In this document: positions 1 to 64,000 of the stretch, piece after piece
Numbering within the stretch: position 1 is the first letter of the stretch
Layout: each line of letters starts with the position of its first letter
Assembly: GCA_965220965.1 (NCBI GenBank)
Contig: OZ244852.1
Span: forward strand, 1,792,001 to 1,856,000
Origin: Candidatus Marinacidobacterium sp.
GTDB taxonomy: Bacteria > Acidobacteriota > Vicinamibacteria > Marinacidobacterales > Marinacidobacteraceae
DNA length: 64,000 nucleotides
Direction: 5' to 3'
The notes under the pieces: model-generated
What the model saw: only the letters and a program-made list of their open reading frames with translations
What the model was told of the DNA's origin: nothing
Database searches by the model: none
Translations under genes and position numbers: made by a program

Positions 1-2
1 CG

Positions 3-1208
3 GAGAGTGCGCTCTCGTGCCTCTCGTGCCACGACGCGCACGAACACGAGCTCGGCGCCAGCGCTGGCGGGAGCGTGGCGGAGCGGAGCCGGGCGGCCTG
101 CCTTGGCTGCCACGCCGATCCGGCGGCAGCCCACCGCTACGAGCGGGTGACGACGGCGTCCGACTGTCTGGCCTGCCACCTGCCCCGCCAGGAGGAGGTG
201 TTCCCGGGGGCGGCCTTCACCGATCACTGGATCCGCGTCCGGGGCGCGCCGCCGGCTCCCGGTTCGCCGGTCGCGGAGGCCGAGATCGCCTGGCTCGAGC
301 TGCTCTACCGGAACGCGCTCTCCGAGCCGCAGCGGCCGCGCAACGAGGCGCGGCTCGCCATCGGTCTGGGGGAGCTGCTCCAGGCGCAGGGCCTCAGGGA
401 TTCGGCCATCGCTTCGATCCGGCGGGGTCTCGACCGTGATCCCGGCTACGGGCGGCTCCTGAAGGCGGCGGCGATCCTCCGTGAGGAGGGTGAGGCCCCG
501 CTCGCCATCACGGCGCTCGAGCGCGCGGCGGCGATGGATCCGGAGGCGGCTCAGGCGCACTTCGATCTCGGGGACCTTCGCCTGGCGAACGGGGACGCCG
601 GGGGAGCGGTCCGCTCGCTGGAGCGGGCGCGCGAGCTCCGCCCGGCGTCCGCGCTCGTCCTCGCCCGGCTGGGCGCGGCCCACCGCGCCAGCGGAGACTC
701 CGAGGCGGCGCTGGAGGCCGGGCTCGCCGCGGTCGAACGGACGGCGGCCGCTCCGGCGGACGCCGCCTCACCGGACGCCGCGCTCGAGGCGTGGCTGGAA
801 CTGGGCATCACCCACCGCGCCCGACGGGAGACCGCCCCGGCGGCCGAGGCGCTGCGCAACGCGCTCCAGCGGAGTCCCGACTGGCCGCCGGTCCTCGACG
901 CGCTGGCAAGGCTCCTCGCGCTGGACCCCGACGAGTCCCTCCGGGACCTTCCCGAGGCCATCCGCCTCGCGGAACGGCTCGCCGGCTTCTCCGGCTACCA
1001 GGAACCCGCGTCGCTCGACCTGCTGGCGGCGGTTCACGCCGCCGCCGGCGACTTCGAGCTGGCGGTGCGGGCTGCGGAGCTCGCGCTGGCGCAGCTTGCT
1101 GCCGAAGGGGTAGCGAGCGCGCTGGCCGAGGGCCTCCGGGACCGGCTTGCGCTCTACAGGAACGGCCAGGCCTTCGTGGAGCCCCCGCCGGTCCTGCGGC
1201 TGCGGTAG
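3..1208 (+). CDS. Multiheme c-type cytochrome domain + TPR protein (5' partial)
   Basis: Frame open from the window start; three CxxCH motifs (CLSCH, CLGCH, CLACH) and FTDHWIR, followed by TPR-like helical repeats. Confidence 0.8.
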   Translation, partial: ESALSCLSCHDAHEHELGASAGGSVAERSRAACLGCHADPAAAHRYERVTTASDCLACHLPRQEEVFPGAAFTDHWIRVRGAPPAPGSPVAEAEIAWLELLYRNALSEPQRPRNEARLAIGLGELLQAQGLRDSAIASIRRGLDRDPGYGRLLKAAAILREEGEAPLAITALERAAAMDPEAAQAHFDLGDLRLANGDAGGAVRSLERARELRPASALVLARLGAAHRASGDSEAALEAGLAAVERTAAAPADAASPDAALEAWLELGITHRARRETAPAAEALRNALQRSPDWPPVLDALARLLALDPDESLRDLPEAIRLAERLAGFSGYQEPASLDLLAAVHAAAGDFELAVRAAELALAQLAAEGVASALAEGLRDRLALYRNGQAFVEPPPVLRLR

Positions 1209-1314
1209 CCGCCCAACAGACCGTCAGGCGCGAGCGGGCGCCGGCCGTGGCGCGCCGCGAATGCGTCGCCACGCGTGGCGATCAACGGCGTGCCGGACGG
1301 ACCCCGCGTCGCCC

Positions 1315-1351
1315 AAACAAAAAGGCGGCCGGCCCCGAGGGGCCGGCCGCC
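1315..1351 (-). terminator. Rho-independent terminator of the TonB receptor gene
   Basis: Perfect inverted repeat GGCGGCCGGCCCC/GGGGCCGGCCGCC (1324-1351) followed on the minus strand by TTTTTGTTT. Confidence 0.85.
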
Positions 1352-1373
1352 AGGGTTGGCGAAGAAGGATCGC

Positions 1374-4300
1374 CTAGAAGGTGACCTTCGTCATGAACTG
1401 GAGCGTGCGGGGGAAGCCGCCGCTGCCAGTGATCTCGCCGAAGTTGCTGTTGCCGAAGATGGTCCGGGGGCCGTTCCAGTTGGGCTGGTTGAAGAGGTTG
1501 ATCATCTCGAACCGGAGCGTGAGGTTCGCATCCGAGAAGATGTTCGTGGACTTCTCCAGCGATACATCCCAGTTCTGGAGAGCCGGAGTCCGGACCACGT
1601 CCGTGGTGTGCGGCGCCGAGCTGAGCACAAGCCCGTCGAGCTGCGTCACGGAACCGGCCTGCAGGTAGTTCTCATGGTTGCCCGAGGGGTTGCCGCCGCC
1701 GGTCACGTTGGCGTTCGTGGGCCGCTGGTGGTCATAGCCGTAGGAACTCAGAGGGTTGCTGCTCTGCTTGATCGTCAGCGGGAAACCGGTCCGCAGGATC
1801 GTCATGGTGGACAACGCCCAGCCGCTGAAGATCGGGTTGTCGCCCGGGGTCCGCAGCGTGAAGCTGATGTTCACCTGGTGCGGCGTGTGGATCCGCGACA
1901 GGCCGTAGTCCGCGTCCAGGACCGGGCAGATCCCGGTGGAGCAGGCCTCCGGCGTGTTGTAGATCACGCTCTCTTCATCGGAAACCCGGGTGTTGCTCTC
2001 GTAGATGTTGTCCTGGTGATTCGTGAACGTGTAGTTGATCCGGGCGCCCCAGTTGTCGCGGAAGCGCTTTTCGAACTCGAGACGCATCGAGTGGTAGAGC
2101 GACTTGCCGGCGCTGGCGTGCCGCGCGAACACGTTCCGGAAATGAGGGTACGGGCGAAGCAACTGACCCAGCGGGAGGGTCTCGGCGTTCGCGAGCGGAC
2201 CGAAGTCGGAATGTCCGTAGAACGGGTTCGGGTACTGCTCGTTCAGGCGGTCTCCCAGCGACAGGTAGGAGTCCGGAAGCTGGTTGATGTTGATGACCGA
2301 GTTGTTCGTGCCGCCGATGGGCAGGTCCACGCCCTGGCTGCCGACATATCCGGCCTTGACCACCAGGTCGGTTCCGATGTCGCGCTGGAAGTCGAGCGAC
2401 CACTTGTGGATGTAGGGCGACTGGCGGAACTGGTCATTGAAGTAGACGGTGTCGCCGATGTTCTGAAGGCGGCCTTCCGTATTCCCTACGGGGTCGTCCA
2501 CACCGTTCGGGAACGGGTTCGAGGCGGTCGCGGCCGGGGGCGTGATCCCGTCGAGGCTCGTCGAGAGCCCGGTTACGGCGGTGAAGCCATAGGTCCCGAG
2601 GTTCGAAGCGCTCGTCCCTCCCGGAATGGCGTACGGGGCCCAGAAGACGGCGTAGCCGCCACGGATCACGCTCTCGGGGCTCAGGGTGTAGGCGAAGCCG
2701 AGGCGGGGTCCCAGCTTGATCGAGGGAGGATCCCACTGGTGGGTCGGGTTGTCGCCCACGCCGGCGTACATCAGGCCGCCGCGCAGCGGGAAGCCGGGGA
2801 GCGTGCCCTCGAGGCTCGGATCCAGCGTCGGCTGGATCGGGAACGGGTTCTCGCGGTCCCAGCCCACGGCGAAGCCGTTCTCCTCCTCCATGAGGCCGGT
2901 CTCGTGCTCGAGCCGCAGCCCCAGGTTCAGGACCAGGTTCTCGCTCGGACGCCAGTCATCCTGGATGAAGCCGCCGAAGTAGTCGATGTAGACATCGGCC
3001 GGATCGGCGATCGTGACCTGTCCGCTGTCGGGGATCCCGAGCAGGAGGTCCGCCAGCGCGCTTCCGGAGGCGGAGTCCGGCGCGGTCGGGTTCGGTCCGC
3101 GAGTGAAGCTCCGATCGAAGCCGATCTGCAGGCCATTCGAAAAGGCCACGGCGTGAAGCCCCATGCGACGCCACTGGACGCCGTACTTCAGCGTGTGGTT
3201 TCCGACGAACTGCGAGTAGGTTCCGGCGACCTCCTGCGAGGTCCACTGGACGTCGTTGTTCGACCAGGAACCGTGGGTGGTCCCCCCGTCCCCGAACTCG
3301 GAGATCGAGACCGACGGGAACTGCCCCTCGTACCCCGGCTGGGCGTAGAGGGCGTCCACGAAGCCGCCCTGGAAGCCCAGACCCCGGTAGTCCTCCGCTC
3401 CGAAGGCCGGGTTCGAGTTGGAGTCGTTGAAGTAGGTCTGGCCGTAGCGCAGCGTCAGGACCGAGGCGTCTCCGGTCAGGAAGGTGTTGTTGAACGCGAC
3501 CGCGTGAACGTCCCGACCCAGGAGGGCGGCGCCGATGCCGTAGGCGGGGGATTCGTCGGCGTTCAGCAGATCCTTGTAGTGGCTGAAGGCGGGCTCGGAG
3601 GACGTGTAGTAGAGGTAGGTCAGCGAGCTCTGCCACGAATCGGAGAAGGTGTGGCTGATGTTCCCGGTGGCCTGGAGCGCCTCGGTGATCTGGACTCCGG
3701 AAGCGGCGATGTCGCCGCCGGGTCCGAGGTTCGTCAGAAGCTGCGCGAGCGACGAACCCACCGGGTCGATCATGCTCGAGGGGATCCGGTTCCCGGCGAA
3801 GGGCCTCCGGTTGCCGTTCGCGTCGAGGTCGTAGGGGTTGTAGATCGTGACGCCGCTCTGCGAGAAGTCGCCCGCGGCCTCGGCGGCCGTCGGCAGCGTG
3901 ATCGTCGTGTTCGACGCCTGGTGGTCGGCGTATCCCTCGGCGGAGACCCAGAAGAACGTCCGATCCTCGAGGATCGGCCCGCCGAACGAACCGCCATAGA
4001 GGCCGTACGGCCGATCCGGGATGTCGTCCGCCGTCAGGCTGCCTTCATCGATGTCCACCTGCGTGTGGTAGTAGTACTCGCGGAACCAGCCGCCAAGCTG
4101 CGAGGGGCGGATCTGGTAGAGGCCGCTCCCCGCCCAGTTGTTCGTTCCGGTGCGGTGGATCACGTTGAAGACGCCGCCGCCGGTCCGGCCCATCTCGGCG
4201 TCGTAGGTGTTGACCTGGACCTTCATTTCCTGGACCGCCTCGAAGACCGGGATGATCACGGTGCGGTTCCGGAGGTCGGTCGTGGAGACGCCATCCACGG

Positions 4301-4886
4301 TGTAGTTGTTCCCGCGGAGCGGCCCGCCGCCCAGCGAGAGCAGCGAGGAGTTCGTCTGGTCCGACTGCTTCACCCAGAACGGGTCGCCGGTGTGGACCAC
4401 GTTCGGAGTGCCCACCGACATGATGAAGACGTTCCGTCCCGGGGTGGGAAGGACTTCGAGCTGGGCCCGGTCCACCGCAGTGGCCACCGAGGCCGTCGCG
4501 GTCTCGATCAGCGGGCTCTCCGCCGTGACCGTGACCGTCTCTTCGATGCCGCCGACGTTGAGCACGAGGTCAACGACCAGCGCTGAAGAAACTCCGACCA
4601 GGAAGCCTTCGTTCACCGAGGGAGCGAACCCGCTCAGCTCGGCGCGCACCGTGTAGGTGGCGGGCTGGACGTTGGCGAAGACGTACTCGCCAACGGCGTT
4701 CGTAACGGAACTCCGGGAAACCCCGGTGCCCTCGTTCGCCAGCGTCACCGTGACGCCGGGAAGGACGCCGCCGTCGGCGTCCCGGATGATGCCGCGGACG
4801 CTGCCCTGGAAGGTCTGGGCAAAGGCGCCCGACGCGACCCCCAGGACGGCCAGCACCGCGACCGTTCTAGTCAACAGAGACCTCAT
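1374..4886 (-). CDS. TonB-dependent receptor with N-terminal carboxypeptidase-regulatory-like domain (Oar-like)
   Basis: 1170 aa; signal peptide, GTVRD-like N-domain, plug motif (AEMGRTGGG), FIQDDW barrel motif, C-terminal F; SD AGGAGGAG. Confidence 0.9.
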   Translation of the reverse strand: MRSLLTRTVAVLAVLGVASGAFAQTFQGSVRGIIRDADGGVLPGVTVTLANEGTGVSRSSVTNAVGEYVFANVQPATYTVRAELSGFAPSVNEGFLVGVSSALVVDLVLNVGGIEETVTVTAESPLIETATASVATAVDRAQLEVLPTPGRNVFIMSVGTPNVVHTGDPFWVKQSDQTNSSLLSLGGGPLRGNNYTVDGVSTTDLRNRTVIIPVFEAVQEMKVQVNTYDAEMGRTGGGVFNVIHRTGTNNWAGSGLYQIRPSQLGGWFREYYYHTQVDIDEGSLTADDIPDRPYGLYGGSFGGPILEDRTFFWVSAEGYADHQASNTTITLPTAAEAAGDFSQSGVTIYNPYDLDANGNRRPFAGNRIPSSMIDPVGSSLAQLLTNLGPGGDIAASGVQITEALQATGNISHTFSDSWQSSLTYLYYTSSEPAFSHYKDLLNADESPAYGIGAALLGRDVHAVAFNNTFLTGDASVLTLRYGQTYFNDSNSNPAFGAEDYRGLGFQGGFVDALYAQPGYEGQFPSVSISEFGDGGTTHGSWSNNDVQWTSQEVAGTYSQFVGNHTLKYGVQWRRMGLHAVAFSNGLQIGFDRSFTRGPNPTAPDSASGSALADLLLGIPDSGQVTIADPADVYIDYFGGFIQDDWRPSENLVLNLGLRLEHETGLMEEENGFAVGWDRENPFPIQPTLDPSLEGTLPGFPLRGGLMYAGVGDNPTHQWDPPSIKLGPRLGFAYTLSPESVIRGGYAVFWAPYAIPGGTSASNLGTYGFTAVTGLSTSLDGITPPAATASNPFPNGVDDPVGNTEGRLQNIGDTVYFNDQFRQSPYIHKWSLDFQRDIGTDLVVKAGYVGSQGVDLPIGGTNNSVININQLPDSYLSLGDRLNEQYPNPFYGHSDFGPLANAETLPLGQLLRPYPHFRNVFARHASAGKSLYHSMRLEFEKRFRDNWGARINYTFTNHQDNIYESNTRVSDEESVIYNTPEACSTGICPVLDADYGLSRIHTPHQVNISFTLRTPGDNPIFSGWALSTMTILRTGFPLTIKQSSNPLSSYGYDHQRPTNANVTGGGNPSGNHENYLQAGSVTQLDGLVLSSAPHTTDVVRTPALQNWDVSLEKSTNIFSDANLTLRFEMINLFNQPNWNGPRTIFGNSNFGEITGSGGFPRTLQFMTKVTF

Positions 4887-5268
4887 GAGCTCCTCCTGAT
4901 TCGGATGAGGACAGTTTGGGCGGGACGCGCCATGCGTCCCTCGGCCTCCCGGAGCGCGCCGGAAAGCGGCGAAACCACCGGTTCGTGGCCGTGTAGGAAG
5001 GGGCGGACGATATCACAGTCCGGGTGGAGCGATGACATGTCCTGCGGGGGCTACAGGCAAGTTGCGCACCGTCGGGGCACAGCCCCCTCCAGGAGCACTT
5101 AAGTGATTGACTCAAAGGATTTAAGCCACATCGCTCGGGAGAGACTCTCACGGCCACCGGAATTCGGAATTCCGGATTCGATCCGGCGACACCGAGGGCC
5201 AGGCGCTCCCGACGACGGCTCGCCTCGGGGAGGCGGGACGTAGGATCGGACCGGCGGGAACCCATCGC

Positions 5269-5796
5269 ATGCAACCGGACGGCGCACACGTCACTCCCAG
5301 AGGCCGGTACCGGACGCCCTCCGAGGTCTGCCCGCCCCCCCGGGAGCGACCGGCGCTCGATCTGGAGGCGCGCTGTCCCCCGGAGGCGATGGCCAGGCTT
5401 CGCCGGCTGGAGATCGCCAGCACGCACCGGTGCCTGGTCGCCGACCGGCGCGGGCTTTCCCGGGACGGCGTCACGTTTCTCGGCCGCCTCATGGGGCTCG
5501 GACCCCGCGCCGATACGCTCGAGGCGCTCGACCTGTTCGGGGAGGCGCCGTTCCGGGTGACGCTCCACCACGTCCACCCCGGCGCGATGAGCCCGATGCT
5601 GTGGAACTACTGGCATCTGCGGCTTCACGGCGAGCCGCCCCGGCGGCCGGCTCCAACGGTGATCACCGAGATGAAGGCGGCGGGCGCGCTCCCGCCGTCC
5701 ACCCCCGAGCCGCCGGCGCCGCAGTGGCCGCCGCGCGGCGGACGGACGAAGCCGGACTACGGCAGGTGTCTGTGGCGGTTCAGGCGATCCACCTGA
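5269..5796 (+). CDS. Hypothetical protein, putative antitoxin partner of the AbiEii-family gene
   Basis: Overlaps the downstream nucleotidyltransferase gene; PG...W.YW motif; TAGGAT -10-like element upstream; start uncertain. Confidence 0.5.
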   Translation: MQPDGAHVTPRGRYRTPSEVCPPPRERPALDLEARCPPEAMARLRRLEIASTHRCLVADRRGLSRDGVTFLGRLMGLGPRADTLEALDLFGEAPFRVTLHHVHPGAMSPMLWNYWHLRLHGEPPRRPAPTVITEMKAAGALPPSTPEPPAPQWPPRGGRTKPDYGRCLWRFRRST

Positions 5797-6479
5797 GCCG
5801 CCTCCCGAAGGCGCAGCGGACGATCTTCCCGCTACTCGGGTGGAGCCGGGAGGCGTTCGTGCTCTACGGGGGAACGGCCTGCGCCCTCCACCTCGGCCAC
5901 CGCGCATCGGTCGACTTCGATCTGTTCTCGGCCGATGGCCTCGATGAGGCCGGCAAACGGCGGATCGTCGAGGAGATGGAATCGGGAGGCGCCGTCCGGA
6001 TCACGCAGGACGAAGAATCCACGCTGCAGGTCGAAGTGGCCACGGGCGACTCGGCCGTCCTGATCTCCTTCTTCGGCGGCATCGGTTTCCCGCGGCTCGC
6101 CCCCCCGGTGGCGGCGCCGGTCGGCCCCCGGATCGCTTCCCGGCTGGACCTGGCCGGGCTCAAGCTGGCGATGGTCTATGCCCGCCACGAGGAAAACGAC
6201 GCGGCGGATCTCGCGGCGCTGCTGGACGCCGGGGTCTCGCTCGATGAGGCGGCCGGGGCGATGCTTCAACACTACGGCGAGGAGGACCCGATCCGGACTG
6301 CCGTCACCGCGATGAGCTGGCTCGATGGCCGCAGCCCTTCCCCCCAGAACGCGCTCACCGAGGCCCGCCGCCTGACGCTGCGCCGGGCGGTGGCGGCGTG
6401 GGGAAACCGGATCCCGAAGCTCCCGGTGGACCACCCGAGCCTGAGCGCCCCTGGCTACGACCCGGCTGCGCTCGCCTGA
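5766..6479 (+). CDS. Nucleotidyltransferase, AbiEii/AbiGii toxin family
   Basis: LYGGTA...GHRxSVDFD signature; GTG start at 5766 or 5772 within ORF 5430-6479. Confidence 0.85.
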   Translation: MSVAVQAIHLSRLPKAQRTIFPLLGWSREAFVLYGGTACALHLGHRASVDFDLFSADGLDEAGKRRIVEEMESGGAVRITQDEESTLQVEVATGDSAVLISFFGGIGFPRLAPPVAAPVGPRIASRLDLAGLKLAMVYARHEENDAADLAALLDAGVSLDEAAGAMLQHYGEEDPIRTAVTAMSWLDGRSPSPQNALTEARRLTLRRAVAAWGNRIPKLPVDHPSLSAPGYDPAALA

Positions 6480-6505
6480 GCCGCGCGCGGATCCCGGCCC
6501 GGCCC

Positions 6506-7672
6506 CTACGCCGCCGGCATCGCGCCGAAGAAGTCGGCGTGGCCGGCGAGGATCCGCTCCTCGGCCTCCCGGTTCGGTTCGAGCGACCAGACATCCCGCT
6601 CGCGGGTCCCGCCGAGGAGGATGCCGTCAGCGCGGGGCATCATGTAGAGCCCGCCGGCGAGGGTGATGTAGCGGATCTCCGGCTGGGGGAGCAGGACGGT
6701 GAGCTGTCCCTTGAGCGGAACGAGCCCCTCGTCCCCGGTGAGGGCGCGGGCGCCGATTCCGGTGCAGTTCACGATCCGCCGCTCGGGAAGCGAGGCCACC
6801 TCGTCCAGCGAGCCGAAGTCGCGGATCCGGAGCGACCCCCCCGCGATGAGGAAGTCGCGGAGCACCGCCTCCAGATAGACAGGCGGCTCGATCATCATGC
6901 TCTGGAACTGGCGCGCGTAGCGCGCCGGGAACGGGTGGGTTCCGGGAGCGAAGTCGCGCGCCTCGGGAAAGAGATCGGCCAACGTCTCCGGCCCCACGGA
7001 TCCGCCGAACGGCGCATCGCTCACCGGGTAGTTCGGGAGCCAGCGGATGCCGTAACGGGTTCCGACCATGTCCTGGAAGATGCGGTAGGCGATCCGGGCG
7101 GCGCGCTGGAACCGGCCCTGGAACTCCTCCGTCGCGACGCGGGCGTCAGCGACCGAGAACGGCGACCACTGCGCGCACGCCACGTTCGATGTGGTCTCCG
7201 GCGGCAGGTCCTTCGCGTAGATCGTGACCCCGGCGCCGCGGCGCTGGAGCAGCCGGGCGGTCGCAAGGCCGACCGCGCCGCAACCGATCACCGCGGCGCG
7301 GGCGGGCGGAGGTTCGTCACCCAGAAGCTCCTCCACCGCCAGCCAGGCGGTCCCCCACGAGAGCGTCACGCCGCCCCCGCCGTGGCCGTAGTTGTGGACC
7401 AGGATCCGGCCGCCGCCGAGGTCCTCGCGCTCCACCCGGAACCCCGCCGGGCGATAGGGGCGCAGGCCCACCACCGTGCGGATCACCCGGTCGCGCGACA
7501 CCCGGACGCGGGGGAGACGGAACGCCGGCTCCGCCGGGGCCGGCGGGGCGGGCGCCGGACGGGCGGAACAGCCGGCGAGCGCCGCGGCGCCGAGCCCGGC
7601 GGCGGAGCCCAGCAGCGCGCGCCGCGAGAGCGGCGAGCCGGGGCGGACCAGAGTGGGGGTGGGCGGCGTCAG
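6506..7672 (-). CDS. FAD-dependent D-amino acid oxidase-like protein, Tat-lipoprotein
   Basis: SRRALL Tat motif, LAGC lipobox, GLRP, HNYGHGGGG..SWG and GxGxxG motifs; no in-frame ATG/GTG/TTG near the signal, CTG at 7672 follows GGAGG. Confidence 0.8.
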   Translation of the reverse strand: MTPPTPTLVRPGSPLSRRALLGSAAGLGAAALAGCSARPAPAPPAPAEPAFRLPRVRVSRDRVIRTVVGLRPYRPAGFRVEREDLGGGRILVHNYGHGGGGVTLSWGTAWLAVEELLGDEPPPARAAVIGCGAVGLATARLLQRRGAGVTIYAKDLPPETTSNVACAQWSPFSVADARVATEEFQGRFQRAARIAYRIFQDMVGTRYGIRWLPNYPVSDAPFGGSVGPETLADLFPEARDFAPGTHPFPARYARQFQSMMIEPPVYLEAVLRDFLIAGGSLRIRDFGSLDEVASLPERRIVNCTGIGARALTGDEGLVPLKGQLTVLLPQPEIRYITLAGGLYMMPRADGILLGGTRERDVWSLEPNREAEERILAGHADFFGAMPAA

Positions 7673-7693
7673 GACAACCTCCGGAAGGGCTCC

Positions 7694-7702
7694 GTATACT
7701 AG
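7694..7702. promoter_or_regulatory. Overlapping divergent -10 elements
   Basis: GTATACTAG between divergent genes reads TATACT on + and TAGTAT on -. Confidence 0.4.
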
Positions 7703-7759
7703 GGGCGTCGGCGCAGCGGCGACCCGGGCGACGGGCCGCCCCGCCGCAAGGAGGTCAGG

Positions 7760-8485
7760 ATGGATCGCAGGATGTTCCTCAAGGCGTCGGCCGCGGTGAG
7801 CGCCGCCGGCATCGTGGGTGTGAACGACCGGGCCGAAGCGCTCGAGCACGAGATGATGCACATGCTCGACGCGCCGGAGCGTCCGCCGCTCCGCGGCGCC
7901 GACGACGAGGAGCCGCTCTCGGTGATGCCGGAGAAGCCCACGCTGGTGGACTTCTTCGAGCACCGGTTCGCGCCGGCGTCCCACGTGCTCCAGAGCGCCG
8001 CCCGCGCCCAGAAGCACGGGATGAGCGAGGAGATCATCCTCGCCTGCCTGCTCCACGACCTGTCGGTGATGAACCTGATCCGCGCCGACCACGGGTGGTG
8101 GGGCGCTCAGTTGATCGAGCCCTACGTCCCGGAACGGGTGTCCTGGGCCATCCGCTACCACCAGGCGCTCCGGTTCTTCCCGGATCCCTCGGTGGGCTAC
8201 GAGTACCCCGAGATGTACGTCCGGATGTTCGGGGCCGACCACGAGCCGGAGCCGTACATCAAGGCGGCCTACGAGTTCGCGCGGAACCACAAGTGGTACA
8301 TGGACGCCCGGTCGATCACGATGCACGACGACTACAGCTTCGATCCGGACGCCAAGGTCTCGATCGAGCCGTTCATCGACATCATCGGGCGGCACTTCCG
8401 CCAGCCGAAGGAAGGCCTCGGCAACGACAACAGCCCCTCCGCCCACATGTGGCGGACGATGATCAACCCCCGGCGGCGCCTGTAG
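7760..8485 (+). CDS. HD-domain metalloprotein with Tat signal (PhnZ/TmpB-like pattern)
   Basis: MDRRMFLK Tat motif; HVLQSA...ACLLHD...H..WGA...RYH; SD GGAGG. Confidence 0.75.
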   Translation: MDRRMFLKASAAVSAAGIVGVNDRAEALEHEMMHMLDAPERPPLRGADDEEPLSVMPEKPTLVDFFEHRFAPASHVLQSAARAQKHGMSEEIILACLLHDLSVMNLIRADHGWWGAQLIEPYVPERVSWAIRYHQALRFFPDPSVGYEYPEMYVRMFGADHEPEPYIKAAYEFARNHKWYMDARSITMHDDYSFDPDAKVSIEPFIDIIGRHFRQPKEGLGNDNSPSAHMWRTMINPRRRL

Positions 8486-8508
8486 TTCCGGACGCGCGCG
8501 AGGGCGCA

Positions 8509-9003
8509 ATGCGGCGAAGAACCCTGCTGGCGGCCTGCGCCGTCGCGTTGTCCGCCGCCGGATGTTCGGCGGCGCTGAACCTGGGCTCGTGGCGACCCGC
8601 GGCGCCGCTACCGGTCCACATCTACTCGACGGAGACCGAAGACGCCGACGCGGCGGCGATGCTCGCGCTCGCCGAGGAGGAGGTGAAGGGCCGGGTGGCG
8701 CGCCGGGACCGGTGGTTCCGGGTCGTGGAGGACCGGACCGAGGCCGCGGTCGTGCTTCGCCTCACGCGCTACTCCGTCGAGCGGTTGCGACCCCAGCAGA
8801 ACGACGGGAACAGCGAGACGATCCGCACGCACTTCGTGGACGCGCTCGCGACCATCGGCGACGCGCGCCAGCGGATCACCGGGATCGACTCCAGGGAGGT
8901 CAACTTCGACCGGCTGGAGTACGCGGCGAGCCAGCTCGTGGATGAGCTCGAGCGGTTCTGCCGGGAGAACCAGGCGCTGCTGGGCCCCGCGCCGAGCGGG
9001 TAG
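8509..9003 (+). CDS. Hypothetical lipoprotein
   Basis: ATG 8509, MRRRTLLAACAVALSAAGC lipoprotein signal; globular-looking sequence. Confidence 0.7.
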   Translation: MRRRTLLAACAVALSAAGCSAALNLGSWRPAAPLPVHIYSTETEDADAAAMLALAEEEVKGRVARRDRWFRVVEDRTEAAVVLRLTRYSVERLRPQQNDGNSETIRTHFVDALATIGDARQRITGIDSREVNFDRLEYAASQLVDELERFCRENQALLGPAPSG

Positions 9004-9057
9004 ACCAGCCGGCGAGGAAGACCTCCGCGCCGTCCCCGCGCCGTTGGCGGCGGCCGC

Positions 9058-10359
9058 TTAACGGGCGCGCGCCCGCCGGTGGATCGGGAAGTAGAGGACC
9101 GCTCCCAGCAGCGCGGTGCCGAGGCCGAGGACCGACTCGGCCGGACGCTCGAGGAGCGTGTAGCCGAGCGCCCAGGCGCTCATCGCGAGGAAGAGGACCG
9201 GGATCAGCGGGTGGAGCGGAGTCCGGAACCGGCCGGGGACCGCGCCGGCGACCCGCCCGCGTCGCAGCCGGAAGACCCCGGCGACGGTGGCCGCGGTCAT
9301 CAGGTTCAGCGTGAATCCGGCGTAGAGCAGGACCTGCTCGAAGGTCCCCGAGTAGAGAAGCACCAGGATGATCACGAGTTGGAGCGCGAGCGCGCGGCGG
9401 GGGACGCCGCCGGCCTCGCTCTTCCCGAGCGGGCGGAGGAGCGCCTCGTCCTCGCCCATGGCGCGGACGACCCGCGGTCCGAGGAAGACCATCGCGCTCA
9501 CGGTGGATGCCAGCACCAGCGCCAGCAGCGCCGACATGACCCGCCCGCCGAGGTTCCCGAAGACGCGCTCCGCCGCGAGGTAGCCCACCTCGATCACCCC
9601 GTCCAGCTCGGGCATCGGAACCGCCCGCAGGATCACCAGATTCACGACGAAATAGAGCACCGTGACCAGTAGCGTCCCGCCCACGAGGGCGCGGGCGAGC
9701 CGCTCGGGGCGCAGCATGTCCCCGACGATGTAGGCGGCGGCGTTCCAGCCGGTGTAGGCGTAGGAGACAAAGACCAGCGAGACCGCGAAGCCCGGGCTCA
9801 GGACGAGCGCGAAGTCGCCGGTCCGGGGCGTCAGCGGGGCGGAGACCGCGGGCGCGAAGAAGCCGGCGACGCAGAATCCGGCGACCAGGACGATCTTGGC
9901 GGCGGTGAGCAGGTCGTTCACCCCGCTGCCCCAACGCACCGAGGCGGCGTGGACGCCGGTGAAGAGCAGGACGACCGCCGCCGCGGCGTGGGTCACCGGG
10001 AGGCCGGGGACCAGCGGCGACAGATAGGCCGCCATCGCCATCGCCGCGAGCGCGGTGGGCGCCGCGAACCCGACGGTCGAGGAGACGAACCCGGCGGCGA
10101 ACCCGGCGGCCGGGTGGAGCGTCCGGCGGAGCAGCGCGTACTCCCCGCCGGAGCGGGGAAGCGCCGAGCCGAGTTCCCCGTAGACCAGCGCCCCGGCGAG
10201 CGCCACGAGGCCGCCCACCACCCACAGGAGAAGGACCGGGAAGCCCGATGGGACGGCGGCGACCTGGAACCCGAGCGAGGTGAAGACCCCGGTCCCGATC
10301 ATGTTCGCGACCACGAAGAGGGCCGCGGTCCGGGTGGCGATCCGCGCCCCCGGGGTCAT
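9058..10359 (-). CDS. APC family amino acid permease
   Basis: MIGTGVF, ELGSALPRSGGEY and YAYTGWN motifs; about 12 TM segments. Confidence 0.9.
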   Translation of the reverse strand: MTPGARIATRTAALFVVANMIGTGVFTSLGFQVAAVPSGFPVLLLWVVGGLVALAGALVYGELGSALPRSGGEYALLRRTLHPAAGFAAGFVSSTVGFAAPTALAAMAMAAYLSPLVPGLPVTHAAAAVVLLFTGVHAASVRWGSGVNDLLTAAKIVLVAGFCVAGFFAPAVSAPLTPRTGDFALVLSPGFAVSLVFVSYAYTGWNAAAYIVGDMLRPERLARALVGGTLLVTVLYFVVNLVILRAVPMPELDGVIEVGYLAAERVFGNLGGRVMSALLALVLASTVSAMVFLGPRVVRAMGEDEALLRPLGKSEAGGVPRRALALQLVIILVLLYSGTFEQVLLYAGFTLNLMTAATVAGVFRLRRGRVAGAVPGRFRTPLHPLIPVLFLAMSAWALGYTLLERPAESVLGLGTALLGAVLYFPIHRRARAR

Positions 10360-10408
10360 GACGCCTCCTCCGGCCGGGCGCCGCCGCCGGCCACCGAAGA
10401 CAGGGGGG

Positions 10409-10885
10409 CTACGGAGCGGTGCGCGCCGCGATCATGTCGATCTCGAGGAGGGCCCCCAGCGGGATCGCCGCCACCGCGACCGTGGTGCGCGCCGGAGGGA
10501 TCGCGCCCTCGGGGAAGTAGGACGCGTAGACCTCGTTCATCGCCGCGAAGTCGTTCACGTCGGCGAGGAAGACGCCGGTGCGGACGACATCCCCGAACCC
10601 GAGCCCCGCCTCCTCGAGCAGCGCCTGGAGGTTCTGCATGACCTGGTGGGTCTGCTCGGCGATGCCGCCTTCAACGAGGCCGCCCCCCGCCGGATCGAGC
10701 GCGATCTGTCCGGCGAGGAAGACGAGCCCGCCCACGTCGACTCCCGCCGAGTAGGGGCCGACCGGCGGGATCTGCCCGCTCAGCCGGACCCTCTCCGGCA
10801 TCGCCGGCTCGGCCGGGGGCGGCGGAGGCGGGGGAGCGCAGGCGGCGGCGAGGACGAGGAGCGCGGCGGGCAGCGAGCGACGCAT
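10409..10885 (-). CDS. RidA (YjgF/UK114) family protein with lipoprotein signal
   Basis: GPYS, FLAGQI, MNEVY, PARTT, LEID motifs; MRRSLPAALLVLAAAC signal and Pro linker; GGAGG SD before ATG 10885. Confidence 0.88.
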   Translation of the reverse strand: MRRSLPAALLVLAAACAPPPPPPPAEPAMPERVRLSGQIPPVGPYSAGVDVGGLVFLAGQIALDPAGGGLVEGGIAEQTHQVMQNLQALLEEAGLGFGDVVRTGVFLADVNDFAAMNEVYASYFPEGAIPPARTTVAVAAIPLGALLEIDMIAARTAP

Positions 10886-10955
10886 GGGAAGAGCCTCCGG
10901 GGGATGGAATGGGGAGCGCCGGATGGTACCCGGCGGCCGGACGTAGGATGGCGGC

Positions 10956-11480
10956 ATGTGGACGCATCCGAAGCCCGGCGAAGCGCCGAACTACTACCTG
11001 GGGGCGGCGCGGCTCGTCCCCGAAGGCGACCTTCCCGGCGCGGCGGTGGCCGAGATGGCGACGCTGCGGTCGCGGCTCGCCGGGCTGGGCGAGGAAGACG
11101 CGAACACCGGCTACGCGCCCGGCAAGTGGTCGGTGAAGGAGGTCGTCGGGCACCTCGCCGACGTCGAGCGGCTCTTCGCCTTCCGGATGCTCCATGTGGC
11201 CCGCCGGGATCCGGCGCCGCTTCCGGCGATGGACCAGGACCAGTGGGCGGAAGCGGCGCGGCACGCCGACCGCAGCCTCGGGTCACTCCTCGATGAGCTG
11301 GACACGGTGCGGGCGGCGACGGTGAGCCTGCTGTCAACGCTCGACGAGGCGGCGCTCGACGCCGCCGGGGAGGCCAGCGGCAACCGGGTTACGGTGCGGG
11401 CGATGGCGTGGTTCGCTGTGGGGCACGCGATCCACCACCGAAGGATCCTCGAAAAGCGCTACCCGGGCGTCGGCGGCTGA
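10956..11480 (+). CDS. DinB family protein
   Basis: YAPGKWSVKEVVGHL and GHAIHH motifs. Confidence 0.85.
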   Translation: MWTHPKPGEAPNYYLGAARLVPEGDLPGAAVAEMATLRSRLAGLGEEDANTGYAPGKWSVKEVVGHLADVERLFAFRMLHVARRDPAPLPAMDQDQWAEAARHADRSLGSLLDELDTVRAATVSLLSTLDEAALDAAGEASGNRVTVRAMAWFAVGHAIHHRRILEKRYPGVGG

Positions 11481-12708
11481 CCCCCCGGGCCCGCCCGAGA
11501 AACAGCGCGGCGGCGACCGCCAGGCTCCCCAGCAGCGCGGCGGCGCCTGCCACCGCCCCGAACCCGAGGCGGTTCATCAGCAGACCGGAAGCGACGCTGG
11601 CGAGCGCCGCGACCGACCAGTTCAGCGAGTCGGCGCGCCCCTGCCGGCGAACCTTGACGGGGGTGTTCGGGCCTCGGGCGAGCAGCGCGCTCGCCGCCAC
11701 GAACCCGAAACACCAGCCGAGGCCCAGCAGGTAGAGGGCGAACCCCATGAGCGCCCCGGCCTCGAGCGGCGCGACCGCGCCGAGGATCCCGGACGCGGTG
11801 AGCAGCAGGCCGCCCACCGCGATCATCGCGCGCTCGCCGAACCGATCCGAGAGCACGCCCACCAGCGGCGAGAGCAGGAACATCCCGAGGGTGTGCGCGC
11901 CCATGATCGCGCCCAGTCCGGTCAGCGTCCCGCCCGCCGCGACGACCTGCACCGGCGTCATCGTCATCATGACCATCATCGCGGCGTGGGCCGAGACCAT
12001 GCCGACGACCCCCAGCGCGATCTCGCCCGGGGGCGGCCCGTCATCCGGCGCCGCCGGCTCGCCGGACGCGGCGGGGGGTGGAAGCGACGCTGACGCCGGT
12101 CCGAAGGCGCGCCGGACGCGGAGCGCGCGGCTCGCGAGGAAGAGGACCGCGACCGAGGCGTAGAGCGCCGCCGAGACCAGATACGTCAGGCCGATGGCGC
12201 TGTCCCCCACCGAAGCGGCGAGGCGCTCGATCCAGGAGAAGACGAAGGGCGCCGCGAAGCTGGCGGCGACCGCCGCCCAGACCACCAGCCCGACCGCGCG
12301 TCCCCGGCGGTGCGGCGGGACGAGCAGCGCGGCGGCGTAGCGGACCAGGTGGTAGGCGGCGTAGCCGGCGCCGAGAAGCAGGCAGCTCAGGACGAAGGGG
12401 CCGAAGGCCTCGCGGCCGGCGAAGACGGAGGCCCCCACGCAGGCGAGCGCGGTGACCGCGAAGCCGAGCGCCAGCGCCGGGATCCGGCCGATGCGGGGGA
12501 TGAGCCAGGAGAGCGCCGGCGCGCCGAAGGCGACGCCGACGATCAGCGAGGCGTTCGGAACGCCGATCCAGGCCGAGCCGGAGAGGAACCGCTCGGCGAG
12601 GACCGGAGTGACGGTGATGACCAGCAGGTAGGCGGTCGATCCGAGCACCGCCCCCAGCAGGAGGACGCCGAGCGCGCGGGAGGGCCGGGGGCGGGCGGCG
12701 CGAACCAC
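11389..12708 (-). CDS. MFS transporter
   Basis: About 12 hydrophobic segments, GVLSDRFG motif A; 3' end overlaps the DinB gene. Confidence 0.85.
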   Translation of the reverse strand: MVRAARPRPSRALGVLLLGAVLGSTAYLLVITVTPVLAERFLSGSAWIGVPNASLIVGVAFGAPALSWLIPRIGRIPALALGFAVTALACVGASVFAGREAFGPFVLSCLLLGAGYAAYHLVRYAAALLVPPHRRGRAVGLVVWAAVAASFAAPFVFSWIERLAASVGDSAIGLTYLVSAALYASVAVLFLASRALRVRRAFGPASASLPPPAASGEPAAPDDGPPPGEIALGVVGMVSAHAAMMVMMTMTPVQVVAAGGTLTGLGAIMGAHTLGMFLLSPLVGVLSDRFGERAMIAVGGLLLTASGILGAVAPLEAGALMGFALYLLGLGWCFGFVAASALLARGPNTPVKVRRQGRADSLNWSVAALASVASGLLMNRLGFGAVAGAAALLGSLAVAAALFLGRARGVSRRRPGSAFRGSFGGGSRAPQRTTPSPAP

Positions 12709-12714
12709 GGGCGC

Positions 12715-13854
12715 TCAGTTGCCGGCGGTCAGCAGGCGCTGGAGGCCGGCGAGCGCGCGGCGCGCCTCGGGAGCGAGCGGAGCGCCATCGCCGAGGGCGC
12801 GGCGGTCCTCCTCGCCGAGCCCGAACTCGGCGGCGATGGCGCGGAACTCGGACACGACGTCGTCGTTCGGGTCGGCGCGCCAGGCGCCCGGGACGAGGCG
12901 CAGCTCGTGGAGCGGAGGAGCGCCCCCGCCCTGACCCGTTCCGGAGACCGCTCCGCCGGAGGCCGCCTGGACCCGGTCGCGGTAGGCCAGCACCTCGGGG
13001 AGCACCCAGTCGTCGAGGGTTCCGACGACCTCGATGACCGGGATCCGGAGTTCGGCGGAGAGCGCGGGAAGCTCGGGGGTGGGGTTCGCGTTCACCGCGT
13101 CGTGGAAGGGCCAGAATGCGCCGCCCTCGGCGGGGACGCCGGCGGCTTCGGCGTAGGCGGCGAAGCCGGCCTCCGATGCGCCGCGGTCCTCCGCAAGCGC
13201 AAGCCGGGCGGCCTGGCGGCGAACCGCGCCCGCCGGGTCGCCCAGCGTGGCGGAGACCAGCACCGCCCCCGCGAAGATCTCGTCCTCGGCCACCGCCGCC
13301 TGGCGGGCGATGCCGCCGCCCTCGCCGTAACCGAACAGGATCACCCGGTCGGGGTCGCGCGCTAGACGCGGGCGAATCTGGTCGAACATGAGCCGGGCGA
13401 AGGCCTCGGTGAGGCGAAGCGCGCCCCCGGCGTCCCCGAGCCCGGCGCGGTCGAAGCTGGCCCACGCGAAGCCCTCGTCGAGCGCCCACCAGCCGATGAG
13501 GTCGTCGAGCCCGGTCTCTCCGGCGCCGAGTTCGGCCCCGTCCTCGCCCCGGCGGATCCCGCCCACCCCACGGTGCGCGCCGATGACCAGCGTCCCGTTC
13601 CAGTCGGGGGGCCGCAGCGGGTGGCGGAGCACGAAGCGGCGGGGGGGTTCGCCGGGGGGCAGCGCCCGGCCGGGGGGCACCGAGGCGACGATGCCCTGCA
13701 CGGTGAGGGCGTCGCCGTAGGCGCGGCCCGGGAGCAGGGTCTCGCGCCCTCCGTGGATGTAGAGGTGGAGCCGGGCGTCGCACCCGGTCAGGAGGACGAG
13801 GAAGGCCGGGAGGAGCAGACCCGGCCACCCGCTGCGAGCCGGCGCCCGGGCACA
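12715..13854 (-). CDS. Lipoprotein with alpha/beta hydrolase (tannase-like) fold; start unresolved
   Basis: Frame of ORF 12715-13701 extends upstream through GLLLPAFLVLLTGC lipobox; WNG.L motif; nucleophile elbow reads GYGEGG. Confidence 0.6.
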   Translation of the reverse strand, partial: CARAPARSGWPGLLLPAFLVLLTGCDARLHLYIHGGRETLLPGRAYGDALTVQGIVASVPPGRALPPGEPPRRFVLRHPLRPPDWNGTLVIGAHRGVGGIRRGEDGAELGAGETGLDDLIGWWALDEGFAWASFDRAGLGDAGGALRLTEAFARLMFDQIRPRLARDPDRVILFGYGEGGGIARQAAVAEDEIFAGAVLVSATLGDPAGAVRRQAARLALAEDRGASEAGFAAYAEAAGVPAEGGAFWPFHDAVNANPTPELPALSAELRIPVIEVVGTLDDWVLPEVLAYRDRVQAASGGAVSGTGQGGGAPPLHELRLVPGAWRADPNDDVVSEFRAIAAEFGLGEEDRRALGDGAPLAPEARRALAGLQRLLTAGN

Positions 13855-14114
13855 AAAAAGCCCCGGGACCCCTGCTGGGCCATCCGGCCGCTCCGCGGCG
13901 CGAGACCCGAGCGGCCGACGGAGAAACCGCCGACGCCGCTCCGGGAGGGTTCCGCCGCCGCCTGGAATCGTGGTCAGGGTCCCGGGAACTCGTCCGTTCT
14001 TTCCGGACCCGGGGGGAGTGGGAAGGACCTCAATCCCCCGCCCCGGGTCCGTAAGCGAAGTCGTCCGGCGGAGCCATGTTTCCGACCTCCTTGCGGGCTG
14101 CGGGCTGCGTTGGT
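13854..14114 (-). ncRNA. Candidate structured RNA or regulatory leader
   Basis: Lies between a near-consensus promoter and a U6 tract; several perfect 9-11 bp stems. Confidence 0.5.
14030..14077 (-). CDS. Putative leader micro-peptide MAPPDDFAYGPGAGD
   Basis: AAGGAGG SD (14086-14092) 8 nt before ATG; 15 codons plus TGA. Confidence 0.45.
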   Translation of the reverse strand: MAPPDDFAYGPGAGD

Positions 14115-14120
14115 GAGTTC

Positions 14121-14149
14121 GTTATACAGCGGTGCGGGCGGCGGGTCAA
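14121..14149 (-). promoter_or_regulatory. Sigma70-type promoter
   Basis: TTGACC-17 nt-TATAAC on the minus strand. Confidence 0.75.
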
Positions 14150-14171
14150 GTGGCGCCGCCGGACCGCGCCG

Positions 14172-16013
14172 TCACTCCAGCGAACCGTGGACGACCTCGC
14201 CCGAAACAAGCGTGGCGAGGACCCGCTCGCGCATCGTGAAGAGGAGGTCGGGGTCCTCCTCGAGCGCGTCGAGCGAGGGGAGGTCGAGCACCACGAGGTC
14301 GGCCAGCTTGCCGGGTTCGAGGCTGCCGCGCTCCTCGTCATCGTGGGTCAGCCAGGCGCCGTTCCAGGTGTAGGAGCGAAGCGCCTCCGCGACGGTCACG
14401 GTCTCCTCTTCGCCCCAGGAGACGCCGGACTTCTGGTCCTTGCGGGTGAGCAGCGCGAAGAAGCCCATCCACGGGTCGTGGGTGGTGACCCCGTAGTCGG
14501 AGCCCGAGGCCATGATGACGCCGCTGCGCATGTAGGTGCGGAAGGGCTGGAGGCGGGCCATCCGCTCGGGCCCCGAGTTCGCCGCAAAGGAGAAGCCCTG
14601 CTGCCAGTTGAACACCGGGTTGGTGGCGGCGACGATGCCGTAGCGGGCCATGTCCTCGAGGACCCGGGTCTTCGGCTCGATGGGGAAGTAGGCGTGGATC
14701 ACGCTCCAGCGGAGGTCGGGGATCTCGCCGGTCTCCTCCGTCATCTCGTCGAGCAGCTTCATGTAGAGGTCCACCGCCTGGCGCATCGCCTGGTCCCCGC
14801 AACTGTGGGTGTGGAGATCCCAGCCGTGGGCGCGGATCGCCCGGTACTGCGCCTCGCGCACTCCGTAGTCGCGCACGACCGGGTTCCCGAGGTTCTGCTC
14901 GCCCTCGAGTTCGTCCCAGAGGTGGAACGGCTCGGACATCCAGGCGCTCCTGGTCCCCACGCCGCCGTCCCCGTAGACCTTGACGCCCCGCCAGCGGAGG
15001 AACGGGTCGCCCAGGTTGTTCACCTTGATCCCGTCGAGATGCCCGGCGATGTCCTCCGGCGGGTGGGTGTTGAAGGTCCCCTCGTAGACCGCCGCGATCC
15101 GCAGGCGAAGGAGGCCGCGGTTCGCCGCCTCCTGGTAGACGCGCATGTGGTGGCCCATCCGGGAGGAGGGGTCCACGATCGCGGTCACGCCCAGCGAGAG
15201 CAGTTCGGCGATCCCGAGGCGGACGCTCTCCACCTCGTCCTCGAAGTCCTCCGGCGGCGGCCGCTCGGTGACGAGGCGGGAGCCGCGGGCCCCGAGGAAG
15301 ACCCCGGTGGGGATCTCGCGGGTCACCCGCTCGCCGTCGAGCAGGACCTCGCGCGGCGCGCGCTGGATCTGGTCCTCGAAGGTGAAGTCGTCCGGATCCT
15401 CGAGCCACCACCCGGGCCAGGTGGAGGCGTCGTCATCCTCGATCCCCATCCGGCGGAACACCTCGGTGTTCACCGCGACGCCGCGGTAGACCCGGTAGAG
15501 CGCGACCGGGTTGCCGGGCGCCACCTCGTCGAGCTGCCAGCGGGTGACCATCGCCGGGTACTTGAACTGGTCCCAGCGCCGGCCGACGATCCACTCGTTC
15601 CGGACGGTCTCCGGCTCCCGCTCGCGCTGCTCCAGCCGGGCCCGGACGGCTTCCACGATGTCCTCGGCGGTCTCGGCGTAGCTGAGCTCGACGCCCCGGG
15701 TGATGTCGTTGCCGAGCGGCAGGAAGTGGATGTGGGAGTCCTGGAGCCCGGGGATGATCGTCTTCCCGGCGAGGTCCACGGTCCTCGTGTTCGGTCCGGC
15801 GAGCGCCGCCATCTCCGCGCCCGAGCCCACGCCCACGATCCGGTCGTCCTTGATCGCCAGCGCTTCCGCCAGCGAGTCCCCGGCGTCCACCGTCCGGACC
15901 TCGGCGCCGGTCAGGATGAGGTCCGGCTCCGGATACCACTGGGCCGCCGCCAGCGGGGGGAGGCCGGCGAGCGCGAGAAGGACGAGACAGGCCGCAGCGA
16001 GAGTTCGGGACAT
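14172..16013 (-). CDS. Amidohydrolase family 3 (YtcJ-like), secreted
   Basis: Signal peptide; PGLQDSHIH, K.YGDG, HSCGD, GSLEPGKLAD motifs. Confidence 0.9.
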   Translation of the reverse strand: MSRTLAAACLVLLALAGLPPLAAAQWYPEPDLILTGAEVRTVDAGDSLAEALAIKDDRIVGVGSGAEMAALAGPNTRTVDLAGKTIIPGLQDSHIHFLPLGNDITRGVELSYAETAEDIVEAVRARLEQREREPETVRNEWIVGRRWDQFKYPAMVTRWQLDEVAPGNPVALYRVYRGVAVNTEVFRRMGIEDDDASTWPGWWLEDPDDFTFEDQIQRAPREVLLDGERVTREIPTGVFLGARGSRLVTERPPPEDFEDEVESVRLGIAELLSLGVTAIVDPSSRMGHHMRVYQEAANRGLLRLRIAAVYEGTFNTHPPEDIAGHLDGIKVNNLGDPFLRWRGVKVYGDGGVGTRSAWMSEPFHLWDELEGEQNLGNPVVRDYGVREAQYRAIRAHGWDLHTHSCGDQAMRQAVDLYMKLLDEMTEETGEIPDLRWSVIHAYFPIEPKTRVLEDMARYGIVAATNPVFNWQQGFSFAANSGPERMARLQPFRTYMRSGVIMASGSDYGVTTHDPWMGFFALLTRKDQKSGVSWGEEETVTVAEALRSYTWNGAWLTHDDEERGSLEPGKLADLVVLDLPSLDALEEDPDLLFTMRERVLATLVSGEVVHGSLE

Positions 16014-16122
16014 GGCGGTTCCGATGGTACCGGCCCGGCGGGGTTGCCGGACGGGGCTGGCGCGTGGCTCACGCGGGGCCTCGCGATACCCTGCCCCTCC
16101 GTCAGGAAACGGAGGAGTCTCC

Positions 16123-17856
16123 ATGCGCCATCGAATCCACCTGCCGCTCGTTCCGCTCGCCGTCGCCCTGCTCGCCGGGTGCGGCGCCACCGGGCCGGAC
16201 ATCGGCGGCCCCGCCGACCTCGTGCTCCTCGGAGGGCGGGTCGTGACCGTCGACCCGGCCCACCCCGAAGCCGAGGCGGTCGCGGTGAAGGACGGGCTGG
16301 TCGCGGCGCTCGGGACGACCGCCGAGATCCGCCAGACCGTGGGGCCGGAGACCGAGGTCATCGAACTGGAGGGCCGTCTCGCCATCCCCGGGTTCATCGA
16401 AGGGCACGGCCATTTCCTCGGCGTCGGCAACGCCCAGATGATCCTGAAGCTGGGTGAATCGGAGAACTGGAACCGGATCGTCGACCAGGTCGCCGAAGCG
16501 GTGGCGGAGGCGGCGCCGGGAACCTGGATCGAGGGCCGCGGCTGGCACCAGGAGAAGTGGGACGAGGTTCCGGGGGGAGCGGTCGAGGGGCTGCCGCACC
16601 ACCTCGGGCTCTCCGAGATCTCCCCCGAGAACCCGGTCTTGCTGCGCCACGCCAGCGGGCACGCCGCGTTCGCGAACGCGCTGGCGATGGAGCTCGCCGG
16701 CATCGACCGGAGCACGCCGGATCCACCCGGCGGGACGATCGTGCGGGACGCCGACGGGCGGGCGACCGGGGCGCTCCGGGAGACCGCGCAGGGCCTGGTG
16801 GCGCGCGCCCGCGACCGGGCGATGGCGGAGCGGAGCCCCGAAGAGCAGCGGGCGGAGCTGGAGCTCATGGTGAAGCTCGCGGCGGAGGAGTCCCTCGCCA
16901 AGGGGGTGACCAGCTTCCAGGACGCCGGCTCCTCGTTCGCCTCGATCGACCTCTTCCGCGAGATGGCGGAGGAGGGGCGCCTCCCCATCCGGCTCTATGT
17001 CATGGTGCGGGGCGAGTCGCACGAGGACATGGACGCCCGCCTCGGCGACTACTTCCTCGACAACCACGCGGACGGCTTCCTGACCGTCCGGTCCATCAAG
17101 ACGGTGGTGGACGGCGCGCTCGGGGCCCACGGCGCGTGGCTGCTCGAGCCCTACGACGACATGCCGTCGAGCGAGGGGCTGGTGCTCCAGCCGGTCGAGG
17201 ACATCGAGGAGACGGCGCGCATCGGCGTGCGGCACGGGTTCCAGGTGAACACCCACGCGATCGGGGACCGCGGCAACCGGGAGGTGCTCGATCTCTACGA
17301 GCGGGTCTTCGAGGAGGCCGGCGTCTCGGGCCATGACCTCAGGTTCCGGATCGAGCACGCCCAGCACATCCACCCGGACGACATCCCCCGGTTCGGCCAG
17401 ATCGGGGTGATCGCCTCGATGCAGGCGGTCCACGCCACCTCGGACGGGCCGTGGGTTCCGGAGAAGCTGGGCGACTGGCGGGCGGAGACCGGCGCCTACG
17501 TCTGGCGCTCGCTCCTCGACAGCGGCGCGGTGGTGACGAACGGGACGGACGCCCCGGTCGAGGACGTGGACCCGATCGCGAGCTACCACGCGACGGTGAC
17601 GCGGGAACTGAACGATGGAACCCGGTTCTACCCGGAACAGGCGATGACCCGGGAGGAGGCGCTCCACTCCTACACGATGGCCAACGCGTTCGCGGCGTTC
17701 GAGGAGGGCGTGAAGGGCAGCCTGACCCCGGGCAAGTACGCCGACATCGTGGTCCTGACGAAGGACATCCTGAGCGTCCCGGAAGACGAGATCCTCCAGG
17801 CCCGCCCCGCGCTCACCATCGTGGCCGGGGAAGTCGTCCACCGGCTGGAGGAATAG
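16123..17856 (+). CDS. Amidohydrolase family 3 (YtcJ-like), lipoprotein
   Basis: LLAGC lipobox; [30 protein letters not shown] motifs; SD GGAGGAG. Confidence 0.9.
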
Positions 17857-17857
17857 A
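17818..17857 (+). repeat. Direct repeat copy 1 (3' end of the amidohydrolase gene)
   Basis: ATCGTGGCCGGGGAAGTCGTCCACCGGCTGGAGGAATAGA; 38/40 identical to 19990-20029. Confidence 0.9.
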
Positions 17858-17949
17858 CCCCGGCGCCCCCGGCGGAAACGGGGCGCCCCGGAGTCGCCGG
17901 CAGGTCAGGCGCCCTTCCTGCTTTCCTGCTGGATTGTGGGGAGGTTCCG

Positions 17950-19218
17950 ATGAAGCAGCGCCCTGCGAGGCCTCCGGTTGCGGAAAGACGTCCCGACGTC
18001 TATTGTGGCGACCTCTTTGGCGACGAGCCGAACCGCGTGACGCAACTGAAGCACTCTCCGGGTCGCGTGCGCGACGCGATCGTCGCCTGCCTCGGCGCAG
18101 CGCTGGGCGAACTCAGCGTCTCGGACATCCGGCGGTTGGTCACGGCCCGGATCGGCGATGTTCCGGCGTCCTCGGTGCGCTCCTATCTGAGACTGCGTCC
18201 GGACATGTTCGAACGAACGCAGCATGGCCGTTACCGGCTCAGGTCGGATCCGGTGGCGGCCCCGGACCATGTCGGGGCGGCATCGGACCCGAAGCGGGAA
18301 CCGGTGTTCGTGCGGAACGGCGCGGCGCTCTACCGCGATGACTGCCTCGAGTGGCTGAAGCGCCGCGAGCCGGACAGCATCCACGCCGTCGTCACCGATC
18401 CGCCCTACGGTCTCGTGGAGTACTCGGCGGTCGAACAGCGCAAGATGCGGTCCGGCCGGGGAGGGGTCTGGCGGATTCCTCCGTCCTTCGACGGGCACGC
18501 GCGATCACCCGTCCCGCGCTTCACGACGCTGCGCGCGCGCGATCTCGCACAGATGCGGGAGTTCTTCGAACGCTTCGGACGGGCGTTATCCCCCGTTCTG
18601 GTTCCGGGCGCTCATGTCTTTGTCGCCTCGAATCCGCTCGTGTCCCACATCGTCGCATCGGGACTGGCGGCGGCGGGACTGGAGAGCCGGGGGATGATCG
18701 TCCGGCTTGTGATGACCATGCGGGGCGGTGACCGTCCCAAGAACGCCCATGAGGAGTTCTCCGATGTCACGGTCATGCCGCGCTCCATGGCCGAGCCCTG
18801 GCTGCTGTTCCGCCGCCCGCTGGAAGGACGGGTCCAGGACAACCTGCGCAAGTGGGGCGTAGGGGGCCTCCGACGGCCATCGGCGCGCCGGCCCTTCGGA
18901 GACGTGATCCCGTCGCACCCGACGCGGCCGCCGGAGCGGCGTCTGGCGCCCCATCCATCGCTGAAGCCACAGGCGTTTCTTCGCCAGGTGGTGCGCGCCG
19001 CGCTGCCCTTCGGGCGGGGCGTCGTCCTGGATCCCTTCGCCGGATCCGGGTCAACCCTCGCCGCCGCCAGTCATCTCGGGTACCGGAGCATCGGCGTCGA
19101 GCTCTCGCCCGAGTACGCCGGGATGGCCTCGACGTCACTGCCGAAGCTGGAGGCGATCAGGTGTCCAGATACACCCGGCTCTGGCGGAGCTTCCGAATGC
19201 CCTGTCTGTGGAGCGTAG
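17950..19218 (+). CDS. DNA amino-methyltransferase (beta class, N4C/N6A) with N-terminal winged-helix-like domain
   Basis: DPPY (motif IV) precedes HPSLKP and LDPFAGSG (motif I). Confidence 0.92.
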   Translation: MKQRPARPPVAERRPDVYCGDLFGDEPNRVTQLKHSPGRVRDAIVACLGAALGELSVSDIRRLVTARIGDVPASSVRSYLRLRPDMFERTQHGRYRLRSDPVAAPDHVGAASDPKREPVFVRNGAALYRDDCLEWLKRREPDSIHAVVTDPPYGLVEYSAVEQRKMRSGRGGVWRIPPSFDGHARSPVPRFTTLRARDLAQMREFFERFGRALSPVLVPGAHVFVASNPLVSHIVASGLAAAGLESRGMIVRLVMTMRGGDRPKNAHEEFSDVTVMPRSMAEPWLLFRRPLEGRVQDNLRKWGVGGLRRPSARRPFGDVIPSHPTRPPERRLAPHPSLKPQAFLRQVVRAALPFGRGVVLDPFAGSGSTLAAASHLGYRSIGVELSPEYAGMASTSLPKLEAIRCPDTPGSGGASECPVCGA

Positions 19219-19762
19219 CCGTGCGCGTCCCGAGTTCACCACGCGGATTCCGCCGGAAGTCGTCCACGGTGACGCGGCCGAGATAGATCTCGGTGAATCG
19301 CATGGGCGCGCGGGCGGCCGCGGGCTCGGTGTCGTTGTCCACCGCGTAGACGAACACGCACATCCACTGTTCGCGCGCGCCGTGCGTGTCGACGGCGCCG
19401 CCGGGCTTCCGCGTGCTCTTGATCTCGACCCCCTCGTCTCCCGCCTTGACCGCGTCATCGGGGTAGCGACCCTGGACGATCAGATCCGGATGTCCGTTGT
19501 GGTGCCGATTTTCCACGAGCACGCGTGAGTGCCGCGCCATGCTCGCGGTAACCATGTCGGAAACGAGCCCCGACATCGCCGCGGGCCTCAGCATGTCATC
19601 GAGGCGCTTGAGGCCCTTCGCCGACAGGTGGGTGTTCACGTCGAAGAAGAAGTCGTAGATGTCCTGCATGACCAGCCCGAAGTCTTCCAGCCGGAGCATG
19701 TAGAGCAGCTCGGCGTCGGGATGGAATTTCGACGGATCGGGCGTCTGGCGGACGATGGGCAT
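19157..19762 (-). CDS. Putative type II restriction endonuclease (PD-(D/E)xK)
   Basis: HPDL...GVEIK motif; 201 aa; convergent with and overlapping the MTase gene. Confidence 0.7.
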   Translation of the reverse strand: MPIVRQTPDPSKFHPDAELLYMLRLEDFGLVMQDIYDFFFDVNTHLSAKGLKRLDDMLRPAAMSGLVSDMVTASMARHSRVLVENRHHNGHPDLIVQGRYPDDAVKAGDEGVEIKSTRKPGGAVDTHGAREQWMCVFVYAVDNDTEPAAARAPMRFTEIYLGRVTVDDFRRNPRGELGTRTATLHRQGIRKLRQSRVYLDT

Positions 19763-19989
19763 CGGAGGAACGGAATCGCGCCACGGGGGCGCGCCCGCCG
19801 CTGGGCAGGAGCCGGGCTGCGGTCAGGCGGGGAACGACATGCCTGGCCTTGCGCCGGCTGTTCGCGGCGCCTGGCGCTGCGCCCCGGCAGGCCAGTCTAC
19901 CGGGGAAGCCAACCGCGCCGGGGGGCCCGGCGAAGCCGGTGAACCAACCGGAGACCGGGTCGGTTCAGGCCGGGCGATCCACGGAACGG

Positions 19990-20029
19990 ATCGTGGCCGG
20001 GGAGGTCGTCCACCGGCTGGACGAATAGA
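19990..20029 (+). repeat. Direct repeat copy 2 (displaced 3' end of the amidohydrolase gene)
   Basis: ATCGTGGCCGGGGAGGTCGTCCACCGGCTGGACGAATAGA; both mismatches at third codon positions. Confidence 0.9.
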
Positions 20030-20100
20030 TTCTGACGGCGCCCCACAGCGGGAGCGGGGCGCCGGGGCGCGCCGGAGGTGCGGCGCGGGCGCGCCGCATA

Positions 20101-20235
20101 GCAGCCTGCTGACAAAGTCACGCGGCCCGGTTCTCCTGTAGGGGCCCTCGCTCACGCGCCTTGTCGGACGGGCGCCTCACCGCCAGTTCTCCCGGTGGGG
20201 CCTCGGCGCTGCATGGGACTATTTCTACAGGCTGC
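20101..20235. mobile_element. Putative MITE or IS remnant
   Basis: Imperfect terminal inverted repeats GCAGCCTGCTGACAAAGTC / GACTATTTCTACAGGCTGC (15/19, outer 8 bp perfect); no transposase inside. Confidence 0.55.
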
Positions 20236-20270
20236 CAATTTTCCGCCGGGCGGATAGCATCCCGCGGCCT

Positions 20271-21113
20271 ATGCGGCTCGCCACCTTGCGCACGCCGGGG
20301 CCGGAGACGGTTCTGGCGGAGATTTCCCCCGACGGAACCCGCTACCGGCTCCTCGGCAGCCCCGGAGACGCCCTCGCCGACCGGCTCGGACGGATCCCGC
20401 CGCCGGGCGACGCGTGGGACGGCGAGGTCGCCGGGCGTCGCTTCGCCCCGGTGATTCCGCGTCCCGGCGCCATCTGGTGCGTGGGGCTGAACTACGAGGA
20501 CCACCGGAAGGAGACCGGAAGGGCGAAGGCGGCCTGGCCGACGCTCTTCACCCGGTTCCCGGTGTGTCTCGTCGGCGCCGGGGAGCCGCTCGTCCGTCCC
20601 GCCGCCTCGCCTCAGCTCGACTTCGAGGGGGAGCTCGCGGTCATCATCGGGAAGCGGGGCCGGCACATCCCCGAAGAGCGGGCGCTGGAGCACGTCGCCG
20701 GCTACGCCTGCTTCAACGACGCCTCGGTGCGCGACTTCCAGTCGCACAGCAGTCAGTTCGGGCCGGGAAAGAACTTCCACCGGACCGGAGCGTTCGGGCC
20801 CTGGCTGGTGACCGCCGACGAGGTTCCCGACCCGCAGGCCCTCGAGATCCGGACGCGGGTCAACGGAGAGGTCATGCAGGAGAGCCACACCTCGCTCATG
20901 ACCTGGAGCATTCGGGAGCTGATCGCCTACCTGTCGCGGTTCACGCCGTTGCTGCCGGGGGACGTCATCTCCACCGGGACTCCCTCCGGAGTGGGCGTTG
21001 CGCGGGACCCGCAGGTGTTCCTGAAACCGGGAGACGTCGTGGAAGTCGAGGTCTCCTCGGTGGGACTCCTGCGGAACAGCGTCGTCGACGAAGAAGAAGC
21101 CGGGGCCGCATGA
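20271..21113 (+). CDS. Fumarylacetoacetate hydrolase family protein
   Basis: CVGLNY, DFEGELAV, FNDAS.RD, GKNF, TGTPSGVG motifs. Confidence 0.93.
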   Translation: MRLATLRTPGPETVLAEISPDGTRYRLLGSPGDALADRLGRIPPPGDAWDGEVAGRRFAPVIPRPGAIWCVGLNYEDHRKETGRAKAAWPTLFTRFPVCLVGAGEPLVRPAASPQLDFEGELAVIIGKRGRHIPEERALEHVAGYACFNDASVRDFQSHSSQFGPGKNFHRTGAFGPWLVTADEVPDPQALEIRTRVNGEVMQESHTSLMTWSIRELIAYLSRFTPLLPGDVISTGTPSGVGVARDPQVFLKPGDVVEVEVSSVGLLRNSVVDEEEAGAA

Positions 21114-22105
21114 CCGGACGCCGGCTTCGCGCGCACCTCGCGACCGATCCCGGATCGCCCTGGTACTACCGGCTCGACCGGGAGCGGTTCGAGGCGGAGG
21201 GACGCCGGTTCCCGGACGCGATGGCCCGGATCCTCCCGAGCTGGTCGGACAGCGACGAGGGCTTCGTCGAGGGAGTGCGGGATGCGGAGGTCCTCATCGG
21301 GTGGAAGTTCCCGAAGAACGACCTGGCGTCCCGGGCGCCGAAGCTGCGCTGGATCCAGCTCATCGGCGCAGGCGTGGACCACCTCTACCCGCTCGACTGG
21401 CTGCCGCCCGGGGTGAAACTGGCGAACGCCAGCGGCGTCCACACCGGCAAGTCTTTCGAGTACGTGCTCATGGCGCTCATCGCGCTGAATGGCCGCCTTC
21501 CGGAGCTCATCGCCCACCAGCGCCGGCGGGCGTGGAAGAAGATCCAGACCGGAACGCTTCCCGGCCGGACCGCGCTCGTCGTCGGTCTCGGCGCGGTCGG
21601 AACCGGGGCGGCGCGGGCGGCGAAGACGCTCGGGATGCATGTGCTGGGGGTGCGTCGAAGCCGGCGGCGCCACCGGTTCGTGGACGAACTATTCCGGCCG
21701 GACGAACTCCACCGGGCGCTTCCGCGAGCCGATCACGTGGTGCTCGCCGCGCCGCTCACCGGGGAGACGCGCGAGGTGCTCGGCGAGGCCGAGATCGCCC
21801 TCCTTCCCGAGGGGGCCGGGGTGATCAACCTGGGACGGGGGGGACTGATCCACCAGGGCGCGCTAGAGGCGGCGCTCGCGAGCGGCCGGGTCGGGGGAGC
21901 GTTCCTCGACGTGGCGTCGCCGGAGCCGCTCCCGCCGACCAGCACGCTCTGGGACGCCCCGAACCTGATCCTGACGCCGCATGTGGGCGCCGACGACATC
22001 CGGAACTACGTACCCCTCGTCCTGCGGATCGCGCTGGAGAACATCTCGCGGGACCTCGCCGGGCGCCCGCTGCGCAACGTGGTGAAGCCGGAACTGGGTT
22101 ACTGA
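21110..22105 (+). CDS. D-2-hydroxyacid dehydrogenase
   Basis: GAGVD, GLGAVG, INLGRG, LDV..EPL, TPHV motifs; ATGA overlap with the upstream gene. Confidence 0.9.
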   Translation: MTGRRLRAHLATDPGSPWYYRLDRERFEAEGRRFPDAMARILPSWSDSDEGFVEGVRDAEVLIGWKFPKNDLASRAPKLRWIQLIGAGVDHLYPLDWLPPGVKLANASGVHTGKSFEYVLMALIALNGRLPELIAHQRRRAWKKIQTGTLPGRTALVVGLGAVGTGAARAAKTLGMHVLGVRRSRRRHRFVDELFRPDELHRALPRADHVVLAAPLTGETREVLGEAEIALLPEGAGVINLGRGGLIHQGALEAALASGRVGGAFLDVASPEPLPPTSTLWDAPNLILTPHVGADDIRNYVPLVLRIALENISRDLAGRPLRNVVKPELGY

Positions 22106-22152
22106 CCAGCCGCCCGTTGGCGCGGGCGCCCCGTCCCGGAGACAATCGGGGC

Positions 22153-23928
22153 ATGAAGAACGACGAACGACGCGGCGCGCTCCCGATGGACATCCCGCCG
22201 CCCGGGCCCGACCGGCTCGGGTGGAACCGAAGGCGGTTCCTGACCGGGCTCTCGGGGGTGGGGCTCGGGGGCACGCTGCTCCCGGGAGTGCTCACCGCCT
22301 GCGCCGGCGACGCCGGCGAAATCACCGTCTCCATGCTGCGCGAGGCGCAGGAGCTCGCCGGGCTCGATCTGGGCGACGAGGAGCTCGGCAAGGTCGCCGA
22401 GCGGCTCAACGGGGAGGGGAGCCTCCGGGAGGCGTTCGAGGGGCTCCGCGAGCCCGAACTCCATAACCACACCCCTCCGTCGTTCGTCTTCCATCCCCTG
22501 CCCCCCGGGAAGGCGATGCCCGAGCTCACCGGCGGGATGGCGCCCTCCCGTCCCGAGGTGGAGCGGCCCTCGTCGGAGACCGACCTGGCCTTCCTGCCGG
22601 TGACGCATCTGGCCCGGCTCGTCGAGACCCGCCAGGTGTCGTCGATGGAGCTCACCGAGCTCTACCTGGCGCGGCTCGAGCGCTTCGACCCCGAGCTCCA
22701 CTGCGTCGTCAACCTGACGCCGGACATCGCCCGCCGGCAGGCCGAGCAGGCGGACGCCGAGATCGCGGCGGGCAACTACCGGGGTCCGCTCCACGGGATC
22801 CCGTGGGGCGCCAAGGACCTGCTCGCCGTCCGCGGGACGAAGACGACGTGGGGCGCCTCGCCGTACCGGGAGCAGGAGATCGACGAGGACTCCACCGTCT
22901 ACCGGAAGCTCACCGAGGCGGGGGCGGTGCTGGTGGCCAAGCTGACGATGGGCGCGCTGGCGTCCGGCGACCGCTGGTTCGGGGGCCGCACGAGGAACCC
23001 CTGGAACACCGAGCAGGGGTCGAGCGGGTCCTCCGCCGGGCCGGGGTCGGCCACCGCCGCCGGGCTCGTCGGGTTCTCCATCGGAACCGAGACCCGCGGC
23101 TCGATCATCTCGCCCTCGACCCGGAACGGGATCAGCGGGCACCGGCCCACCTTCGGCCGGGTGAGCCGGGCGGGCGCGATGGCGCTTTCGTGGACGATGG
23201 ACAAGATCGGCCCGATGTGCCGCAGCGCCGAGGACTGCGCGCTGGTCTTCGAGGCGATCCGGGGCGCCGATGGTCTGGACCGGGCGGTCCAGGACCCGCC
23301 GTTCCTCTGGGACGCGGCGGCCGATCCGGCGGCGCTCCGCGTCGGCTACCACCGGGCCTTCGTCGAGGACGAGATCGAGGACGACCCGGAGGACGCCGAG
23401 GGGACCGCGCAGCGCCGGGCGAACCAGGCGAACACCCGCGCCGCCATCGAGGCGCTCGAGGCCGCCGGGATCACCATCCGGCCCTTCGAGCTGCCCGACT
23501 TCGGGATCGGGTCGCTCGGGTTCGTGCTGACCACCGAGTCAGCCGCGGCGTTCGACGCGCTCACCCGGAGCGGCGACGACCGGATGATGCGGGAGCCGCC
23601 GGAGGAGAGCCGCTGGCCCGACACCTTCCGGGTCCAGCGGTTCGCGCCGGCGGTGGAGTACATCCAGGCGATGCGGCAGCGGACCCGGATCATGACCGAG
23701 TTCGATGCGGCGCTCGGGGACCTGGACCTCTTCATCGGATCCAGCCTCGGCCTCACGAACCTGACCGGGCACCCCGAGGTCGCGGTCCCGAACGGCTACC
23801 ACGAGGGATCGCCGACCAGCCTGCGGTTCACCGGGAAGCTCTACGGCGACACCGAGGTGCTGACCATGGCGCACGCCTACCAGCAGGTCACCGACTTCCA
23901 CCTGCGGCGACCGCCGGTCGGCGGGTAG
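22153..23928 (+). CDS. Amidase-signature family protein, Tat (lipo)protein
   Basis: NRRRFL Tat motif and LTAC; GPLHGIP.GAKD, GSSAG, GTETRGS. Confidence 0.9.
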   Translation: MKNDERRGALPMDIPPPGPDRLGWNRRRFLTGLSGVGLGGTLLPGVLTACAGDAGEITVSMLREAQELAGLDLGDEELGKVAERLNGEGSLREAFEGLREPELHNHTPPSFVFHPLPPGKAMPELTGGMAPSRPEVERPSSETDLAFLPVTHLARLVETRQVSSMELTELYLARLERFDPELHCVVNLTPDIARRQAEQADAEIAAGNYRGPLHGIPWGAKDLLAVRGTKTTWGASPYREQEIDEDSTVYRKLTEAGAVLVAKLTMGALASGDRWFGGRTRNPWNTEQGSSGSSAGPGSATAAGLVGFSIGTETRGSIISPSTRNGISGHRPTFGRVSRAGAMALSWTMDKIGPMCRSAEDCALVFEAIRGADGLDRAVQDPPFLWDAAADPAALRVGYHRAFVEDEIEDDPEDAEGTAQRRANQANTRAAIEALEAAGITIRPFELPDFGIGSLGFVLTTESAAAFDALTRSGDDRMMREPPEESRWPDTFRVQRFAPAVEYIQAMRQRTRIMTEFDAALGDLDLFIGSSLGLTNLTGHPEVAVPNGYHEGSPTSLRFTGKLYGDTEVLTMAHAYQQVTDFHLRRPPVGG

Positions 23929-23963
23929 AACCCGGTCGGGCGCATCGGCGGCGCCAGGAACCC

Positions 23964-23986
23964 CGGGGGGCGAGCTTCGCCCCCCG
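23964..23986. terminator. Hairpin between convergent genes
   Basis: Perfect 10-bp stem CGGGGGGCGA-GCT-TCGCCCCCCG; no U-tract. Confidence 0.5.
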
Positions 23987-24009
23987 TCCCGGCGGTCAGC
24001 CGCCCCGGG

Positions 24010-25335
24010 CTACATGTAGCGGGTCGGGTTCGCGGCGATCCGGCGGACGCTCGCGATCAGCGCGTCCACCTCGTGCGGCATGTTGTAGATGTGGGTCGAG
24101 GCGCGGACCGCGTTCAGGTTCCCGGTGCTCATCGTGCGGATGAAGACCCGGTCCTCCTCGAGGATCGCCTGCTGCAGGTTCTCCATCGGAATGTCGCCCA
24201 CCGAGAAGAGCGTGAGCCCGGCGGCGAGCTCGTTCCCCATCGAGGTCCAGAGCTTGACGCCGGGGATGTCGTTCAGGCCGTCCTTGAGCCGGCCCGCCAG
24301 CGACCGCACCCTCGCCTCGATGACGTCCTTGCCGATCACGTTCTGGAACTCCATCGACTTGACGAGGGCGAACTGGCTGGGAACGTGGCGCTGCCCGGTG
24401 TTCTCGTACTTCCGGGAGTCCTCGCGGAACCGCCGCTCGCCGTCTTCGCGGTAGGTCCCGGCCCCGATGAGCGGCCAGATGTCGCCCATCGTGTCCCGGC
24501 GGATGAAGGAGACGCCGGTGCCGGTGCCCGCCATGAGCCACTTCTGGCCGGCGCCGGCGTAGTGGTGGCAGGCCAGCTCGCGCATGTCGAGCGAGACCAT
24601 CCCGAGCGGATGCGCGCCGTCCACCGTGAGGTAGAGGTTGTGGCGGCCGCACAGCTCGGCGAGCTCGCGGACCGGCATCTGGAGCCCGGTGACGTAGGTC
24701 ATGTGGCTCACCATGATGGCCCGGGTGCGGGGGCCGATCGCGTCCTCGTAGATCGAGACGATCTGGTCCACGCTCTCCGGGGGAACCGGGATGTCCACCC
24801 ACTTGATCTCGACGCCGTAGCGCTCCCGGGCGTGGATGTAGGGCTCGATGCCGCCGTTGTGCTCGTGGGTGCACATCAGCACCTCGTCGCCCTCCCGCCA
24901 GTCGAGGCCGCGGCCGAAGATGTTCATCCCCTCGGTCGTGCTGCGGGTGTAGGAGACCTCGTCCGGTTCGGCGCCGATGAACTCCGCGACGATGGCGCGG
25001 CGCTCGTGGAGCTCGTCCCGCCGGTAGCCGTTCGTGGGATCGACCTGGATCTCGGCGTAGATCCGGGCCTCTTCGTCGGCGACCACCCGGGGCGTCGGGC
25101 CGAGGGTGCCGTTGTTCATGAACGCCATCCCGTCGACCACATTGAACTGGGAGCGCACTCTCCACCAGTAGTCCTCACCGGGGTTCGCCGGGGGCGTCAG
25201 GTCGGCGAGCGGGAGCGGCGGGACCGACCGCTGGACCACCGCGGCGGCGAGGCCCGGGGGGAGCGCCACCGCCCCGAAGGCGGCGGCCGAGGCGCCGAGA
25301 AAGCGGCGGCGGGAAAACAGCGACGGATCCGTCAC
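24010..25335 (-). CDS. Class V PLP-dependent enzyme (isopenicillin N epimerase-like) with Tat signal
   Basis: SRRRFL; NNGT.G, STTEG, VDGAH, AGQKWL (PLP lysine), RASTHIYN. Confidence 0.88.
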   Translation of the reverse strand: MTDPSLFSRRRFLGASAAAFGAVALPPGLAAAVVQRSVPPLPLADLTPPANPGEDYWWRVRSQFNVVDGMAFMNNGTLGPTPRVVADEEARIYAEIQVDPTNGYRRDELHERRAIVAEFIGAEPDEVSYTRSTTEGMNIFGRGLDWREGDEVLMCTHEHNGGIEPYIHARERYGVEIKWVDIPVPPESVDQIVSIYEDAIGPRTRAIMVSHMTYVTGLQMPVRELAELCGRHNLYLTVDGAHPLGMVSLDMRELACHHYAGAGQKWLMAGTGTGVSFIRRDTMGDIWPLIGAGTYREDGERRFREDSRKYENTGQRHVPSQFALVKSMEFQNVIGKDVIEARVRSLAGRLKDGLNDIPGVKLWTSMGNELAAGLTLFSVGDIPMENLQQAILEEDRVFIRTMSTGNLNAVRASTHIYNMPHEVDALIASVRRIAANPTRYM

Positions 25336-25522
25336 GGGAGAGCTCCTTGCCCCGCTGGAGGAACGCCGTCCCGGCGCTGTCCCGCGTCGGGGACGGATCC
25401 GGGCCCTCGGAGAGTCCGGCGCGCGTCCAGCCGGAATCGGCTGACGCTACCGGACTCCGGGCTCCGGTTCAACCGGCGCCCCCGCCGGTGCGGCGAAGAC
25501 GCTTCACGGATAATCCCGCACG

Positions 25523-26689
25523 ATGTCCGATGAGCCCACGACGATCCTGGTCGTTGATGACGAGCCCGACCTCGAAGTCCTGATCCGCCAGCGTTTCCGG
25601 AGACGGATCCGCCGGGGCGAGATGGCGTTCCTCTTCGCCCAGGACGGCGTGCAGGCCCTCGAGACGCTCGAGCGTCATGAGGAAGTCGAACTCATCATGA
25701 CGGACATCAACATGCCCCGGATGGACGGGCTGACGCTCCTGAACGAGCTGAAGGAGGCGAAGCCGAGGATCCGGGCGGTCGTGGTCTCCGCTTACGGGGA
25801 CATGCGGAACATCCGCACTGCGATGAACCGGGGGGCCTTCGACTTCGTGACGAAGCCGATCGACTTCCAGGATCTGGAGCTCACGATCGACAAGACGATG
25901 ACCCACCTGGCGGCGATGCGGGACGCGCTGAGCCAGCGGGCGCAGCTCCTCGCGCTTCACGAGGAGCTGCGGGTCGCGCGGAACATGCAGATGTCGATCC
26001 TCCCGAGGCAGTTTCCGTCGGCGGGCGACTCGGAGGTCCACGCGGTCATGACCCCGGCGCGCGATGTCGGCGGCGACTTCTACGACGTGTTCCGCCTCCC
26101 GGAAGACCGGCTGGGAGTCGTCATGGCCGATGTGTCGGGCAAGGGGGTCCCGGCGGCGCTGTTCATGATGGTGAGCCGCACGCTGGTCAAGGGACACGCG
26201 GTGAGCGCGCTCTCCCCGGCCGAGACCCTCACCGGGATCAACCGGCTGCTCGGGGAGGACAACGAACAGGCGATGTTCGTGACGCTCCTCTTCGGCGTCC
26301 TGGACGCGAAGACCGGCGTTTTCCGCTACGCGAACGCCGGACACTGTCCTCCGATCCTGGTCCGGCCCGGCGCCGAGCCAACCGAACTCCCCACGACGCC
26401 GGGCATCGCCCTCGGCGTCGTTCCCGAGATGCAGTACGTCGAGGCGAAGGCCCAGCTCGAGCCCGGCGACCGCCTGTTCCTCTACACCGACGGCGTCTCC
26501 GAGGCGGAAGGGCCGGATCAGGAGCTCTTCGAGGAGGGGCGCCTGAAGGCCGCCCTCGCCGGGGTCTCGGACCGGAGCCCCGAGGAGATCAACAACGCGG
26601 TTCTGGAGAGCGTGCGGTCGTTCACGAAGGGCGTGAGCCAGTCGGACGACATCACCTGCCTCACGCTCACCTACGGAGGTCCTTCGTGA
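25523..26689 (+). CDS. Response regulator receiver + PP2C (SpoIIE/RsbU-type) phosphatase
   Basis: VDDE...DINMP...KP receiver; VGGDFYD, ADVSGKG, YTDG, DDIT. Confidence 0.92.
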   Translation: MSDEPTTILVVDDEPDLEVLIRQRFRRRIRRGEMAFLFAQDGVQALETLERHEEVELIMTDINMPRMDGLTLLNELKEAKPRIRAVVVSAYGDMRNIRTAMNRGAFDFVTKPIDFQDLELTIDKTMTHLAAMRDALSQRAQLLALHEELRVARNMQMSILPRQFPSAGDSEVHAVMTPARDVGGDFYDVFRLPEDRLGVVMADVSGKGVPAALFMMVSRTLVKGHAVSALSPAETLTGINRLLGEDNEQAMFVTLLFGVLDAKTGVFRYANAGHCPPILVRPGAEPTELPTTPGIALGVVPEMQYVEAKAQLEPGDRLFLYTDGVSEAEGPDQELFEEGRLKAALAGVSDRSPEEINNAVLESVRSFTKGVSQSDDITCLTLTYGGPS

Positions 26690-27882
26690 CGACCGCCGCG
26701 CGGCGCCGGATGCGGACGGGGGCCTGGCGTCTCGCCACGCTCTTCGCGATCGCCGCGGTCGCCGCCGCGGCCCAGGAAGAGACCGGGCCGACGCCGGGGG
26801 TCACCGGCGACCGGATCCGGTTCGGGCAGTCGGCGGCGCTGAGCGGCCCGGCCGCCGAGCTGGGCCGGGGGATGCAGTTGGGGATCCAGGCGGCGTTCGC
26901 CGAGGTCAACGCTGCGGGAGGCGTCCACGGCAGGTCGCTCGAGCTCGTCTCGCTGGACGACGGGTACGAACCCGAGGCGGCGCTCGAGAACACCCGCGCG
27001 CTGCTGCGGGAAGAGGAAGTGTTCGCGCTCATCGGCGCGGTGGGGACCCCGACCTCGCGCGCGGCGGCGCCGATCGCCACCAGCGAGCGGGTCCCCTACA
27101 TCGGGCCGTTCACCGGCGCCGAGTTCCTCCGGGATCCGGCGGCAACTCCGACCGCGGTCAACGTCCGCGCCTCCTACTACCAGGAGACCGACGCCATGGT
27201 CGAGCGGCTCCAGCGCGACCTCGGGATCAACCGGATCGCCGTGCTCCACCAGGACGACTCCTACGGCAACGCCGGCCTCAGCGGCGTCCAGCGGGCGCTC
27301 GCGCGGCGCGGTCTGGAACTCACCGGACGCGCCTCCTACCAGCGAAACACGACCGCGGTGAAGACCGCGCTTCTCCAGTTGCGGCGGGTGCGTCCTGACG
27401 CGGTGATCATCATCGGCGCCTATCGGCCGGTGGGCGCCTTCGTGCGGTGGGCTCGCAAGATCGGCTTCGACCCGGTGATGATCAACATCTCCTTCGTGGG
27501 CGCCGACGCCCTCGCCGCCGACCTCGGCGCCGGGGGCGAAGGCGTCTTCGTCACCCAGGTGGTGCCGTTCCCGACGAACGATGCGCTCCCGGTCGTCCGC
27601 CGCTTCCGGGCGGCGCTGCGGGAGGTGGATCCGAGGGCGCGGGCGAGCCTGGTGGCGCTCGAGGGATACGTGGTCGGGCGGCTGACCGCCGAGGTGGTGG
27701 AAGCCGCCGGACGCGATCTCACCCGGCCCGGCTTCCTCGCGGCGCTGGCCACGCTCGAGCGGGTGGACCTCGGCGGGTTCACGCTCGGTTACGGGCCCGA
27801 GGACACCCAGGGATCCGACCGGGTGTTCTGGACCCGCATCGACCAGTTCGGCCGGCTCGTCCCGGTGAGCAGCCTGCGCTGA
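26686..27882 (+). CDS. Periplasmic binding protein (LivJ/branched-chain type)
   Basis: Signal peptide; GQSAALSGPAA, GGVHGR, DDGYEP, RASY. Confidence 0.88.
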   Translation: MTTAARRRMRTGAWRLATLFAIAAVAAAAQEETGPTPGVTGDRIRFGQSAALSGPAAELGRGMQLGIQAAFAEVNAAGGVHGRSLELVSLDDGYEPEAALENTRALLREEEVFALIGAVGTPTSRAAAPIATSERVPYIGPFTGAEFLRDPAATPTAVNVRASYYQETDAMVERLQRDLGINRIAVLHQDDSYGNAGLSGVQRALARRGLELTGRASYQRNTTAVKTALLQLRRVRPDAVIIIGAYRPVGAFVRWARKIGFDPVMINISFVGADALAADLGAGGEGVFVTQVVPFPTNDALPVVRRFRAALREVDPRARASLVALEGYVVGRLTAEVVEAAGRDLTRPGFLAALATLERVDLGGFTLGYGPEDTQGSDRVFWTRIDQFGRLVPVSSLR

Positions 27883-27889
27883 TCGACCC

Positions 27890-30199
27890 ATGGGCTCCAC
27901 GAGCGACGACGAGCGCCTGAAGGGCGGCCCGGCGGACGACGCCCCGGCGCCGGAAACAGAGGCGGCCGCGCCGCCCGGACCCCCTCGAAAGTCGGGTCTC
28001 CGCGCCACCCTGGCGGGGCGCCTCCACCAGCTCGCCGCGCGGCTCGCCGCGCGGGTCGAGGGACAGCGCTGGAGCCTGAAGCTCCAGATCGGGGCGGGTC
28101 TCGGCGTCGCGGTCGGGTTCTCGGTGGCGGCGAGCGTCGCGGCGCTGATCGCGTTCTTCCAGGTCGGAACCCTCCAGCGGCGGATCAACACCGAGCATGT
28201 GCCGGCGCTCACCAACGCGGTGCAGATTGGCCAGCTCGCCGCCAATCTGGCCGGGAGCGCCCCGCGCGTGGTGGCCGCGGCGCGGAACCGGCGCCTCGCC
28301 GACGACTCCGGATCCGACGTGACCCCGCTCTCCGGAAGCGCCGAGGTGGACCTCCTCGAGGACGCCGCCCGGATCATCGAGCTCTCGTCCTCGCTCGAAT
28401 CCACCGAGCGGAGCGAGGGCCTCCAGCAGTTCTCCTCGGATCTGGCGGGGAACCTGCGCGCCATCCAGGTCTCGGTGGACTCGGCGGTCGCCATGGCGGA
28501 CCGGCTCGACGCGATCCAGGCGGAGGCGGTGGCGGGGCTCACCGTGCTGAACGAGCGGGTGGCGCCGGCGCTCGACGACCAGATCTTCTACATGGCCACC
28601 GGCCTCCGGGAGCTGACCGACTCGCCGGCGGCGGTCGCGCTGCGCGGCTCGGAGGCGGAGGTGATCCGGTACGAGGCGCTCAGCACGATCTGGTCGCGGG
28701 GCAACCTCGCGGTCAGCCTGCTGACCGACGTGGCGACGCAGGACGATCTGGAACTGGTGGAGACACTCGAGGAGCGATTCCGCGCCGCGGTGAACGGGGC
28801 GGCGCTGGCGCTGGCCTCGCTCGGCCCCCGGGCGCCTCCCGATGTCGGCGACACGCTCGCCGCGCTCCGCGAACTGGGAGTGGGGGAACAGGGCGCGTTC
28901 GATACGTCCCGCCAGTATCTGGGCGAACTCCGGAACCAGCTCACCTACCTCGTCCGGAACGAGGAGATCACCGGGTCGCTCGAAACCGCGGTGTCGGCGC
29001 TCACCGTCGGCCTGGAGGTCGAGGCGCTCGAAGCCACGAACGCCTCGGAAGCGGCGCTCTCGCTGGGTCGCGGCCTGCTGGTGATCCTGAACGTCGTCGG
29101 CCTCGGGGTCGCCGGCCTCGTCCTCTGGCTGTTCGTGGCCCGCCTCCTGATCCCCCGGCTCACGCGCCTCTCGCAGGCCATGCGGCGCATGGCGCAGGGC
29201 AACCTGGAGACCCAGATCGAGGTCCACGGGAAGGACGAGGTGGCCGAAATGGCGCAGGCGCTGGAGGTCTTCCGGCGCCACGCGATCGAGGTGCAGCGGC
29301 TCAATCTGGTGGAGCAGCTCCTCGCCCGGGTGGAGAAACAGAAGGGGGAGCTGGAAGCGACGCTCGAGGACCTGCAGCGGGCGCAGGACCAGATCGTCAT
29401 GCAGGAAAAGCTGGCGTCGCTCGGGCAGTTGACGGCGGGGATCGCCCACGAGATCAAGAACCCGCTGAACTTCGTGAACAACTTCGCCGAGGTCTCGAAC
29501 TCGCTGCTCGAGGACCTCCAGGCCGAGCTGGACGACGTCGCGAAGGCGCTGCCGGAGGAATCCCGGGAGGAGATCGCGGCCATCCGCAAGGATCTTGGCG
29601 GGAACCTGGAACGGATCGTCCACCACGGGAAGCGGGCGAGCTCCATCGTCTACGGGATGCTCGAACACGCCCGCAAGGAAGGCGGAGAGAAGCGGCCCAC
29701 CGCGATCAACCCGATGATCGAAGAGTTCATCGCGCTCGCGTTCCACTCGATGCGCGCCGCCGACAACACCTTCCAGATGACGATCACCAAGGACCTCCAG
29801 CCGGAAGTCGGCGAGATCGAAGGGGTTCCCCAGGACCTCTCGCGGGTCTTCCTGAACATCGTCACGAACGCCTGCCAGGCGACGCTCGAGAAGCAGCGCG
29901 CCCCGGAGACGCCGAAGGACTACGAGCCAACGCTGGAAGTCTCCAGCCGGCGGGACAACGGACGGGTCGAGGTCCGGATCCGCGACAACGGCCCGGGCAT
30001 CCCGGAGGAGAACGTGAAGAAGATCTTCGAGCCGTTCTTCACGACGAAGGACGCGAACCAGGGCACCGGCCTCGGGCTCTCGCTCGCGCACGATGTGGTT
30101 CGGGCCCACGGCGGGAGCCTCGAGGTGCAGTCGAAGGCGGGCGAGGGAACCGAGTTCGTGGTGAACCTGCCGGTCCGGTCCTCGGCGGCGGCGGCCTGA
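27890..30199 (+). CDS. HAMP-domain sensor histidine kinase with helical periplasmic domain
   Basis: Two TM segments, HAMP, AHEIKNPL H-box, DNGPGI, FFTTK, GTGLGL. Confidence 0.93.
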   Translation: MGSTSDDERLKGGPADDAPAPETEAAAPPGPPRKSGLRATLAGRLHQLAARLAARVEGQRWSLKLQIGAGLGVAVGFSVAASVAALIAFFQVGTLQRRINTEHVPALTNAVQIGQLAANLAGSAPRVVAAARNRRLADDSGSDVTPLSGSAEVDLLEDAARIIELSSSLESTERSEGLQQFSSDLAGNLRAIQVSVDSAVAMADRLDAIQAEAVAGLTVLNERVAPALDDQIFYMATGLRELTDSPAAVALRGSEAEVIRYEALSTIWSRGNLAVSLLTDVATQDDLELVETLEERFRAAVNGAALALASLGPRAPPDVGDTLAALRELGVGEQGAFDTSRQYLGELRNQLTYLVRNEEITGSLETAVSALTVGLEVEALEATNASEAALSLGRGLLVILNVVGLGVAGLVLWLFVARLLIPRLTRLSQAMRRMAQGNLETQIEVHGKDEVAEMAQALEVFRRHAIEVQRLNLVEQLLARVEKQKGELEATLEDLQRAQDQIVMQEKLASLGQLTAGIAHEIKNPLNFVNNFAEVSNSLLEDLQAELDDVAKALPEESREEIAAIRKDLGGNLERIVHHGKRASSIVYGMLEHARKEGGEKRPTAINPMIEEFIALAFHSMRAADNTFQMTITKDLQPEVGEIEGVPQDLSRVFLNIVTNACQATLEKQRAPETPKDYEPTLEVSSRRDNGRVEVRIRDNGPGIPEENVKKIFEPFFTTKDANQGTGLGLSLAHDVVRAHGGSLEVQSKAGEGTEFVVNLPVRSSAAAA

Positions 30200-30252
30200 A
30201 GACCCCGGGGCGATGACGGAGCGCCCGGTCATCACGTGACGGACCGCGCCTG

Positions 30253-30591
30253 ATGCGAACCGTCGTCGCCGTCGCCCTCCTCGCGTTCCAGATCGTCATG
30301 GTCGGGTACGCGCGCTTCGTCCCATCCCGCTACTTCTGCTGGGCGCCGATGGACTCCCAGAACCTCTACTCGATCACCGTGGTCATCGGGGACCGCGCGC
30401 TGAGCCCCGCGGAAATCGGGGCCCGCTACCGGCAGCCGGCGGAGGGCGGCAACTGGCAGGCGATCCAGCACGTGCTCGACAAGGTCCGGCAGTACGAAGC
30501 GACCTACGGACTCGGTGACGGCGCCCGGGTCACGGTCGTCTACACCGTCAACGGCGGACCGGAGGAGACCTGGGTCTGGCCGCCTCCATGA
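30253..30591 (+). CDS. Small membrane-anchored hypothetical protein
   Basis: N-terminal hydrophobic segment, RYFCWAPMD; ATGA coupling to the downstream gene. Confidence 0.65.
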   Translation: MRTVVAVALLAFQIVMVGYARFVPSRYFCWAPMDSQNLYSITVVIGDRALSPAEIGARYRQPAEGGNWQAIQHVLDKVRQYEATYGLGDGARVTVVYTVNGGPEETWVWPPP

Positions 30592-31754
30592 AGCCCTCGT
30601 GGAATCCGCTCCGGCTGAGCGGCGGGCCGCTGCCCGTCCCGGTCCTGCTGGCGGCCAAGCTGCTCGTCGTCACGATGCTGGCGACCGGCCATGTGGGGAC
30701 CCTGCCGGATCCGTTCCTTCCGTTCCTGCCGGTCTTCGACCGGATCGGAGCGCCGGAGGGGTTCCGGGCGGCGCTGCAGATCCTGTTCCTCCTCGGGTCC
30801 GCCGCCCTGCTCCTGAATCGCCGCGTCCGGCTCGCGTCCCTGGTGGTGGGCGCGACGATCCTCGTCGGCATCGCCGCTTCCCGGATCTACTGGGCCAACA
30901 ACACCTTCTTCTGCGGAGCGATCCTGACGCTCATCGGACTCCATTCCTCCGAGCGGTCGGTGTGGCTCCTGCGGGTTCAGGTCGCGCTGATCTACTTCGG
31001 CGCCGGGCTCAACAAGTTGCTCGACCCCGACTGGCTCTCGGGGCGGTTCTTCGAGCACTGGACCTTCGTCAACCTCGGGCACGATCTCTACATGCGGGCG
31101 GCGGCCCTGCTGCCGCCGATGGCGCTCTCGACGTTCATGGGCTGGGCGACGATCGCCACCGAGCTGAGCCTCGCCGCCGGATTCGCCGTGCAGCGCCTCT
31201 GGCCGCTCGCGATCTGGCTGGGCATCCTCTTCCATGCGGCGATGACCGTCTTCAGCGGCATCACCTTCGTGCTGTTCTTCTATGTCGCGCCCGCCGCCTA
31301 CCTGGCGTTCGCCCGCTGGCCCCGGACGACCATGGAAGTCATCTACGACGGCGACTGCGGGATCTGCGCGAAGACGAAGCGGTGGTTCGAAGCCCTCGAC
31401 CTCGAGGGCGCGTTCCGCTGGACCGCCCACCAGAGCGGCGTCTGCGAACGGCTGGGGATCCCGATCGGCGCGGCCCGGGCGCGCCTTCAGCTCGTCGTGG
31501 GCGAGGACGGGCCGGTCGCCGAGGGCTTCCGCGCCTTCAAGCTGATGCTGCTCTACAACCCGCTGACGTATTTCGTCATGCTGGGGATCCTGCTGAGCCT
31601 GCACGAGGGGCCGGCGTGGGCCAGAAACCTCGCGACCCTCGGGATGATCGCGTTCTTCTTTCCGGCGTTCGACCGGATCGGCCAGGCGGTCTACGACCTG
31701 GTGGCCCGCAACCGGCATCGCGCCGGCGCCTCGCCGACCTGCGCGGTCGACTAA
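30588..31754 (+). CDS. HTTM-like membrane domain fused to DCC1-like (DUF393) thiol-disulfide oxidoreductase
   Basis: IYF.AG.NK..PDW.SG and GILFH (HTTM-like); YDGDCGIC and YDLVARNR...C (DCC1). Confidence 0.75.
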   Translation: MKPSWNPLRLSGGPLPVPVLLAAKLLVVTMLATGHVGTLPDPFLPFLPVFDRIGAPEGFRAALQILFLLGSAALLLNRRVRLASLVVGATILVGIAASRIYWANNTFFCGAILTLIGLHSSERSVWLLRVQVALIYFGAGLNKLLDPDWLSGRFFEHWTFVNLGHDLYMRAAALLPPMALSTFMGWATIATELSLAAGFAVQRLWPLAIWLGILFHAAMTVFSGITFVLFFYVAPAAYLAFARWPRTTMEVIYDGDCGICAKTKRWFEALDLEGAFRWTAHQSGVCERLGIPIGAARARLQLVVGEDGPVAEGFRAFKLMLLYNPLTYFVMLGILLSLHEGPAWARNLATLGMIAFFFPAFDRIGQAVYDLVARNRHRAGASPTCAVD

Positions 31755-31784
31755 GCGCCGGGAGACGCCGGGTGGAAGCCCCGA

Positions 31785-33470
31785 TCAGAAGCGGGGCGAC
31801 GTCAGGACGACGTCCGCGCGGGCCCAGGCGCGGAGGAACCGCCGCTGGACGCGCTCGGCCTCGGCCATCTTCCCCTGGGCGCGAAGCGACTCGAGCAGGC
31901 CGAAGAGCGACCAGCCGTTCTCGGGCCAGTCGCTGAGATCCTCGCGGAAGGCCACCTCGGCGTGGTCGGCCTTCCCGGCCTCCAGCAGGACCGCCCCGAG
32001 GGCCTGGCGCATCGGCATGTACCAGGGCGGCGGCTCGGTGTAGGCGAGGTTGTCCTGGATGTTGATCGCCTCCTCGTAGAGCGGGACCGCCTTCGCCGGG
32101 TCGTCGTGGCGGGCGACGATGTCGGCTTCGAGCGCCTTCGCCGCGAGCCGCAGCATGTCCTTCGACGAGACCCGTCCCATCGAGGGCAGCGCCTCGTCCG
32201 CCGAGATCGCCTCGACCCGGACGAGGTGTTCCCGGGCCCCCTCGGGATCGCCGGTGGCGGAAGCGGCCAGACCCTGGACGTAGTGCCAGATGGCGGTCTC
32301 GAACATGTACTCGGCGCGCGGCATCGGCTGGCTGCGGATCACTTCCCAGCGGCCGAAGCGGGCCTCGGCGAGGAGCGGGATGGACAGGAAGAGCTGCGAG
32401 TAGGAAGAGCTCTCGATCCGGTTCGGGGGCGTCTGGACCAGCACCTTGTCGCGGAGCTTGTAGGCCTGCTGGATCGCCACCGCGCTCCGGCCCTCGAACT
32501 GGGCCGCGGACCAGGCGAAGTGGACGTTGTGCTGGTAGGAGCGCACCGGGTAGCGGCCCTCCTGGTCCGGCATCCCCATGTAGAGCTCGTCCACCGCGGC
32601 GGCGTCGAGGTTGAAGTCGGCGGCCTCGTCGTAGTTCCCGGTCTGGACGAGGATGTGCGAGCCCATGTGGACCAGGTGAGCCGCGCCCGGCATGGTTCGC
32701 GGCAGCTCCCGGGCGTAGGGCACGGCGCGGTCGAGGTTGTCGGACGCCTCGACGCCGTGGATGTAGTAGTGGATGGCGCCCGGATGCTTCGGATCCATGG
32801 CGAGCGCCTTCTCGATCTGGGCGACCAGCCACTCGGTGCCCTCGCCGAGCGGCTTCCCGGCCTTGTCCCAGTAGTTCCACCGGGTCGTGTTCATCCACGC
32901 CGCCGCGGCGAGCACCTGGATGTCCACGTCATCGGGGTATTTCCCGGCGAGCTCGCGGGCCGCCTCGAACCAGGCCTGGTCCAGCGGGGCGCGCTCCGCG
33001 GCCGGATCCTCGGCGTAGCGGGTGGCGAGCGCCTCGATCATGTCGCGCTCCTTCGCGGTGGCGGCGCCGGACAGCTCGCGGGCCCGGGAGATCGCCTCCC
33101 AGGCGGTCTCGAGGTCACTCTCCGCCGGCGAACCGTTGTTCAGGTACGGGCCCCAGGCGAGAGCCCGGCCCCAGTGCGCCATCGGGGAATCGTCGATGCG
33201 CGCCGACTCGTCGAACGACCGGCGGGCCTCGGCCATCCAGAAGGCGTAGACCAGGCGCAGTCCCTGATCGAAGTACTTCTGGCCGAGCTCGGAGGCGCCG
33301 CTGATCGGATAGTGGACGACGCCGAGGCCGTCATGGAGCGGGACCTCGAGATCGGCGTTCGTGGTCTCCGGCGACTCGTCGAAGGCGAGGCTGGCCGGCG
33401 CGGCGAGGAGCAGCGCGAGGAGAGCGGACGCTGGCGCGGCGAAGCGCCGCGAGGTGCATCGGAAGGGCAT
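31785..33470 (-). CDS. Secreted TPR-repeat protein
   Basis: Signal peptide; HPGAIHYYIH, AHLVHM, YTEPPPW, PENGWSL; alternative start 33500. Confidence 0.8.
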   Translation of the reverse strand: MPFRCTSRRFAAPASALLALLLAAPASLAFDESPETTNADLEVPLHDGLGVVHYPISGASELGQKYFDQGLRLVYAFWMAEARRSFDESARIDDSPMAHWGRALAWGPYLNNGSPAESDLETAWEAISRARELSGAATAKERDMIEALATRYAEDPAAERAPLDQAWFEAARELAGKYPDDVDIQVLAAAAWMNTTRWNYWDKAGKPLGEGTEWLVAQIEKALAMDPKHPGAIHYYIHGVEASDNLDRAVPYARELPRTMPGAAHLVHMGSHILVQTGNYDEAADFNLDAAAVDELYMGMPDQEGRYPVRSYQHNVHFAWSAAQFEGRSAVAIQQAYKLRDKVLVQTPPNRIESSSYSQLFLSIPLLAEARFGRWEVIRSQPMPRAEYMFETAIWHYVQGLAASATGDPEGAREHLVRVEAISADEALPSMGRVSSKDMLRLAAKALEADIVARHDDPAKAVPLYEEAINIQDNLAYTEPPPWYMPMRQALGAVLLEAGKADHAEVAFREDLSDWPENGWSLFGLLESLRAQGKMAEAERVQRRFLRAWARADVVLTSPRF

Positions 33471-33496
33471 GGTGAAGCTCCCGGGATGGATGGGGG

Positions 33497-34408
33497 TCAT
33501 TCGGAGAGGTTCCGGTAGAGGACCCGGATCACCGCATACGCCTCGGCCATGTCGGCCGAGGCGAAGCGGACGGTGTCGGGGGCGCTGCGGTCGATCTGCG
33601 GCAGCAGCGAAGCGATTTCGGCGAGGTCGAAGCGGGTGTACTGGATCTCCACCTCGACGGGCGCCTGGGGGGCCGGAAGGAAGCCGGGCCCGCCGGGCGC
33701 CGGAAGATCGGCGAGCGCCCGGGCGGCCGCCTCCCGGATGCGGGCGGCGGTCGTCTCGGGGTGCATGAGTTCGGCGGTGGTCCGCCGGATCGCCCGCTTG
33801 ACGGCGACGAACTGGATGTCGCCGAGAAGGGCGCGCATCTCGCGCACGGCCGCGTCATCGCCGGTCGCGAGCACGACCGGGACGCGGTGGTGGGCGGCGA
33901 GCGCCGCGTTCAGGCCGGCCTCCCCGGCGGGTTCGCCCGCCAGACGGATTTCCCGGATCGTGGCGCCCGAACCGGTGTGGGCCATCAGCCCGTCGGGATC
34001 CCCGGCGCGGGCGTGGTAGCCGATGAAGAACACCGCGTCGAAGTCGCCGGTGAGGCCCTGCATCATCCCGTAGGGCTTCGAGTTGTGGCTGATGAGGCGG
34101 GCCGGCGGGAGGAGTTCCTCGACGCGGACGTTGCGCATCGAGCCGTGGCTGTCGTTCACCAGGATCTCGACCGCCCCGGCGTCGAGCGCCCCCTGGATCG
34201 CGGCGTTCACATCGCTCATCACGAGATCGCGCCCGCGTTCGTACTCGGCGCCCGCAGCCGAGGTCATCTCGGGGTGGGCGATCCCGCTGATCCCCTCCAT
34301 GTCCACCGAGATGAACACCCGGAGCGCCCGCTCCTGACCCGCCGCGGAAACGGCGAGCAGCAGGGCCGCAACGAGGGGAACCGACGCGAGGCCGGCTCGC
34401 CGCAGCAC
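33497..34408 (-). CDS. dppA: M55 family D-aminopeptidase (DppA-like) with signal peptide
   Basis: ISVDMEG, VNDSHG, GYH, AHT, GE motifs. Confidence 0.88.
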   Translation of the reverse strand: MLRRAGLASVPLVAALLLAVSAAGQERALRVFISVDMEGISGIAHPEMTSAAGAEYERGRDLVMSDVNAAIQGALDAGAVEILVNDSHGSMRNVRVEELLPPARLISHNSKPYGMMQGLTGDFDAVFFIGYHARAGDPDGLMAHTGSGATIREIRLAGEPAGEAGLNAALAAHHRVPVVLATGDDAAVREMRALLGDIQFVAVKRAIRRTTAELMHPETTAARIREAAARALADLPAPGGPGFLPAPQAPVEVEIQYTRFDLAEIASLLPQIDRSAPDTVRFASADMAEAYAVIRVLYRNLSE

Positions 34409-34427
34409 CGGGTCGCCTGACGGATCC

Positions 34428-35384
34428 CTACGCGCCCGGCGGTGGCCGGAGCGTTTCGATCATCTCGCGCGCGATCTGCGCCTGGGCGCCGTCGGGGTCC
34501 ACCTCGAGGTATCGCTCGAAGGCCGCGAGGGCGGCGTCGTTCTGTTCGAGACGCACCCGCACCATGCCGAGCTGGAGCAGCGCCGGAGCGAAGGCCGGGT
34601 CGACCTGCGAGGCCTTCTCGTAGAACTCGGCGGCGACATCCAGCCGTTCCAGATTCGTGGCGAACACCGCGTAGTTGAAGAGGTGGACGGCGTTCGCTTC
34701 GACCAGATCCATGACCCGGTCCATCGCCCCGATGGCCGCCTCCCAGTTCTGCTGGCGGCTGTGGAGGTCGGCCACCGCGAGGATCCCGTCCTGCATCGAG
34801 GAGTCGAGCTCGAAGGCCTTCTCGTAGGAGGCGATCGCGGCCGGGAAGTCCTCGATCTGCTCCTGGGCGGCGGCGAGGTTGAACCAGCCCCCGGCGGAAC
34901 CCGGCACGAGCTCGAGGAAGCCCTGGAATTCGGTGACGGCGCGCGCATAGTCGCCGTCCTGGAAGGCCATCTGGGCCGTCTGCAGGTGCCCGTCGGCCAC
35001 GTCGGCCTGCGCCTGGCTCAGAACCCCCTCGGGCAGCGGGTGGAGCGTCTCGTTGATGATGGCCTGCCCGCCGTTCGAGACGGAGACCATCGCCTGGATC
35101 GGCTCCCAGCCCTCGAGTTCGAACGAGACCCGGTAGTTCTCGACCCGGAGGCCGGCGCGGAGGAACTCCCCGTTGTCGTTCGTGGTGACCTGGATGGGGC
35201 GCCCGCCGCCATCGGCGAGGACGATCGAGACCGCCACCTCGGGGACCGGATTGCCGTCCGGGTCCACGATCTTGCCGCGGATGGCGCCGCGCTGCGCCAG
35301 CGCGGGGGCGGCGATGAAGGAGACGAACGCGGCCGCAAGGAGCAACAGGCGGGCGGCGGAGCCGGAACGCGGCGTGGTCAGCAC
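34428..35384 (-). CDS. Carboxypeptidase-regulatory-like domain + TPR protein
   Basis: GTG start after AAGGAGG; signal peptide; IRGKIVDPDGNP domain followed by TPRs. Confidence 0.8.
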   Translation of the reverse strand: MLTTPRSGSAARLLLLAAAFVSFIAAPALAQRGAIRGKIVDPDGNPVPEVAVSIVLADGGGRPIQVTTNDNGEFLRAGLRVENYRVSFELEGWEPIQAMVSVSNGGQAIINETLHPLPEGVLSQAQADVADGHLQTAQMAFQDGDYARAVTEFQGFLELVPGSAGGWFNLAAAQEQIEDFPAAIASYEKAFELDSSMQDGILAVADLHSRQQNWEAAIGAMDRVMDLVEANAVHLFNYAVFATNLERLDVAAEFYEKASQVDPAFAPALLQLGMVRVRLEQNDAALAAFERYLEVDPDGAQAQIAREMIETLRPPPGA

Positions 35385-35467
35385 GGTGAGCGGTCCTCCT
35401 TGACGGCCGGACGGGGCCGCAATTGTAGCCGGGGCCAGACAGCCGGCCTGACGCCCCGAGGCGCCGG

Positions 35468-36037
35468 TCAGGAAAGGTCTTCGGCGAGCGCGGCGCGCTG
35501 GTCGTCGGTCAGATCGGCCTCGACCTCGAGCGCGGGGAGCGAGCAGCCGACCGCCACCGGCGTCCGGCCTCCGGCGTCGAACCGCAGGTACTGGACCGAG
35601 GAGAGGCGATCGTCCCCGACCTGCCGCGGATCGAACGTCGCCGGAACCGTCGAGCCGTCCGCAAAGCGGAGGTAGAGGTGGTCCACCAGCCCGAGCCACT
35701 CCCGGAGCAGGCGGTCCCGCTCGGCCGGGTCGGCGATCTCGATCAGCAGCGTGCAGCCGAGCTCGCCGGGGCCCCCGAGGAGCTCGTTGTAGGTCCGGAT
35801 CTCGTGCTGGATGTCCGATTCGCGCACCATGCGCTCCACCCGGACCATCTCGAGGACCTGGTAGCGGATCGTCTCGTGGTTCTCGAACAGGAAGGTGAGA
35901 TAACGGCCGACATGGACCCGGCGCCGGTCCTTCGCGGCCATCGCCGAGGCGCGGATCGCCGAGCGCTGGTCCCCGTAGGTCTGGTAGTCGAGGATCTCCT
36001 CCCGACGGATCGGGTGCCGGGCGCGGGTGAAGCCCAC
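35468..36037 (-). CDS. DUF3501 family protein
   Basis: RRVHVG..LTFLFEN..TIRYQV.EM.R.E; SSVQYLRF; follows rubrerythrin and Fe-S oxidoreductase. Confidence 0.88.
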   Translation of the reverse strand: MGFTRARHPIRREEILDYQTYGDQRSAIRASAMAAKDRRRVHVGRYLTFLFENHETIRYQVLEMVRVERMVRESDIQHEIRTYNELLGGPGELGCTLLIEIADPAERDRLLREWLGLVDHLYLRFADGSTVPATFDPRQVGDDRLSSVQYLRFDAGGRTPVAVGCSLPALEVEADLTDDQRAALAEDLS

Positions 36038-36041
36038 GGCG

Positions 36042-37457
36042 TCAGTCTTCCTCTGCGGGCGGAATGCGGGTCTCGAACCCGTCCGGCCGGTAGGCGCGGG
36101 CCAGCAGCGTCATCGAATGAAGCGGCTTCTTCCCGGCGTGCTGCTCGAACTGGATGGCGGCGAGCGGGCAGTCGGTCGCCCAGACGTCGGCTTCAGCCTG
36201 GTTCATCGAGTCGAAGGCCTTCTGGCCGGCCTTCCGCGAGGGCTCGAAACCCTCGGTCTTCATGGCCCAGGTCCCGTCGTGGCCGGAACACTCGAGCGTG
36301 GCCACCGGGGTGACCCCGGGGATCTTGCGGATCAGGTCGCGGGCCCGGAATCCGACGCCCTGCGCCCGGAGGTGGCAGGGAGCGTGGTAGGCGACCCGCG
36401 CCCCCGGGCTGGAGCGGAAGTCCGTGTTGAACCGGGGTTCGCGCCGGATGCTCCAGAGGTGCTCCGAGGGATCGCGCACCGCCTCCGCCAGCCGGGCGGC
36501 GCGCTCCCGGTCGGCGGGTTCCACCAGCGTCGGGTAGTCGCGGCGCATGAGCATCGAGCAGGTGGGGTTCACCGCGATCACGATCGCGCCCGCCTCCACG
36601 AAGGGAGCGAGAAGGTCGAGGTTGCGCCGGGCCGAGCGGCGGAGCCCGTCGAGGTCCCCCGATTCCCAGGCGGGCATCCCGCAGCAGCCGAGCCCCTGGG
36701 GGCAGTCCGTCCCGACTCCGTTCCGGTCGAGCACCTCGAGGGTGTCCCGCCCGATGTCCGGCTCGTTGTTCTGGACGTAACAGGTCGGGAACAGGACCGC
36801 CTCGCGCTCGCCGGGCGCGCCCGCCGGCCGGGCGCTCTTCGCCCAGTCGTCGAACGACTCGCGGGCGAAGGGCGGGAGGAGCTTGTCCCGGTGGATCCCG
36901 ACGAGCTTCTCCATGCAGTAGCGGGCCGGGCGGGATTCGAGCAGCGGCGCGGCGAACGCCGGCGTCCGGCGCTGAAGGCGTCCGGCGCGGTCCGGATCGG
37001 TCAGGAACCGCTCGCGCAGCGCCTCCCTGCCCCCGGGAGGATCGAGCTTCCGCTGGACGGCGGCGTGCCGGTGCACCAGGTTCGGGAAGTCGAGCTGGAA
37101 CTCGTGCCCCTTGCGGGGGGTGTAGGGGCAGGCGAACTCGCACTGCTTGCACTGGAAGCACTCGTCCAGGACCTGGCCGCGCTCTGCGCCATCGAGCGCG
37201 CGCGGGTCGCCGTCCTTCGCCTCGTCGATGATCTGGAACAGATCCCGGAAGGTGTCGCAGTACTTGAAGCACATGCGGCACCCGTGGCAAATGTCGAAGG
37301 CGCGCTCGACTTCCTTTCGGAGGCCATCGGCGTCCCAGTAGCGGTCCTCCGCGGGGTCGTAGGTGAGTTCCGGCCCGGGAAGCACCGAAACCGGGGCGCC
37401 GCCGGGGGGCTTCGGAGGAACGACCGAAGGGTCCTTCGGGCGATGGGGATGGCTCAC
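36042..37457 (-). CDS. Rubrerythrin-associated Fe-S oxidoreductase (GlpC/HdrD-like, CCG domains)
   Basis: [11 protein letters not shown] and [11 protein letters not shown] 4Fe-4S motifs; CCGMP. Confidence 0.9.
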
Positions 37458-37547
37458 AGCGGAGTCCCGGGGGACAGGAGGCGATCCGCGGGCCGGCGCC
37501 AGGGGCCGGGCATCACGGAGCGGACGCCGGCGCGCGCGGAACCGCGC

Positions 37548-37967
37548 TCAGCCCAGATCGTCCAGGAGCGCCTGGAACCGTCCGGCGTGGGACTTCTCCG
37601 CCTTGGCGAGCGTCTCGAACCAGTCGGCGATCTCGGCGAACCCCTCCTCGCGGGCGGTCTTCGCCATCCCCGGGTACATGTCGGTGTACTCGTAGGTCTC
37701 GCCGGCGACCGCCGCCGCGAGGTTCTGGGAGGTGTCGCCCATCGGAAGGTCGGTGGCGGGATCGCCCACCGGCTTCAGGTAGTCCAGATGGCCATGCGCG
37801 TGCCCCGTCTCCCCTTCGGCAGTCTCGCGGAAGTTCCCCGCAACCTCGGGGTAGCCCTCGATGTCCGCCACCTTGGCGAAGTAGAGGTAGCGGCGGTTCG
37901 CCTGGGATTCCCCGGCGAAGGCGTCCTTGAGGTTCTGGTGGGTCCTGGTGCCTTTCAGGCTGGCCAT
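37548..37967 (-). CDS. Rubrerythrin (short form, no rubredoxin domain)
   Basis: [31 protein letters not shown]. Confidence 0.95.
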
Positions 37968-38089
37968 GCTGGATGTTCTCCCGGGATCGTTTCCCTGCGG
38001 CGGACTGGCGAAGAGGGGCCCCGGACGGCTTCCGCGACCCCTTCGGGGTCAGTCTAACGGCGCCGGTCAGGATGCGGGATAATTCGGAA

Positions 38090-39328
38090 ATGGCGACGAC
38101 ACGACGGGAAGCGCTCGGCCGGCTGGCGGGCGCCGGGGCCGCGATCGCCGCGCCCGCGGCGCTGGCCACCGGTGGGCAGGACGCCCCGAAACGGCGGCCG
38201 AGAGCGCCGGAAGACCCGACCAAGATGCAGGGGCGGTTCCCGAGCGAGCTGGGAACGAGGTCCCCCTTCGAGACGCCGGAGCGGCTGGTGAGCCGGCCGG
38301 ACTACTCCTCGTCCTCGCGGACCCCCCTCCACGAGCTGCAGGGGATCGTGACCCCGGCGGATCTCCACTTCGAGCGGCACCACGCCGGCATCCCGAACAT
38401 CGATCCCGAGCGCTGGGAACTGCTCATCCACGGGATGGTGGACGAGCCGCGCGCGTTCCGGCTCGCCGACCTGAAGCGGTTCCCCGCCGAGTCGCGCCTC
38501 CGTTTCCTGGAGTGCTCGGGCAACGGCGGGACGGCCTACCAGAACCGGGGACGGCGCCGCGACATGAGCCCGCAGGACATGGACGGCCTGACGAGCACGA
38601 GCGAGTGGACCGGGGTCCCGCTGAAGCTGCTGTTCCGCGAGGTCGGGGCCCGGCCGGAAGCCACCTGGTTCCTCGCCGAAGGGATGGACGCGGCGGTCAT
38701 GACCCGCTCGGTGCCGATGGAGAAGGCGTGGGACGACGCGATCATCGCCTACGCCCAGAACGGCGAGCCGCTCCGCCCGGAGCAGGGCTATCCGGCCCGG
38801 CTCTTCCTCCCCGGCTGGGAAGGCAACGCCTGCGTGAAGTGGATCCGGCGGCTGGAGCTGTCCGACCGGCCGTTCATGACCCGGGAGGAGACCTCGAAGT
38901 ACACCGATCCGCTCCCCGGCGGGAAGGCGCGGATGTTCAGTTTCGGGATGGACGCCAAGTCGCTCCTCACCTTCCCCACCTATCCGGCGCGGCTGGATGG
39001 TCCCGGCTGGTGGGAGATCCGGGGGATCGCCTGGACCGGTCGCGGGAAGATCACCCGGGTGGAGATCTCGACCGACGGCGGGCGAAGCTGGGAAGACGCC
39101 GAGCTTCAGGAACCGGTTCTGCCCAAGTGCCACGTGCGGTTCCGGAAGCTGTGGAACTGGGACGGACGCCGGGCCACGCTGATCAGCCGGGCCACCGACG
39201 AGACCGGATACGTCCAGCCGACGCGCGAGCAACTTCATGCGGCGCGGGGCTCCTTCACCCGGTACCACTTCAACCAGCTCCGGCCCTGGACCGTCGAGCC
39301 CGACGGCCAGGTCTTCTTTGCCGGCTAG
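38090..39328 (+). CDS. soxC: Sulfite dehydrogenase molybdopterin subunit (SoxC-type)
   Basis: TRREAL Tat motif; HFERHH, LECSGN, EQGYP.RL..PGWEG, RATDETG. Confidence 0.88.
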   Translation: MATTRREALGRLAGAGAAIAAPAALATGGQDAPKRRPRAPEDPTKMQGRFPSELGTRSPFETPERLVSRPDYSSSSRTPLHELQGIVTPADLHFERHHAGIPNIDPERWELLIHGMVDEPRAFRLADLKRFPAESRLRFLECSGNGGTAYQNRGRRRDMSPQDMDGLTSTSEWTGVPLKLLFREVGARPEATWFLAEGMDAAVMTRSVPMEKAWDDAIIAYAQNGEPLRPEQGYPARLFLPGWEGNACVKWIRRLELSDRPFMTREETSKYTDPLPGGKARMFSFGMDAKSLLTFPTYPARLDGPGWWEIRGIAWTGRGKITRVEISTDGGRSWEDAELQEPVLPKCHVRFRKLWNWDGRRATLISRATDETGYVQPTREQLHAARGSFTRYHFNQLRPWTVEPDGQVFFAG

Positions 39329-39332
39329 GTTC

Positions 39333-40040
39333 ATGCCGCGGGCGGGCGCCCTGCTCGTCGTCCTGCTCGGCTGCGGCGGGCCGCCTTCCGAGACGCAGTC
39401 GCCGGCGGCCGAGCCGGCCGCCCCGGCGCCTCCGCCACCCGCCCCGCCGCGGCCCGAACTCCACCCGGGCATGCCGGGGCTGCTGAACCAGGCGGAGCTC
39501 GAGGCGCTGGACCGGGCGCGGGAGCAGGGACTCGCTGCGATCCAGGATCTCCCCGACTTCGGCTTCGGGACCCCGGCGAGCCCGGAGCGGATCGCGGCGT
39601 GGGACATCGACATCGGTCCGGAAGGGGAGGGTCTGCCCGCCGGACGGGGCTCGGTGGAGGAGGGCGAGGCCCTCTACCGGGTCCAGTGCGTCCAGTGCCA
39701 CGGCGCCCGGGGCGAGGGCGCCGACTACGAGGCGCTCGCCGCGCGGGCGCCGGACGACCGCTTCGCCTTCGCCGAGGACCGCAGCACGCCGATCACGGTC
39801 GGGAGCTACTGGCCCTACGCGACGACGCTCTACGACTACATCTACCGGGCGATGCCGCAGGCGGCCCCCGGCACCCTCCCCCCGGACCACGTCTACGCGC
39901 TGACCGCGTTCATCCTCCACCTGAACGGGATCCTCGAGCCCGGCGATTCGCTGGACCGCGAGTCCCTGCCCCGGATCGTGATGCCGTCCCGCGACCGTTT
40001 CGTCCGCGACGACCGGCGCGGAGGCCCCGAAGTCCGGTGA
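39333..40040 (+). CDS. soxD: c-type cytochrome (SoxD-type), lipoprotein
   Basis: LLGC lipobox; WDID..P.G.GLP.G.GS, CVQCH, TVGSYWPYATT.YDYI.RAMP. Confidence 0.85.
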   Translation: MPRAGALLVVLLGCGGPPSETQSPAAEPAAPAPPPPAPPRPELHPGMPGLLNQAELEALDRAREQGLAAIQDLPDFGFGTPASPERIAAWDIDIGPEGEGLPAGRGSVEEGEALYRVQCVQCHGARGEGADYEALAARAPDDRFAFAEDRSTPITVGSYWPYATTLYDYIYRAMPQAAPGTLPPDHVYALTAFILHLNGILEPGDSLDRESLPRIVMPSRDRFVRDDRRGGPEVR

Positions 40041-41746
40041 CCGGCCCGCCCGACGACCCCGAGCCGCGCGGCGGGGCCGGCCGGGAAGCCGCCGCCCCGG
40101 ACTTCATCCGCGCCATCATCGCGGAGGACCGGGCCGCCGGGCGGAACGGCGGCCGGGTGGGGACGCGCTTTCCCCCGGAGCCCAACGGGTTCCTCCACAT
40201 CGGCCACGCCAAGTCGATCGTGCTGAACTTCGGCGTCGCCGAAGAGAACGGCGGAACCTGTTTCCTCCGCTACGACGACACGAATCCGGCCCGCGAGGAG
40301 CAGCTTTACGTGGACGCGATCGCGCGCGACGTCGAATGGCTGGGCTACCGCTGGGCGGGCGAACCGCGGTTCGCCTCGGACCACTTCGAGAGGCTCTACG
40401 AGTTCGCCGAGACGCTGATCCGGCGCGGCAAGGCCTACGTGGACAGCCTGAGCGCCGAGGAGGTCCGGGCGCTCCGGGGGACGCTGGAAGAGCCCGGGAC
40501 CGAGAGCCCCTACCGCGACCGGAACGTCGAGGAGAACCTCGACCTGTTCCGTCGGATGCGCGCCGGCGAGTTCCCCGATGGATCCCACGTGCTGCGCGCC
40601 CGGATCGACATGGCGTCCCCGAACCTGAACCTGCGGGACCCCACGCTCTACCGGATCCGGCGGCTCCACCACCACCGGACGGGCGACGACTGGCGCATCT
40701 ATCCGATGTACGACTTCGCCCACGCGCTCTCGGACGCGCTCGAGGAGATCACCCACTCGCTGTGCACGCTCGAGTTCGAAGACCACCGGCCGCTCTACGA
40801 CTGGTGCGTCGCCGAGAGCCGCGCGGCGTTCGTCCCCCGCCAGATCGAGTTCGCCCGCCTGAACCTGAGCTACACCGTGCTCAGCAAGCGCCGGCTGCTC
40901 CGGCTCGTCGAGGAAGGGGTGGTTGCGGGGTGGGACGACCCCCGGATGCCCACGATCGCCGGGCTCCGGCGGCGGGGCGTTCCGCCGGGGGCGATCCGGG
41001 CGTTCTGCGAGCGCATCGGCGTCGCGAAGCGCGACAGCACGGTGGACATCGCGCTGCTGGAACACGCGGTCCGGGAGGAGCTGAACCGCACCAGCCGGCG
41101 GCTCATGGGCGTCCTCGACCCGGTGCGCCTCATCGTCGAGAACTACCCGGAAGACGAGGTCGAGTTCTTCGAGGTCGGGAACAACCCGGAAGACCCCTCG
41201 GCGGGCGCGCGACAGGTCCCGTTCTCGCGGGAGCTGTACATCGAACGCGGCGACTTTCTGGAGGAGGCCCCCCGGAAGTGGTTCCGGCTCTCGCCCGACC
41301 GGGAGGTGCGGCTCCGGTCGGCGTTCCTCGTGACCTGCACCGGCTTCGAGCGGGACGCGGCGGGGGAGCTCACCGAGGTCCGCTGCCGGCTGGACCCCGC
41401 CAGCCGGGGCGGGAGCTCTCCCGACGGACGACGGGTCCGCGGGACGCTCCACTGGGTTTCCGCCCGCCACGCGGTTCCGGTGGAGACGCGGCTCTGTGAC
41501 CGGCTGTTCCGCACCGAGGAGCCCGGCCGGAGCGGCGACTTCCTCGCCGACCTGAACCCGGACTCGATGCGGAAAGTGAAGGCGCAGGTGGAGCCGGCGG
41601 TCCGGGAGCTCGGTCCCGGGGACCGGATCCAGCTCGAGCGCCTCGGCTACTTCGTCGCCGACCCGGACTCCGCGCCCGGCGCTCCGGTGCTGAACCGGAC
41701 CGTCACCCTGCGCGACGCCTGGGCCCGCCTCCGGAAGCGCGGCTGA
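40037..41746 (+). CDS. glnS: Glutamine--tRNA ligase
   Basis: RFPPEPNG, HIGH, YPMYD, CTLEF, LSKR, GWDDPR; GTGA overlap with soxD. Confidence 0.95.
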   Translation: MTGPPDDPEPRGGAGREAAAPDFIRAIIAEDRAAGRNGGRVGTRFPPEPNGFLHIGHAKSIVLNFGVAEENGGTCFLRYDDTNPAREEQLYVDAIARDVEWLGYRWAGEPRFASDHFERLYEFAETLIRRGKAYVDSLSAEEVRALRGTLEEPGTESPYRDRNVEENLDLFRRMRAGEFPDGSHVLRARIDMASPNLNLRDPTLYRIRRLHHHRTGDDWRIYPMYDFAHALSDALEEITHSLCTLEFEDHRPLYDWCVAESRAAFVPRQIEFARLNLSYTVLSKRRLLRLVEEGVVAGWDDPRMPTIAGLRRRGVPPGAIRAFCERIGVAKRDSTVDIALLEHAVREELNRTSRRLMGVLDPVRLIVENYPEDEVEFFEVGNNPEDPSAGARQVPFSRELYIERGDFLEEAPRKWFRLSPDREVRLRSAFLVTCTGFERDAAGELTEVRCRLDPASRGGSSPDGRRVRGTLHWVSARHAVPVETRLCDRLFRTEEPGRSGDFLADLNPDSMRKVKAQVEPAVRELGPGDRIQLERLGYFVADPDSAPGAPVLNRTVTLRDAWARLRKRG

Positions 41747-41823
41747 CCGCCTCGCGGTTCCGGGACGGGGACCCGCATAGGATTCGGGGCCTCCACGCTG
41801 CCCTGTTTCCGGGAGGTCCGCCG

Positions 41824-43485
41824 GTGCGAGCCCTGCTCATGATGTCCTTGCTGCTTTCCCCCGCCGCGGCCGCGGCCGACTCCGGAGACCGTCCGGCGAA
41901 GGACACCGGGCTCGGCCGATCGCCGGTGCTGGCGCGGAACGGGATGATCGCGACGAGCCAGCCGCTGGCCTCGGCCGCCGGGCTCCAGGTTCTGATGGGA
42001 GGCGGCAACGCGGTGGACGCCGGGATCGCCGCCGCCGCGGTCCTGAACGTCGTCGAGCCGATGATGTGCGGCATCGGCGGCGACCTGTTCGCGCTCTACT
42101 GGGAGGCGGAGACCGAAACGCTCCACGCGCTGAACGCCACCGGGCGGGCGGGGGCGCGCGCGGACGCCGCGAAGCTCCGGGCCGAGGGCCGGACGCGGAT
42201 GCCTGGGGGCGGGCCGATCGCGGTGACGGTTCCGGGGGCGCTCGACGGCTGGGAGGAACTCGTCACCCGCTTCGGGACGCAGCCGCTCGCCGACCTGCTC
42301 CAGCCGGCGATCCGGCACGCGGAGGAGGGGTACCCGGTCTCCGAGATCATCTCGGTCCAGTGGAAGTCGGCCGAGGAGCGGCTGCGGCGCCACCCCGCGA
42401 CCGCCGCCGCCTGGCTGGTGGACGGCGAGCGGGCCCCGGAACACGGCGAGGTCTTCCGGGTCCCCGACCTGGCGACGACCCTCCGCAAGATCGCCGACCA
42501 GGGGACGGATGTCTTCTACCGGGGCGAGATCGCCGGCGCCATCCACGACTTCCTCGAGCAGGAGGGCGGGTTCGTGACCCGCGAGGACCTGGCGGCGCAC
42601 GAGTCGCTCTGGGTGGAACCGATCTCGACGACTTACCGGGGGGTGGAGGTCTTCCAGGTTCCGCCCAACTCGCAGGGGTTCGCCGCGCTCGAGATGCTGA
42701 ACATCCTCGAGGGGTTCGACGACCTCGCCGACCTGGGCCACAACTCGGCCGCCTACCTGCACCGCCTCATCGAGGCCAAGAAGCTGGCCTTCGCCGACCG
42801 CGACGCCCATCTGGGGGACCCGGAGCACATGCGGGTCCCGGTGGAGACGCTGATCTCGAAGGACTACGCGGCGGAGCGGCGGGCGCTGATCTCCCCGGAT
42901 CGGGCGGCGCGGGAGATTCCGCCGGGCATGACGGACGACGGCGACACGATCTACCTCACGGTCGTGGACAAGGACCGGAACGCGCTCTCGCTGATCTACT
43001 CCATCTTCGGATCCTTCGGGTCGGGGCTCACCGTCCCCGGGACCGGGATCGTGCTGCAGAACCGGGGAACCGGGTTCTCGCTGGAGGAAGGCCATCCCAA
43101 CGAACTCGCCCCGGGCAAGCTGGCGCTCCACACGAACATGCCGGGCATGGCGTTCCGCGACGGGCGCCCGTGGATCACCTACGGCGTCATGGGCGGGGAC
43201 ATGCAGCCGCAGGGACACACCCAGGTGCTGCTGAACCTCATCGACTTCGGCATGCATGTCCAGAAGGCGGGGGAAGTCGCGCGTTTCCGCCACGGCGCCT
43301 TGGGCGTCGGGATCGAGTCGGGCGTGGACGCCGATGTCCGCGCGGCGCTGACCCGCATGGGGCACACCGTGATGACGCGGTTCGGGGCCTACGGCGGCTA
43401 CCAGGCGATCCGGATCGACTGGGAGCAGGGCGTGCTTCTCGGCGGATCCGATGTCCGCAAGGACGGCGCGGCAATGGGCTACTGA
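41824..43485 (+). CDS. ggt: Gamma-glutamyltransferase
   Basis: GGNAVDA, GIGGD, GDT autoproteolysis Thr, LQNRG, GVMGG.MQPQG. Confidence 0.93.
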   Translation: MRALLMMSLLLSPAAAAADSGDRPAKDTGLGRSPVLARNGMIATSQPLASAAGLQVLMGGGNAVDAGIAAAAVLNVVEPMMCGIGGDLFALYWEAETETLHALNATGRAGARADAAKLRAEGRTRMPGGGPIAVTVPGALDGWEELVTRFGTQPLADLLQPAIRHAEEGYPVSEIISVQWKSAEERLRRHPATAAAWLVDGERAPEHGEVFRVPDLATTLRKIADQGTDVFYRGEIAGAIHDFLEQEGGFVTREDLAAHESLWVEPISTTYRGVEVFQVPPNSQGFAALEMLNILEGFDDLADLGHNSAAYLHRLIEAKKLAFADRDAHLGDPEHMRVPVETLISKDYAAERRALISPDRAAREIPPGMTDDGDTIYLTVVDKDRNALSLIYSIFGSFGSGLTVPGTGIVLQNRGTGFSLEEGHPNELAPGKLALHTNMPGMAFRDGRPWITYGVMGGDMQPQGHTQVLLNLIDFGMHVQKAGEVARFRHGALGVGIESGVDADVRAALTRMGHTVMTRFGAYGGYQAIRIDWEQGVLLGGSDVRKDGAAMGY

Positions 43486-43657
43486 GGCGCGGCGCCGGGT
43501 TCTCCGGGGGCCGCGCCGCGCGGAAACCCGGGCCGGCCCCGCCGCCGGGAGAAGGGTCTCCGGCGAGGGGGAAACGCCGTTTCCGGCCGCTAAGATCACG
43601 GCCGAGGGCGGGTCCCGGGAGTCAGGGACGGCTCCTCGCGTGAGCGCTTACTTCGTC

Positions 43658-45787
43658 ATGAAATCCCGGACCGCCGCGGCCTGGAGCGCCGCGGGTCTTC
43701 TCCTCCTGGCGGCGCCCGTTGTCGCGCAGCCCCCGAGCGAACCCGACGCCGCCGAGCCGGAAGCGAGCGAAGAGCAGGGCGATCCCGAGGAGGCCTCCGA
43801 GGAAGTCGGCGCCGGCGCCCTGCGGTTCGCCGAGACGGTGGTGGTCACGGCCTCCCGGTCGGATGCGCCGCTGCTGACGGCGCCGGCGGCGGTCTCGGTG
43901 CGCACCGGCGAAGAGCTGGCGTCGGAGGCGCCGCGGACGTTCGTGGACCTGTTCCAGGGAGTCCCGGGGATCCAGATCCAGGGCAACGCGCGGCGGATCA
44001 CCGAGGCCCCCAACATCCGGGGCTTCGCCGACCAGCAGGTCGTCGTCCGCCAGGACGGGGGGCGGCAGAACTTCCACGCGGCGCACGCCGGCCGATTCTT
44101 CGTGGATCCGGACCTGGTCCAGCGGGTGGAGGTCATGCGGGGAGCCAACTCGGCGCTCTTCGGCAGCGGCGCGCTCGGCGGCGTCGTGTCGGTGACGACC
44201 CGGAGCGCGCGCGACCTGCTCGAGCCGGGAGAGGACTTCGGCGGCCGCTACCGGGTGGGATTCCAGTCGAACGGGCGCGACTTCGGCCAGTCGTTCACCG
44301 CGTTCACCGCGAACGAGCCGCTGGAGGCGCTCGCCAGCTTCACCCTCGGCGGAACCTCGGCGCCGGTGCGCGACGGCAACGGAGACGCGATCCCCAACAC
44401 CGAGGACGAGATGCGGAACGGGCTCGTGAAGGTCGGGTGGACCCCCGGCGCCCGCACCCGGTTCGAGGCTTCCTGGCAGGGCTTCGGCAACCGGGCCGCC
44501 GAACCCACGAACGCGAACGCGCTGACCGGAAGTCTGGTGGACCGCGACACCTGGTGGGACGGACTCCGGGCGCGAATGGAAGTCCGCTCGCTGGATTCGG
44601 AGCTCGTCGACTTCGAGGCGCTGGCGTATCGCAACTCGGTGGAGGTGTCCGAGGAGTTGCGGATCAACCCCCGCCTCGACGAGACCCGCTTCGAGACCCT
44701 GGGCGTCGAGTTCACGAACACCGCCCGCTTCCATCCGCGCGACGGTCTGCGGCTGCGGGTGAGCGCCGGAGCGGAGGCCTTCCGCGACCGGCAGTCGGGA
44801 ACGCGGGACGGTCAGGACCGGCTCCAGTTCCCGGACGCGAACGCGTCCTACCTGGCCGCCTTCGTCCATGGAGAGGCCGACATCGGGGACCGGCTCCAGC
44901 TCACCGCCGGCCTGCGCCGGGACGCCTGGCGCCTGCGCGCCGGCCAGTTCCCGGAGCGCAGCGAAGGGCAGTTCTCGCCACGGGCGACGGTGGGCTACCG
45001 GCTGGGCGAGGCGGGCTTCGTGTGGGTCGGCGCCGCCCGCGGGTTCCGGGTTCCGAGCCTCACCGAGCTCTTCGCCGACGGCCTCCACTTCCAGATCCCG
45101 GTCGCGGCGTCGGTCGAAGTCCTGAACTGGTTCCGGCCGAACCCCGACCTCCCCGCCGAGCGGGGCCTGTCCTGGGAAGCCGGCTTCCGCGGCGGCCGGG
45201 GCGCGTGGACGCTCGAGACGACCTGCTTCCGGCAGACCGTCGGGAACTACGTGGACCAGCGCGTCCTGCTCTCGGACCCCTCCTTTCCGCTGCGGGTGGA
45301 TCCGGTCTCGGGGATCTCGGTGATCACCGGCTCGACGGTGAATGTTCCGCTGGAGGCCCGTCTGGACGGGTGCGAAGGCGTCGCCGGCTTCGAGCGGCGC
45401 CGGCTGCGGTTCCGGGTCGCGGGCTCCCTCCTGGAGACCGAAGACACCGCAACCGGAGTCTCGCTGGCCCGGGCGCCGGCCGACCGGCTGGATCTCTCGC
45501 TGAGCGCCCGGCTGCCCTCGCTCGACCTCGAGCTCGGGGGGCGCGCGATCCTCGCCGCGGCGCGCACCGGGGTCCCGGACCTGGTGGAAGAGGGCGCGGC
45601 CTATCGCGTCTTCGACCTCTTCCTTCGCTACACCCCGGAGGGCGGGCCGCTCGCCGGCGTGGACTGGACGGTGGCGCTCAACAACCTCACGGACGAGTAC
45701 TTCGCGGTGTTTCCGGCGGTCGTGCCCCAGCCGGGGCGCAGCCTGCGCCTCGCCGCCGCCTACCGGTTCGGTTTCTCCCGGAACTGA
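43658..45787 (+). CDS. TonB-dependent heme/hemoglobin-type receptor
   Basis: Signal, VVVTA TonB box, NIRG, RG.NSALFGSGALGG; FRVP..H..NPDL (FRAP/NPNL-like). Confidence 0.8.
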   Translation: MKSRTAAAWSAAGLLLLAAPVVAQPPSEPDAAEPEASEEQGDPEEASEEVGAGALRFAETVVVTASRSDAPLLTAPAAVSVRTGEELASEAPRTFVDLFQGVPGIQIQGNARRITEAPNIRGFADQQVVVRQDGGRQNFHAAHAGRFFVDPDLVQRVEVMRGANSALFGSGALGGVVSVTTRSARDLLEPGEDFGGRYRVGFQSNGRDFGQSFTAFTANEPLEALASFTLGGTSAPVRDGNGDAIPNTEDEMRNGLVKVGWTPGARTRFEASWQGFGNRAAEPTNANALTGSLVDRDTWWDGLRARMEVRSLDSELVDFEALAYRNSVEVSEELRINPRLDETRFETLGVEFTNTARFHPRDGLRLRVSAGAEAFRDRQSGTRDGQDRLQFPDANASYLAAFVHGEADIGDRLQLTAGLRRDAWRLRAGQFPERSEGQFSPRATVGYRLGEAGFVWVGAARGFRVPSLTELFADGLHFQIPVAASVEVLNWFRPNPDLPAERGLSWEAGFRGGRGAWTLETTCFRQTVGNYVDQRVLLSDPSFPLRVDPVSGISVITGSTVNVPLEARLDGCEGVAGFERRRLRFRVAGSLLETEDTATGVSLARAPADRLDLSLSARLPSLDLELGGRAILAAARTGVPDLVEEGAAYRVFDLFLRYTPEGGPLAGVDWTVALNNLTDEYFAVFPAVVPQPGRSLRLAAAYRFGFSRN

Positions 45788-45845
45788 GTCCGGGAGACCC
45801 GCCAGACGGGTCCCCTTCCCCCCGGCGCGGGATACGGGGCGCGGC

Positions 45846-46316
45846 TCAGTCGGGGAGGCGCTCCCAGTTCGAGACGATGCGGGTTCCCTCGCCGCCGGGG
45901 GCCCAGAGGACGAGGGCGCGCGTCGGCGGGCCGTCCGGATCGGTGCGGTGGTTCACCTCGGACGGCGGGCGCACGAAGCCCAGCTCGCCGGGGCCCAGAA
46001 ACTCGGAGACGCCGTCCACTACGTGCTCGAGTTCCCCTTCGAGGACATAGAACACCTCGGTGGCGCCGTGGAGGTGGTCCCCCGAGTCGGTCCCCGGCGG
46101 AAAGGTGATCTCGCCCACCTCGATCTCGTCGCCTCCGAGGTTCGAGCCGGTGAGCAGCAGGCGGATCTCCACACCCGACGCACTCCGGTAGGCCGCGCCG
46201 GCGGGCGGTTCCTGGACCGCTCCGGCGCCCAGCGCGAAGGCGAGCGCCGCGCCGACCGGGACGCCGAGCGCCAGCCCGGCGAGGAGAAGGCGGGGAGAAC
46301 GGGCGAGGGCGCTCAC
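45846..46316 (-). CDS. Cupin domain protein with N-terminal signal or anchor
   Basis: H.H...EVFYVLEG and NH motifs; GTGA overlap with the upstream peptidase. Confidence 0.8.
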   Translation of the reverse strand: MSALARSPRLLLAGLALGVPVGAALAFALGAGAVQEPPAGAAYRSASGVEIRLLLTGSNLGGDEIEVGEITFPPGTDSGDHLHGATEVFYVLEGELEHVVDGVSEFLGPGELGFVRPPSEVNHRTDPDGPPTRALVLWAPGGEGTRIVSNWERLPD

Positions 46317-48376
46317 TGGTCCGTCGCCCCGGCCGGGTCGCGCGTGAAGCGCGAGAACCAGTCCAGCATGTAGAGCTGGGTCCGGATGAAGTTCGAGGGC
46401 TGCGAGCTGGTGCCGTGGTACTCCTCGTGGAAGCGGACCAGCTCGGTGGGGACCCCGAGCGCCTTGAGCGCCTGGTAGTACTCCTCGGTCTGGCTCATCG
46501 GCGTTCGGAGATCCAGTTCGCCGGTCATGAGCAGCGTCGGGGTGGTGACGTCGCCCACCAGCATGAGCGGCGAGTGCTCCAGGTACTTCTCGGCGTTGTC
46601 CCACGGATAGCCGTGGTAGCGCATGAAGCCCCAGCGCGGGATGTCCGCGGTGCCGGCGAAGCTCATCCAGTTGACCACCGGACAGCGAACCGCGGCGGAG
46701 GCGAACCGGTCCGTCTGGCCGATGACCCATGAGGAGAGGACGCCGCCGCCGCTGCAGCCGGTGACCGCCATCCGGGACTCGTCCACGATGCCCTGGCCAA
46801 TGACCGCATCCACCCCGGCCATCAGGTCGTCGTAGTCCACGCTCGGGTAACCGTTGTCGATGGCGTTCCCGAACCCGGTTCCGTAACCGGTGCTGCCCCT
46901 CGGGTTCGTGTAGAGGAGCAGGTAGCCGTTCGCCGCGAAGTTCTGGAAGGCGTTGTTGAAGCCCACGTTGTACATCGCGTGGGGGCCGCCGTGGATGTGG
47001 AGCACGAGCGGATACTGCCGCCCGGGCTCGAAGTCCGGCGGCTTGATGAGCCACCCCTGCACCCGGGCGCCTCCGGTCGAGTCGTACCAGATCTCCTCGA
47101 CCTCGCCCAGCTCGATCCCGGCGAGGACATCGTCGTTCACCGCGGTGAGCCGGGTCACCTCGGAGGGCCGGTCCAGCGGGAAGACGACGACATCGGCGGG
47201 CTCGTGGAACGATGTGCGGACGCCGGCGGCGATCCCGGTCTCCGAGATCGTGCTGACGCTGAGCATGTGCGTCCCTTCGGTCACCGGGGAGGTCCCGCCG
47301 GCGAGACTCGCGGCGTGGAGGTTGCGGGACCCGCGGTCGTCGGCGGTGAAGTAGATCCGGTCGCTGTCGGGCGCCCACCAGGGGTTCGCGGCGTCCCGGT
47401 CCAGCTCGGCCGAGAGCGAGCGCATCCCGGCGCCGTCGACGCCGATGACCCAGAGATCGCTCACCTTGTAGGTCTGCTCGGTCCACCCGAAACCGCCGAA
47501 GGCGATGTGCTCTCCGTCGGGCGAGACGACCGGACCGGACCACGGGCCCCGCTCCTGGGTGATCTGGCGGATCTCGCCCGTTCCGAGGGAGACATGGTGG
47601 ATGTGGGATTCGCGGTAGCGAAGGTCGGCGTCCTCGACGCGGGACCCGTCAAAGACGAGACCGCTCCCGTCCGGCATCCAGTCGATCCCGGCGCCGTAGT
47701 CGAGCCCGACCGCGCCTCGCGAGCCCACGTGCCATTCCCCTTCGGTGAGCTGGCGGGCGGCGCCGCCGGCCGCCGGAACCACGAAGAGGTGGCGGAAGCC
47801 CTCCTCGAGGAACCCGACGCGGTCCTGGCGGAAATGCATCCGCCGCACGATCCGCGGCGCCTTCGTCCAGGTGGCCCCCTCCGGCGGGGAGGGCATCGAG
47901 GGGAGGTCCCAGGTCTCGGGAGCGGGAACGATGCGAGTGAACGCGATCATCGTGGAGTCCGGAGACCAGTGGAGATCGCGGGGCGGCGGGCCGTCGCGCG
48001 TCACCTGGGAGACGGCGCCCTCGGCGTCCATCCACCGGACGAAGATCTGCGGGCCGCCGGCGTCCCCGGCCCGGAGGAACGCGACGCGGGTTCCGTCGGG
48101 AGACCAGACCGGCGAGGAGCCCCTGGCCAGGAAGCGGTTGCGGCTCCCGTCGGCGTTCACGATCCACAGCTCGGAGGCCCAGCGGTCCCGCTGGCGGTCG
48201 ACGTGGCTGCGGGTGTAGATCACCTGCGCGCCATCCGGAGAGATCGCCGGAGCGCTCACCCGCTCCCAGTCGAGGATGTGGGAAGCGCGGAGATGGTTCG
48301 GGCCGGCGGTCTCCTGAGCCGCCGCCGGGGCGGCGAACAGGCCCGCCGCGAGGAGGAGAGGAAGGAAGTTGCGCAT
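46313..48376 (-). CDS. S9 family peptidase (acylaminoacyl/dipeptidyl peptidase)
   Basis: Signal; PD40-like propeller; IHGGP, NPRGS.GYG, GCSGGG, D and H triad residues. Confidence 0.93.
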   Translation of the reverse strand: MRNFLPLLLAAGLFAAPAAAQETAGPNHLRASHILDWERVSAPAISPDGAQVIYTRSHVDRQRDRWASELWIVNADGSRNRFLARGSSPVWSPDGTRVAFLRAGDAGGPQIFVRWMDAEGAVSQVTRDGPPPRDLHWSPDSTMIAFTRIVPAPETWDLPSMPSPPEGATWTKAPRIVRRMHFRQDRVGFLEEGFRHLFVVPAAGGAARQLTEGEWHVGSRGAVGLDYGAGIDWMPDGSGLVFDGSRVEDADLRYRESHIHHVSLGTGEIRQITQERGPWSGPVVSPDGEHIAFGGFGWTEQTYKVSDLWVIGVDGAGMRSLSAELDRDAANPWWAPDSDRIYFTADDRGSRNLHAASLAGGTSPVTEGTHMLSVSTISETGIAAGVRTSFHEPADVVVFPLDRPSEVTRLTAVNDDVLAGIELGEVEEIWYDSTGGARVQGWLIKPPDFEPGRQYPLVLHIHGGPHAMYNVGFNNAFQNFAANGYLLLYTNPRGSTGYGTGFGNAIDNGYPSVDYDDLMAGVDAVIGQGIVDESRMAVTGCSGGGVLSSWVIGQTDRFASAAVRCPVVNWMSFAGTADIPRWGFMRYHGYPWDNAEKYLEHSPLMLVGDVTTPTLLMTGELDLRTPMSQTEEYYQALKALGVPTELVRFHEEYHGTSSQPSNFIRTQLYMLDWFSRFTRDPAGATDQ

Positions 48377-48456
48377 CGGGAGTCTCCAGCGAAAGCAAAC
48401 GGCCAGCGAAAGCGGGACGAATGGACCGGCGATTGTAGGAGGAGCGCCGCCGGCGT

Positions 48457-49557
48457 TCAGTGGGCCCGGCCGGCGGGCGCGAGCCGCCAGAGCGCGGGGG
48501 AGTCGGTCAGTCGCGGGTTGCGGCAGGCGAGGTCGTGCGGGGTGCGGCCCTGGCGGTCGCGCGCCGAGGGGCGCGCCCCGGCATCGAGAAGCGCTTCCAC
48601 GACATCGGCGGCCCCGTCCGCGGCGGCGACGTGAAGCGGCGTCGAGCCGTCGTCGGCGAGAACGTTGGGATCGGCTCCGGCGTCGAGCAGCACCTGAAGC
48701 GGCCCCCGCGCCTCCGCGGCCACCGCCACCGCGTGGAGCGGCGCGCCGCCGGCGGTGGTGCGGGCCTCGAGGTCGGCGCCCGCCTCGACCAGTTGGCGGG
48801 CCACCGCCTCCGCGTCGCCGTCAGCGCCGATGAGGTGGAGCGGGCGGACGCCGCGGGCGGAGGCGCGATCCGGGTCCGCGCCGCCCGCGAGCAGGGCGGC
48901 GACCGAGGGCGCGTCGCCGTTGCGGACGGCGGCGTGCAGGGGAACGAGCCCCGCCTCGTCGGGACGGTCCGGGTCCGCCCCGGCGGCCATCAGCAGGGGC
49001 AGGCAGTCGGCGCAGCCGCGCGCCGCGGCCAGATGGAGGGCGGTGACGCCGTCGGCGGCGGCGGCGGAGATGTCCGCGCCGGCGGCGAGGAGCAGGGTGG
49101 CCACCCGGCGTCGGCCGGCCCGCTCCGGAGGAGGATCCCTCGGCGAAGGCCGGTGGCGGGCGAAGACCATGTGGAGCGCGGTCGCCCCGTCGGGAAGGCT
49201 GGCGCGGGGATCGGCGCCGGCCTCGAGCAGGAGCGCGACCGACTCGGGGTCGGCGAGGGGGAATGCGGCCAGAAACAGCGGGCGAACCGGGTCCCCGGGA
49301 GGCCCGTCCGGGGCGGCGCCGGCGCGCAGGAGGAGGCCGACCGTAGAGGACCGCGCGTTCGCGATCGCCACGAGCAGCGGGGTGCGCGCCTTCGCGTCCC
49401 GGTAGTTCGGATCGGCCCCGGCGCGCAGCGCCATCGCGACGCGGGAGAGCGGCGCTCCAACCCGGGCCGCCGCCAGCAGCCACTCGTTGAGGCTTCGGCG
49501 AAGGACGGCGACCCGAAGAAGCGGACGAAGCGGAGAGGCGGGTCGACGACGTGGCAT
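48457..49557 (-). CDS. Ankyrin repeat protein
   Basis: Repeated G.TPLH.A...LL..GAD units (about 9). Confidence 0.9.
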   Translation of the reverse strand: MPRRRPASPLRPLLRVAVLRRSLNEWLLAAARVGAPLSRVAMALRAGADPNYRDAKARTPLLVAIANARSSTVGLLLRAGAAPDGPPGDPVRPLFLAAFPLADPESVALLLEAGADPRASLPDGATALHMVFARHRPSPRDPPPERAGRRRVATLLLAAGADISAAAADGVTALHLAAARGCADCLPLLMAAGADPDRPDEAGLVPLHAAVRNGDAPSVAALLAGGADPDRASARGVRPLHLIGADGDAEAVARQLVEAGADLEARTTAGGAPLHAVAVAAEARGPLQVLLDAGADPNVLADDGSTPLHVAAADGAADVVEALLDAGARPSARDRQGRTPHDLACRNPRLTDSPALWRLAPAGRAH

Positions 49558-49713
49558 GGCGAGTGGGATCCCGGGGAGGAGCGGGCCCTCCGGGGGAGCG
49601 GCGTCGGCGCCCGGAACCGGGCGCCGGGAGGGCGCGAAACCGCCGGGAGGAGGCCCGGCGGCGGTCCCGGCTGCTCAGGCCGGGAGGCGGCCCCGTCTTC
49701 GGGGCGGGTGGAC

Positions 49714-50064
49714 TCAGAGGAAAGCGGCGAGCATTTCCGCGTGGAAGCCTACGAGAAGCGCGTCACCCACGCGCATCGTGGGAGCGCGGAGCTTCCCCGA
49801 GCGGCCCAGCATCCGGTCGGCGAGGTCGGCGGGCGGTCCGTCGGCCAGCCCGATGCGCTCGAACTTCCGGCCACGGGCGACCGCCACCTCGCGGACGCCC
49901 TCCAGCAGCGCCGGGATGTCCTCGCGGAGGACGGGGTCGCGGTTGGCGTTCCTGATCTCTTCGGCCTCGAGGCCCCGTTGCGCAAGAAACTCCTGCGCGC
50001 GCTTGCAGCCGGTTCAACCGGGGCGGTGGTAGCGCCAGGCGACGACGGCGGAACCGGGGCTCAT
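49714..50064 (-). CDS. ArsC-related thioredoxin-fold selenoprotein (UxxC)
   Basis: ATG 50064; MSPGSAVVAWRYHRPG-UGA(50016-50014)-TGCKRAQEFL...GRSGKLRAPTMRVGDALLVGFH; SECIS-like hairpin follows. Confidence 0.85.
49980..49998 (-). promoter_or_regulatory. Putative bacterial SECIS element
   Basis: GCGCAGGA-GTT-TCTTGCGC hairpin starting 15 nt after UGA; G at the start of the apical loop. Confidence 0.65.
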
Positions 50065-50573
50065 CAGTCTTCGATGCGGTCGTAGATCGCGCGGGTCACC
50101 CGCGTGATCCGCCCTTCCTCGTCGAGCCGGACGTAGTCGTTGTCGATCCGGTTCCCGTCGTCGGAGAGGGTGTTGATGATGACCTGGTAGACGACCCCGT
50201 CACGCCGGTTCAGGATGCGGGTCGACCGCTCGGTGACGATCTCGACCGCGGTGTCGGCGTTCTCCTGGCCGGCGACCGGACGGAACACCCCGTCGAACAG
50301 CGTCTCGTAGCTCCACTCCGAGGTCTCGTTGTCGGCGTTCGTGGTCGCCACCGTGATGCTCATGCCGCCGTCGCCCCACGGGGCGTAGGTCATGATGTTC
50401 TGGTAGGGCGGCGGGTTGTCCGAGCGGATCTTCCAGACCCCGAAACGGGGGTTCGCGTCCTGGGCTTCGGCTTCCGGGCCGCCGCCGCAGGCGGACGCGA
50501 CGAAGGCCGCGAGCGCGAGAGCGACGAGAGCGAGGGGCGGTCGGCGAAGCGACTGGCGGGCCGGTATGCGCAT
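50064..50573 (-). CDS. Lipoprotein, lipocalin-like beta-rich domain
   Basis: ASAC lipobox; FGVWK, DG and YDR motifs; SD AAGGAG. Confidence 0.75.
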   Translation of the reverse strand: MRIPARQSLRRPPLALVALALAAFVASACGGGPEAEAQDANPRFGVWKIRSDNPPPYQNIMTYAPWGDGGMSITVATTNADNETSEWSYETLFDGVFRPVAGQENADTAVEIVTERSTRILNRRDGVVYQVIINTLSDDGNRIDNDYVRLDEEGRITRVTRAIYDRIED

Positions 50574-50624
50574 GGGTCGGACTCCTTGAAGGGCGCGCCA
50601 TTGTGGCACAGGGGCGCTGTCTCC

Positions 50625-52229
50625 CTATGGGGAAAACCCGGGACGGCGGAGCGGCCTTCCGGCGAGGGCGCCGGTGGCCGCCCCGTCACGCAGCGCGAAC
50701 TCCCCGTTGACCAGCACATGGACCATGCCCTCGGCGAACTGATGCGGTTCGTCGTAGGTCGCCAGATCCCGCACCCGGTCCGGGTCGAAGATCACGAGGT
50801 CGGCGTGATGCCCCTCGCGCACGAGCCCCCGGTCCCCGAGGCCGAGGAATTCGGCGGCCAGCCCGCTGAAGCTGCGGATCGCGAACTCCATGGAGATGCG
50901 CTCCTCGTCGAGGACGTAGTCCCGCATCTTCTTCGCGAACGCCCCGTAGACCCTCGGATGCCCGACCGGCGTCCCGGGGCGGATGTCGCGTCCGTCGGTG
51001 CAGGTCATCATCCAGTCCTGCTCCGCGAGAAAGGCGGTGTTCCACGGGTCGTAGAGCCCGATGTTCATGACCGACGCGTTGCCGTCCCGAAGGATCGAGC
51101 GCACCGCCTCGGGGACGGGCAGCCCCATGGCTTCCGCCGCTTCGGCGAGCGTCCGGCCATTCAGTTCCGGGCGGGGATCGGAGAAGCGGATCCTTTCGGC
51201 CCCTCCCCGGATCGCGAGCATTTCGGCGGTCGCCTCATCGAGGACCCGCGCGGTGTCCGGGTCGTCGAAGCGATCCAGCATCGCCTCCCGGCCGCCGGCC
51301 GAGGCCCAGCGGGGAACGGCGTAGGCGCGCAGGCTGGACTGGGTGGCGGTGTAGACGTGCTGGGCGCCGAACACCGGGACGCCGCGGGCCCTCGCCGCCT
51401 CGATGAGCGCCGCTCCCTCCGGGGCCCGCCCGTAGTTGTGGGCGCCCTGCGCGTTGAAGTGGCTGAAGATCACCTTGACCCCCGACTCCTCGCCGATCCG
51501 GATGGCCTCCTCGATGGAGGCGAGGTACCCCACCCCCTGGTAGGACGCCCCCAGATCCCGGTCGTGGGTGTCGTAGATCCCGGGCTCGTATTCGGCGGCG
51601 ACCCTCGCCAGCTCGATGACCTCTTCGGTCGTGGCGTAGGTCCCCGGGACGTAGAACAGGCCGCTGGAGAGGCCGAAGGCGCCTTCCTCGAGCCCCTGAC
51701 GGACGAGGCCGCGCATCCGCTCGAGTTCCCCGGCGTTCGGCGCCCGGTCTTCCTCCCCGAGAACCAGGCGGCGCACCGCCCCGTGGCCCACCCAGGTGAA
51801 CGCGTTGACGCCCATGCCTCGGGACTCCCAGCCGGCGAGGGTGGCGGCCACCTCGGGCGAGCCGCCCCCATCGGCGCCGAGCGCCACGGTCGTGATCCCC
51901 TGGTGCAGGAACGGGAGCGCCTCCTTGCCCCAGTCGGTCCCCACCTGGGAGTGGGAGTGCATGTCGATGAAACCGGGCGCCGCCAGCAGTCCGGAGACAT
52001 CGAGCGACTCGCTGGCGACGACGCCCTCGGCGGCCGCGTCCCCGAGGAAGACGATCCGGTCGCCGCGCACGCCGATGTCCGCGGTCACCGGCGCCTCACC
52101 CGCTCCTTCGTGGACGGTGGCGCCCAGGAAGAGGAGGTCCACCTCCTCGCCGGAGCAACCGGCGATGACGCCGGTCAGGGCGGCGAATGCGAGATCCCGG
52201 AGGATCCGGGGTGTGTTCCGGAAGACCAT
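50625..52229 (-). CDS. N-acyl-D-amino-acid deacylase family, lipoprotein
   Basis: IAGC lipobox; APGFIDMHSH, QGITT, GLFYVPG, HPR.YG.F, ADLVIFD. Confidence 0.9.
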   Translation of the reverse strand: MVFRNTPRILRDLAFAALTGVIAGCSGEEVDLLFLGATVHEGAGEAPVTADIGVRGDRIVFLGDAAAEGVVASESLDVSGLLAAPGFIDMHSHSQVGTDWGKEALPFLHQGITTVALGADGGGSPEVAATLAGWESRGMGVNAFTWVGHGAVRRLVLGEEDRAPNAGELERMRGLVRQGLEEGAFGLSSGLFYVPGTYATTEEVIELARVAAEYEPGIYDTHDRDLGASYQGVGYLASIEEAIRIGEESGVKVIFSHFNAQGAHNYGRAPEGAALIEAARARGVPVFGAQHVYTATQSSLRAYAVPRWASAGGREAMLDRFDDPDTARVLDEATAEMLAIRGGAERIRFSDPRPELNGRTLAEAAEAMGLPVPEAVRSILRDGNASVMNIGLYDPWNTAFLAEQDWMMTCTDGRDIRPGTPVGHPRVYGAFAKKMRDYVLDEERISMEFAIRSFSGLAAEFLGLGDRGLVREGHHADLVIFDPDRVRDLATYDEPHQFAEGMVHVLVNGEFALRDGAATGALAGRPLRRPGFSP

Positions 52230-52295
52230 GGCGCGCCTCGTTCGCTCGTGCGTTGGGGGAGAATCCCCGCCGACAGATAGATGGAGGGGAGACCC

Positions 52296-53531
52296 ATGAG
52301 AGTACGCATCCGGACGCGGCGCCTCGCCTTGGCCGCGAGCCTGCTGGGCGCCGTCGCGCCGCTGGCGGGAGCCCAGGACTGGCCCCAATGGCGCGGACCG
52401 AACCGCGACGGCGCGGCGACCGGTTTCGAGGCGCCCGCCGAGTGGCCCGCCGAACTGCGACTGCAGTGGTCCGTCGTGGTGGGGACCGGCTACGCCACCC
52501 CGCTCGTCGTGGGCGAGACGCTCTTCGTGTTCGCGCGGCAGGGGGAGGAGGAGGTTCTCCTCGCGCTCGACCCGGCCTCCGCCGAGGTCCGGTGGCGCTC
52601 GCCGTATCCCGCCCCCTTCGACATGAGTCCGGCGACCGCCCGGCACGGGCCGGGCCCCAAGTCCACGCCGGCGTTCGCTGACGGCCGCATCTTCGTCCAT
52701 GGGATGACGGGCTCGGTGAGCGCCTTCGACGCGGCCTCCGGGGAGCGGCTGTGGCATGTCCCGGGAACGACGCCGATCCCGCTTTACCACACCGCGATGT
52801 CACCGCTCGTGGTCGACGGGATCGTGGTGGTCCATGTCGGCGGCCACGACCAGGGGGCGCTCACCGCGTTCGATGTCCGATCCGGCGAGGTCGTGTGGCG
52901 CTGGGACGGCGACGGGCCCGCCTACGGCTCCCCGATGGGCTTCCGCCTCGATGGCGCCGACCAGATCCTGACCTTCACCCAGGAGCGCTTCGTCGGGGTG
53001 TCGCCCGACAGCGGGACCCTGCTGTGGAGCCGACCGTTCACGACCCCGTCTGACACGACCTCACAGACGCCGCTTCTTCATGGAGACCTCGTCATCCAGG
53101 CGGGCCGGGAGAACGGCGTGACCGCGTTCCGCGCCGCGCGCCAGGGAAGCGACTGGGTGACCGAGGAGGTCTGGAGCACCGACGAGGCCTCGTTCCACAT
53201 GGCGAACCCGGTCATCTGGAACGGGGTGCTCTTCGGGCTCTCCCACCTGAGGCGGGGTCAGTACGTCGGCGTCGGGCTGGACACCGGAGAGGTCGTGTGG
53301 CGGAGCGACCCCCGCCAGGCGAACAACGCCGCCATGGCGGTCGCCGGCGACTTCGTGCTGTCGCTCGAGGAGGACGCCGAGCTCGTCGTCTTCGAGGCGG
53401 CCCCGGACGGGCTCACCGAGCGCCGGCGCTACGAAGTCGCGGAGAGCGCCACCTGGGCCCAGCCGGCGTGGTCGGGAGAACGCATCTTCATCAAGGATGT
53501 CGACCGCGTGTCGCTGTGGACGCTCCGCTGA
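52296..53531 (+). CDS. PQQ-binding-like beta-propeller repeat protein
   Basis: Signal then DWPQWRGP.RDG; repeated A.D..SG...W blades. Confidence 0.88.
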   Translation: MRVRIRTRRLALAASLLGAVAPLAGAQDWPQWRGPNRDGAATGFEAPAEWPAELRLQWSVVVGTGYATPLVVGETLFVFARQGEEEVLLALDPASAEVRWRSPYPAPFDMSPATARHGPGPKSTPAFADGRIFVHGMTGSVSAFDAASGERLWHVPGTTPIPLYHTAMSPLVVDGIVVVHVGGHDQGALTAFDVRSGEVVWRWDGDGPAYGSPMGFRLDGADQILTFTQERFVGVSPDSGTLLWSRPFTTPSDTTSQTPLLHGDLVIQAGRENGVTAFRAARQGSDWVTEEVWSTDEASFHMANPVIWNGVLFGLSHLRRGQYVGVGLDTGEVVWRSDPRQANNAAMAVAGDFVLSLEEDAELVVFEAAPDGLTERRRYEVAESATWAQPAWSGERIFIKDVDRVSLWTLR

Positions 53532-53547
53532 GGGACCGCGCGGACGA

Positions 53548-54918
53548 TCAGCGGCCGCCGCGCCGGGCGGCGAGCTCCTTCTCCCGGCGGCGGGGGACGC
53601 CGCCGAGGGCGGCGCGGGCGCGGCGAAGGCGCATGCGCGTCATCGCGCCCCCCAGCAGGACCATCGAGCCGAACAGCGGCGTGGAGGCGGCCGAGCCGGA
53701 GAGCGCCAGGTAGAGCGGCCGGGTCAGCGCGCGGAGCTTGACGTCGAGGGCGTCGGCCAGCGCGGCGAGCGCGGCATGGACGGCCTCTTCGGTGAACTCG
53801 TCGAGATCCTCGAGGGCCCATTCGGCGAGCAGAAGCCATTCCGCGATCCTCGGGCGGTCCTCTTCCGCGCCGAACGCCTCCGCCCCGGGAGCGACGTCGT
53901 CAACGAAGAAGTGGCCCGCGAGGCGCCCGAAGTCGGCGAGCGTGCGCATCCGCGGCTGCGCCATCGCCGCGGCCGCCTCCAGCGTCCGGTCCGCGTAGCG
54001 CCAGTCGCGGAGCCGCGCCGCAACGCCGGCCGGGTCGTGGTCCTCGCGCAGGTACCGGCCGTTCAGCCAGGCGAGCTTGTCGGTGTCGAAGACGGCGCCG
54101 GCGAGCGAGATCGCTTCGAGGTCGAAGCGCGCCACGAACTCGTCGAGCGGGAACTTCTCCTCGCCCTCGGCGCGGGTCCAGACCAGGATGCCGAGGAAGT
54201 TCAGCAGCGCCTCCGGCAGGAAGCCGGCGTCCCGGTAGAAGTCGATCGAGACGGGGTTCTTGCGCTTGCTCAGTTTCGAGCGGTTCCGGTCGTTGTTCCG
54301 CAGGAGCGGAACGTGCCAGAAGGCCGGAGGCTCCCAGCCGAGCGCCTCGTAAAGAAGGAGGTGCTTCGGGAGCGACGCGATCCATTCCTCCCCCCGGATC
54401 ACGTCGGAGATCTCCATGTGGTGGTCGTCCACCACGTTCGCCAGGTGGTAGGTGGGGAACCCGTCCGACTTGAGCAGGACCGGGTCGTCCACCGACTCCC
54501 AGTCCTTCGAGAGCCCGGGATGCAGCCGGTCGGGGAGCTCGACCCGTCCGGAATCGGGCGTCTTCAGCCGGATCGCGAACGCTCCGCCGGGCGCCCCGGC
54601 GTCGTCGCGGTAGGCATGCCCTTCCCGAAGCAGCCGTTCCGCCACCTCGCGGTAGAGGTCGAGGCGCTCGCTCTGCCGGTAGGGGGCGAAGCGGCCGCCC
54701 ACGTCGGGGCCCTCGTCCCAGGCGAGGCCCAGCCAGCGGAGCGCGCGGAGGATCGCCGCCTCGGAGTCGCGCCGGGAGCGGGCCTGGTCGGTGTCCTCGA
54801 TGCGGAGCGCGAAGGCGCCCCCGCGCTGACGCGCGAAGGCGTAGTTGAGCAGCGCCTGGTAGGCCGTCCCCACGTGGGGATCCCCCGTCGGGGAGGGCGC
54901 GATCCGGGTGCGGGTCAC
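53548..54918 (-). CDS. gltX: Glutamate--tRNA ligase
   Basis: RIAPSPTG, HVGT, LRIEDTD, PTYH, IRGEEW, KLSKR; anticodon-binding domain present. Confidence 0.93.
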   Translation of the reverse strand: MTRTRIAPSPTGDPHVGTAYQALLNYAFARQRGGAFALRIEDTDQARSRRDSEAAILRALRWLGLAWDEGPDVGGRFAPYRQSERLDLYREVAERLLREGHAYRDDAGAPGGAFAIRLKTPDSGRVELPDRLHPGLSKDWESVDDPVLLKSDGFPTYHLANVVDDHHMEISDVIRGEEWIASLPKHLLLYEALGWEPPAFWHVPLLRNNDRNRSKLSKRKNPVSIDFYRDAGFLPEALLNFLGILVWTRAEGEEKFPLDEFVARFDLEAISLAGAVFDTDKLAWLNGRYLREDHDPAGVAARLRDWRYADRTLEAAAAMAQPRMRTLADFGRLAGHFFVDDVAPGAEAFGAEEDRPRIAEWLLLAEWALEDLDEFTEEAVHAALAALADALDVKLRALTRPLYLALSGSAASTPLFGSMVLLGGAMTRMRLRRARAALGGVPRRREKELAARRGGR

Positions 54919-55005
54919 GCGGCGTTCCCGGGGGGCCGACCGGAAGTCCGGAGCGGATTCACCGGCCGCGCCGGCGGGGCCCCCGGCGTGCGGAGACTCC
55001 GCCCC

Positions 55006-56829
55006 CTACACGGTGGCGTGGCGATGGAAGGCGACCCACTCGACGACCAGCAGCAGGAGGGCGAAGAGCGCCAGCAGCGGCCAGAGGGCGGAAACCGGGG
55101 CGGACGCCGGCGGCAGCGGAGCGGGAGCTTCCCCCGCCCAGGCCGAGCGGTTCAGGTCGGAGGCCTGGCGGTCCAGGAGACTGGCCGCCACCACGACTTC
55201 GCGCCCGCCGCCGGCGACGTAGTAGAGCGAGGGCTCGGCCGCCTGGAACGAGAGCTCGCGGCCGAGCCGCCGGAACGGCACGTCCCGGCCCTCCCCGTCG
55301 AAGACCACCCCCTCTCCGAGGGCCACCCGGACGGGCCCCAGTCCGACGCGCCGCACCTCCACGTCGGTGAGCCAGCTCAGGGCGCGGGACAGGAACACCG
55401 GAAAGTCCGGCTGGAGCGCCAGATTCGAGCGCCCCAGCGGGAACGCGAAGGCGGCGGCGCGGGCGGGGTCGTCGCGCACCGCGAACAGCCCCAGGCGGGA
55501 GTCGCCGAGCAGCACATCCCACCCCGGACCCGAGGGATCGAAGGCCTCGACGTCGCGCGCCAGCGCATCCTCGAAGTTGATCCCGGCGAGAAGCGGGTGA
55601 TCCTCGCGCCCGCTACGCACCGGAAGGGTGACCGCCGCCTCCATCTCGCCGGCCACTCGCGCCGGCAGCCAGTCCGCGGCTCCGGGGCCGGCGAACAGGA
55701 TCGGGCGGTCCGGGGCGACTTCCGGCGGGGCGCCTTCCATCACGACCAGGTCGAACGCGCCGGGGTCGAAATCGGCGAACGGATCCGATCCGGGCGGGCT
55801 CCGGGTCAGGCTGACCCGGGGATCCAGCCGGAGCGCGGCCTCCCAGTAGGGACTCTCGTCGCCGGCCAGCAGGATCCGGAGCCGGTTCCGGGAGGGCACG
55901 TAGGCGTGGGCCACATCGTCGGCGGCGAGGCCGTCGGCCCCGGACGCCGCGATCACCGCCCGCACCGGACCGGCGACGAACCCGGTGAGCGGGACGGTCT
56001 CGCCGTGCGGTTCGCCCGGCGCCACGCGGAAACTGCGGCGGACCGACGCTTCACCGGCGCCGTCGATCTGGAGCGCCACGGCCGCGCTCTCGTCCGAACC
56101 CACCGGATGGAACACAACCTCGATGAAGGCCTCGAAGCGGCCCGGGTCGGTCGGCAGCGGGCGAACGTCGAACGCGGTGATGCCGACGTTCTCGACCGGC
56201 TCGAAGACCGAGATCCGCCGCGCCCCGGCGGGGACTTCGGACACCCGGACGCCGTCTCCGATCACGATCACCTCCGCCTGCCCCGCCTCGCCCGGCTGCT
56301 CTCCGACCAGGTCCGAGAGGTCGGGCAGCGCGTGGGTCGGCCCGAAGTCGGGAGCGAGGTCGTTCACCGCCTCGTGAGCCGCGCGCCGGTCGGTGAAGGA
56401 CCGGCCGCCGCGCCGCCCGGCGGTGTCCAGGACGAGAAAGCGGGTCGCCGGGGCGGCGGCGTCGATGATCCGGTGCGCGTGGTCGGCCACCCGGTCCCAG
56501 CGCGCGCCGCCGTCCGCGACCTCCGCGGCCAGGCTGGGCGAGGTGTCGAGCACGAGCACGACCCGCCCTCCGGTTCCGGCGTCGCCGCGGACCGGCTCGA
56601 GGAGCGCCAGCGCGACCGCGAGCGAGGCGCACAGCGCGATGAGCAGCGAAATGAGCCAGCGCCAGAAGTCCTCCCGGCGCCGCCGCTCATCGAGGACCTT
56701 CCGCCAGATCAGGTTCGAGGGCACGCGCACCGGCTGCGGCTCGGGCCGGACCCAGTAGAGGATGAAGACGACCGCGGCGGTGACCGCCAGTCCTATCAGG
56801 ACGGTCAGCGGCGTGGCGGCGAAACCCAA
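55006..56829 (-). CDS. BatA-like N-terminal + vWA domain membrane protein
   Basis: Double-TM N-terminus, LDTSPSL MIDAS-like motif, C-terminal LL..EW TM; TTG start after GGAGG. Confidence 0.85.
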   Translation of the reverse strand: MGFAATPLTVLIGLAVTAAVVFILYWVRPEPQPVRVPSNLIWRKVLDERRRREDFWRWLISLLIALCASLAVALALLEPVRGDAGTGGRVVLVLDTSPSLAAEVADGGARWDRVADHAHRIIDAAAPATRFLVLDTAGRRGGRSFTDRRAAHEAVNDLAPDFGPTHALPDLSDLVGEQPGEAGQAEVIVIGDGVRVSEVPAGARRISVFEPVENVGITAFDVRPLPTDPGRFEAFIEVVFHPVGSDESAAVALQIDGAGEASVRRSFRVAPGEPHGETVPLTGFVAGPVRAVIAASGADGLAADDVAHAYVPSRNRLRILLAGDESPYWEAALRLDPRVSLTRSPPGSDPFADFDPGAFDLVVMEGAPPEVAPDRPILFAGPGAADWLPARVAGEMEAAVTLPVRSGREDHPLLAGINFEDALARDVEAFDPSGPGWDVLLGDSRLGLFAVRDDPARAAAFAFPLGRSNLALQPDFPVFLSRALSWLTDVEVRRVGLGPVRVALGEGVVFDGEGRDVPFRRLGRELSFQAAEPSLYYVAGGGREVVVAASLLDRQASDLNRSAWAGEAPAPLPPASAPVSALWPLLALFALLLLVVEWVAFHRHATV

Positions 56830-56844
56830 GGGAACCTCCGACTG

Positions 56845-57732
56845 CTAGCGGATGAAGCGATCCTGCTTGAAGATGTCGAGGATCGCCTGCTCGAACGGGA
56901 CGCCGGTGTTCGTCCGGGCGAACCCGAACCCGTAGCGGGAGCAGTAGTCCATGACTTCCTGACGATGGGAGTCGAGCGCCTCGCGGTAGCGGACGAGGAG
57001 CCGGGGGGTCACCCGCACCCGGCGCTCGGAGCCGTCCTCCGCGTCGGTCAGCAGCGCCTCGTCCGGGAGCTGGGGGTCCTCCTCCTGCGGCGTGAGGATC
57101 TGGACGATGACCATGTCGTGCTTCTGGTAACGGCACGCGTCGAAGGCGCCGAGCAGGTCCTCGGAGTCCATGAGGTCGGAGAGAACCACCGCCAGCCCGC
57201 GCTTGCGGCGGGAACCGAAGAAGGCGCGGAAGCTCTGGGCGAGCGATGTGCCGCCGCCGATCTCCCCGGCGTCGAGGAAGCGAAACGCCCGGTAGATCTG
57301 GTTCCGGCCCCGCTTGGGGGGCATCCAGCCGCCGATCCGCGAGGCGTACCAGGCGATGGAGATCAGGTCGTGGTTCATGAGCCCGATGTAGGACAGCGCT
57401 CCCGCCATCTTGCGGGCGTAGTCGAACTTGGGCGGCGCCCCGAAGGCCATCGAATCGCTCTGGTCCACGAACAGGTAGACCGGCAGGTCGGCTTCCTCGT
57501 CGAAGATCCGCAGCACGAGGCGGTCGAGCCGTAGGAACGCCTTCCAGTCCACATCCCGCGTGTCGTCGCCGTCCACGTAGGGGCGGTAGTCGGCGAGCTC
57601 GATGCCGGTCCCGCGCTTCCGGGCGCGGTGCTCGCCGCGATGCCGGCTGGGCAGCATCCGGGTCGCCATGAGCTTGAGGTACTCGAGACGCTCCATGAAC
57701 TCGGCGTCGAAGAGAGTCTTCGCTTCGCTCAT
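56845..57732 (-). CDS. DUF58 domain protein
   Basis: G.E.ADYRPY..GDD.R.VDW, DQSDSM, SD. Confidence 0.92.
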   Translation of the reverse strand: MSEAKTLFDAEFMERLEYLKLMATRMLPSRHRGEHRARKRGTGIELADYRPYVDGDDTRDVDWKAFLRLDRLVLRIFDEEADLPVYLFVDQSDSMAFGAPPKFDYARKMAGALSYIGLMNHDLISIAWYASRIGGWMPPKRGRNQIYRAFRFLDAGEIGGGTSLAQSFRAFFGSRRKRGLAVVLSDLMDSEDLLGAFDACRYQKHDMVIVQILTPQEEDPQLPDEALLTDAEDGSERRVRVTPRLLVRYREALDSHRQEVMDYCSRYGFGFARTNTGVPFEQAILDIFKQDRFIR

Positions 57733-57802
57733 CGTGCTGGCGGGATCAGGTCAGCGGCGCGCGCTGGCGGTGCGCCGGTCCGTGCGGCGACCACCAGTTC
57801 CG

Positions 57803-58825
57803 TCAGTCGCCGGGGGTCGGGACCGAGGCCACGATTTCCCGGAGGATGTCGTCGGTGTCCACCCGGTCCGCCTCTCCCTCGAAGTTCAGCAGGAGGCGGT
57901 GCCGCAGCGTGGGCATCACGCTGTCGCGGATGTCCTGGGCGGCGACGTGGAGCCGTCCGGCGAGCAGCGCCTTGACCTTTCCGGAGAGCACGAGCGCCTG
58001 CGTTCCTCGGGGGCTGGCGCCGAACTTGACGTAGCGGTTGGTGAGCGCGTGGGCGTAGCCGGAGCCGGGGTGCGTCCCCATCGTGAGCCGGATCGCGTAG
58101 TCCTGGATGGGCCGCGCGACCGGGACCGAGAGGACGGTCTCGCGCATCTCGAGGACCTCGTCGCGGGTCACCATCGCCTCCGCCTTGGGCTCCTCCACGG
58201 CGGTCGTCCGCTCCACGATCTCGCGGAGTTCGTCCTCGCCGGGATAGCCGATGCGGAGCTTCATCAGGAACCGGTCCATCTGGGCTTCGGGAAGCGGGTA
58301 GGTGCCTTCGAGCTCGATCGGGTTCTGGGTGGCCATCACGAAGAACGGCTCCTCGAGACGGTAGGTGGTGTTTCCGACGGAGACGCTCTTCTCCTGCATC
58401 GCCTCGAGCAGGGCGGACTGCGACTTGGGCGTTGCCCGGTTGACCTCGTCCGCCAGCATCAGGTTGCAGAAGATCGGCCCGGGCTGGAAGTCCAGGATCT
58501 TGGCGCCGGTCTCGGTCTCGCGGACCACGTTCGTGCCGACGATGTCCCCCGGCATCAGGTCGGGAGTGAACTGAACCCGGTTGAAGCGGAGGTGCATGGC
58601 CTCGGACAGGGTCTGGACGATCTTCGTCTTCCCGAGTCCGGGAATCCCTTCGAGGAGCACATGGCCCCGGGTGAGAAGGCAGATGAGGATGTTGCTGACA
58701 ACTTCCTCGTTGCCCACGATCACGCGTCCGACTTCGGCGAGGATCCGGTCGTGGCGCTCCCGGAAGGTGGCCACGCGGCCTTCGATCTCCGCGGCCGCGT
58801 CGGGCGCGAGTGTCTGGGGAGTCAC
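57803..58825 (-). CDS. moxR: MoxR family AAA+ ATPase
   Basis: EGIPGLGKT, RVQFTPDLMPGD, DEVNR, ATQNPIE.EGTYPLPEAQ.DRF; GTG start 58825. Confidence 0.95.
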   Translation of the reverse strand: MTPQTLAPDAAAEIEGRVATFRERHDRILAEVGRVIVGNEEVVSNILICLLTRGHVLLEGIPGLGKTKIVQTLSEAMHLRFNRVQFTPDLMPGDIVGTNVVRETETGAKILDFQPGPIFCNLMLADEVNRATPKSQSALLEAMQEKSVSVGNTTYRLEEPFFVMATQNPIELEGTYPLPEAQMDRFLMKLRIGYPGEDELREIVERTTAVEEPKAEAMVTRDEVLEMRETVLSVPVARPIQDYAIRLTMGTHPGSGYAHALTNRYVKFGASPRGTQALVLSGKVKALLAGRLHVAAQDIRDSVMPTLRHRLLLNFEGEADRVDTDDILREIVASVPTPGD

Positions 58826-60366
58826 GGGTTTTCTGCTCCTTCGGCGTCTTCCGCGGAGACGGCCGTCTCGCGGATGAGGAGGAAATAGGCGCGGACGAGC
58901 GAGCGGAGGCCGGCGGGAACGCGCGTCCGGGTGGAGACCGCCTCTTCGGCGTATTCCGAGAGCGAGGTCACCGAGTCGTACGCCACGGTGGCGTCTTCCC
59001 GGCGGCTCTGCCGCTCGATCATCTGTTCGGGCGTCGGCTCCTCTTCGAGGGGAGGGGGAATCGCCTCGAGCTCGAGCTGGACTTCGAGGCTGGTGGACGC
59101 GCCGAAGACATCCGACTCGCCACCGCCCCCGGGGCCGGTCATGTTCCCGGCGGGGCCCGCCTCCATGGGGATCGGGGCGCCCATCTCCCCTTCGGCGGCG
59201 ACCATCTGCACCTGCCCGGACATCCCCGCCGCGCCTTGCGGCATCCCGCCGGCGGGCTCGCCGCCCTCGCCGGCCTGGGGCTGTCCGCCGCCCTCGCCGT
59301 CGCCGGGGAAGGGCATCTGCTGGGCGCCCGCCTCCGCGGAGGCGCTCATCCCCTCGCCCTCCATCCCCTGGAAGTTCTCGGCGAGCTGCTGGAACGCCTC
59401 CTCGGCGCTCATGCCCGACTCCATGAGCTCCATCATCTCGGTCGCGGCGGCCGATGCGGCGTCCCCATCCGCCCCCGCTTCGAGAGCCTCGAGAAGGGCC
59501 GCAAGCTCTTCCGGGCTGTTCGCGGCGCGCATCGCCTCGGAGAGGCCCTCCAGCCATTCGGAGGCGGTCACCGCATCGGCGGAGTCGAGCGCCTCGGCCA
59601 GACCGGCGAGCGCGGCCGCGACCTCTTCGGAGGACTCCTGGAACCCCCGCTCCTCCATCGCCGCGGCGAGCGCGGCGTCGGCGCCCTCTCCCTCGGCGCC
59701 GGGCGCGTCGGGAAGGCGAAGCTCTCCGGCGCGGAGCTCGGCGAGGATCTCCTCCGGCGAACGGGCCTCGGCCCGGGCCTCCGCGGCGTCTTCGCCGGTC
59801 TCCTCCCGCTGGGGATCGGGATCGGGATCCATGGCGAATCCGGAGAGGCCCTCGGCGAGGCGCGCCCGGAAGTCCTCGGGGATCAGGGCGCCGTCCGCCA
59901 GGGGCAGCAGGAGGGCGGCCAGACCCAGCGCCGCAAACGAGGCCGCGGTCTTGCGGCCGACCCGGAAGGCGAGAAGCCGCCCGGCTTCGAGGTCATCGGC
60001 GCGAGCCCGCGCCCGCTCCATCTGGAGTTCCTCCCACGGCCCATCGGGCGTCTGGTCGTGGAACCACTGCGCCGAAACCAGCTCGTCGTCGAGCTCGCCG
60101 GCGCGATCTCCGGCGGCGGCCGCCCGGATCGGATCGGAGCCGCGCGCGAAACGGACGACCACGATGGCGACGCCGAGACCGGCGACCAGCGGAGTCAGCC
60201 AGACAACGCCCTCTCCGAACAGCCTCGGGACGAACAGCGCCGCCGCCGACGCGGCGGCGACCAGGCCCAGCTCGCGCACCGCAGCCGTAGTCCGCAGCCG
60301 GAGATCCAGCCGACGGATGAGATCGTGGAAGGGGCCGCGGGACGGGGAGGTCCGGCGGGAAGTCAC
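58822..60366 (-). CDS. Membrane-anchored acidic/helical protein, first gene of the MoxR operon
   Basis: N-terminal TMs, long acidic helical region, C-terminal VP...R.LV..YF motif. Confidence 0.75.
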   Translation of the reverse strand: MTSRRTSPSRGPFHDLIRRLDLRLRTTAAVRELGLVAAASAAALFVPRLFGEGVVWLTPLVAGLGVAIVVVRFARGSDPIRAAAAGDRAGELDDELVSAQWFHDQTPDGPWEELQMERARARADDLEAGRLLAFRVGRKTAASFAALGLAALLLPLADGALIPEDFRARLAEGLSGFAMDPDPDPQREETGEDAAEARAEARSPEEILAELRAGELRLPDAPGAEGEGADAALAAAMEERGFQESSEEVAAALAGLAEALDSADAVTASEWLEGLSEAMRAANSPEELAALLEALEAGADGDAASAAATEMMELMESGMSAEEAFQQLAENFQGMEGEGMSASAEAGAQQMPFPGDGEGGGQPQAGEGGEPAGGMPQGAAGMSGQVQMVAAEGEMGAPIPMEAGPAGNMTGPGGGGESDVFGASTSLEVQLELEAIPPPLEEEPTPEQMIERQSRREDATVAYDSVTSLSEYAEEAVSTRTRVPAGLRSLVRAYFLLIRETAVSAEDAEGAENP

Positions 60367-60536
60367 GAAATCAGCTCAGGCCGCCCGACGGCAGGCGCAA
60401 TTCGGCGGATTCTACCAGCCAGATCGTGGCGTCACGCGGCCGGGTTTCCCGCGTCCGCCTCAAGCGCCGCGAGGGTCATGCGCCCCGCAGCGCGACCCTG
60501 GCGGCGGCGTGGCGAGGCGACCCTCCGGCGCCCCCG

Positions 60537-61622
60537 TTACCCGCGCGAAACCGGGTTCCACCGGACCGCATAGACGGGAGGCAACTGATGAGTGATCAGA
60601 TCCCACGAGTCGCCCTGGTTCTCGGAGATCCAGAGGCCGCCGGTCGTGGTGGCGAGGGCCAGGGTGTCGCCATCGGCGTGAACGGCGAGACCGTGCCGGA
60701 AGACGACGGCGAACGAGTTGGCGTCGGGAAGGCCGCGACCGAGAGTCTCCCAGGCGCCGCCCCCGTCCCGGGTCCGGGCCACGACCATTCGCTGGTCGAC
60801 CGGCACCCGGCACTCGTCCTTCACCAGCGGGACGCTCCAGGCGGTGTCCCGGTCCTCGGGGTGAGCCGCCACCGCGAACCCGAACGAGGACGGAGGCACA
60901 TCGAGCGAAGTCCAGGTTTCGGCGCCGTCGTCGGAACGGAAGAACGCGTTGTGGTGCTGGCACCAGATGCGGTTCCGGTCCGACTCGCACCAGGCCAGCC
61001 GGTGAGGATCCTGGATGCCCGGGTCATGCCGACCCTCGGGCGGCATGTAGTCGGCGAACATCCCCTCGGTCCGCACCGCGAAGGTTTCGCCTCCGTCGTC
61101 GCTCACCCACACCCCGCCGCAGGACACGCCGCAGACGACCCGGCGCCCGTCGGGCGAGACGAGGACCGAGTGGATCCCCGAGTGGGGGAAGCCGCCGCCG
61201 AACCACTGGCTGCGGAGGGGCTGCTCCCAGAGGTTCCGGTTCAGCTCCCAGGAGGCGCCGCCGTCGTCGGAGCGGAACAGCGCTCCCGGCATCACGCCGC
61301 ACCAGAGCGTCCCGGGCTCGGGGCCGGCGGCCTCGAGGCACCACAGCATCTTCACCGAAGGGGCCTTCTTGTCCCCCGGTTCTCCGGCGGGAAGCGCCGG
61401 CGAGGGAAGTTCGGTGAACGAGGCGCCGTCATCCTCGGAGACCCGCAGCTTGACTCCGAAATGGCCGAGATCCATCGCGGCGTAGATCCGCCCGTCGCGC
61501 GGGTCGGGGAGAAGCTGGGACACCGGGTCTCCCACGAAAGCGCTCCGGGCCACCCGCCAGTCGCCGCGAGCGGCGCGGCGGAATGCCAGGTAGCCCTTGC
61601 GGGTGCCGAGGTGAAGGAGCAT
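60537..61622 (-). CDS. BNR/Asp-box repeat beta-propeller (sialidase-like) protein
   Basis: Repeated S.DGG.TW Asp boxes; GTRKG, DPH, QHH motifs. Confidence 0.88.
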   Translation of the reverse strand: MLLHLGTRKGYLAFRRAARGDWRVARSAFVGDPVSQLLPDPRDGRIYAAMDLGHFGVKLRVSEDDGASFTELPSPALPAGEPGDKKAPSVKMLWCLEAAGPEPGTLWCGVMPGALFRSDDGGASWELNRNLWEQPLRSQWFGGGFPHSGIHSVLVSPDGRRVVCGVSCGGVWVSDDGGETFAVRTEGMFADYMPPEGRHDPGIQDPHRLAWCESDRNRIWCQHHNAFFRSDDGAETWTSLDVPPSSFGFAVAAHPEDRDTAWSVPLVKDECRVPVDQRMVVARTRDGGGAWETLGRGLPDANSFAVVFRHGLAVHADGDTLALATTTGGLWISENQGDSWDLITHQLPPVYAVRWNPVSRG

Positions 61623-61624
61623 GG

Positions 61625-61894
61625 TCAGCCTCCGGACAGGGCCTGCATCACGTGGACTTCGGCGTCGGGGCCGAGGGGGTCGGCGAGCCGGATGCGGTCC
61701 CGGACGGCCGCGCCATCCACGTAGACGACGACATGGGTTCGCAGCCGCCCCTGGTCATCGAGGATGTAGGAGCGGAGTTGCGGGTTCTTCTCGAAGACCT
61801 GATGGAGCGCGGCGCCGACGGTGGCGCCGGTGGTCCGGGCGCTCTCCACCGCCAGGTGCCGGCGCAGGTTCGGCGTGAAATGAACCTGGGGCAA
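61625..61894 (-). CDS. MoaD/ThiS family ubiquitin-like protein
   Basis: 89 aa beta-grasp pattern, C-terminal ALSGG. Confidence 0.88.
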   Translation of the reverse strand: MPQVHFTPNLRRHLAVESARTTGATVGAALHQVFEKNPQLRSYILDDQGRLRTHVVVYVDGAAVRDRIRLADPLGPDAEVHVMQALSGG

Positions 61895-61919
61895 GGGTTG
61901 CGGGGGGCTTCGGGCGGCG

Positions 61920-62819
61920 CTAGCGCAGGTCGTCGGCGAGCCGGGAAAGGGCGCTCTGGACTCTCCGCTGGTTGTCGGGGCCGAAGCGGAGGAGGTGCTT
62001 GCTGGCGTCGTCGAGGTCCTCGAGACGCGGGTCCAGGTACTCGTAGCGGAGCGTGACCTCCCGCAGGAGGATCGGGACCTCGGGCATCGGGACGGAAGTC
62101 AGTCGGTCCAATGCGGCGAGCAGCGCCTCCAGGAAGGTGCGGTCGGGGCGGCCCAGCTCCCCATACGCCTCGTCGAGGAGGGGCATGACCCGGCGGATCG
62201 CCGCCGCGAGCACCCCGATGTCCGCCTCGGCGATGGCGTCCGACACCGAGTCGTAGCGCCGGAAGGACGAAGCGGCCACCTCGAGCCCGGCTTCGGTCTC
62301 CTCGACCGCGAACGGCGCGTCCGGGCCCAGTCCGCGGAGCGGGACCCTCGGCGAGTTTCCTTCGGCGATGTTCTCCACGACGACCACGATCCGCCGGATC
62401 AGGTCATCGCCGAGCAGCCAGGCGAGGGCGTCCGGATGCGAAGTCGCGGCCGCGAGAAGCGACCGGAGGAAGGCGTCGCTCTCGTCGAGGCCGGGAAGCG
62501 GCGGCTCCTCGATGACCGGCGGCGCCTCTTCGGCGGCGACCGGTTCGGCGACGGGTTCGGGCGGCGGGGGCTCCGGGGCGTCGTCCCGCAGGAGAAACCA
62601 GCCCACCAGCGCGGCGGCGATCAGCGCGACCGCGAGGATCCCGATGACCACCCGGGACCCCGGGCGCTCCGAGGACGCCGACTCGTCCTCCCCGGAACTG
62701 ATCTGCCCCCAGTCGTCCTCTTCGGCTTTCCGGACCACCAGCTCCTCGCCGCCGGGCGCGGATTCCTCGGGGAGCGATTCCTCCGGCGGGCGCCTGCTCA
62801 TCCAACGGTCCTTCGCCAC
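61920..62819 (-). CDS. DUF3014 domain protein
   Basis: Single TM; LP.LDESD, RYD, AY.ELG, Y.Y.DP.LE, LLR.GP.N. Confidence 0.8.
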   Translation of the reverse strand: MAKDRWMSRRPPEESLPEESAPGGEELVVRKAEEDDWGQISSGEDESASSERPGSRVVIGILAVALIAAALVGWFLLRDDAPEPPPPEPVAEPVAAEEAPPVIEEPPLPGLDESDAFLRSLLAAATSHPDALAWLLGDDLIRRIVVVVENIAEGNSPRVPLRGLGPDAPFAVEETEAGLEVAASSFRRYDSVSDAIAEADIGVLAAAIRRVMPLLDEAYGELGRPDRTFLEALLAALDRLTSVPMPEVPILLREVTLRYEYLDPRLEDLDDASKHLLRFGPDNQRRVQSALSRLADDLR

Positions 62820-62893
62820 TCATGATAACGGGAAGGGCGTCGACCAAGGGAGCGTTCGGCGCGTCGGGCCGCGAGTAGGATTTCCCGGCGGCG

Positions 62894-63073
62894 ATGCTCC
62901 GGTTCCGAAATCTGGCGATCGTCGCGCTCCTGGCGTCGGCGGTCTACGCGCTGCTGCCGCGCGAGCGGAAGGTCCGGTTCACCGGAAAACTGCGGGAGTT
63001 CGGGCGCGCCCTCGTCGTCTCGATGGTGCTCTACTGGATGCTCATGCTGGGCCGGAGCTGGTTCGCCGGCTGA
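62894..63073 (+). CDS. Small 59-aa two-TM membrane protein (absent from the ORF track)
   Basis: [59 protein letters not shown]; TAGGAT -10-like element upstream. Confidence 0.6.
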
Positions 63074-63113
63074 CGCGTCGGGACCGCAGCCAGAACCCGG
63101 GAGAGAGATCGCC

Positions 63114-63572
63114 ATGTCATCCGAGGACCGCAAGATCCGCCGCACGGAACGCGAGTGGCGGGAGCAACTGACGCCCACCCAGTTCGCCGTGACCCGTCGC
63201 GGCGCAACCGAGCGTCCCTTCACGGGAGCGCTGCTCGGGAACCGGGCGGCGGGGGACTACCGCTGCGTCTGCTGCGGGGAGCTGCTCTTCCGCTCCTCCG
63301 ACAAGTTCGACTCGGCGTGCGGCTGGCCCAGCTTCACCCGACCCGCCGCCGGGGATGCGATCGAGGTCTCGGAGGACCGGAGCCTGGGGATGGTGCGCGA
63401 CGAGGCGCGCTGCGCCCGCTGCGACGCCCACCTGGGCCATGTCTTTCCCGACGGACCGGTGCAGGCGACCGGGGACCGGTGGTGCATCAACTCCGCCGCG
63501 CTCAGCTTCCGGTCCGCCGACGAGGATCCCGGGACCGGCCCGGACGGAGGAGGAACCGGCGACGACCGCTGA
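63114..63572 (+). CDS. msrB: Peptide-methionine (R)-S-oxide reductase
   Basis: TERPF, CxxC pairs, KFDS..GWPSF, HLGHVF.DG, CINS. Confidence 0.95.
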
Positions 63573-64000
63573 CCCCTGGACCGTCGTCGCGCTGCTCGCG
63601 CCCGCCGGTTTCGTCGCCGGAGTCCTGAACACGGTAGCCGGCGGCGGCTCGTTCCTGACCCTGCCGCTGCTCATCCTTCTGGGTCTGCCCCACGCGACCG
63701 CGAACGGCACGAACCGCCTCGCGATCCTGATCCAGAGCGCCGGCGCCACCGCCGCCTTCCGCCGCGCGGACGCCGTCCCCGCCGGCGCGCTGCTCCGCCT
63801 CGGGCTGTTCGCCATCCTGGGCGCGGGCGCGGGGAGCGCGCTGGCGCTCCAGGTCGGGGAGACCGCGTTTCTCCGGTTCCTCTCGATCGTCATGGTGCTG
63901 TTTGCGCTGATCCCGCTGCTCTCCCGCCGCGCGGCGACGAGCCCGCAGGACGCCTCCCGCCGCGCCCGAGGCGCGGCGCTCCCCCTCGCCTTCCTCGCGG
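63562..64000 (+). CDS. Sulfite exporter TauE/SafE family (3' partial; start unresolved)
   Basis: AGFVAG.LN.VAGGGS.LTLP.L..LGLP...ANGTN; open to the window end. Confidence 0.8.

What the first reader, a model, noticed from the sequence alone, without database searches (positions are those of the whole stretch)
13854..14149. Strong promoter ahead of a ~260-nt structured RNA with a micro-ORF and switchable hairpins
Seen (minus strand): TTGACC-N17-TATAAC, the best promoter match I found in the window, then AAGGAGG-N8-ATG encoding MAPPDDFAYGPGAGD. An 11-bp stem (14004-14014 with 14041-14051) has its 5' arm inside the micro-ORF. It excludes an alternative GTCCG/CGGAC stem (14004-14008 with 13992-13996). 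A 10-bp long-range stem (13977-13986 with 13862-13871) closes a domain holding a perfect 9-bp hairpin (13885-13917) and is followed by U6. I count about 12 GGA motifs by hand. I recognise no known riboswitch or housekeeping RNA. Inference: either a ribosome-controlled attenuator or leader for the downstream hydrolase-MFS genes, or a standalone dual-function sRNA, possibly a CsrA-type sponge.
Basis: partly seen in the sequence, partly recalled or inferred. Interest (0 to 1): 0.78.

Follow-up and report, generated by a model that had tools for sequence, protein, structure and literature searches.

The report
Proline-rich micro-ORF leader controlling a hydrolase operon
This is a conserved, previously undescribed 260-base leader RNA that combines a tiny translated gene (Met-Ala-Pro-Pro-Asp-Asp-Phe...) with a branched terminator-like fold, and it most likely lets ribosome progress decide whether a downstream lipoprotein hydrolase and transporter are made.

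Summary
Comparison shows most of them are real.

- **Distribution.** The element is single-copy in 27 of 28 genomes of one family. Named records are titled Acidobacteria, Vicinamibacteria or Ca. Marinacidobacterium. It always lies directly upstream of the same lipoprotein alpha/beta-hydrolase gene.
- **Conserved parts.** A TTGACA-N17/18-TAcAAa promoter is present in 27 of 27 unique leaders. Also conserved are a strong Shine-Dalgarno site, a micro-ORF beginning M-(x)-A-P-P-D-D-F, hairpin A, and a 15-bp long-range helix P1.
- **Fold.** P1 closes a three-way junction and is followed by a U-rich tail in 23 of 26 leaders.
- **Covariation.** It supports helix A and P1: 95% of cells are paired, and 17 pairs carry double changes against 7.4 in shuffles.
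- **Link to the hydrolase gene.** P1 either contains the gene's ribosome-binding site or encloses its AUG.
- **Databases.** There is no Rfam match. Ms1 synteny is absent and no CsrA gene was found.

Best reading (confidence about 0.6): a cis-acting, ribosome-controlled attenuator and translational gate for the hydrolase(-MFS) operon. No transcript data exist, and the polarity of control is inferred. I class it as a new variant of a known kind.

The parts
14144..14149 (-). -35 box TTGACC
   Evidence: TTGACA-like box present in 27 of 27 unique leaders of relatives; spacer is 17-18 nt in 26 of them and 19 nt in one.
14121..14126 (-). -10 box TATAAC; transcription start inferred near 14114
   Evidence: TA(C/T/A)A(A/C)N conserved in 27 of 27. 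The start site is inferred, not measured.
14086..14092 (-). Shine-Dalgarno AAGGAGG of the micro-ORF
   Evidence: The GGRGGT columns are invariant in alignment A1.
14030..14077 (-). Micro-ORF MAPPDDFAYGPGAGD plus stop codon
   Evidence: ATG, Pro-Pro and the first Asp are present in 27 of 27 leaders. Third-position changes keep Ala, Pro, Asp and Phe.
14041..14051 (-). Helix A, 5' strand (inside the micro-ORF)
   Evidence: 6 of 7 aligned pairs show changes on both sides.
14004..14014 (-). Helix A, 3' strand. It overlaps the 5' arm of the weak alternative hairpin 14008-14004 with 13996-13992.
13976..13991 (-). P1, 5' strand (GAGUUCCCGGGACCCU)
   Evidence: 99% of cells are paired and 6 pairs carry compensatory changes.
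13892..13966 (-). P2, the long variable arm of the three-way junction
   Evidence: MFE fold of the window. The same architecture is found in 26 of 26 leaders folded one by one. The base of P2 covaries.
13874..13891 (-). P3 hairpin. It holds AUG 13883-13881, the counterpart of the hydrolase start codon of most genera.
13858..13872 (-). P1, 3' strand (GGGGUCCCGGGGCUU). Its GGGG lies 9-10 nt ahead of GUG 13853-13851.
13854..13859 (-). U6 tail after P1 (terminator-like)
   Evidence: It is the only T6/A6 run in the 64-kb window. A U-rich tail follows P1 in 23 of 26 leaders.
12715..13782 (-). Lipoprotein alpha/beta-hydrolase, from the lipobox Cys to the stop codon; the regulated gene
   Evidence: The lipobox LLTGC is read.
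11389..12708 (-). MFS transporter, second gene of the operon
   Evidence: Pfam MFS_1, E 1.2e-17. It follows the hydrolase in 17 of the first 20 loci.

Best explanation
The region is the 5' leader of a lipoprotein alpha/beta-hydrolase(-MFS) operon. It works as a ribosome-controlled attenuator and translational gate.

**Components**
- A conserved sigma-70-type promoter starts an RNA near 14114.
- The RNA first offers a strong ribosome-binding site and a micro-ORF whose opening codons are fixed as Met-(x)-Ala-Pro-Pro-Asp-Asp-Phe.
- Downstream lies hairpin A/B, whose 5' strand sits inside the micro-ORF.
- Next comes a three-way junction. Its 15-bp closing helix P1 is followed by a U-run.
- P1 either carries the Shine-Dalgarno of the hydrolase gene or encloses its AUG.

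**Default state (inferred)**
A/B and P1 both fold. Transcription stops at the U-run, and the start region of any read-through RNA is masked. This is OFF.

**Switching (inferred)**
- A ribosome that translates the micro-ORF efficiently covers the 5' strand of helix A. The freed 3' strand can then pair with the 5' strand of P1.
- In 18 of 26 leaders the ribosome instead runs into the 5' strand of P1 itself and stops at a UGA/UAG at its 3' end.
- Either way P1 cannot close. RNA polymerase reads through and the hydrolase start is open. This is ON.

**Sensor (inferred)**
The hard-to-translate Ala-Pro-Pro-Asp-Asp at the very N-terminus sets the ribosome's pace. Output would therefore report the cell's capacity to make Pro-Pro-Asp bonds. 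That capacity could depend on EF-P activity, prolyl- or aspartyl-tRNA supply, or ribosome stability on short acidic/prolyl chains.

**Shown versus inferred**
- Shown: conservation, covariation, and the geometry of the stop and start codons.
- Inferred: transcription start and end, translation of the micro-ORF, stalling, and the polarity. I put stall = OFF at about 55:45.
For: 1. **Linkage.** The motif is present in 27 of 28 family genomes, single-copy at the syntenic site. The one miss is a 66%-complete genome.
   - Covariance model R1 of the 3' domain hits 25 of 26 other family genomes plus the window's own genome. Among 124 genomes of other families of the class it gives only two borderline hits, E 0.005 and 0.009.
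   - The element stays with the hydrolase when a NYN-domain gene is inserted upstream and when the upstream gene is different.
2. **Promoter.** Conserved in 27 of 27 unique leaders.
3. **Micro-ORF**.
   - ATG 27/27, Pro-Pro 27/27, first Asp 27/27, Ala 26/27, second Asp 22/27, Phe 21/27.
   - The variation is mainly synonymous: GCA/GCT/GCG, CCG/CCA, GAC/GAT, TTT/TTC.
   - In the window's genus the ATG moved and one codon was lost, yet the frame to CCG-CCG-GAC was kept.
   - SD columns are invariant.
4. **Structure**.
   - 95.0% of 819 cells are paired, against 61% when the partner is slid by one column.
   - 17 of 32 pairs change on both sides, against 7.4 +/- 1.6 in shuffles (0 of 500 reach it).
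   - P1 is 99% paired.
   - All 26 leaders fold on their own into the same P1/P2/P3 junction despite P2 lengths of about 17 to about 100 nt.
5. **Terminator-like tail.** At least 4 U in 8 nt in 23 of 26 leaders. The window's U6 is the only such run in 64 kb.
6. **The hydrolase start lies in or at P1.** Gene calls in relatives begin MRPxxxxGTPGLF, which is the AUG in J2/3 followed by P3, the P1 3' strand and the U-run. Others begin directly after P1, with GGGG/GGGAG of P1 as the SD.
7. **Micro-ORF stop codon.**
   - In 18 of 26 leaders it sits at the 3' end of the P1 5' strand (6 nt beyond it in two of them). Six different ORF lengths (18, 26, 33, 40, 41, 42 aa) all stay in frame. One of them results from a 42-nt in-frame deletion.
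   - In the other 8 it sits in the apical loop of hairpin A/B.
8. **2:3 pairing.** The helix A 3' strand pairs with the P1 5' strand at -11 to -20 kcal/mol. That is within the best 8.5% of background windows in 21 of 25 leaders.
9. **Precedent.**
   - A polyproline stall placed upstream of the pyrL terminator raises termination when EF-P is missing (PMC5021804, passages).
   - mgtP, a proline-codon-rich leader ORF, controls mgtCBR by attenuation (PMC3641672, abstract).
Against: - There are no expression data. No RNA run holds the stretch, so the start, the end and the translation are all inferred.
- P1 closes a 100-nt branched domain, which is not the usual shape of an intrinsic terminator. 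The terminator scan did not list it.
- 3 of 26 leaders have a poor or absent U-tail (L008, L009, L005). Termination therefore cannot be the universal read-out.
- The single-sequence fold is not more stable than shuffles (z = -1.16).
- Constrained MFE folds with a ribosome at the PPD site or at the stop codon did not discriminate states.
- The 2:3 pairing is only moderately better than background and fails in 4 of 25 leaders.
- The two stop-codon classes need two different ways of opening P1.
- CCGCCGGAC is almost invariant at the DNA level, so RNA-level constraint on the same bases cannot be separated from peptide constraint.
- The function of the hydrolase and the MFS is unknown, so no physiological logic can be tested.
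- In the window itself the hydrolase frame has no canonical start.
Confidence: 0.6

Rival explanations
1. The three-way junction (P1/P2/P3) is the sensor. It would be a riboswitch aptamer or a binding site for a protein. When stabilised, P1 terminates transcription or masks the hydrolase start. The micro-ORF is an accessory or an independent small gene.
For: - The junction architecture is kept in 26 of 26 leaders while the length of P2 varies freely.
- Junction bases are conserved in alignments A1 and A2: GA(C/U)(C/U)A after the P1 5' strand, (G/C)AUGA before P3, and an invariant A before the P1 3' strand.
- A plain terminator would not need a branched fold.
- The P1 3' strand overlaps the SD or start region, as in translational riboswitches.
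Against: - Most conserved junction bases are also explained by coding features. The UGA in J1/2 is the micro-ORF stop in 16 of 26 leaders, and the AUG in J2/3 is the hydrolase start in most genera.
- There is no Rfam match.
- P2, the largest arm, has no conserved loop or internal loop across genera.
- The downstream genes suggest no ligand.
- This reading does not account for the peptide-like conservation of the micro-ORF start.
Confidence: 0.15
2. It is a standalone, dual-function small RNA of about 260 nt. It ends at the U-run, encodes a 15-42-aa peptide, and acts in trans by base pairing or by sequestering a protein such as CsrA.
For: - It has its own conserved promoter and a terminator-like end.
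- The micro-ORF is conserved.
- 12 GGA motifs are present.
- Five 40-aa gene calls for the ORF exist in public protein sets.
Against: - In most genera the only in-frame canonical start of the hydrolase lies inside the RNA. Read-through is therefore obligatory for hydrolase expression.
- The element is never found away from the hydrolase gene.
- Beyond the first 8 residues the peptide is not conserved, and its length ranges from 15 to 42 aa.
- No CsrA gene was found in the genome.
- The GGA excess is marginal.
Confidence: 0.1
3. It is the local form of a known RNA polymerase-binding RNA (Ms1 or 6S-like), or some other known housekeeping RNA.
For: - The size is similar (about 260-300 nt), the promoter is strong and the fold is extensive.
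- Ms1 homologues are too divergent for sequence search, according to PMC9130861 (passages).
Against: - Ms1 is defined there by flanking HAD-IB hydrolase/'inhibition of morphological differentiation' and oxidoreductase genes, and it occurs in Actinobacteria. Here the flanks are an Amidohydro_3 gene and an alpha/beta-hydrolase in Acidobacteriota.
- There are no 6S, Ms1 or other Rfam hits.
- The fold is a hairpin plus a three-way junction, not a long rod with a central bubble.
- It contains a conserved translated ORF.
Confidence: 0.02

Closest known systems
mgtP / mgtL-type proline-rich leader ORFs of Salmonella mgtCBR and mgtA (PMC3641672, abstract read; the mgtL ribosome-destabilisation work is recalled, not read)
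   Same: - A short ORF in a long leader carries conserved proline codons.
- Its translation is thought to choose between alternative stem-loops and so control transcription into the coding region.
- The Pro/Asp-rich sequence lies close to the N-terminus.
   Different: - There is no sequence or structural homology, and the phylum is different.
- The regulated genes are a lipoprotein hydrolase and an MFS transporter, not Mg2+ transporters.
- The terminator-like helix here closes a three-way junction and overlaps the start of the regulated gene.
- The polarity and the signal are unknown here.
pyrL (pyrBI) coupling attenuator, and the engineered polyproline-pyrL reporter (PMC5021804, passages read)
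   Same: A ribosome following RNA polymerase prevents a terminator hairpin from forming. A polyproline stall upstream increases termination when EF-P is lacking. This matches the polarity I propose.
   Different: - pyrL senses UTP-dependent polymerase pausing.
- Its leader ORF runs through a simple hairpin terminator.
- The proline stall in that study was man-made.
ermC/cat-type translational attenuation (recalled from general knowledge, no paper read here)
   Same: A leader peptide ORF and four pairing segments are present. The last segment holds the SD and start of the regulated gene.
   Different: - Those systems respond to ribosome-bound antibiotics and have no U-run terminator.
- No antibiotic link is evident here.
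RAPP-type arrest peptides ApdA, ApdP and SecM-like (PMC12992588, passages read; PMC10951233 and PMC7897499 seen only in the search listing)
   Same: An Ala-Pro-Pro string occurs in a small upstream ORF that precedes a regulated gene.
   Different: - The essential Arg is missing: 0 of 27 leaders have R before A-P-P, and the AAPP variants are reported as arrest-defective.
- The motif here is N-terminal, not C-terminal.
- The downstream gene is not part of the protein-localisation machinery.

Membership tests
Leader-peptide (ribosome-dependent) transcription attenuator | Short ORF with its own ribosome-binding site early in the leader | tested here: met
   SD GGRGG lies 6-8 nt ahead of the ATG in 27 of 27 leaders. 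Translation itself was not measured.
Leader-peptide (ribosome-dependent) transcription attenuator | Conserved regulatory codons inside the ORF | tested here: met
   Pro-Pro-Asp is present in 27 of 27 leaders and the second Asp in 22 of 27. That these codons are the sensing ones is inferred.
Leader-peptide (ribosome-dependent) transcription attenuator | Mutually exclusive pairings 1:2, 2:3 and 3:4 | tested here: inconclusive
   1:2 (helix A) and 3:4 (P1) are supported by covariation. 2:3 is only energetically plausible, in 21 of 25 leaders. Constrained folds did not discriminate.
Leader-peptide (ribosome-dependent) transcription attenuator | Intrinsic terminator (stem plus U-tract) just ahead of the regulated gene | tested here: inconclusive
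   A 15-bp helix plus a U-rich tail is present in 23 of 26 leaders. However, the stem closes a 50-125-nt branched insert, the terminator scan did not list it, and 3 of 26 lack the tail.
Leader-peptide (ribosome-dependent) transcription attenuator | Condition-dependent termination versus read-through | not testable with these tools
   No RNA run holds the stretch.
Any Rfam 15 family | Covariance-model score at or above the gathering threshold | tested here: not met
   0 matches in the whole window. The best match at E <= 10 is a miRNA model at 24 bits against a gathering score of 79.
Ms1 RNA | Flanking HAD-IB hydrolase and oxidoreductase genes; host is an actinobacterium | tested here: not met
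   PMC9130861 passages. The flanks here are Amidohydro_3 and an alpha/beta-hydrolase, and named relatives are Acidobacteriota.
Ms1 RNA | Binds the RNA polymerase core | not testable with these tools
   This needs an experiment.
RAPP-like arrest peptide | Arg at position -3 of R-A/G-P-P | tested here: not met
   The residue before A-P-P is T, N, S, A or M, and it is never R, in 27 of 27 leaders. AAPP is reported as arrest-defective.
RAPP-like arrest peptide | Motif near the C-terminus of a small secretory or membrane protein | tested here: not met
   The motif occupies residues 2-6 or 3-7 of a 15-42-aa ORF.
CsrA/RsmA-sequestering sRNA | The host encodes CsrA | tested here: not met
   PF02599 was not found in the 94.4%-complete genome, while controls rang in 3 genomes.
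CsrA/RsmA-sequestering sRNA | Many GGA motifs in hairpin loops | tested here: inconclusive
   12 GGA against 8.0 +/- 1.9 in shuffles, with 3.2% of shuffles reaching 12. Loop placement was not analysed.
Riboswitch | Conserved aptamer fold with conserved unpaired bases, and a gene context pointing to a ligand | tested here: inconclusive
   The fold is conserved, but the junction bases double as stop and start codons. The gene functions are unknown.

The most novel reading that the evidence does not exclude
The three-way junction is a device that joins two reading frames in space.

In most genera the micro-ORF stop codon lies in junction strand J1/2. The Shine-Dalgarno-less AUG of the lipoprotein lies in J2/3. 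The two are separated only by the base of the variable hairpin P2.

A ribosome that gets past the N-terminal Ala-Pro-Pro-Asp-Asp hurdle would unzip P1 and terminate at J1/2. It would then be handed across the foot of P2 to start the hydrolase, as a bacterial termination-reinitiation 'shunt'. The same bases also act as terminator and encode the n-region of the signal peptide.

In the window's own lineage the start and the lipobox are out of frame on either side of the genome's rare U6. Expression there might additionally need a -1 shift or a slipped U.
Probability: 0.12. Interest if true: 0.85.

Novelty: new variant of a known kind. Interest (0 to 1): 0.58.

Why it matters
Almost nothing is known about gene regulation in Acidobacteriota, least of all in the uncultured marine Vicinamibacteria. 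This would be a family-wide, sequence-defined regulatory RNA for that group.

It would also be a natural case in which a diprolyl-acidic motif at the very start of a leader peptide is the conserved element. Until now that design has mainly been studied in Salmonella mgt leaders and in engineered EF-P reporters.

Three functions appear to be packed into the same 130 bases: a terminator-like helix, a mask for the ribosome-binding site or start codon, and the coding sequence for a signal-peptide n-region. That makes it a compact test case for how RNA-level and protein-level constraints co-evolve.

The element is short and self-contained. It can be tested in vitro by coupled transcription-translation with and without EF-P, and by toeprinting, without culturing the organism.

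Tried and rejected
**Tried and rejected, or without result**
- **Rfam.** The whole window at gathering score gave nothing. The 801-nt region at E <= 10 gave only miRNA and unrelated sRNA noise.
- **Consensus promoter/terminator scan.** It listed neither the promoter nor P1, because of its own rules.
- **Ms1.** Rejected on synteny and taxon.
- **Hammerhead-like reading of the junction.** Rejected by eye, since J1/2 is CYGAYCA and J2/3 is GAU, and by the lack of any Rfam hit.
- **CsrA sponge.** Rejected.
- **RAPP arrest peptide.** Rejected.
- **Expression.** No RNA holder is listed for the stretch.
- **Reads.** Only DNA contigs could be laid. They were identical to the window, so they give no support for an assembly error at the hydrolase start.
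- **Constrained folding** with a ribosome footprint at the PPD site or at the stop codon did not separate states.
- **Hairpin C (GTCCG/CGGAC).** It is not kept in register in relatives.
- **Hydrolase function.**
  - Pfam and NCBIfam gave only weak sub-threshold hits.
  - There is no PDB sequence relative.
  - The AlphaFold model (pLDDT 91) matches only the generic alpha/beta-hydrolase fold, TM <= 0.48, with esterases and S9/S33 peptidases mixed. No substrate can be named.
- **The 40-aa micro-ORF product of genus g2** has 5 database relatives, all 40 aa and from the same lineage.
- **Metagenome scan with the hydrolase alignment** gave only 2 further loci. Both carry the full element.
- **Literature.** Searches for an Acidobacteria/Vicinamibacteria leader or riboswitch of this kind returned nothing relevant. 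No paper describing this element was found.
- **Not seen.** Supplementary files were not opened. Peil et al. 2013 is not held, so the statement that A-PP-D is a strong EF-P-dependent stall context is recalled, not checked.
- **Correction.** My notebook entry says 20 of 25 for the 2:3 pairing. The correct count is 21 of 25.
Full report
**What is in the window**

On the minus strand an Amidohydro_3 gene ends at 14172 (Pfam E 1.9e-60). About 320 nt further on comes a lipoprotein-type signal sequence (…LLLPAFLVLLTGC, Cys codon 13782-13780). It leads an alpha/beta-hydrolase ORF that ends at 12715. An MFS transporter follows at 12708-11389.

Every item of the finding is present at its coordinates:
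- the promoter-like TTGACC-N17-TATAAC at 14149-14121;
- AAGGAGG-N8-ATG at 14092-14075;
- the micro-ORF at 14077-14030;
- the 11-bp stem;
- the 10-bp long-range stem, which extends to 15 pairs (13991-13976 with 13872-13858);
- the U6 at 13859-13854;
- 12 GGA motifs.

Taken alone the RNA is not unusually stable (z = -1.16). It matches no Rfam family.

**Relatives**

A DNA search of 40 related genomes found the neighbourhood in 24 of 24 genomes of the same family and essentially nowhere else. A degenerate pattern for the SD-ATG-Pro-Pro-Asp core is single-copy in the window's own genome. It is present in 27 of 28 genomes of the family, and the one miss is 66% complete.

The same pattern was scanned over one genome per prokaryotic species.
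- 18 of the 119 have the promoter and SD context.
- The 12 of those whose titles were shown are labelled Acidobacteria/Acidobacteriota, Vicinamibacteria, Vicinamibacteraceae or Ca. Marinacidobacterium. That genus belongs to class Vicinamibacteria.
- The many 23-nt Pseudomonas hits are an unrelated coding sequence.

A covariance model of the 3' domain (R1) finds one copy in 25 of 26 other family genomes and in the window's own genome. In 124 genomes of 18 other families of the class it gives only two borderline hits, E 0.005 and 0.009. Two further copies came from metagenome contigs.

**Which gene it belongs to**

The element always sits directly upstream of the hydrolase gene.
- In two same-genus genomes a 1.2-kb insert with a NYN-domain ORF separates it from the amidohydrolase.
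- In genus g6 and in one metagenome locus the upstream gene is a different one.
- The MFS gene follows the hydrolase in 17 of the first 20 loci.

The element therefore belongs to the hydrolase gene.

**Conserved anatomy**

This rests on 27 unique leaders, 26 of them in alignment A1.

1. *Promoter.* A TTGACA-like -35 box, a 17-18-nt spacer (19 nt in one) and a TA(C/T/A)A(A/C)N -10 box are present in 27 of 27 leaders. The genome is 71% G+C.

2. *Ribosome-binding site.* An invariant GGRGGT lies 6-8 nt ahead of an invariant ATG.

3. *Micro-ORF.* It begins M-(T/N/S/A)-A-P-P-D-D-F.
   - Pro-Pro and the first Asp are present in 27 of 27, Ala in 26, the second Asp in 22 (otherwise E, N or Q), and Phe in 21.
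   - What varies is mostly the third codon position: GCA/GCT/GCG, CCG/CCA, GAC/GAT, TTT/TTC, ACC/ACT/ACA.
   - In the window's genus the ATG has moved 2 nt and one codon is lost. That is a net change of 1 nt, yet ATG remains in frame with CCG-CCG-GAC.
   - This is the pattern expected of a translated peptide. RNA-level constraint on the same bases cannot be ruled out.
   - Beyond residue 8 the peptide is not conserved. Its length is 15-42 aa.

4. *Hairpin A/B.* This imperfect hairpin has its 5' strand inside the micro-ORF.

5. *Three-way junction.* It has a 15-bp closing helix P1, a variable arm P2 (from a 6-bp hairpin to about 100 nt) and a short hairpin P3. Each of the 26 leaders folds into this same shape on its own.

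6. *U-rich tail.* It follows P1 in 23 of 26 leaders. The window's U6 is the only T6/A6 run in 64 kb.

**Covariation**

I counted helix A, P1, the base of P2 and P3 together.
- 95.0% of 819 cells are standard pairs, against 61% when partners are slid by one column.
- 17 of 32 pairs change on both sides, against 7.4 +/- 1.6 in shuffles. None of 500 shuffles reaches any of the five measures.
- P1 is 99% paired with 6 compensatory positions, for example GGGACC/GGUCCC, GGGGUC/GACCCC and GGGAUC/GAUCCC.
- Helix A has 6 of 7 pairs with double changes.

The sequences are related and one genus dominates, so these figures overstate independence. The compensatory changes nevertheless occur between genera.

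- the 9-bp hairpin at 13885-13917, which competes with P2/P3;
- the GTCCG/CGGAC alternative, which keeps only 2-3 pairs in register.

**How the fold meets the coding sequences**

In most genera the hydrolase protein begins MRPxxxxGTPGLF… in gene calls of relatives. Those codons map onto the fold as follows:
- the AUG lies in junction strand J2/3;
- codons 2-6 are P3;
- the next codons are the 3' strand of P1 and the U-run.

No Shine-Dalgarno precedes that AUG (read). In genera g1, g3, g4 and g6 the start is a GUG or AUG 2-17 nt after P1, and the GGGG or GGGAG of the P1 3' strand lies 8-13 nt upstream of it. Either way, a closed P1 buries the translation start region.

The micro-ORF stop codon falls into two classes.
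- In 18 of 26 leaders it is the UGA/UAG at the 3' end of the P1 5' strand (6 nt further on in two). This holds for six ORF lengths (18, 26, 33, 40, 41, 42 aa), including a 42-nt in-frame deletion in L153.
- In the other 8, the window included, it lies in the apical loop of hairpin A/B, 38-50 nt before P1.

**Mechanism**

The hydrolase AUG lies inside the RNA in most genera. The hydrolase message must therefore start at this promoter, and the element is a cis-acting leader.

The arrangement is that of a leader-peptide attenuator joined to a translational gate. It comprises a short ORF, strand 1 (helix A 5' strand) inside the ORF, strand 2 (helix A 3' strand), strand 3 (P1 5' strand), and strand 4 (P1 3' strand plus U-tail plus SD/start).

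Strand 2 can pair with strand 3 at -11 to -20 kcal/mol. That is within the best 8.5% of same-length background windows in 21 of 25 leaders. This is suggestive and no more than that.

I propose the following.
- Without a ribosome on strand 1, or with the ribosome held at Pro-Pro-Asp-Asp further upstream, helices A and P1 form. The operon is then off.
- A ribosome that passes the motif opens P1 in one of two ways. It either frees strand 2 to capture strand 3, or it physically occupies strand 3 up to the stop codon.

In the window and in genus g2 the second Pro codon lies 16-17 nt before the foot of helix A (read from the sequences). That is about where the front edge of a stalled ribosome would sit.

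Published work gives precedent for this polarity and for proline codons as the sensed element:
- polyproline stalls ahead of the pyrL terminator raise termination in the absence of EF-P (PMC5021804, passages);
- proline-pair strength can be read out through the his attenuator (PMC8129111, passages);
- mgtP is a natural proline-codon leader ORF (PMC3641672, abstract);
- acidic N-terminal motifs destabilise early elongation complexes (PMC12856214, passages).

The opposite polarity (stall = ON) is not excluded. I put it at about 45%.

**Rivals**

- *Riboswitch or protein-binding junction.* This is the main rival (0.15). The branched fold and its conserved junction bases exceed what a terminator needs. 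On the other hand, those bases double as stop and start codons, and nothing points to a ligand.
- *Standalone dual-function sRNA* (0.1). It conflicts with the embedded start codon. Terminated leaders could still accumulate.
- *CsrA sponge.* There is no CsrA gene and the GGA excess is marginal.
- *Ms1.* Its synteny and host taxon are wrong.
- *RAPP arrest peptides.* They require an Arg that is never present here.

**What remains unexplained**

In the window's own genome the lipobox frame has no ATG, GTG or TTG anywhere upstream. The AUG in P3 (13883-13881) and the GUG after P1 (13853-13851) are both in the frame that would need a -1 shift to reach it. The unique U6 lies between the AUG and the lipobox.

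Contigs from three runs in two studies are identical to the window, so a simple assembly indel is unlikely. One of those runs may be the source of the assembly.

The closest metagenomic relative also lacks a nearby start (P0002). Three explanations remain open: a decaying start, a non-canonical start, or frameshifting or slippage.

The substrates of the hydrolase and the MFS transporter are unknown.

**Verdict**

The 'CsrA sponge' half is not.
- The element is not in Rfam, and I found no description of it in the literature searches run.
- It is a new variant of a known kind of regulator, restricted to one family of Vicinamibacteria.
- Its unusual traits are a conserved N-terminal Pro-Pro-Asp-Asp micro-ORF and a three-way-junction 'terminator' that also hides, and partly encodes, the start of the regulated lipoprotein.

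Noticed in passing
window 13782-13883 (minus strand): The hydrolase ORF has no canonical start codon in the lipobox frame. The AUG (13883) and GUG (13853) that relatives use are both in the frame that needs a -1 shift to reach it. The only T6 run of the 64-kb window lies between the AUG and the lipobox. Contigs of three runs show no indel.
   Followed up: partly
L002:260-1440 and L007 (same-genus genomes G001, G002): A ~1.2-kb insert carrying a NYN-domain ORF (L002:1002-1430, PF01936, E 2.8e-13) sits between the amidohydrolase gene and the leader. The leader stays with the hydrolase.
   Followed up: partly
L005 (G010), between the leader and the lipobox; proteins P0038-P0042: Tandem duplications of about 130 nt are present. 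They correspond to 166-172-aa Pro/Arg-rich N-terminal extensions ahead of the lipobox in one genus.
   Followed up: no
L153:1466-1950 (G003): A 42-nt in-frame deletion removes the inner part of hairpin A/B but keeps the micro-ORF in frame with the stop at P1. In addition, about 200 nt of foreign-looking sequence is inserted in the signal-peptide region after P1.
   Followed up: no
window 14066-14059 and 13998-13991, and all aligned leaders: The octamer CCGGACGA occurs twice in every leader. One copy forms the Pro-Asp-Asp codons of the micro-ORF. The other lies immediately 5' of P1. This could be a shared pairing partner or a protein site.
   Followed up: no
L010, L013-L016, L018, L022 (genus g2), 30 nt upstream of the micro-ORF: A second mini-frame, AUGACCCAUUCUCGGAAAGGGGGUCGGAAAUGA, ends in a UGA that overlaps the micro-ORF AUG (AUGA). 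It has no SD of its own.
   Followed up: no
L024-L138 (Pseudomonas records): The 23-nt form of the search pattern is a conserved piece of a Pseudomonas coding sequence just behind a signal peptide. It is unrelated to the leader.
   Followed up: partly
window 14172-16988 (minus strand): The listed 938-aa ORF carries its Amidohydro_3 domain only at residues 402-934. The real amidohydrolase probably starts far downstream of the first ATG.
   Followed up: no

Follow-up and report, generated by a model that had tools for sequence, protein, structure and literature searches.

Does a reading frame interrupted by a TGA close to its start encode a selenoprotein, and if so, what kind of protein would it make? 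The question is raised by a locus on the reverse strand of the window, the 64,000-nucleotide stretch of bacterial DNA that was analysed, where a first-pass annotation had proposed a hidden selenoprotein coupled to a lipoprotein gene. On the evidence of sequence comparison, 50064..49714 (-) is very probably a genuine selenoprotein gene, with selenocysteine (Sec) at codon 17 of a redox protein of the ArsC/Spx-type fold. The selenoprotein family is already catalogued, as NCBIfam NF041106 and in selenoprotein catalogues, and the call, though correct, concerns a known kind of gene and does not amount to a discovery. The word "hidden" is apt in that a plain list of open reading frames misses the gene, but is overstated for a family that has been curated.

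The reading frame and its UGA codon

The gene and its parts lie at these positions:

49714..50064, reverse strand: selenoprotein gene (very probable), 116 codons and a TGA stop at 49714..49716; member of NCBIfam NF041106
50062..50066, reverse strand: TGATG junction, lipoprotein stop and selenoprotein ATG with a one-base overlap
50014..50016, reverse strand: putative Sec codon UGA, codon 17, which opens the U-T-G-C (UxxC) redox motif
50005..50007, reverse strand: Cys20 of the UxxC motif, from the translation
49980..49998, reverse strand: candidate SECIS hairpin, a stem of 8 bp capped by the apical loop GUU at 49988..49990
49780..49806, reverse strand: G-R-S-G-K-L-R-A-P motif, residues 87-95, whose R-A-P aligns with R-R-P of Spx

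Translation places the 116-residue frame, the TGA at codon 17 and the TGATG start exactly where the first-pass annotation had put them. The TGA of codon 17, in the context Y-H-R-P-G-U-T-G-C-K-R-A, is the only one within the frame, which closes with LLVGFHAEMLAAFL followed by TGA. The first base of the ATG at 50064..50062 is also the last base of the TGA (50066..50064) that closes the upstream ORF 50064..50609, and no other ATG, GTG or TTG occurs in the frame between the preceding stop and the codon-17 TGA. The omission from the list of open reading frames, also claimed, is real: in this frame the list holds just a 57-aa fragment, 49714..49887, that begins at a GTG. The annotation had held that reads with TGC or TGT at 50014..50016 would overturn its proposal; the letters are identical in a second assembly of run X1, at a word depth of about 102x, although that assembly probably comes from the source sample and hence is not independent.

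Conservation of the UGA codon in relatives

The TGA is found at the identical column in 21 of 21 related loci. It is again at that column in 80 of 80 further loci, from metagenome-assembled genomes of Acidobacteriota, Gemmatimonadota, Latescibacterota, Planctomycetota and Myxococcota, with protein identity as low as 34%. Of 61 related genomes, 42 have a family match above the cut-off; these matches number 49, and each has in-frame TGA (one in 48 of them and two in the other). Homologues that align across the UGA with either Sec or Cys had been anticipated, and both exist: among 11 sequences read, the metagenome proteins P0007 and P0010 have Cys in place of Sec. Three other metagenome proteins of the same 11, P0008, P0011 and P0020, have Trp at the position.

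Many database entries for relatives begin at a Met just past the TGA. In 84 of 86 rows, a start codon lies 11-16 codons ahead of the TGA, and the seven residues that precede it, W-R-Y-H-R-P-G, are conserved. The conservation of both start position and residues indicates that the portion 5' of the TGA is translated.

Selenocysteine machinery of the host genome

Insertion of Sec had led to the prediction that the organism possesses selA, selB, selC and selD. The host genome (94% complete, in two contigs) yields above-cut-off matches to selA (492.1 bits), selB (325.8 bits, over model positions 1-580 of 581) and selD (251.6 bits), and a tRNA-Sec is likewise above its cut-off at 74 bits and is reported by ARAGORN as tRNA-SeC with anticodon tca. 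A six-frame search of the whole genome with NF041106 returns one copy only, with one in-frame TGA, at 95.9 bits. No second selenoprotein was found with the two models searched, formate dehydrogenase alpha (TIGR01553) and Uxx-star (NF041212), which does not imply that either is absent from a 94%-complete genome. A custom genome scan for read-through TGA codons, based on third-position G+C and a nearby Cys, gave 1679 candidates, 226 of them with a nearby Cys; it was rejected because most of the candidates looked like out-of-frame noise and the known gene was missing from the filtered list.

The candidate SECIS hairpin

As the annotation described, a hairpin with G first in its loop, GCGCAGGA-GUU-UCUUGCGC, begins 15 nt past the UGA; it has 8 bp, a folding energy of -12 kcal/mol and a spacing of 23 nt between UGA and loop. 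As a single sequence the hairpin is unremarkable for DNA of 72-75% G+C. A 61-nt stretch that contains it has a z-score of -0.04, with 80 of 200 shuffles folding equally well, and a 27-nt stretch has a z-score of -1.75, with 15 of 200 shuffles as good. Its significance comes instead from comparative data: every related locus examined keeps both the TGA in its column and the hairpin in its place.

Over 78 distinct sequences, a 7-bp core is conserved at the same distance from the UGA, and 86.9% of cells are paired; sliding the partner by one to three columns lowers this to 30-63%. Double-sided changes number 29 cells, compared to 5.2 in shuffles, and none of 500 shuffles reaches 29. Pair 21-35 is found as GC (60), UA (11), AU (4) and CG (1), and pair 23-33 as AU (66) and GC (11); a base at column 35 that changes the amino acid is compensated by a wobble base at column 21. 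Within this alignment, then, the hairpin shows compensatory changes. A second lineage, of sister families, has at the same site a different 7-bp stem with a 6-nt AGUUCA loop, of which 98.6% of cells are paired versus 24-31% when slid. RNAalifold found no common hairpin over all 21 of the first loci because the two lineages pair in registers one column apart, and splitting the set resolved the discrepancy. When 49600..50200 was scanned against Rfam at E <= 10, three chance-level matches came up, none of them to a SECIS family.

The bSECIS model, in the accessible part of its description, allows a loop of 3-9 nt, a stem of 4-16 bp, a spacing of 16-37 nt and a minimum free energy of at most -7.5, with a loop that opens on G then G/U, that is, with G within its first two positions (PMC13188914). 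By that part of the source, the window hairpin falls within every limit (3-nt loop, 8 bp, G-U onset, 23 nt, -12 kcal/mol), in agreement with the bacterial SECIS geometry that had been claimed for it. The sister-family relatives use the other stem and the 6-nt loop.

The conserved TGA column, the Sec machinery and the covarying hairpin together support the claimed insertion of Sec. Two other readings of the codon have to be weighed. It is highly improbable that the UGA is read as Trp, Cys or Gly, whether by near-cognate or suppressor decoding or by a genome-wide reassignment of TGA. The Trp residues of P0008, P0011 and P0020 would suit such a reading, but are most simply explained by a pipeline that translated TGA with a different table. 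The lipoprotein gene in relatives is ended by TGA, TAG or TAA interchangeably, and TGA also ends the selenoprotein gene itself, so that TGA is a normal stop in this lineage and has not been reassigned. In addition, the position is that of the redox-active Cys of the superfamily, for which P0007 and P0010 supply true Cys forms, and the covarying SECIS-type hairpin and the presence of selABCD count against decoding other than as Sec. Still less credible is that the TGA is a real stop, which would make the locus either a disrupted gene or a leader of 16 codons with a separate short ORF restarting at the internal GTG at 49887. The listed 57-aa fragment, the database entries called from a Met after the TGA and the lack of significance of the hairpin on its own would all fit. 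Against it, 101 loci of five phyla conserve the TGA together with the seven residues ahead of it, and a pseudogene would not retain a single stop in a fixed column among proteins of 34-60% identity; 84 of 86 rows have a start codon at the expected place upstream, the genome has the full Sec machinery, and the truncated product would be without strand 1 and the active-site U.

Family, superfamily and fold

The protein matches NF041106, "ArsC family (seleno)protein", at 103.4 bits against a cut-off of 85, with residues 8-111 aligned to model positions 1-106 of 107. The single sequence scores 14.9 bits against Pfam ArsC (PF03960; gathering threshold 24, E 0.033), under the threshold although residues 12-115 cover the whole model. 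The Spx/MgsR models fail by more (TIGR01617, 24.6 versus 75.05 bits; NF002459, 21.8 versus 123 bits), and the arsC equivalog is absent from the 14 NCBIfam families that match at E <= 0.1. Pfam Glutaredoxin (PF00462) scores 23.9 bits against a gathering threshold of 22.9, in a match confined to residues 12-58 and model positions 4-48 of 60, and the NCBIfam Uxx-star and glutaredoxin models score far under their cut-offs.

A profile was built from 40 sequences and searched against the sequences of the PDB. Spx chains are matched over the full length with E from 8e-9 to 2e-7; other matches include the putative arsenate reductase 2m46 (7e-7), 3gkx (5e-4) and YffB (0.04). Classical ArsC chains are not among the matches at E <= 1. 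In the profile alignment, Sec falls on Cys10 of the Spx C-T-S-C motif and L-R-A-P on L-R-R-P, which bears out the correspondence to the CxxC position and R.P motif of ArsC/Spx folds that had been noted from the sequence. L86, G87, R88, S89, G90, L92, R93, A94 and P95 are invariant in the 40 sequences.

The AlphaFold model of the selenoprotein has a pLDDT of 92.7. Its top Foldseek matches in the PDB are Spx, ArsC-related proteins and YffB, with TM from 0.48 to 0.56 and a probability of 0.99-1.00; glutaredoxins and NrdH rank next (ranks 11-44), with putative or annotated arsenate reductases at ranks 13, 17 and 21 (E 0.02-0.06, TM 0.44-0.54). In its middle region the model has a beta-hairpin in place of the helices of Spx and ArsC, and the TM stays near 0.5 because of this replacement. 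Membership in the ArsC/Spx superfamily, with a thioredoxin-type fold, is supported by sequence profile and predicted structure. The link rests on comparison of profile and fold, since the Pfam ArsC and Spx/MgsR models are under their cut-offs, and both the sequence profile and the fold ranking place Spx closer than the arsenate reductases.

Spx of Bacillus subtilis and relatives (PDB 1z3e, 3gfk, 6ghb and 3l78) thus shares with the window protein an alignable thioredoxin-type core, C-x-x-C position and L-R-x-P loop. The window protein differs in having Sec for Cys10, in failing the Spx models, in its predicted middle beta-hairpin and in its host phyla. Glutaredoxins, NrdH redoxins and Uxx-star proteins are alike in the N-terminal beta-alpha-beta unit and redox motif, but in the first half only, and the C-terminal G-R-S-G-K-L-R-A-P of the window protein is of the ArsC/Spx type rather than that of a glutaredoxin.

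Neighbouring genes

The selenoprotein gene is flanked by the following:

50064..50609, reverse strand: upstream lipoprotein gene, whose ORF opens with GTG at 50609; 169 aa in its database form, from an ATG at 50573
50625..52790, reverse strand: ORF of the amidohydrolase family, lying upstream and separated from the lipoprotein ORF by 16 nt
48457..49557, reverse strand: ankyrin-repeat protein gene, 156 nt 3' of the selenoprotein gene
46313..48376, reverse strand: S9 prolyl-oligopeptidase-family peptidase gene, the conserved downstream neighbour in the lineage

The lipoprotein has a signal peptide that ends in A-S-A-C, followed by a 10-strand beta-barrel. It matches no Pfam family, and its homologues, at least 500, are every one unnamed or "hypothetical". 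The predicted structure (pLDDT 84) finds its best PDB folds in the fatty-acid-binding proteins UnaG/CRABP, in nitrobindin and in lipocalins, with a target-normalised TM of about 0.6; at the level of the predicted fold, this supports the earlier description of a lipocalin-like lipoprotein. The lipoprotein is exported, and the selenoprotein has no signal peptide. In the window and in 27 of 28 other rows that bear the lipoprotein, its stop is from -4 to +18 nt from the candidate selenoprotein start. By comparison of loci, this tight coupling is limited to the lineage of the window, and the link between the two genes is probably not mechanistic.

The amidohydrolase ORF matches Pfam Amidohydro_3 (77.9 bits, residues 264-697) and, under its cut-off, a generic NCBIfam amidohydrolase family, so the name D-aminoacylase given earlier is not borne out beyond a generic amidohydrolase-family assignment. 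Its true start is probably downstream of the first GTG of the ORF, and it is present in 23 of 100 related loci. The ankyrin gene was correctly named (Pfam Ank_2, 121.8 bits; Ank, 112.5 bits) and is found in just five of 100 related loci. A relation to Legionella Dot/Icm effectors was considered for its product and rejected, as scores of at most 87 bits against cut-offs of 500-1400 reflect generic ankyrin-repeat similarity. The S9 peptidase (Pfam Peptidase_S9, 149.3 bits) occurs in 19 of 100 related loci, with 78-84% identity in 18. Relatives show the same succession of amidohydrolase, lipoprotein, Sec gene and S9 peptidase, and for this lineage the context cannot be called unusual, as the first-pass annotation had it.

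No conserved context beyond the lineage was found in 80 loci, with a crude greedy ORF picker that includes antisense shadow ORFs. The two biggest neighbour clusters outside the lineage hold seven ORFs from six loci and six ORFs from six loci, with a beta-lactamase-family protein and SurE as their representatives; a 3-locus cluster is represented by a GNAT protein. No ars genes are present among the immediate neighbours or among the sampled neighbour representatives in other phyla. Within 48000..53200, no promoter-like site was detected, and the single terminator-like site does not exceed what shuffles give; the operon boundaries are inferred from gene spacing.

Proposed mechanism and function

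Translation would begin at the ATG that overlaps the lipoprotein stop. The stem-loop, with its GUU loop 23 nt past the UGA, would then recruit SelB with Sec-tRNA(Sec), such that selenocysteine is inserted at codon 17. The gene is predicted to yield a cytoplasmic protein of 116 residues whose thioredoxin-type fold belongs to the ArsC/Spx superfamily; in it, Sec would be the exposed first residue of U-x-x-C at the start of helix 1, adjoined by the invariant R-A-P loop. The protein may alternate between selenol/thiol and selenenylsulfide forms, with Sec as the attacking nucleophile; the cycle and the role of Sec are inferred from how CxxC and UxxC proteins of the thioredoxin fold work. In the lineage of the window, the gene is probably also co-transcribed and translationally coupled with that of the calycin-like lipoprotein. 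By analogy, the protein is most likely an oxidoreductase of the thiol-disulfide type, acting through selenol and thiol.

A different function, as an Spx-like redox-switched regulator that binds RNA polymerase with the Sec-Cys pair as sensor and is not an enzyme, is unlikely. Spx is the closest solved relative by both profile and fold, and the alignment to it runs the whole length, with the CxxC positions matched. The middle subdomain of Spx contacts the RNA polymerase alpha subunit, but the corresponding subdomain of the window protein is predicted to be a beta-hairpin and not helices. The protein is also shorter than Spx and scores 21.8 versus 123 and 24.6 versus 75 bits with the Spx models, and Sec is typical of catalytic nucleophiles.

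Rather more doubtful is that the selenoprotein functions as a genuine arsenate reductase, in the manner of glutaredoxin-coupled ArsC, with Sec instead of the catalytic Cys attacking arsenate. The family name suggests it, as does the label "arsenate reductase-like" used in the accessible part of the literature (PMC13188914). The arsC equivalog is nonetheless unmatched at E <= 0.1, classical ArsC is missing from the PDB sequence matches at E <= 1, and Spx ranks ahead in fold. The Y-H-x-P-x-C start of the protein, which resembles that of plasmid R773 ArsC, would favour arsenate as substrate, but UxxC, with its resolving Cys three residues further along, follows the pattern of Spx and thioredoxin. 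The genes around it, for the amidohydrolase, lipoprotein, ankyrin protein and S9 peptidase, include no ars genes, nor do the neighbour representatives sampled in other phyla. An oxidoreductase of the thiol-disulfide type accordingly remains the preferred reading.

Relation to known selenoproteins and meaning

NF041106 has the same UxxC, single Sec codon and length class as the window protein, with no family-defining difference between them. "Arsenate reductase 2" (cd03032, UxxC) and "ArsC-like" selenoproteins were described computationally by Zhang and Gladyshev from marine metagenomes and deltaproteobacteria, in the portions of those papers available (PMC2398784, PMC1794560). As far as those portions describe them, these selenoproteins have an ArsC/Spx-type domain with UxxC, as in the window protein, while the other ArsC group of the GOS data has UxxS (PMC2398784, PMC1794560). 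The NF041106-type family of the window is probably the same as the Zhang and Gladyshev group, compared by description and not by sequence.

Biologically, the locus and its relatives make only modest additions to what is known of NF041106: the covariation of the SECIS hairpin, two solutions for its stem, a spread over five phyla and a lineage-specific coupling to a lipoprotein gene. For annotation, gene finders that treat each TGA as a stop give a 57-aa fragment or nothing here, and the locus illustrates cleanly how such a gene is recovered when family models are combined with the Sec machinery and the covariation of the hairpin. For the organism, the lineage couples a Sec gene to the gene for a highly conserved beta-barrel lipoprotein. 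For the family, TGA and not Cys is kept in all 101 genome loci examined, across five phyla. Instead of an arsenate reductase or a generic redoxin, the protein might be an Spx-like sensor or adaptor for redox state that relies on Sec and has a beta-hairpin subdomain of its own. In this lineage it might serve one pathway with the coupled lipoprotein and with the adjacent S9 peptidase and amidohydrolase, perhaps maintaining a route of ligand or peptide processing in the reduced state. We hold this to be quite unlikely, but if it were true, the retention of TGA in 101 loci would reflect chemistry beyond that of Cys.

Reading frame and family assignment

The minus-strand frame at 49714 to 50064 is shown to decode Sec and to belong to a curated family; its product has a U-x-x-C centre within a thioredoxin fold of the ArsC/Spx type. 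The gene and its neighbours are arranged as follows.

Features of the selenoprotein locus, in window coordinates
50625..52790, minus strand: Amidohydro_3 ORF, a generic amidohydrolase, 16 nt ahead of the lipoprotein ORF
50064..50609, minus strand: lipoprotein ORF; its stop overlaps the selenoprotein gene by 1 nt
49714..50064, minus strand: selenoprotein gene; begins ATG AGC CCC; 116 residues, single internal TGA
50016..50014, minus strand: Sec codon TGA (codon 17), context Y-H-R-P-G-U-T-G-C-K-R-A
49998..49980, minus strand: hairpin GCGCAGGA-GUU-UCUUGCGC, starting 15 nt past the UGA; 8-bp stem, 3-nt loop, -12 kcal/mol
49716..49714, minus strand: selenoprotein gene stop TGA, the end of the 116-residue frame
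48457..49557, minus strand: ankyrin-repeat gene, 156 nt past the selenoprotein gene
46313..48376, minus strand: S9 peptidase gene, next after the ankyrin-repeat gene

The ATG at 50064 and the TGA that ends the lipoprotein ORF have one base in common (TGATG), and this ATG is the sole start codon in frame between the preceding stop and the in-frame TGA. When the sequence was re-read, the frame, the TGA at codon 17, the overlap and the place of the hairpin were all as the first-pass annotation had described them. It was also right that the ORF track misses the gene, given that a standard ORF list holds no more than a 57-aa piece of it.

The read-through product, searched with Cys in place of Sec, matches the NCBIfam family NF041106, 'ArsC family (seleno)protein', at 103.4 bits (cut-off 85) over residues 8-111. 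Pfam Glutaredoxin is matched at 23.9 bits against a cut-off of 22.9, by the N-terminal half only, and Pfam ArsC scores the single read-through sequence at 14.9 bits, under its cut-off of 24. Searched in six frames, the window's own genome (3.25 Mb in 2 contigs, 94% complete) gives a single copy of NF041106, with one TGA inside. ArsC-like selenoproteins were described in a 2006 paper (PMC1794560); the GOS metagenomes yielded two groups in 2008, 'arsenate reductase 1' (UxxS) and 'arsenate reductase 2' (cd03032, UxxC) (PMC2398784); and an 'arsenate reductase-like protein, COG1393, UxxC' is listed in a 2022 review (PMC9312934). The protein falls within a selenoprotein family already in the catalogues, and is in that sense already known; the proposal of a hidden selenoprotein was correct and well reasoned as to the selenoprotein, but the family is not new.

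Selenocysteine machinery

The four components that such a gene was expected to need, selA, selB, selC and selD, are all present in the same genome, each above its cut-off.

Sec machinery on contig C1 of the window's own genome
C1:2615843: selA, 492.1 bits, above cut-off
C1:364576: selB, 325.8 bits, above cut-off, whole model covered
C1:2608922: selD, 251.6 bits, above cut-off
C1:2736894-2736987: tRNA-Sec, 74 bits against a gathering score of 47

ARAGORN assigns this tRNA as tRNA-SeC, with anticodon tca.

Conservation of the in-frame TGA

A search of 61 genomes from the same genus, family, order and class, including the window's own, gave NF041106 matches in 44, of which 42 are above the cut-off. 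An in-frame TGA lies in all 49 above-cut-off matches, one TGA in 48 of them and two in the other. The closest complete relative, G002 (same genus, single contig, 94% complete), has no NF041106 match, although 26 of the family's 27 other genomes do; the missing match in G002 may be a recent loss. Two relatives of the same order with genomes of 8-10 Mb carry several copies: G045 has four above the cut-off, three of them equal-scoring and at distant places, and G049 has five matches, one of which has two in-frame TGA codons and two of which are fragments. The copies point to duplication, or to a repeated element that carries the gene.

Homologues found by tblastn do align across the UGA, as had been predicted: the TGA falls in one shared column in 21 of 21 loci, at identities down to 34% and in the contexts H-R-P-G-*-T-x-C or R-N-G-*-T-S-C. 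A scan with one genome per species turned up 159 relatives, and the best 80 of the 159, all with TGA at the Sec column, are from MAGs labelled as Vicinamibacteria, Acidobacteriota and Candidatus Marinacidobacterium or as Gemmatimonadota (Longimicrobiales), Latescibacterota, Planctomycetota and Myxococcota. The 21-locus and 80-locus sets have some genomes in common. In 84 of 86 rows a start codon occurs 11-16 codons ahead of the TGA; the remaining two, mutually identical, start 20 or 22 codons ahead. Before the TGA, W10, Y12 and R14 are invariant in 40 sequences, and H13, P15 and G16 are nearly so.

An assembly error at the TGA was considered. A contig of sequencing run X1 (Logan) agrees with the window letter for letter over 49500..50700, its word depth being about 102, so that the TGC or TGT raised by the first-pass annotation is not seen there; because X1 is probably the sample from which the window was assembled, this agreement is a weak check. 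The real argument against such an error is conservation across relatives. The lineage uses TGA as a normal terminator: the stops of the lipoprotein gene vary among TGA, TAG and TAA between relatives.

Eleven of 32 matches in a protein collection were examined. Five of these are truncated and begin at a Met just past the TGA, two have Cys at the Sec site (P0007 and P0010), and one, P0019, has Val at that site within an altered motif. The other three, metagenome entries P0008, P0011 and P0020, have Trp at the site; the genomes there have TGA, and the Trp was probably called with a genetic code in which TGA means Trp.

The SECIS hairpin

The published bacterial SECIS model (PMC13188914) asks for a loop of 3-9 nt that opens with G, usually followed by G or U, an upper stem of 4-16 bp, 16-37 nt from UGA to loop, and an MFE of at most -7.5 kcal/mol. 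The window hairpin lies within these limits (3 nt, 8 bp, G-U, 23 nt and -12 kcal/mol). No Rfam family matches the hairpin region. In shuffle tests the folding z-score is -0.04 for a 61-nt stretch and -1.75 for a 27-nt stretch, for which 15 of 200 shuffles fold equally well. Taken alone, the hairpin is not unusual at the local G+C of 68-80%.

Covariation of the window's own hairpin (columns 19-26 paired with 30-37) was measured in 81 aligned, ungapped 54-nt stretches from the TGA, 78 of them distinct. In the distinct sequences, 86.9% of cells are paired, against 30-63% after sliding the 3' partner by 1-3 columns. Two-sided changes occur in 29 cells versus 5.2 in shuffles, and none of 500 shuffles reaches 29. 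Pair 21-35 is GC in 60 sequences, UA in 11, AU in 4 and CG in 1, pair 23-33 is AU in 66 and GC in 11, and at pair 24-32 GU (40) and AU (38) alternate. Columns 35 (Ala, Glu or Val) and 23 (Gln or Arg) are second codon positions, and their partners, 21 and 33, are wobble positions; therefore, amino-acid changes on one arm are offset by silent changes opposite. The number of pairs with any double change (3) and the pair-type count are no higher than in shuffles, and the outermost pair, 19-37, is formed in the window, yet in only 11 of the 78 sequences.

Sister families within the order (13 loci) have a different stem, GCGUCCA / UGGACGC around loop AGUUCA, at an unchanged distance from the UGA; 98.6% of it is paired, as opposed to 24-31% after sliding, and it varies little. 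Its pairing register is one column off and its loop is of 6 nt (alignment A3, L023-L037 subset, columns 19-38). On these alignments, two stem solutions surround one GUU, which is invariant in all sequences aligned.

Fold and proposed activity

A profile of 40 family sequences matches Spx chains of the PDB over their full length (E 8e-9 to 2e-7), with Sec aligned to the first Cys of C-T-S-C and L-R-A-P to L-R-R-P; 2m46 (a putative arsenate reductase, E 7e-7), 3gkx (ArsC-related), YffB and glutaredoxins follow. The AlphaFold model (pLDDT 92.7, pTM 0.86) has strand 8-13, helix 18-29, strand 34-39 and helix 47-53, and then beta-hairpin 59-72, helix 81-85, strands 96-99 and 102-105 and helix 109-115. 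Sec17 opens helix 1, and R93-A94-P95 comes just ahead of strand 96-99; in thioredoxin-fold oxidoreductases these two places hold the nucleophilic Cys and the cis-Pro loop. A Foldseek comparison with PDB structures places Spx on top (6ghb, 3l78, 3gfk and others, TM 0.51-0.54), followed by ArsC-related proteins and YffB (2kok 0.48, 3gkx 0.56, 1rw1 0.54) and then glutaredoxin and NrdH. The TM scores are moderate because the middle subdomain, helical in Spx, is a beta-hairpin in the model. The ArsC/Spx-like fold claimed from the sequence is borne out by both profile and Foldseek. Some acidobacterial members (L043, L048 and L057; alignment A6, columns 84-96) have an insertion of about 13 residues, absent from the window's protein, between the beta-hairpin and the helix preceding the G-R-S-G motif.

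The protein would most likely be a cytoplasmic selenol/thiol oxidoreductase, whose cycle may pass through a 17-20 selenenylsulfide. An Spx-like regulator is less likely, as is a true arsenate reductase.

Neighbouring genes and the lipoprotein family

The lipoprotein gene occurs at 28 of 100 related loci, that of the amidohydrolase at 23, that of the S9 peptidase at 19 and the ankyrin gene at 5. The downstream ankyrin gene had been recognized correctly; given its presence in only 5 loci, it is a variable insertion that separates the Sec gene from that of the S9 peptidase. Likeness of its product to a Legionella ankyrin effector was rejected, as the NCBIfam matches are weak, far below cut-offs, and reflect the repeats only. 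The 'D-aminoacylase' is not established beyond a generic Amidohydro_3 assignment. Three long ORFs, 53497-57534 (plus strand), 41647-43599 (minus) and 43622-45088 (minus), of 1345, 650 and 488 aa, match nothing in Pfam at E <= 0.001, and some may be shadow ORFs, given the high G+C.

The lipoprotein stop lies -4 to +18 nt from the candidate selenoprotein start in the window and in 27 of 28 other lipoprotein-bearing rows, and the last lipoprotein codons often contain GGAGG. The closely coupled cases are exclusively of the acidobacterial lineage. The one row outside this spacing is a MAG labelled Longimicrobiales (Gemmatimonadota), in which a lipoprotein homologue with 74% identity to the window's (L083:690-1088) is 1.9 kb upstream of the Sec gene; this could be transfer or mis-binning. 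The other non-acidobacterial loci searched have no lipoprotein match in their flanks (up to 3 kb upstream). Neighbours differ in other phyla, with representatives of the shared-neighbour clusters being a beta-lactamase-family protein and SurE (6 of 80 loci each) and a GNAT protein (3 of 80).

'Lipocalin-like' is a fair name for the lipoprotein, with a signal peptide that ends A-S-A-C and a predicted 10-strand barrel of calycin type. By the predicted model, the barrel would be closest to fatty-acid-binding proteins (UnaG, CRABP), nitrobindin and lipocalins (TM about 0.6, normalised on target). Pfam has no family for it; at least 500 homologues, all unnamed, of 153-170 aa and about 60-85% identity, occur in Acidobacteriota and Gemmatimonadota. 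Because the lipoprotein is exported and the selenoprotein is not, their coupling is read as an operon habit of the lineage rather than as a complex. The lipoprotein family, large, strongly conserved and uncharacterised, might merit a study of its own.
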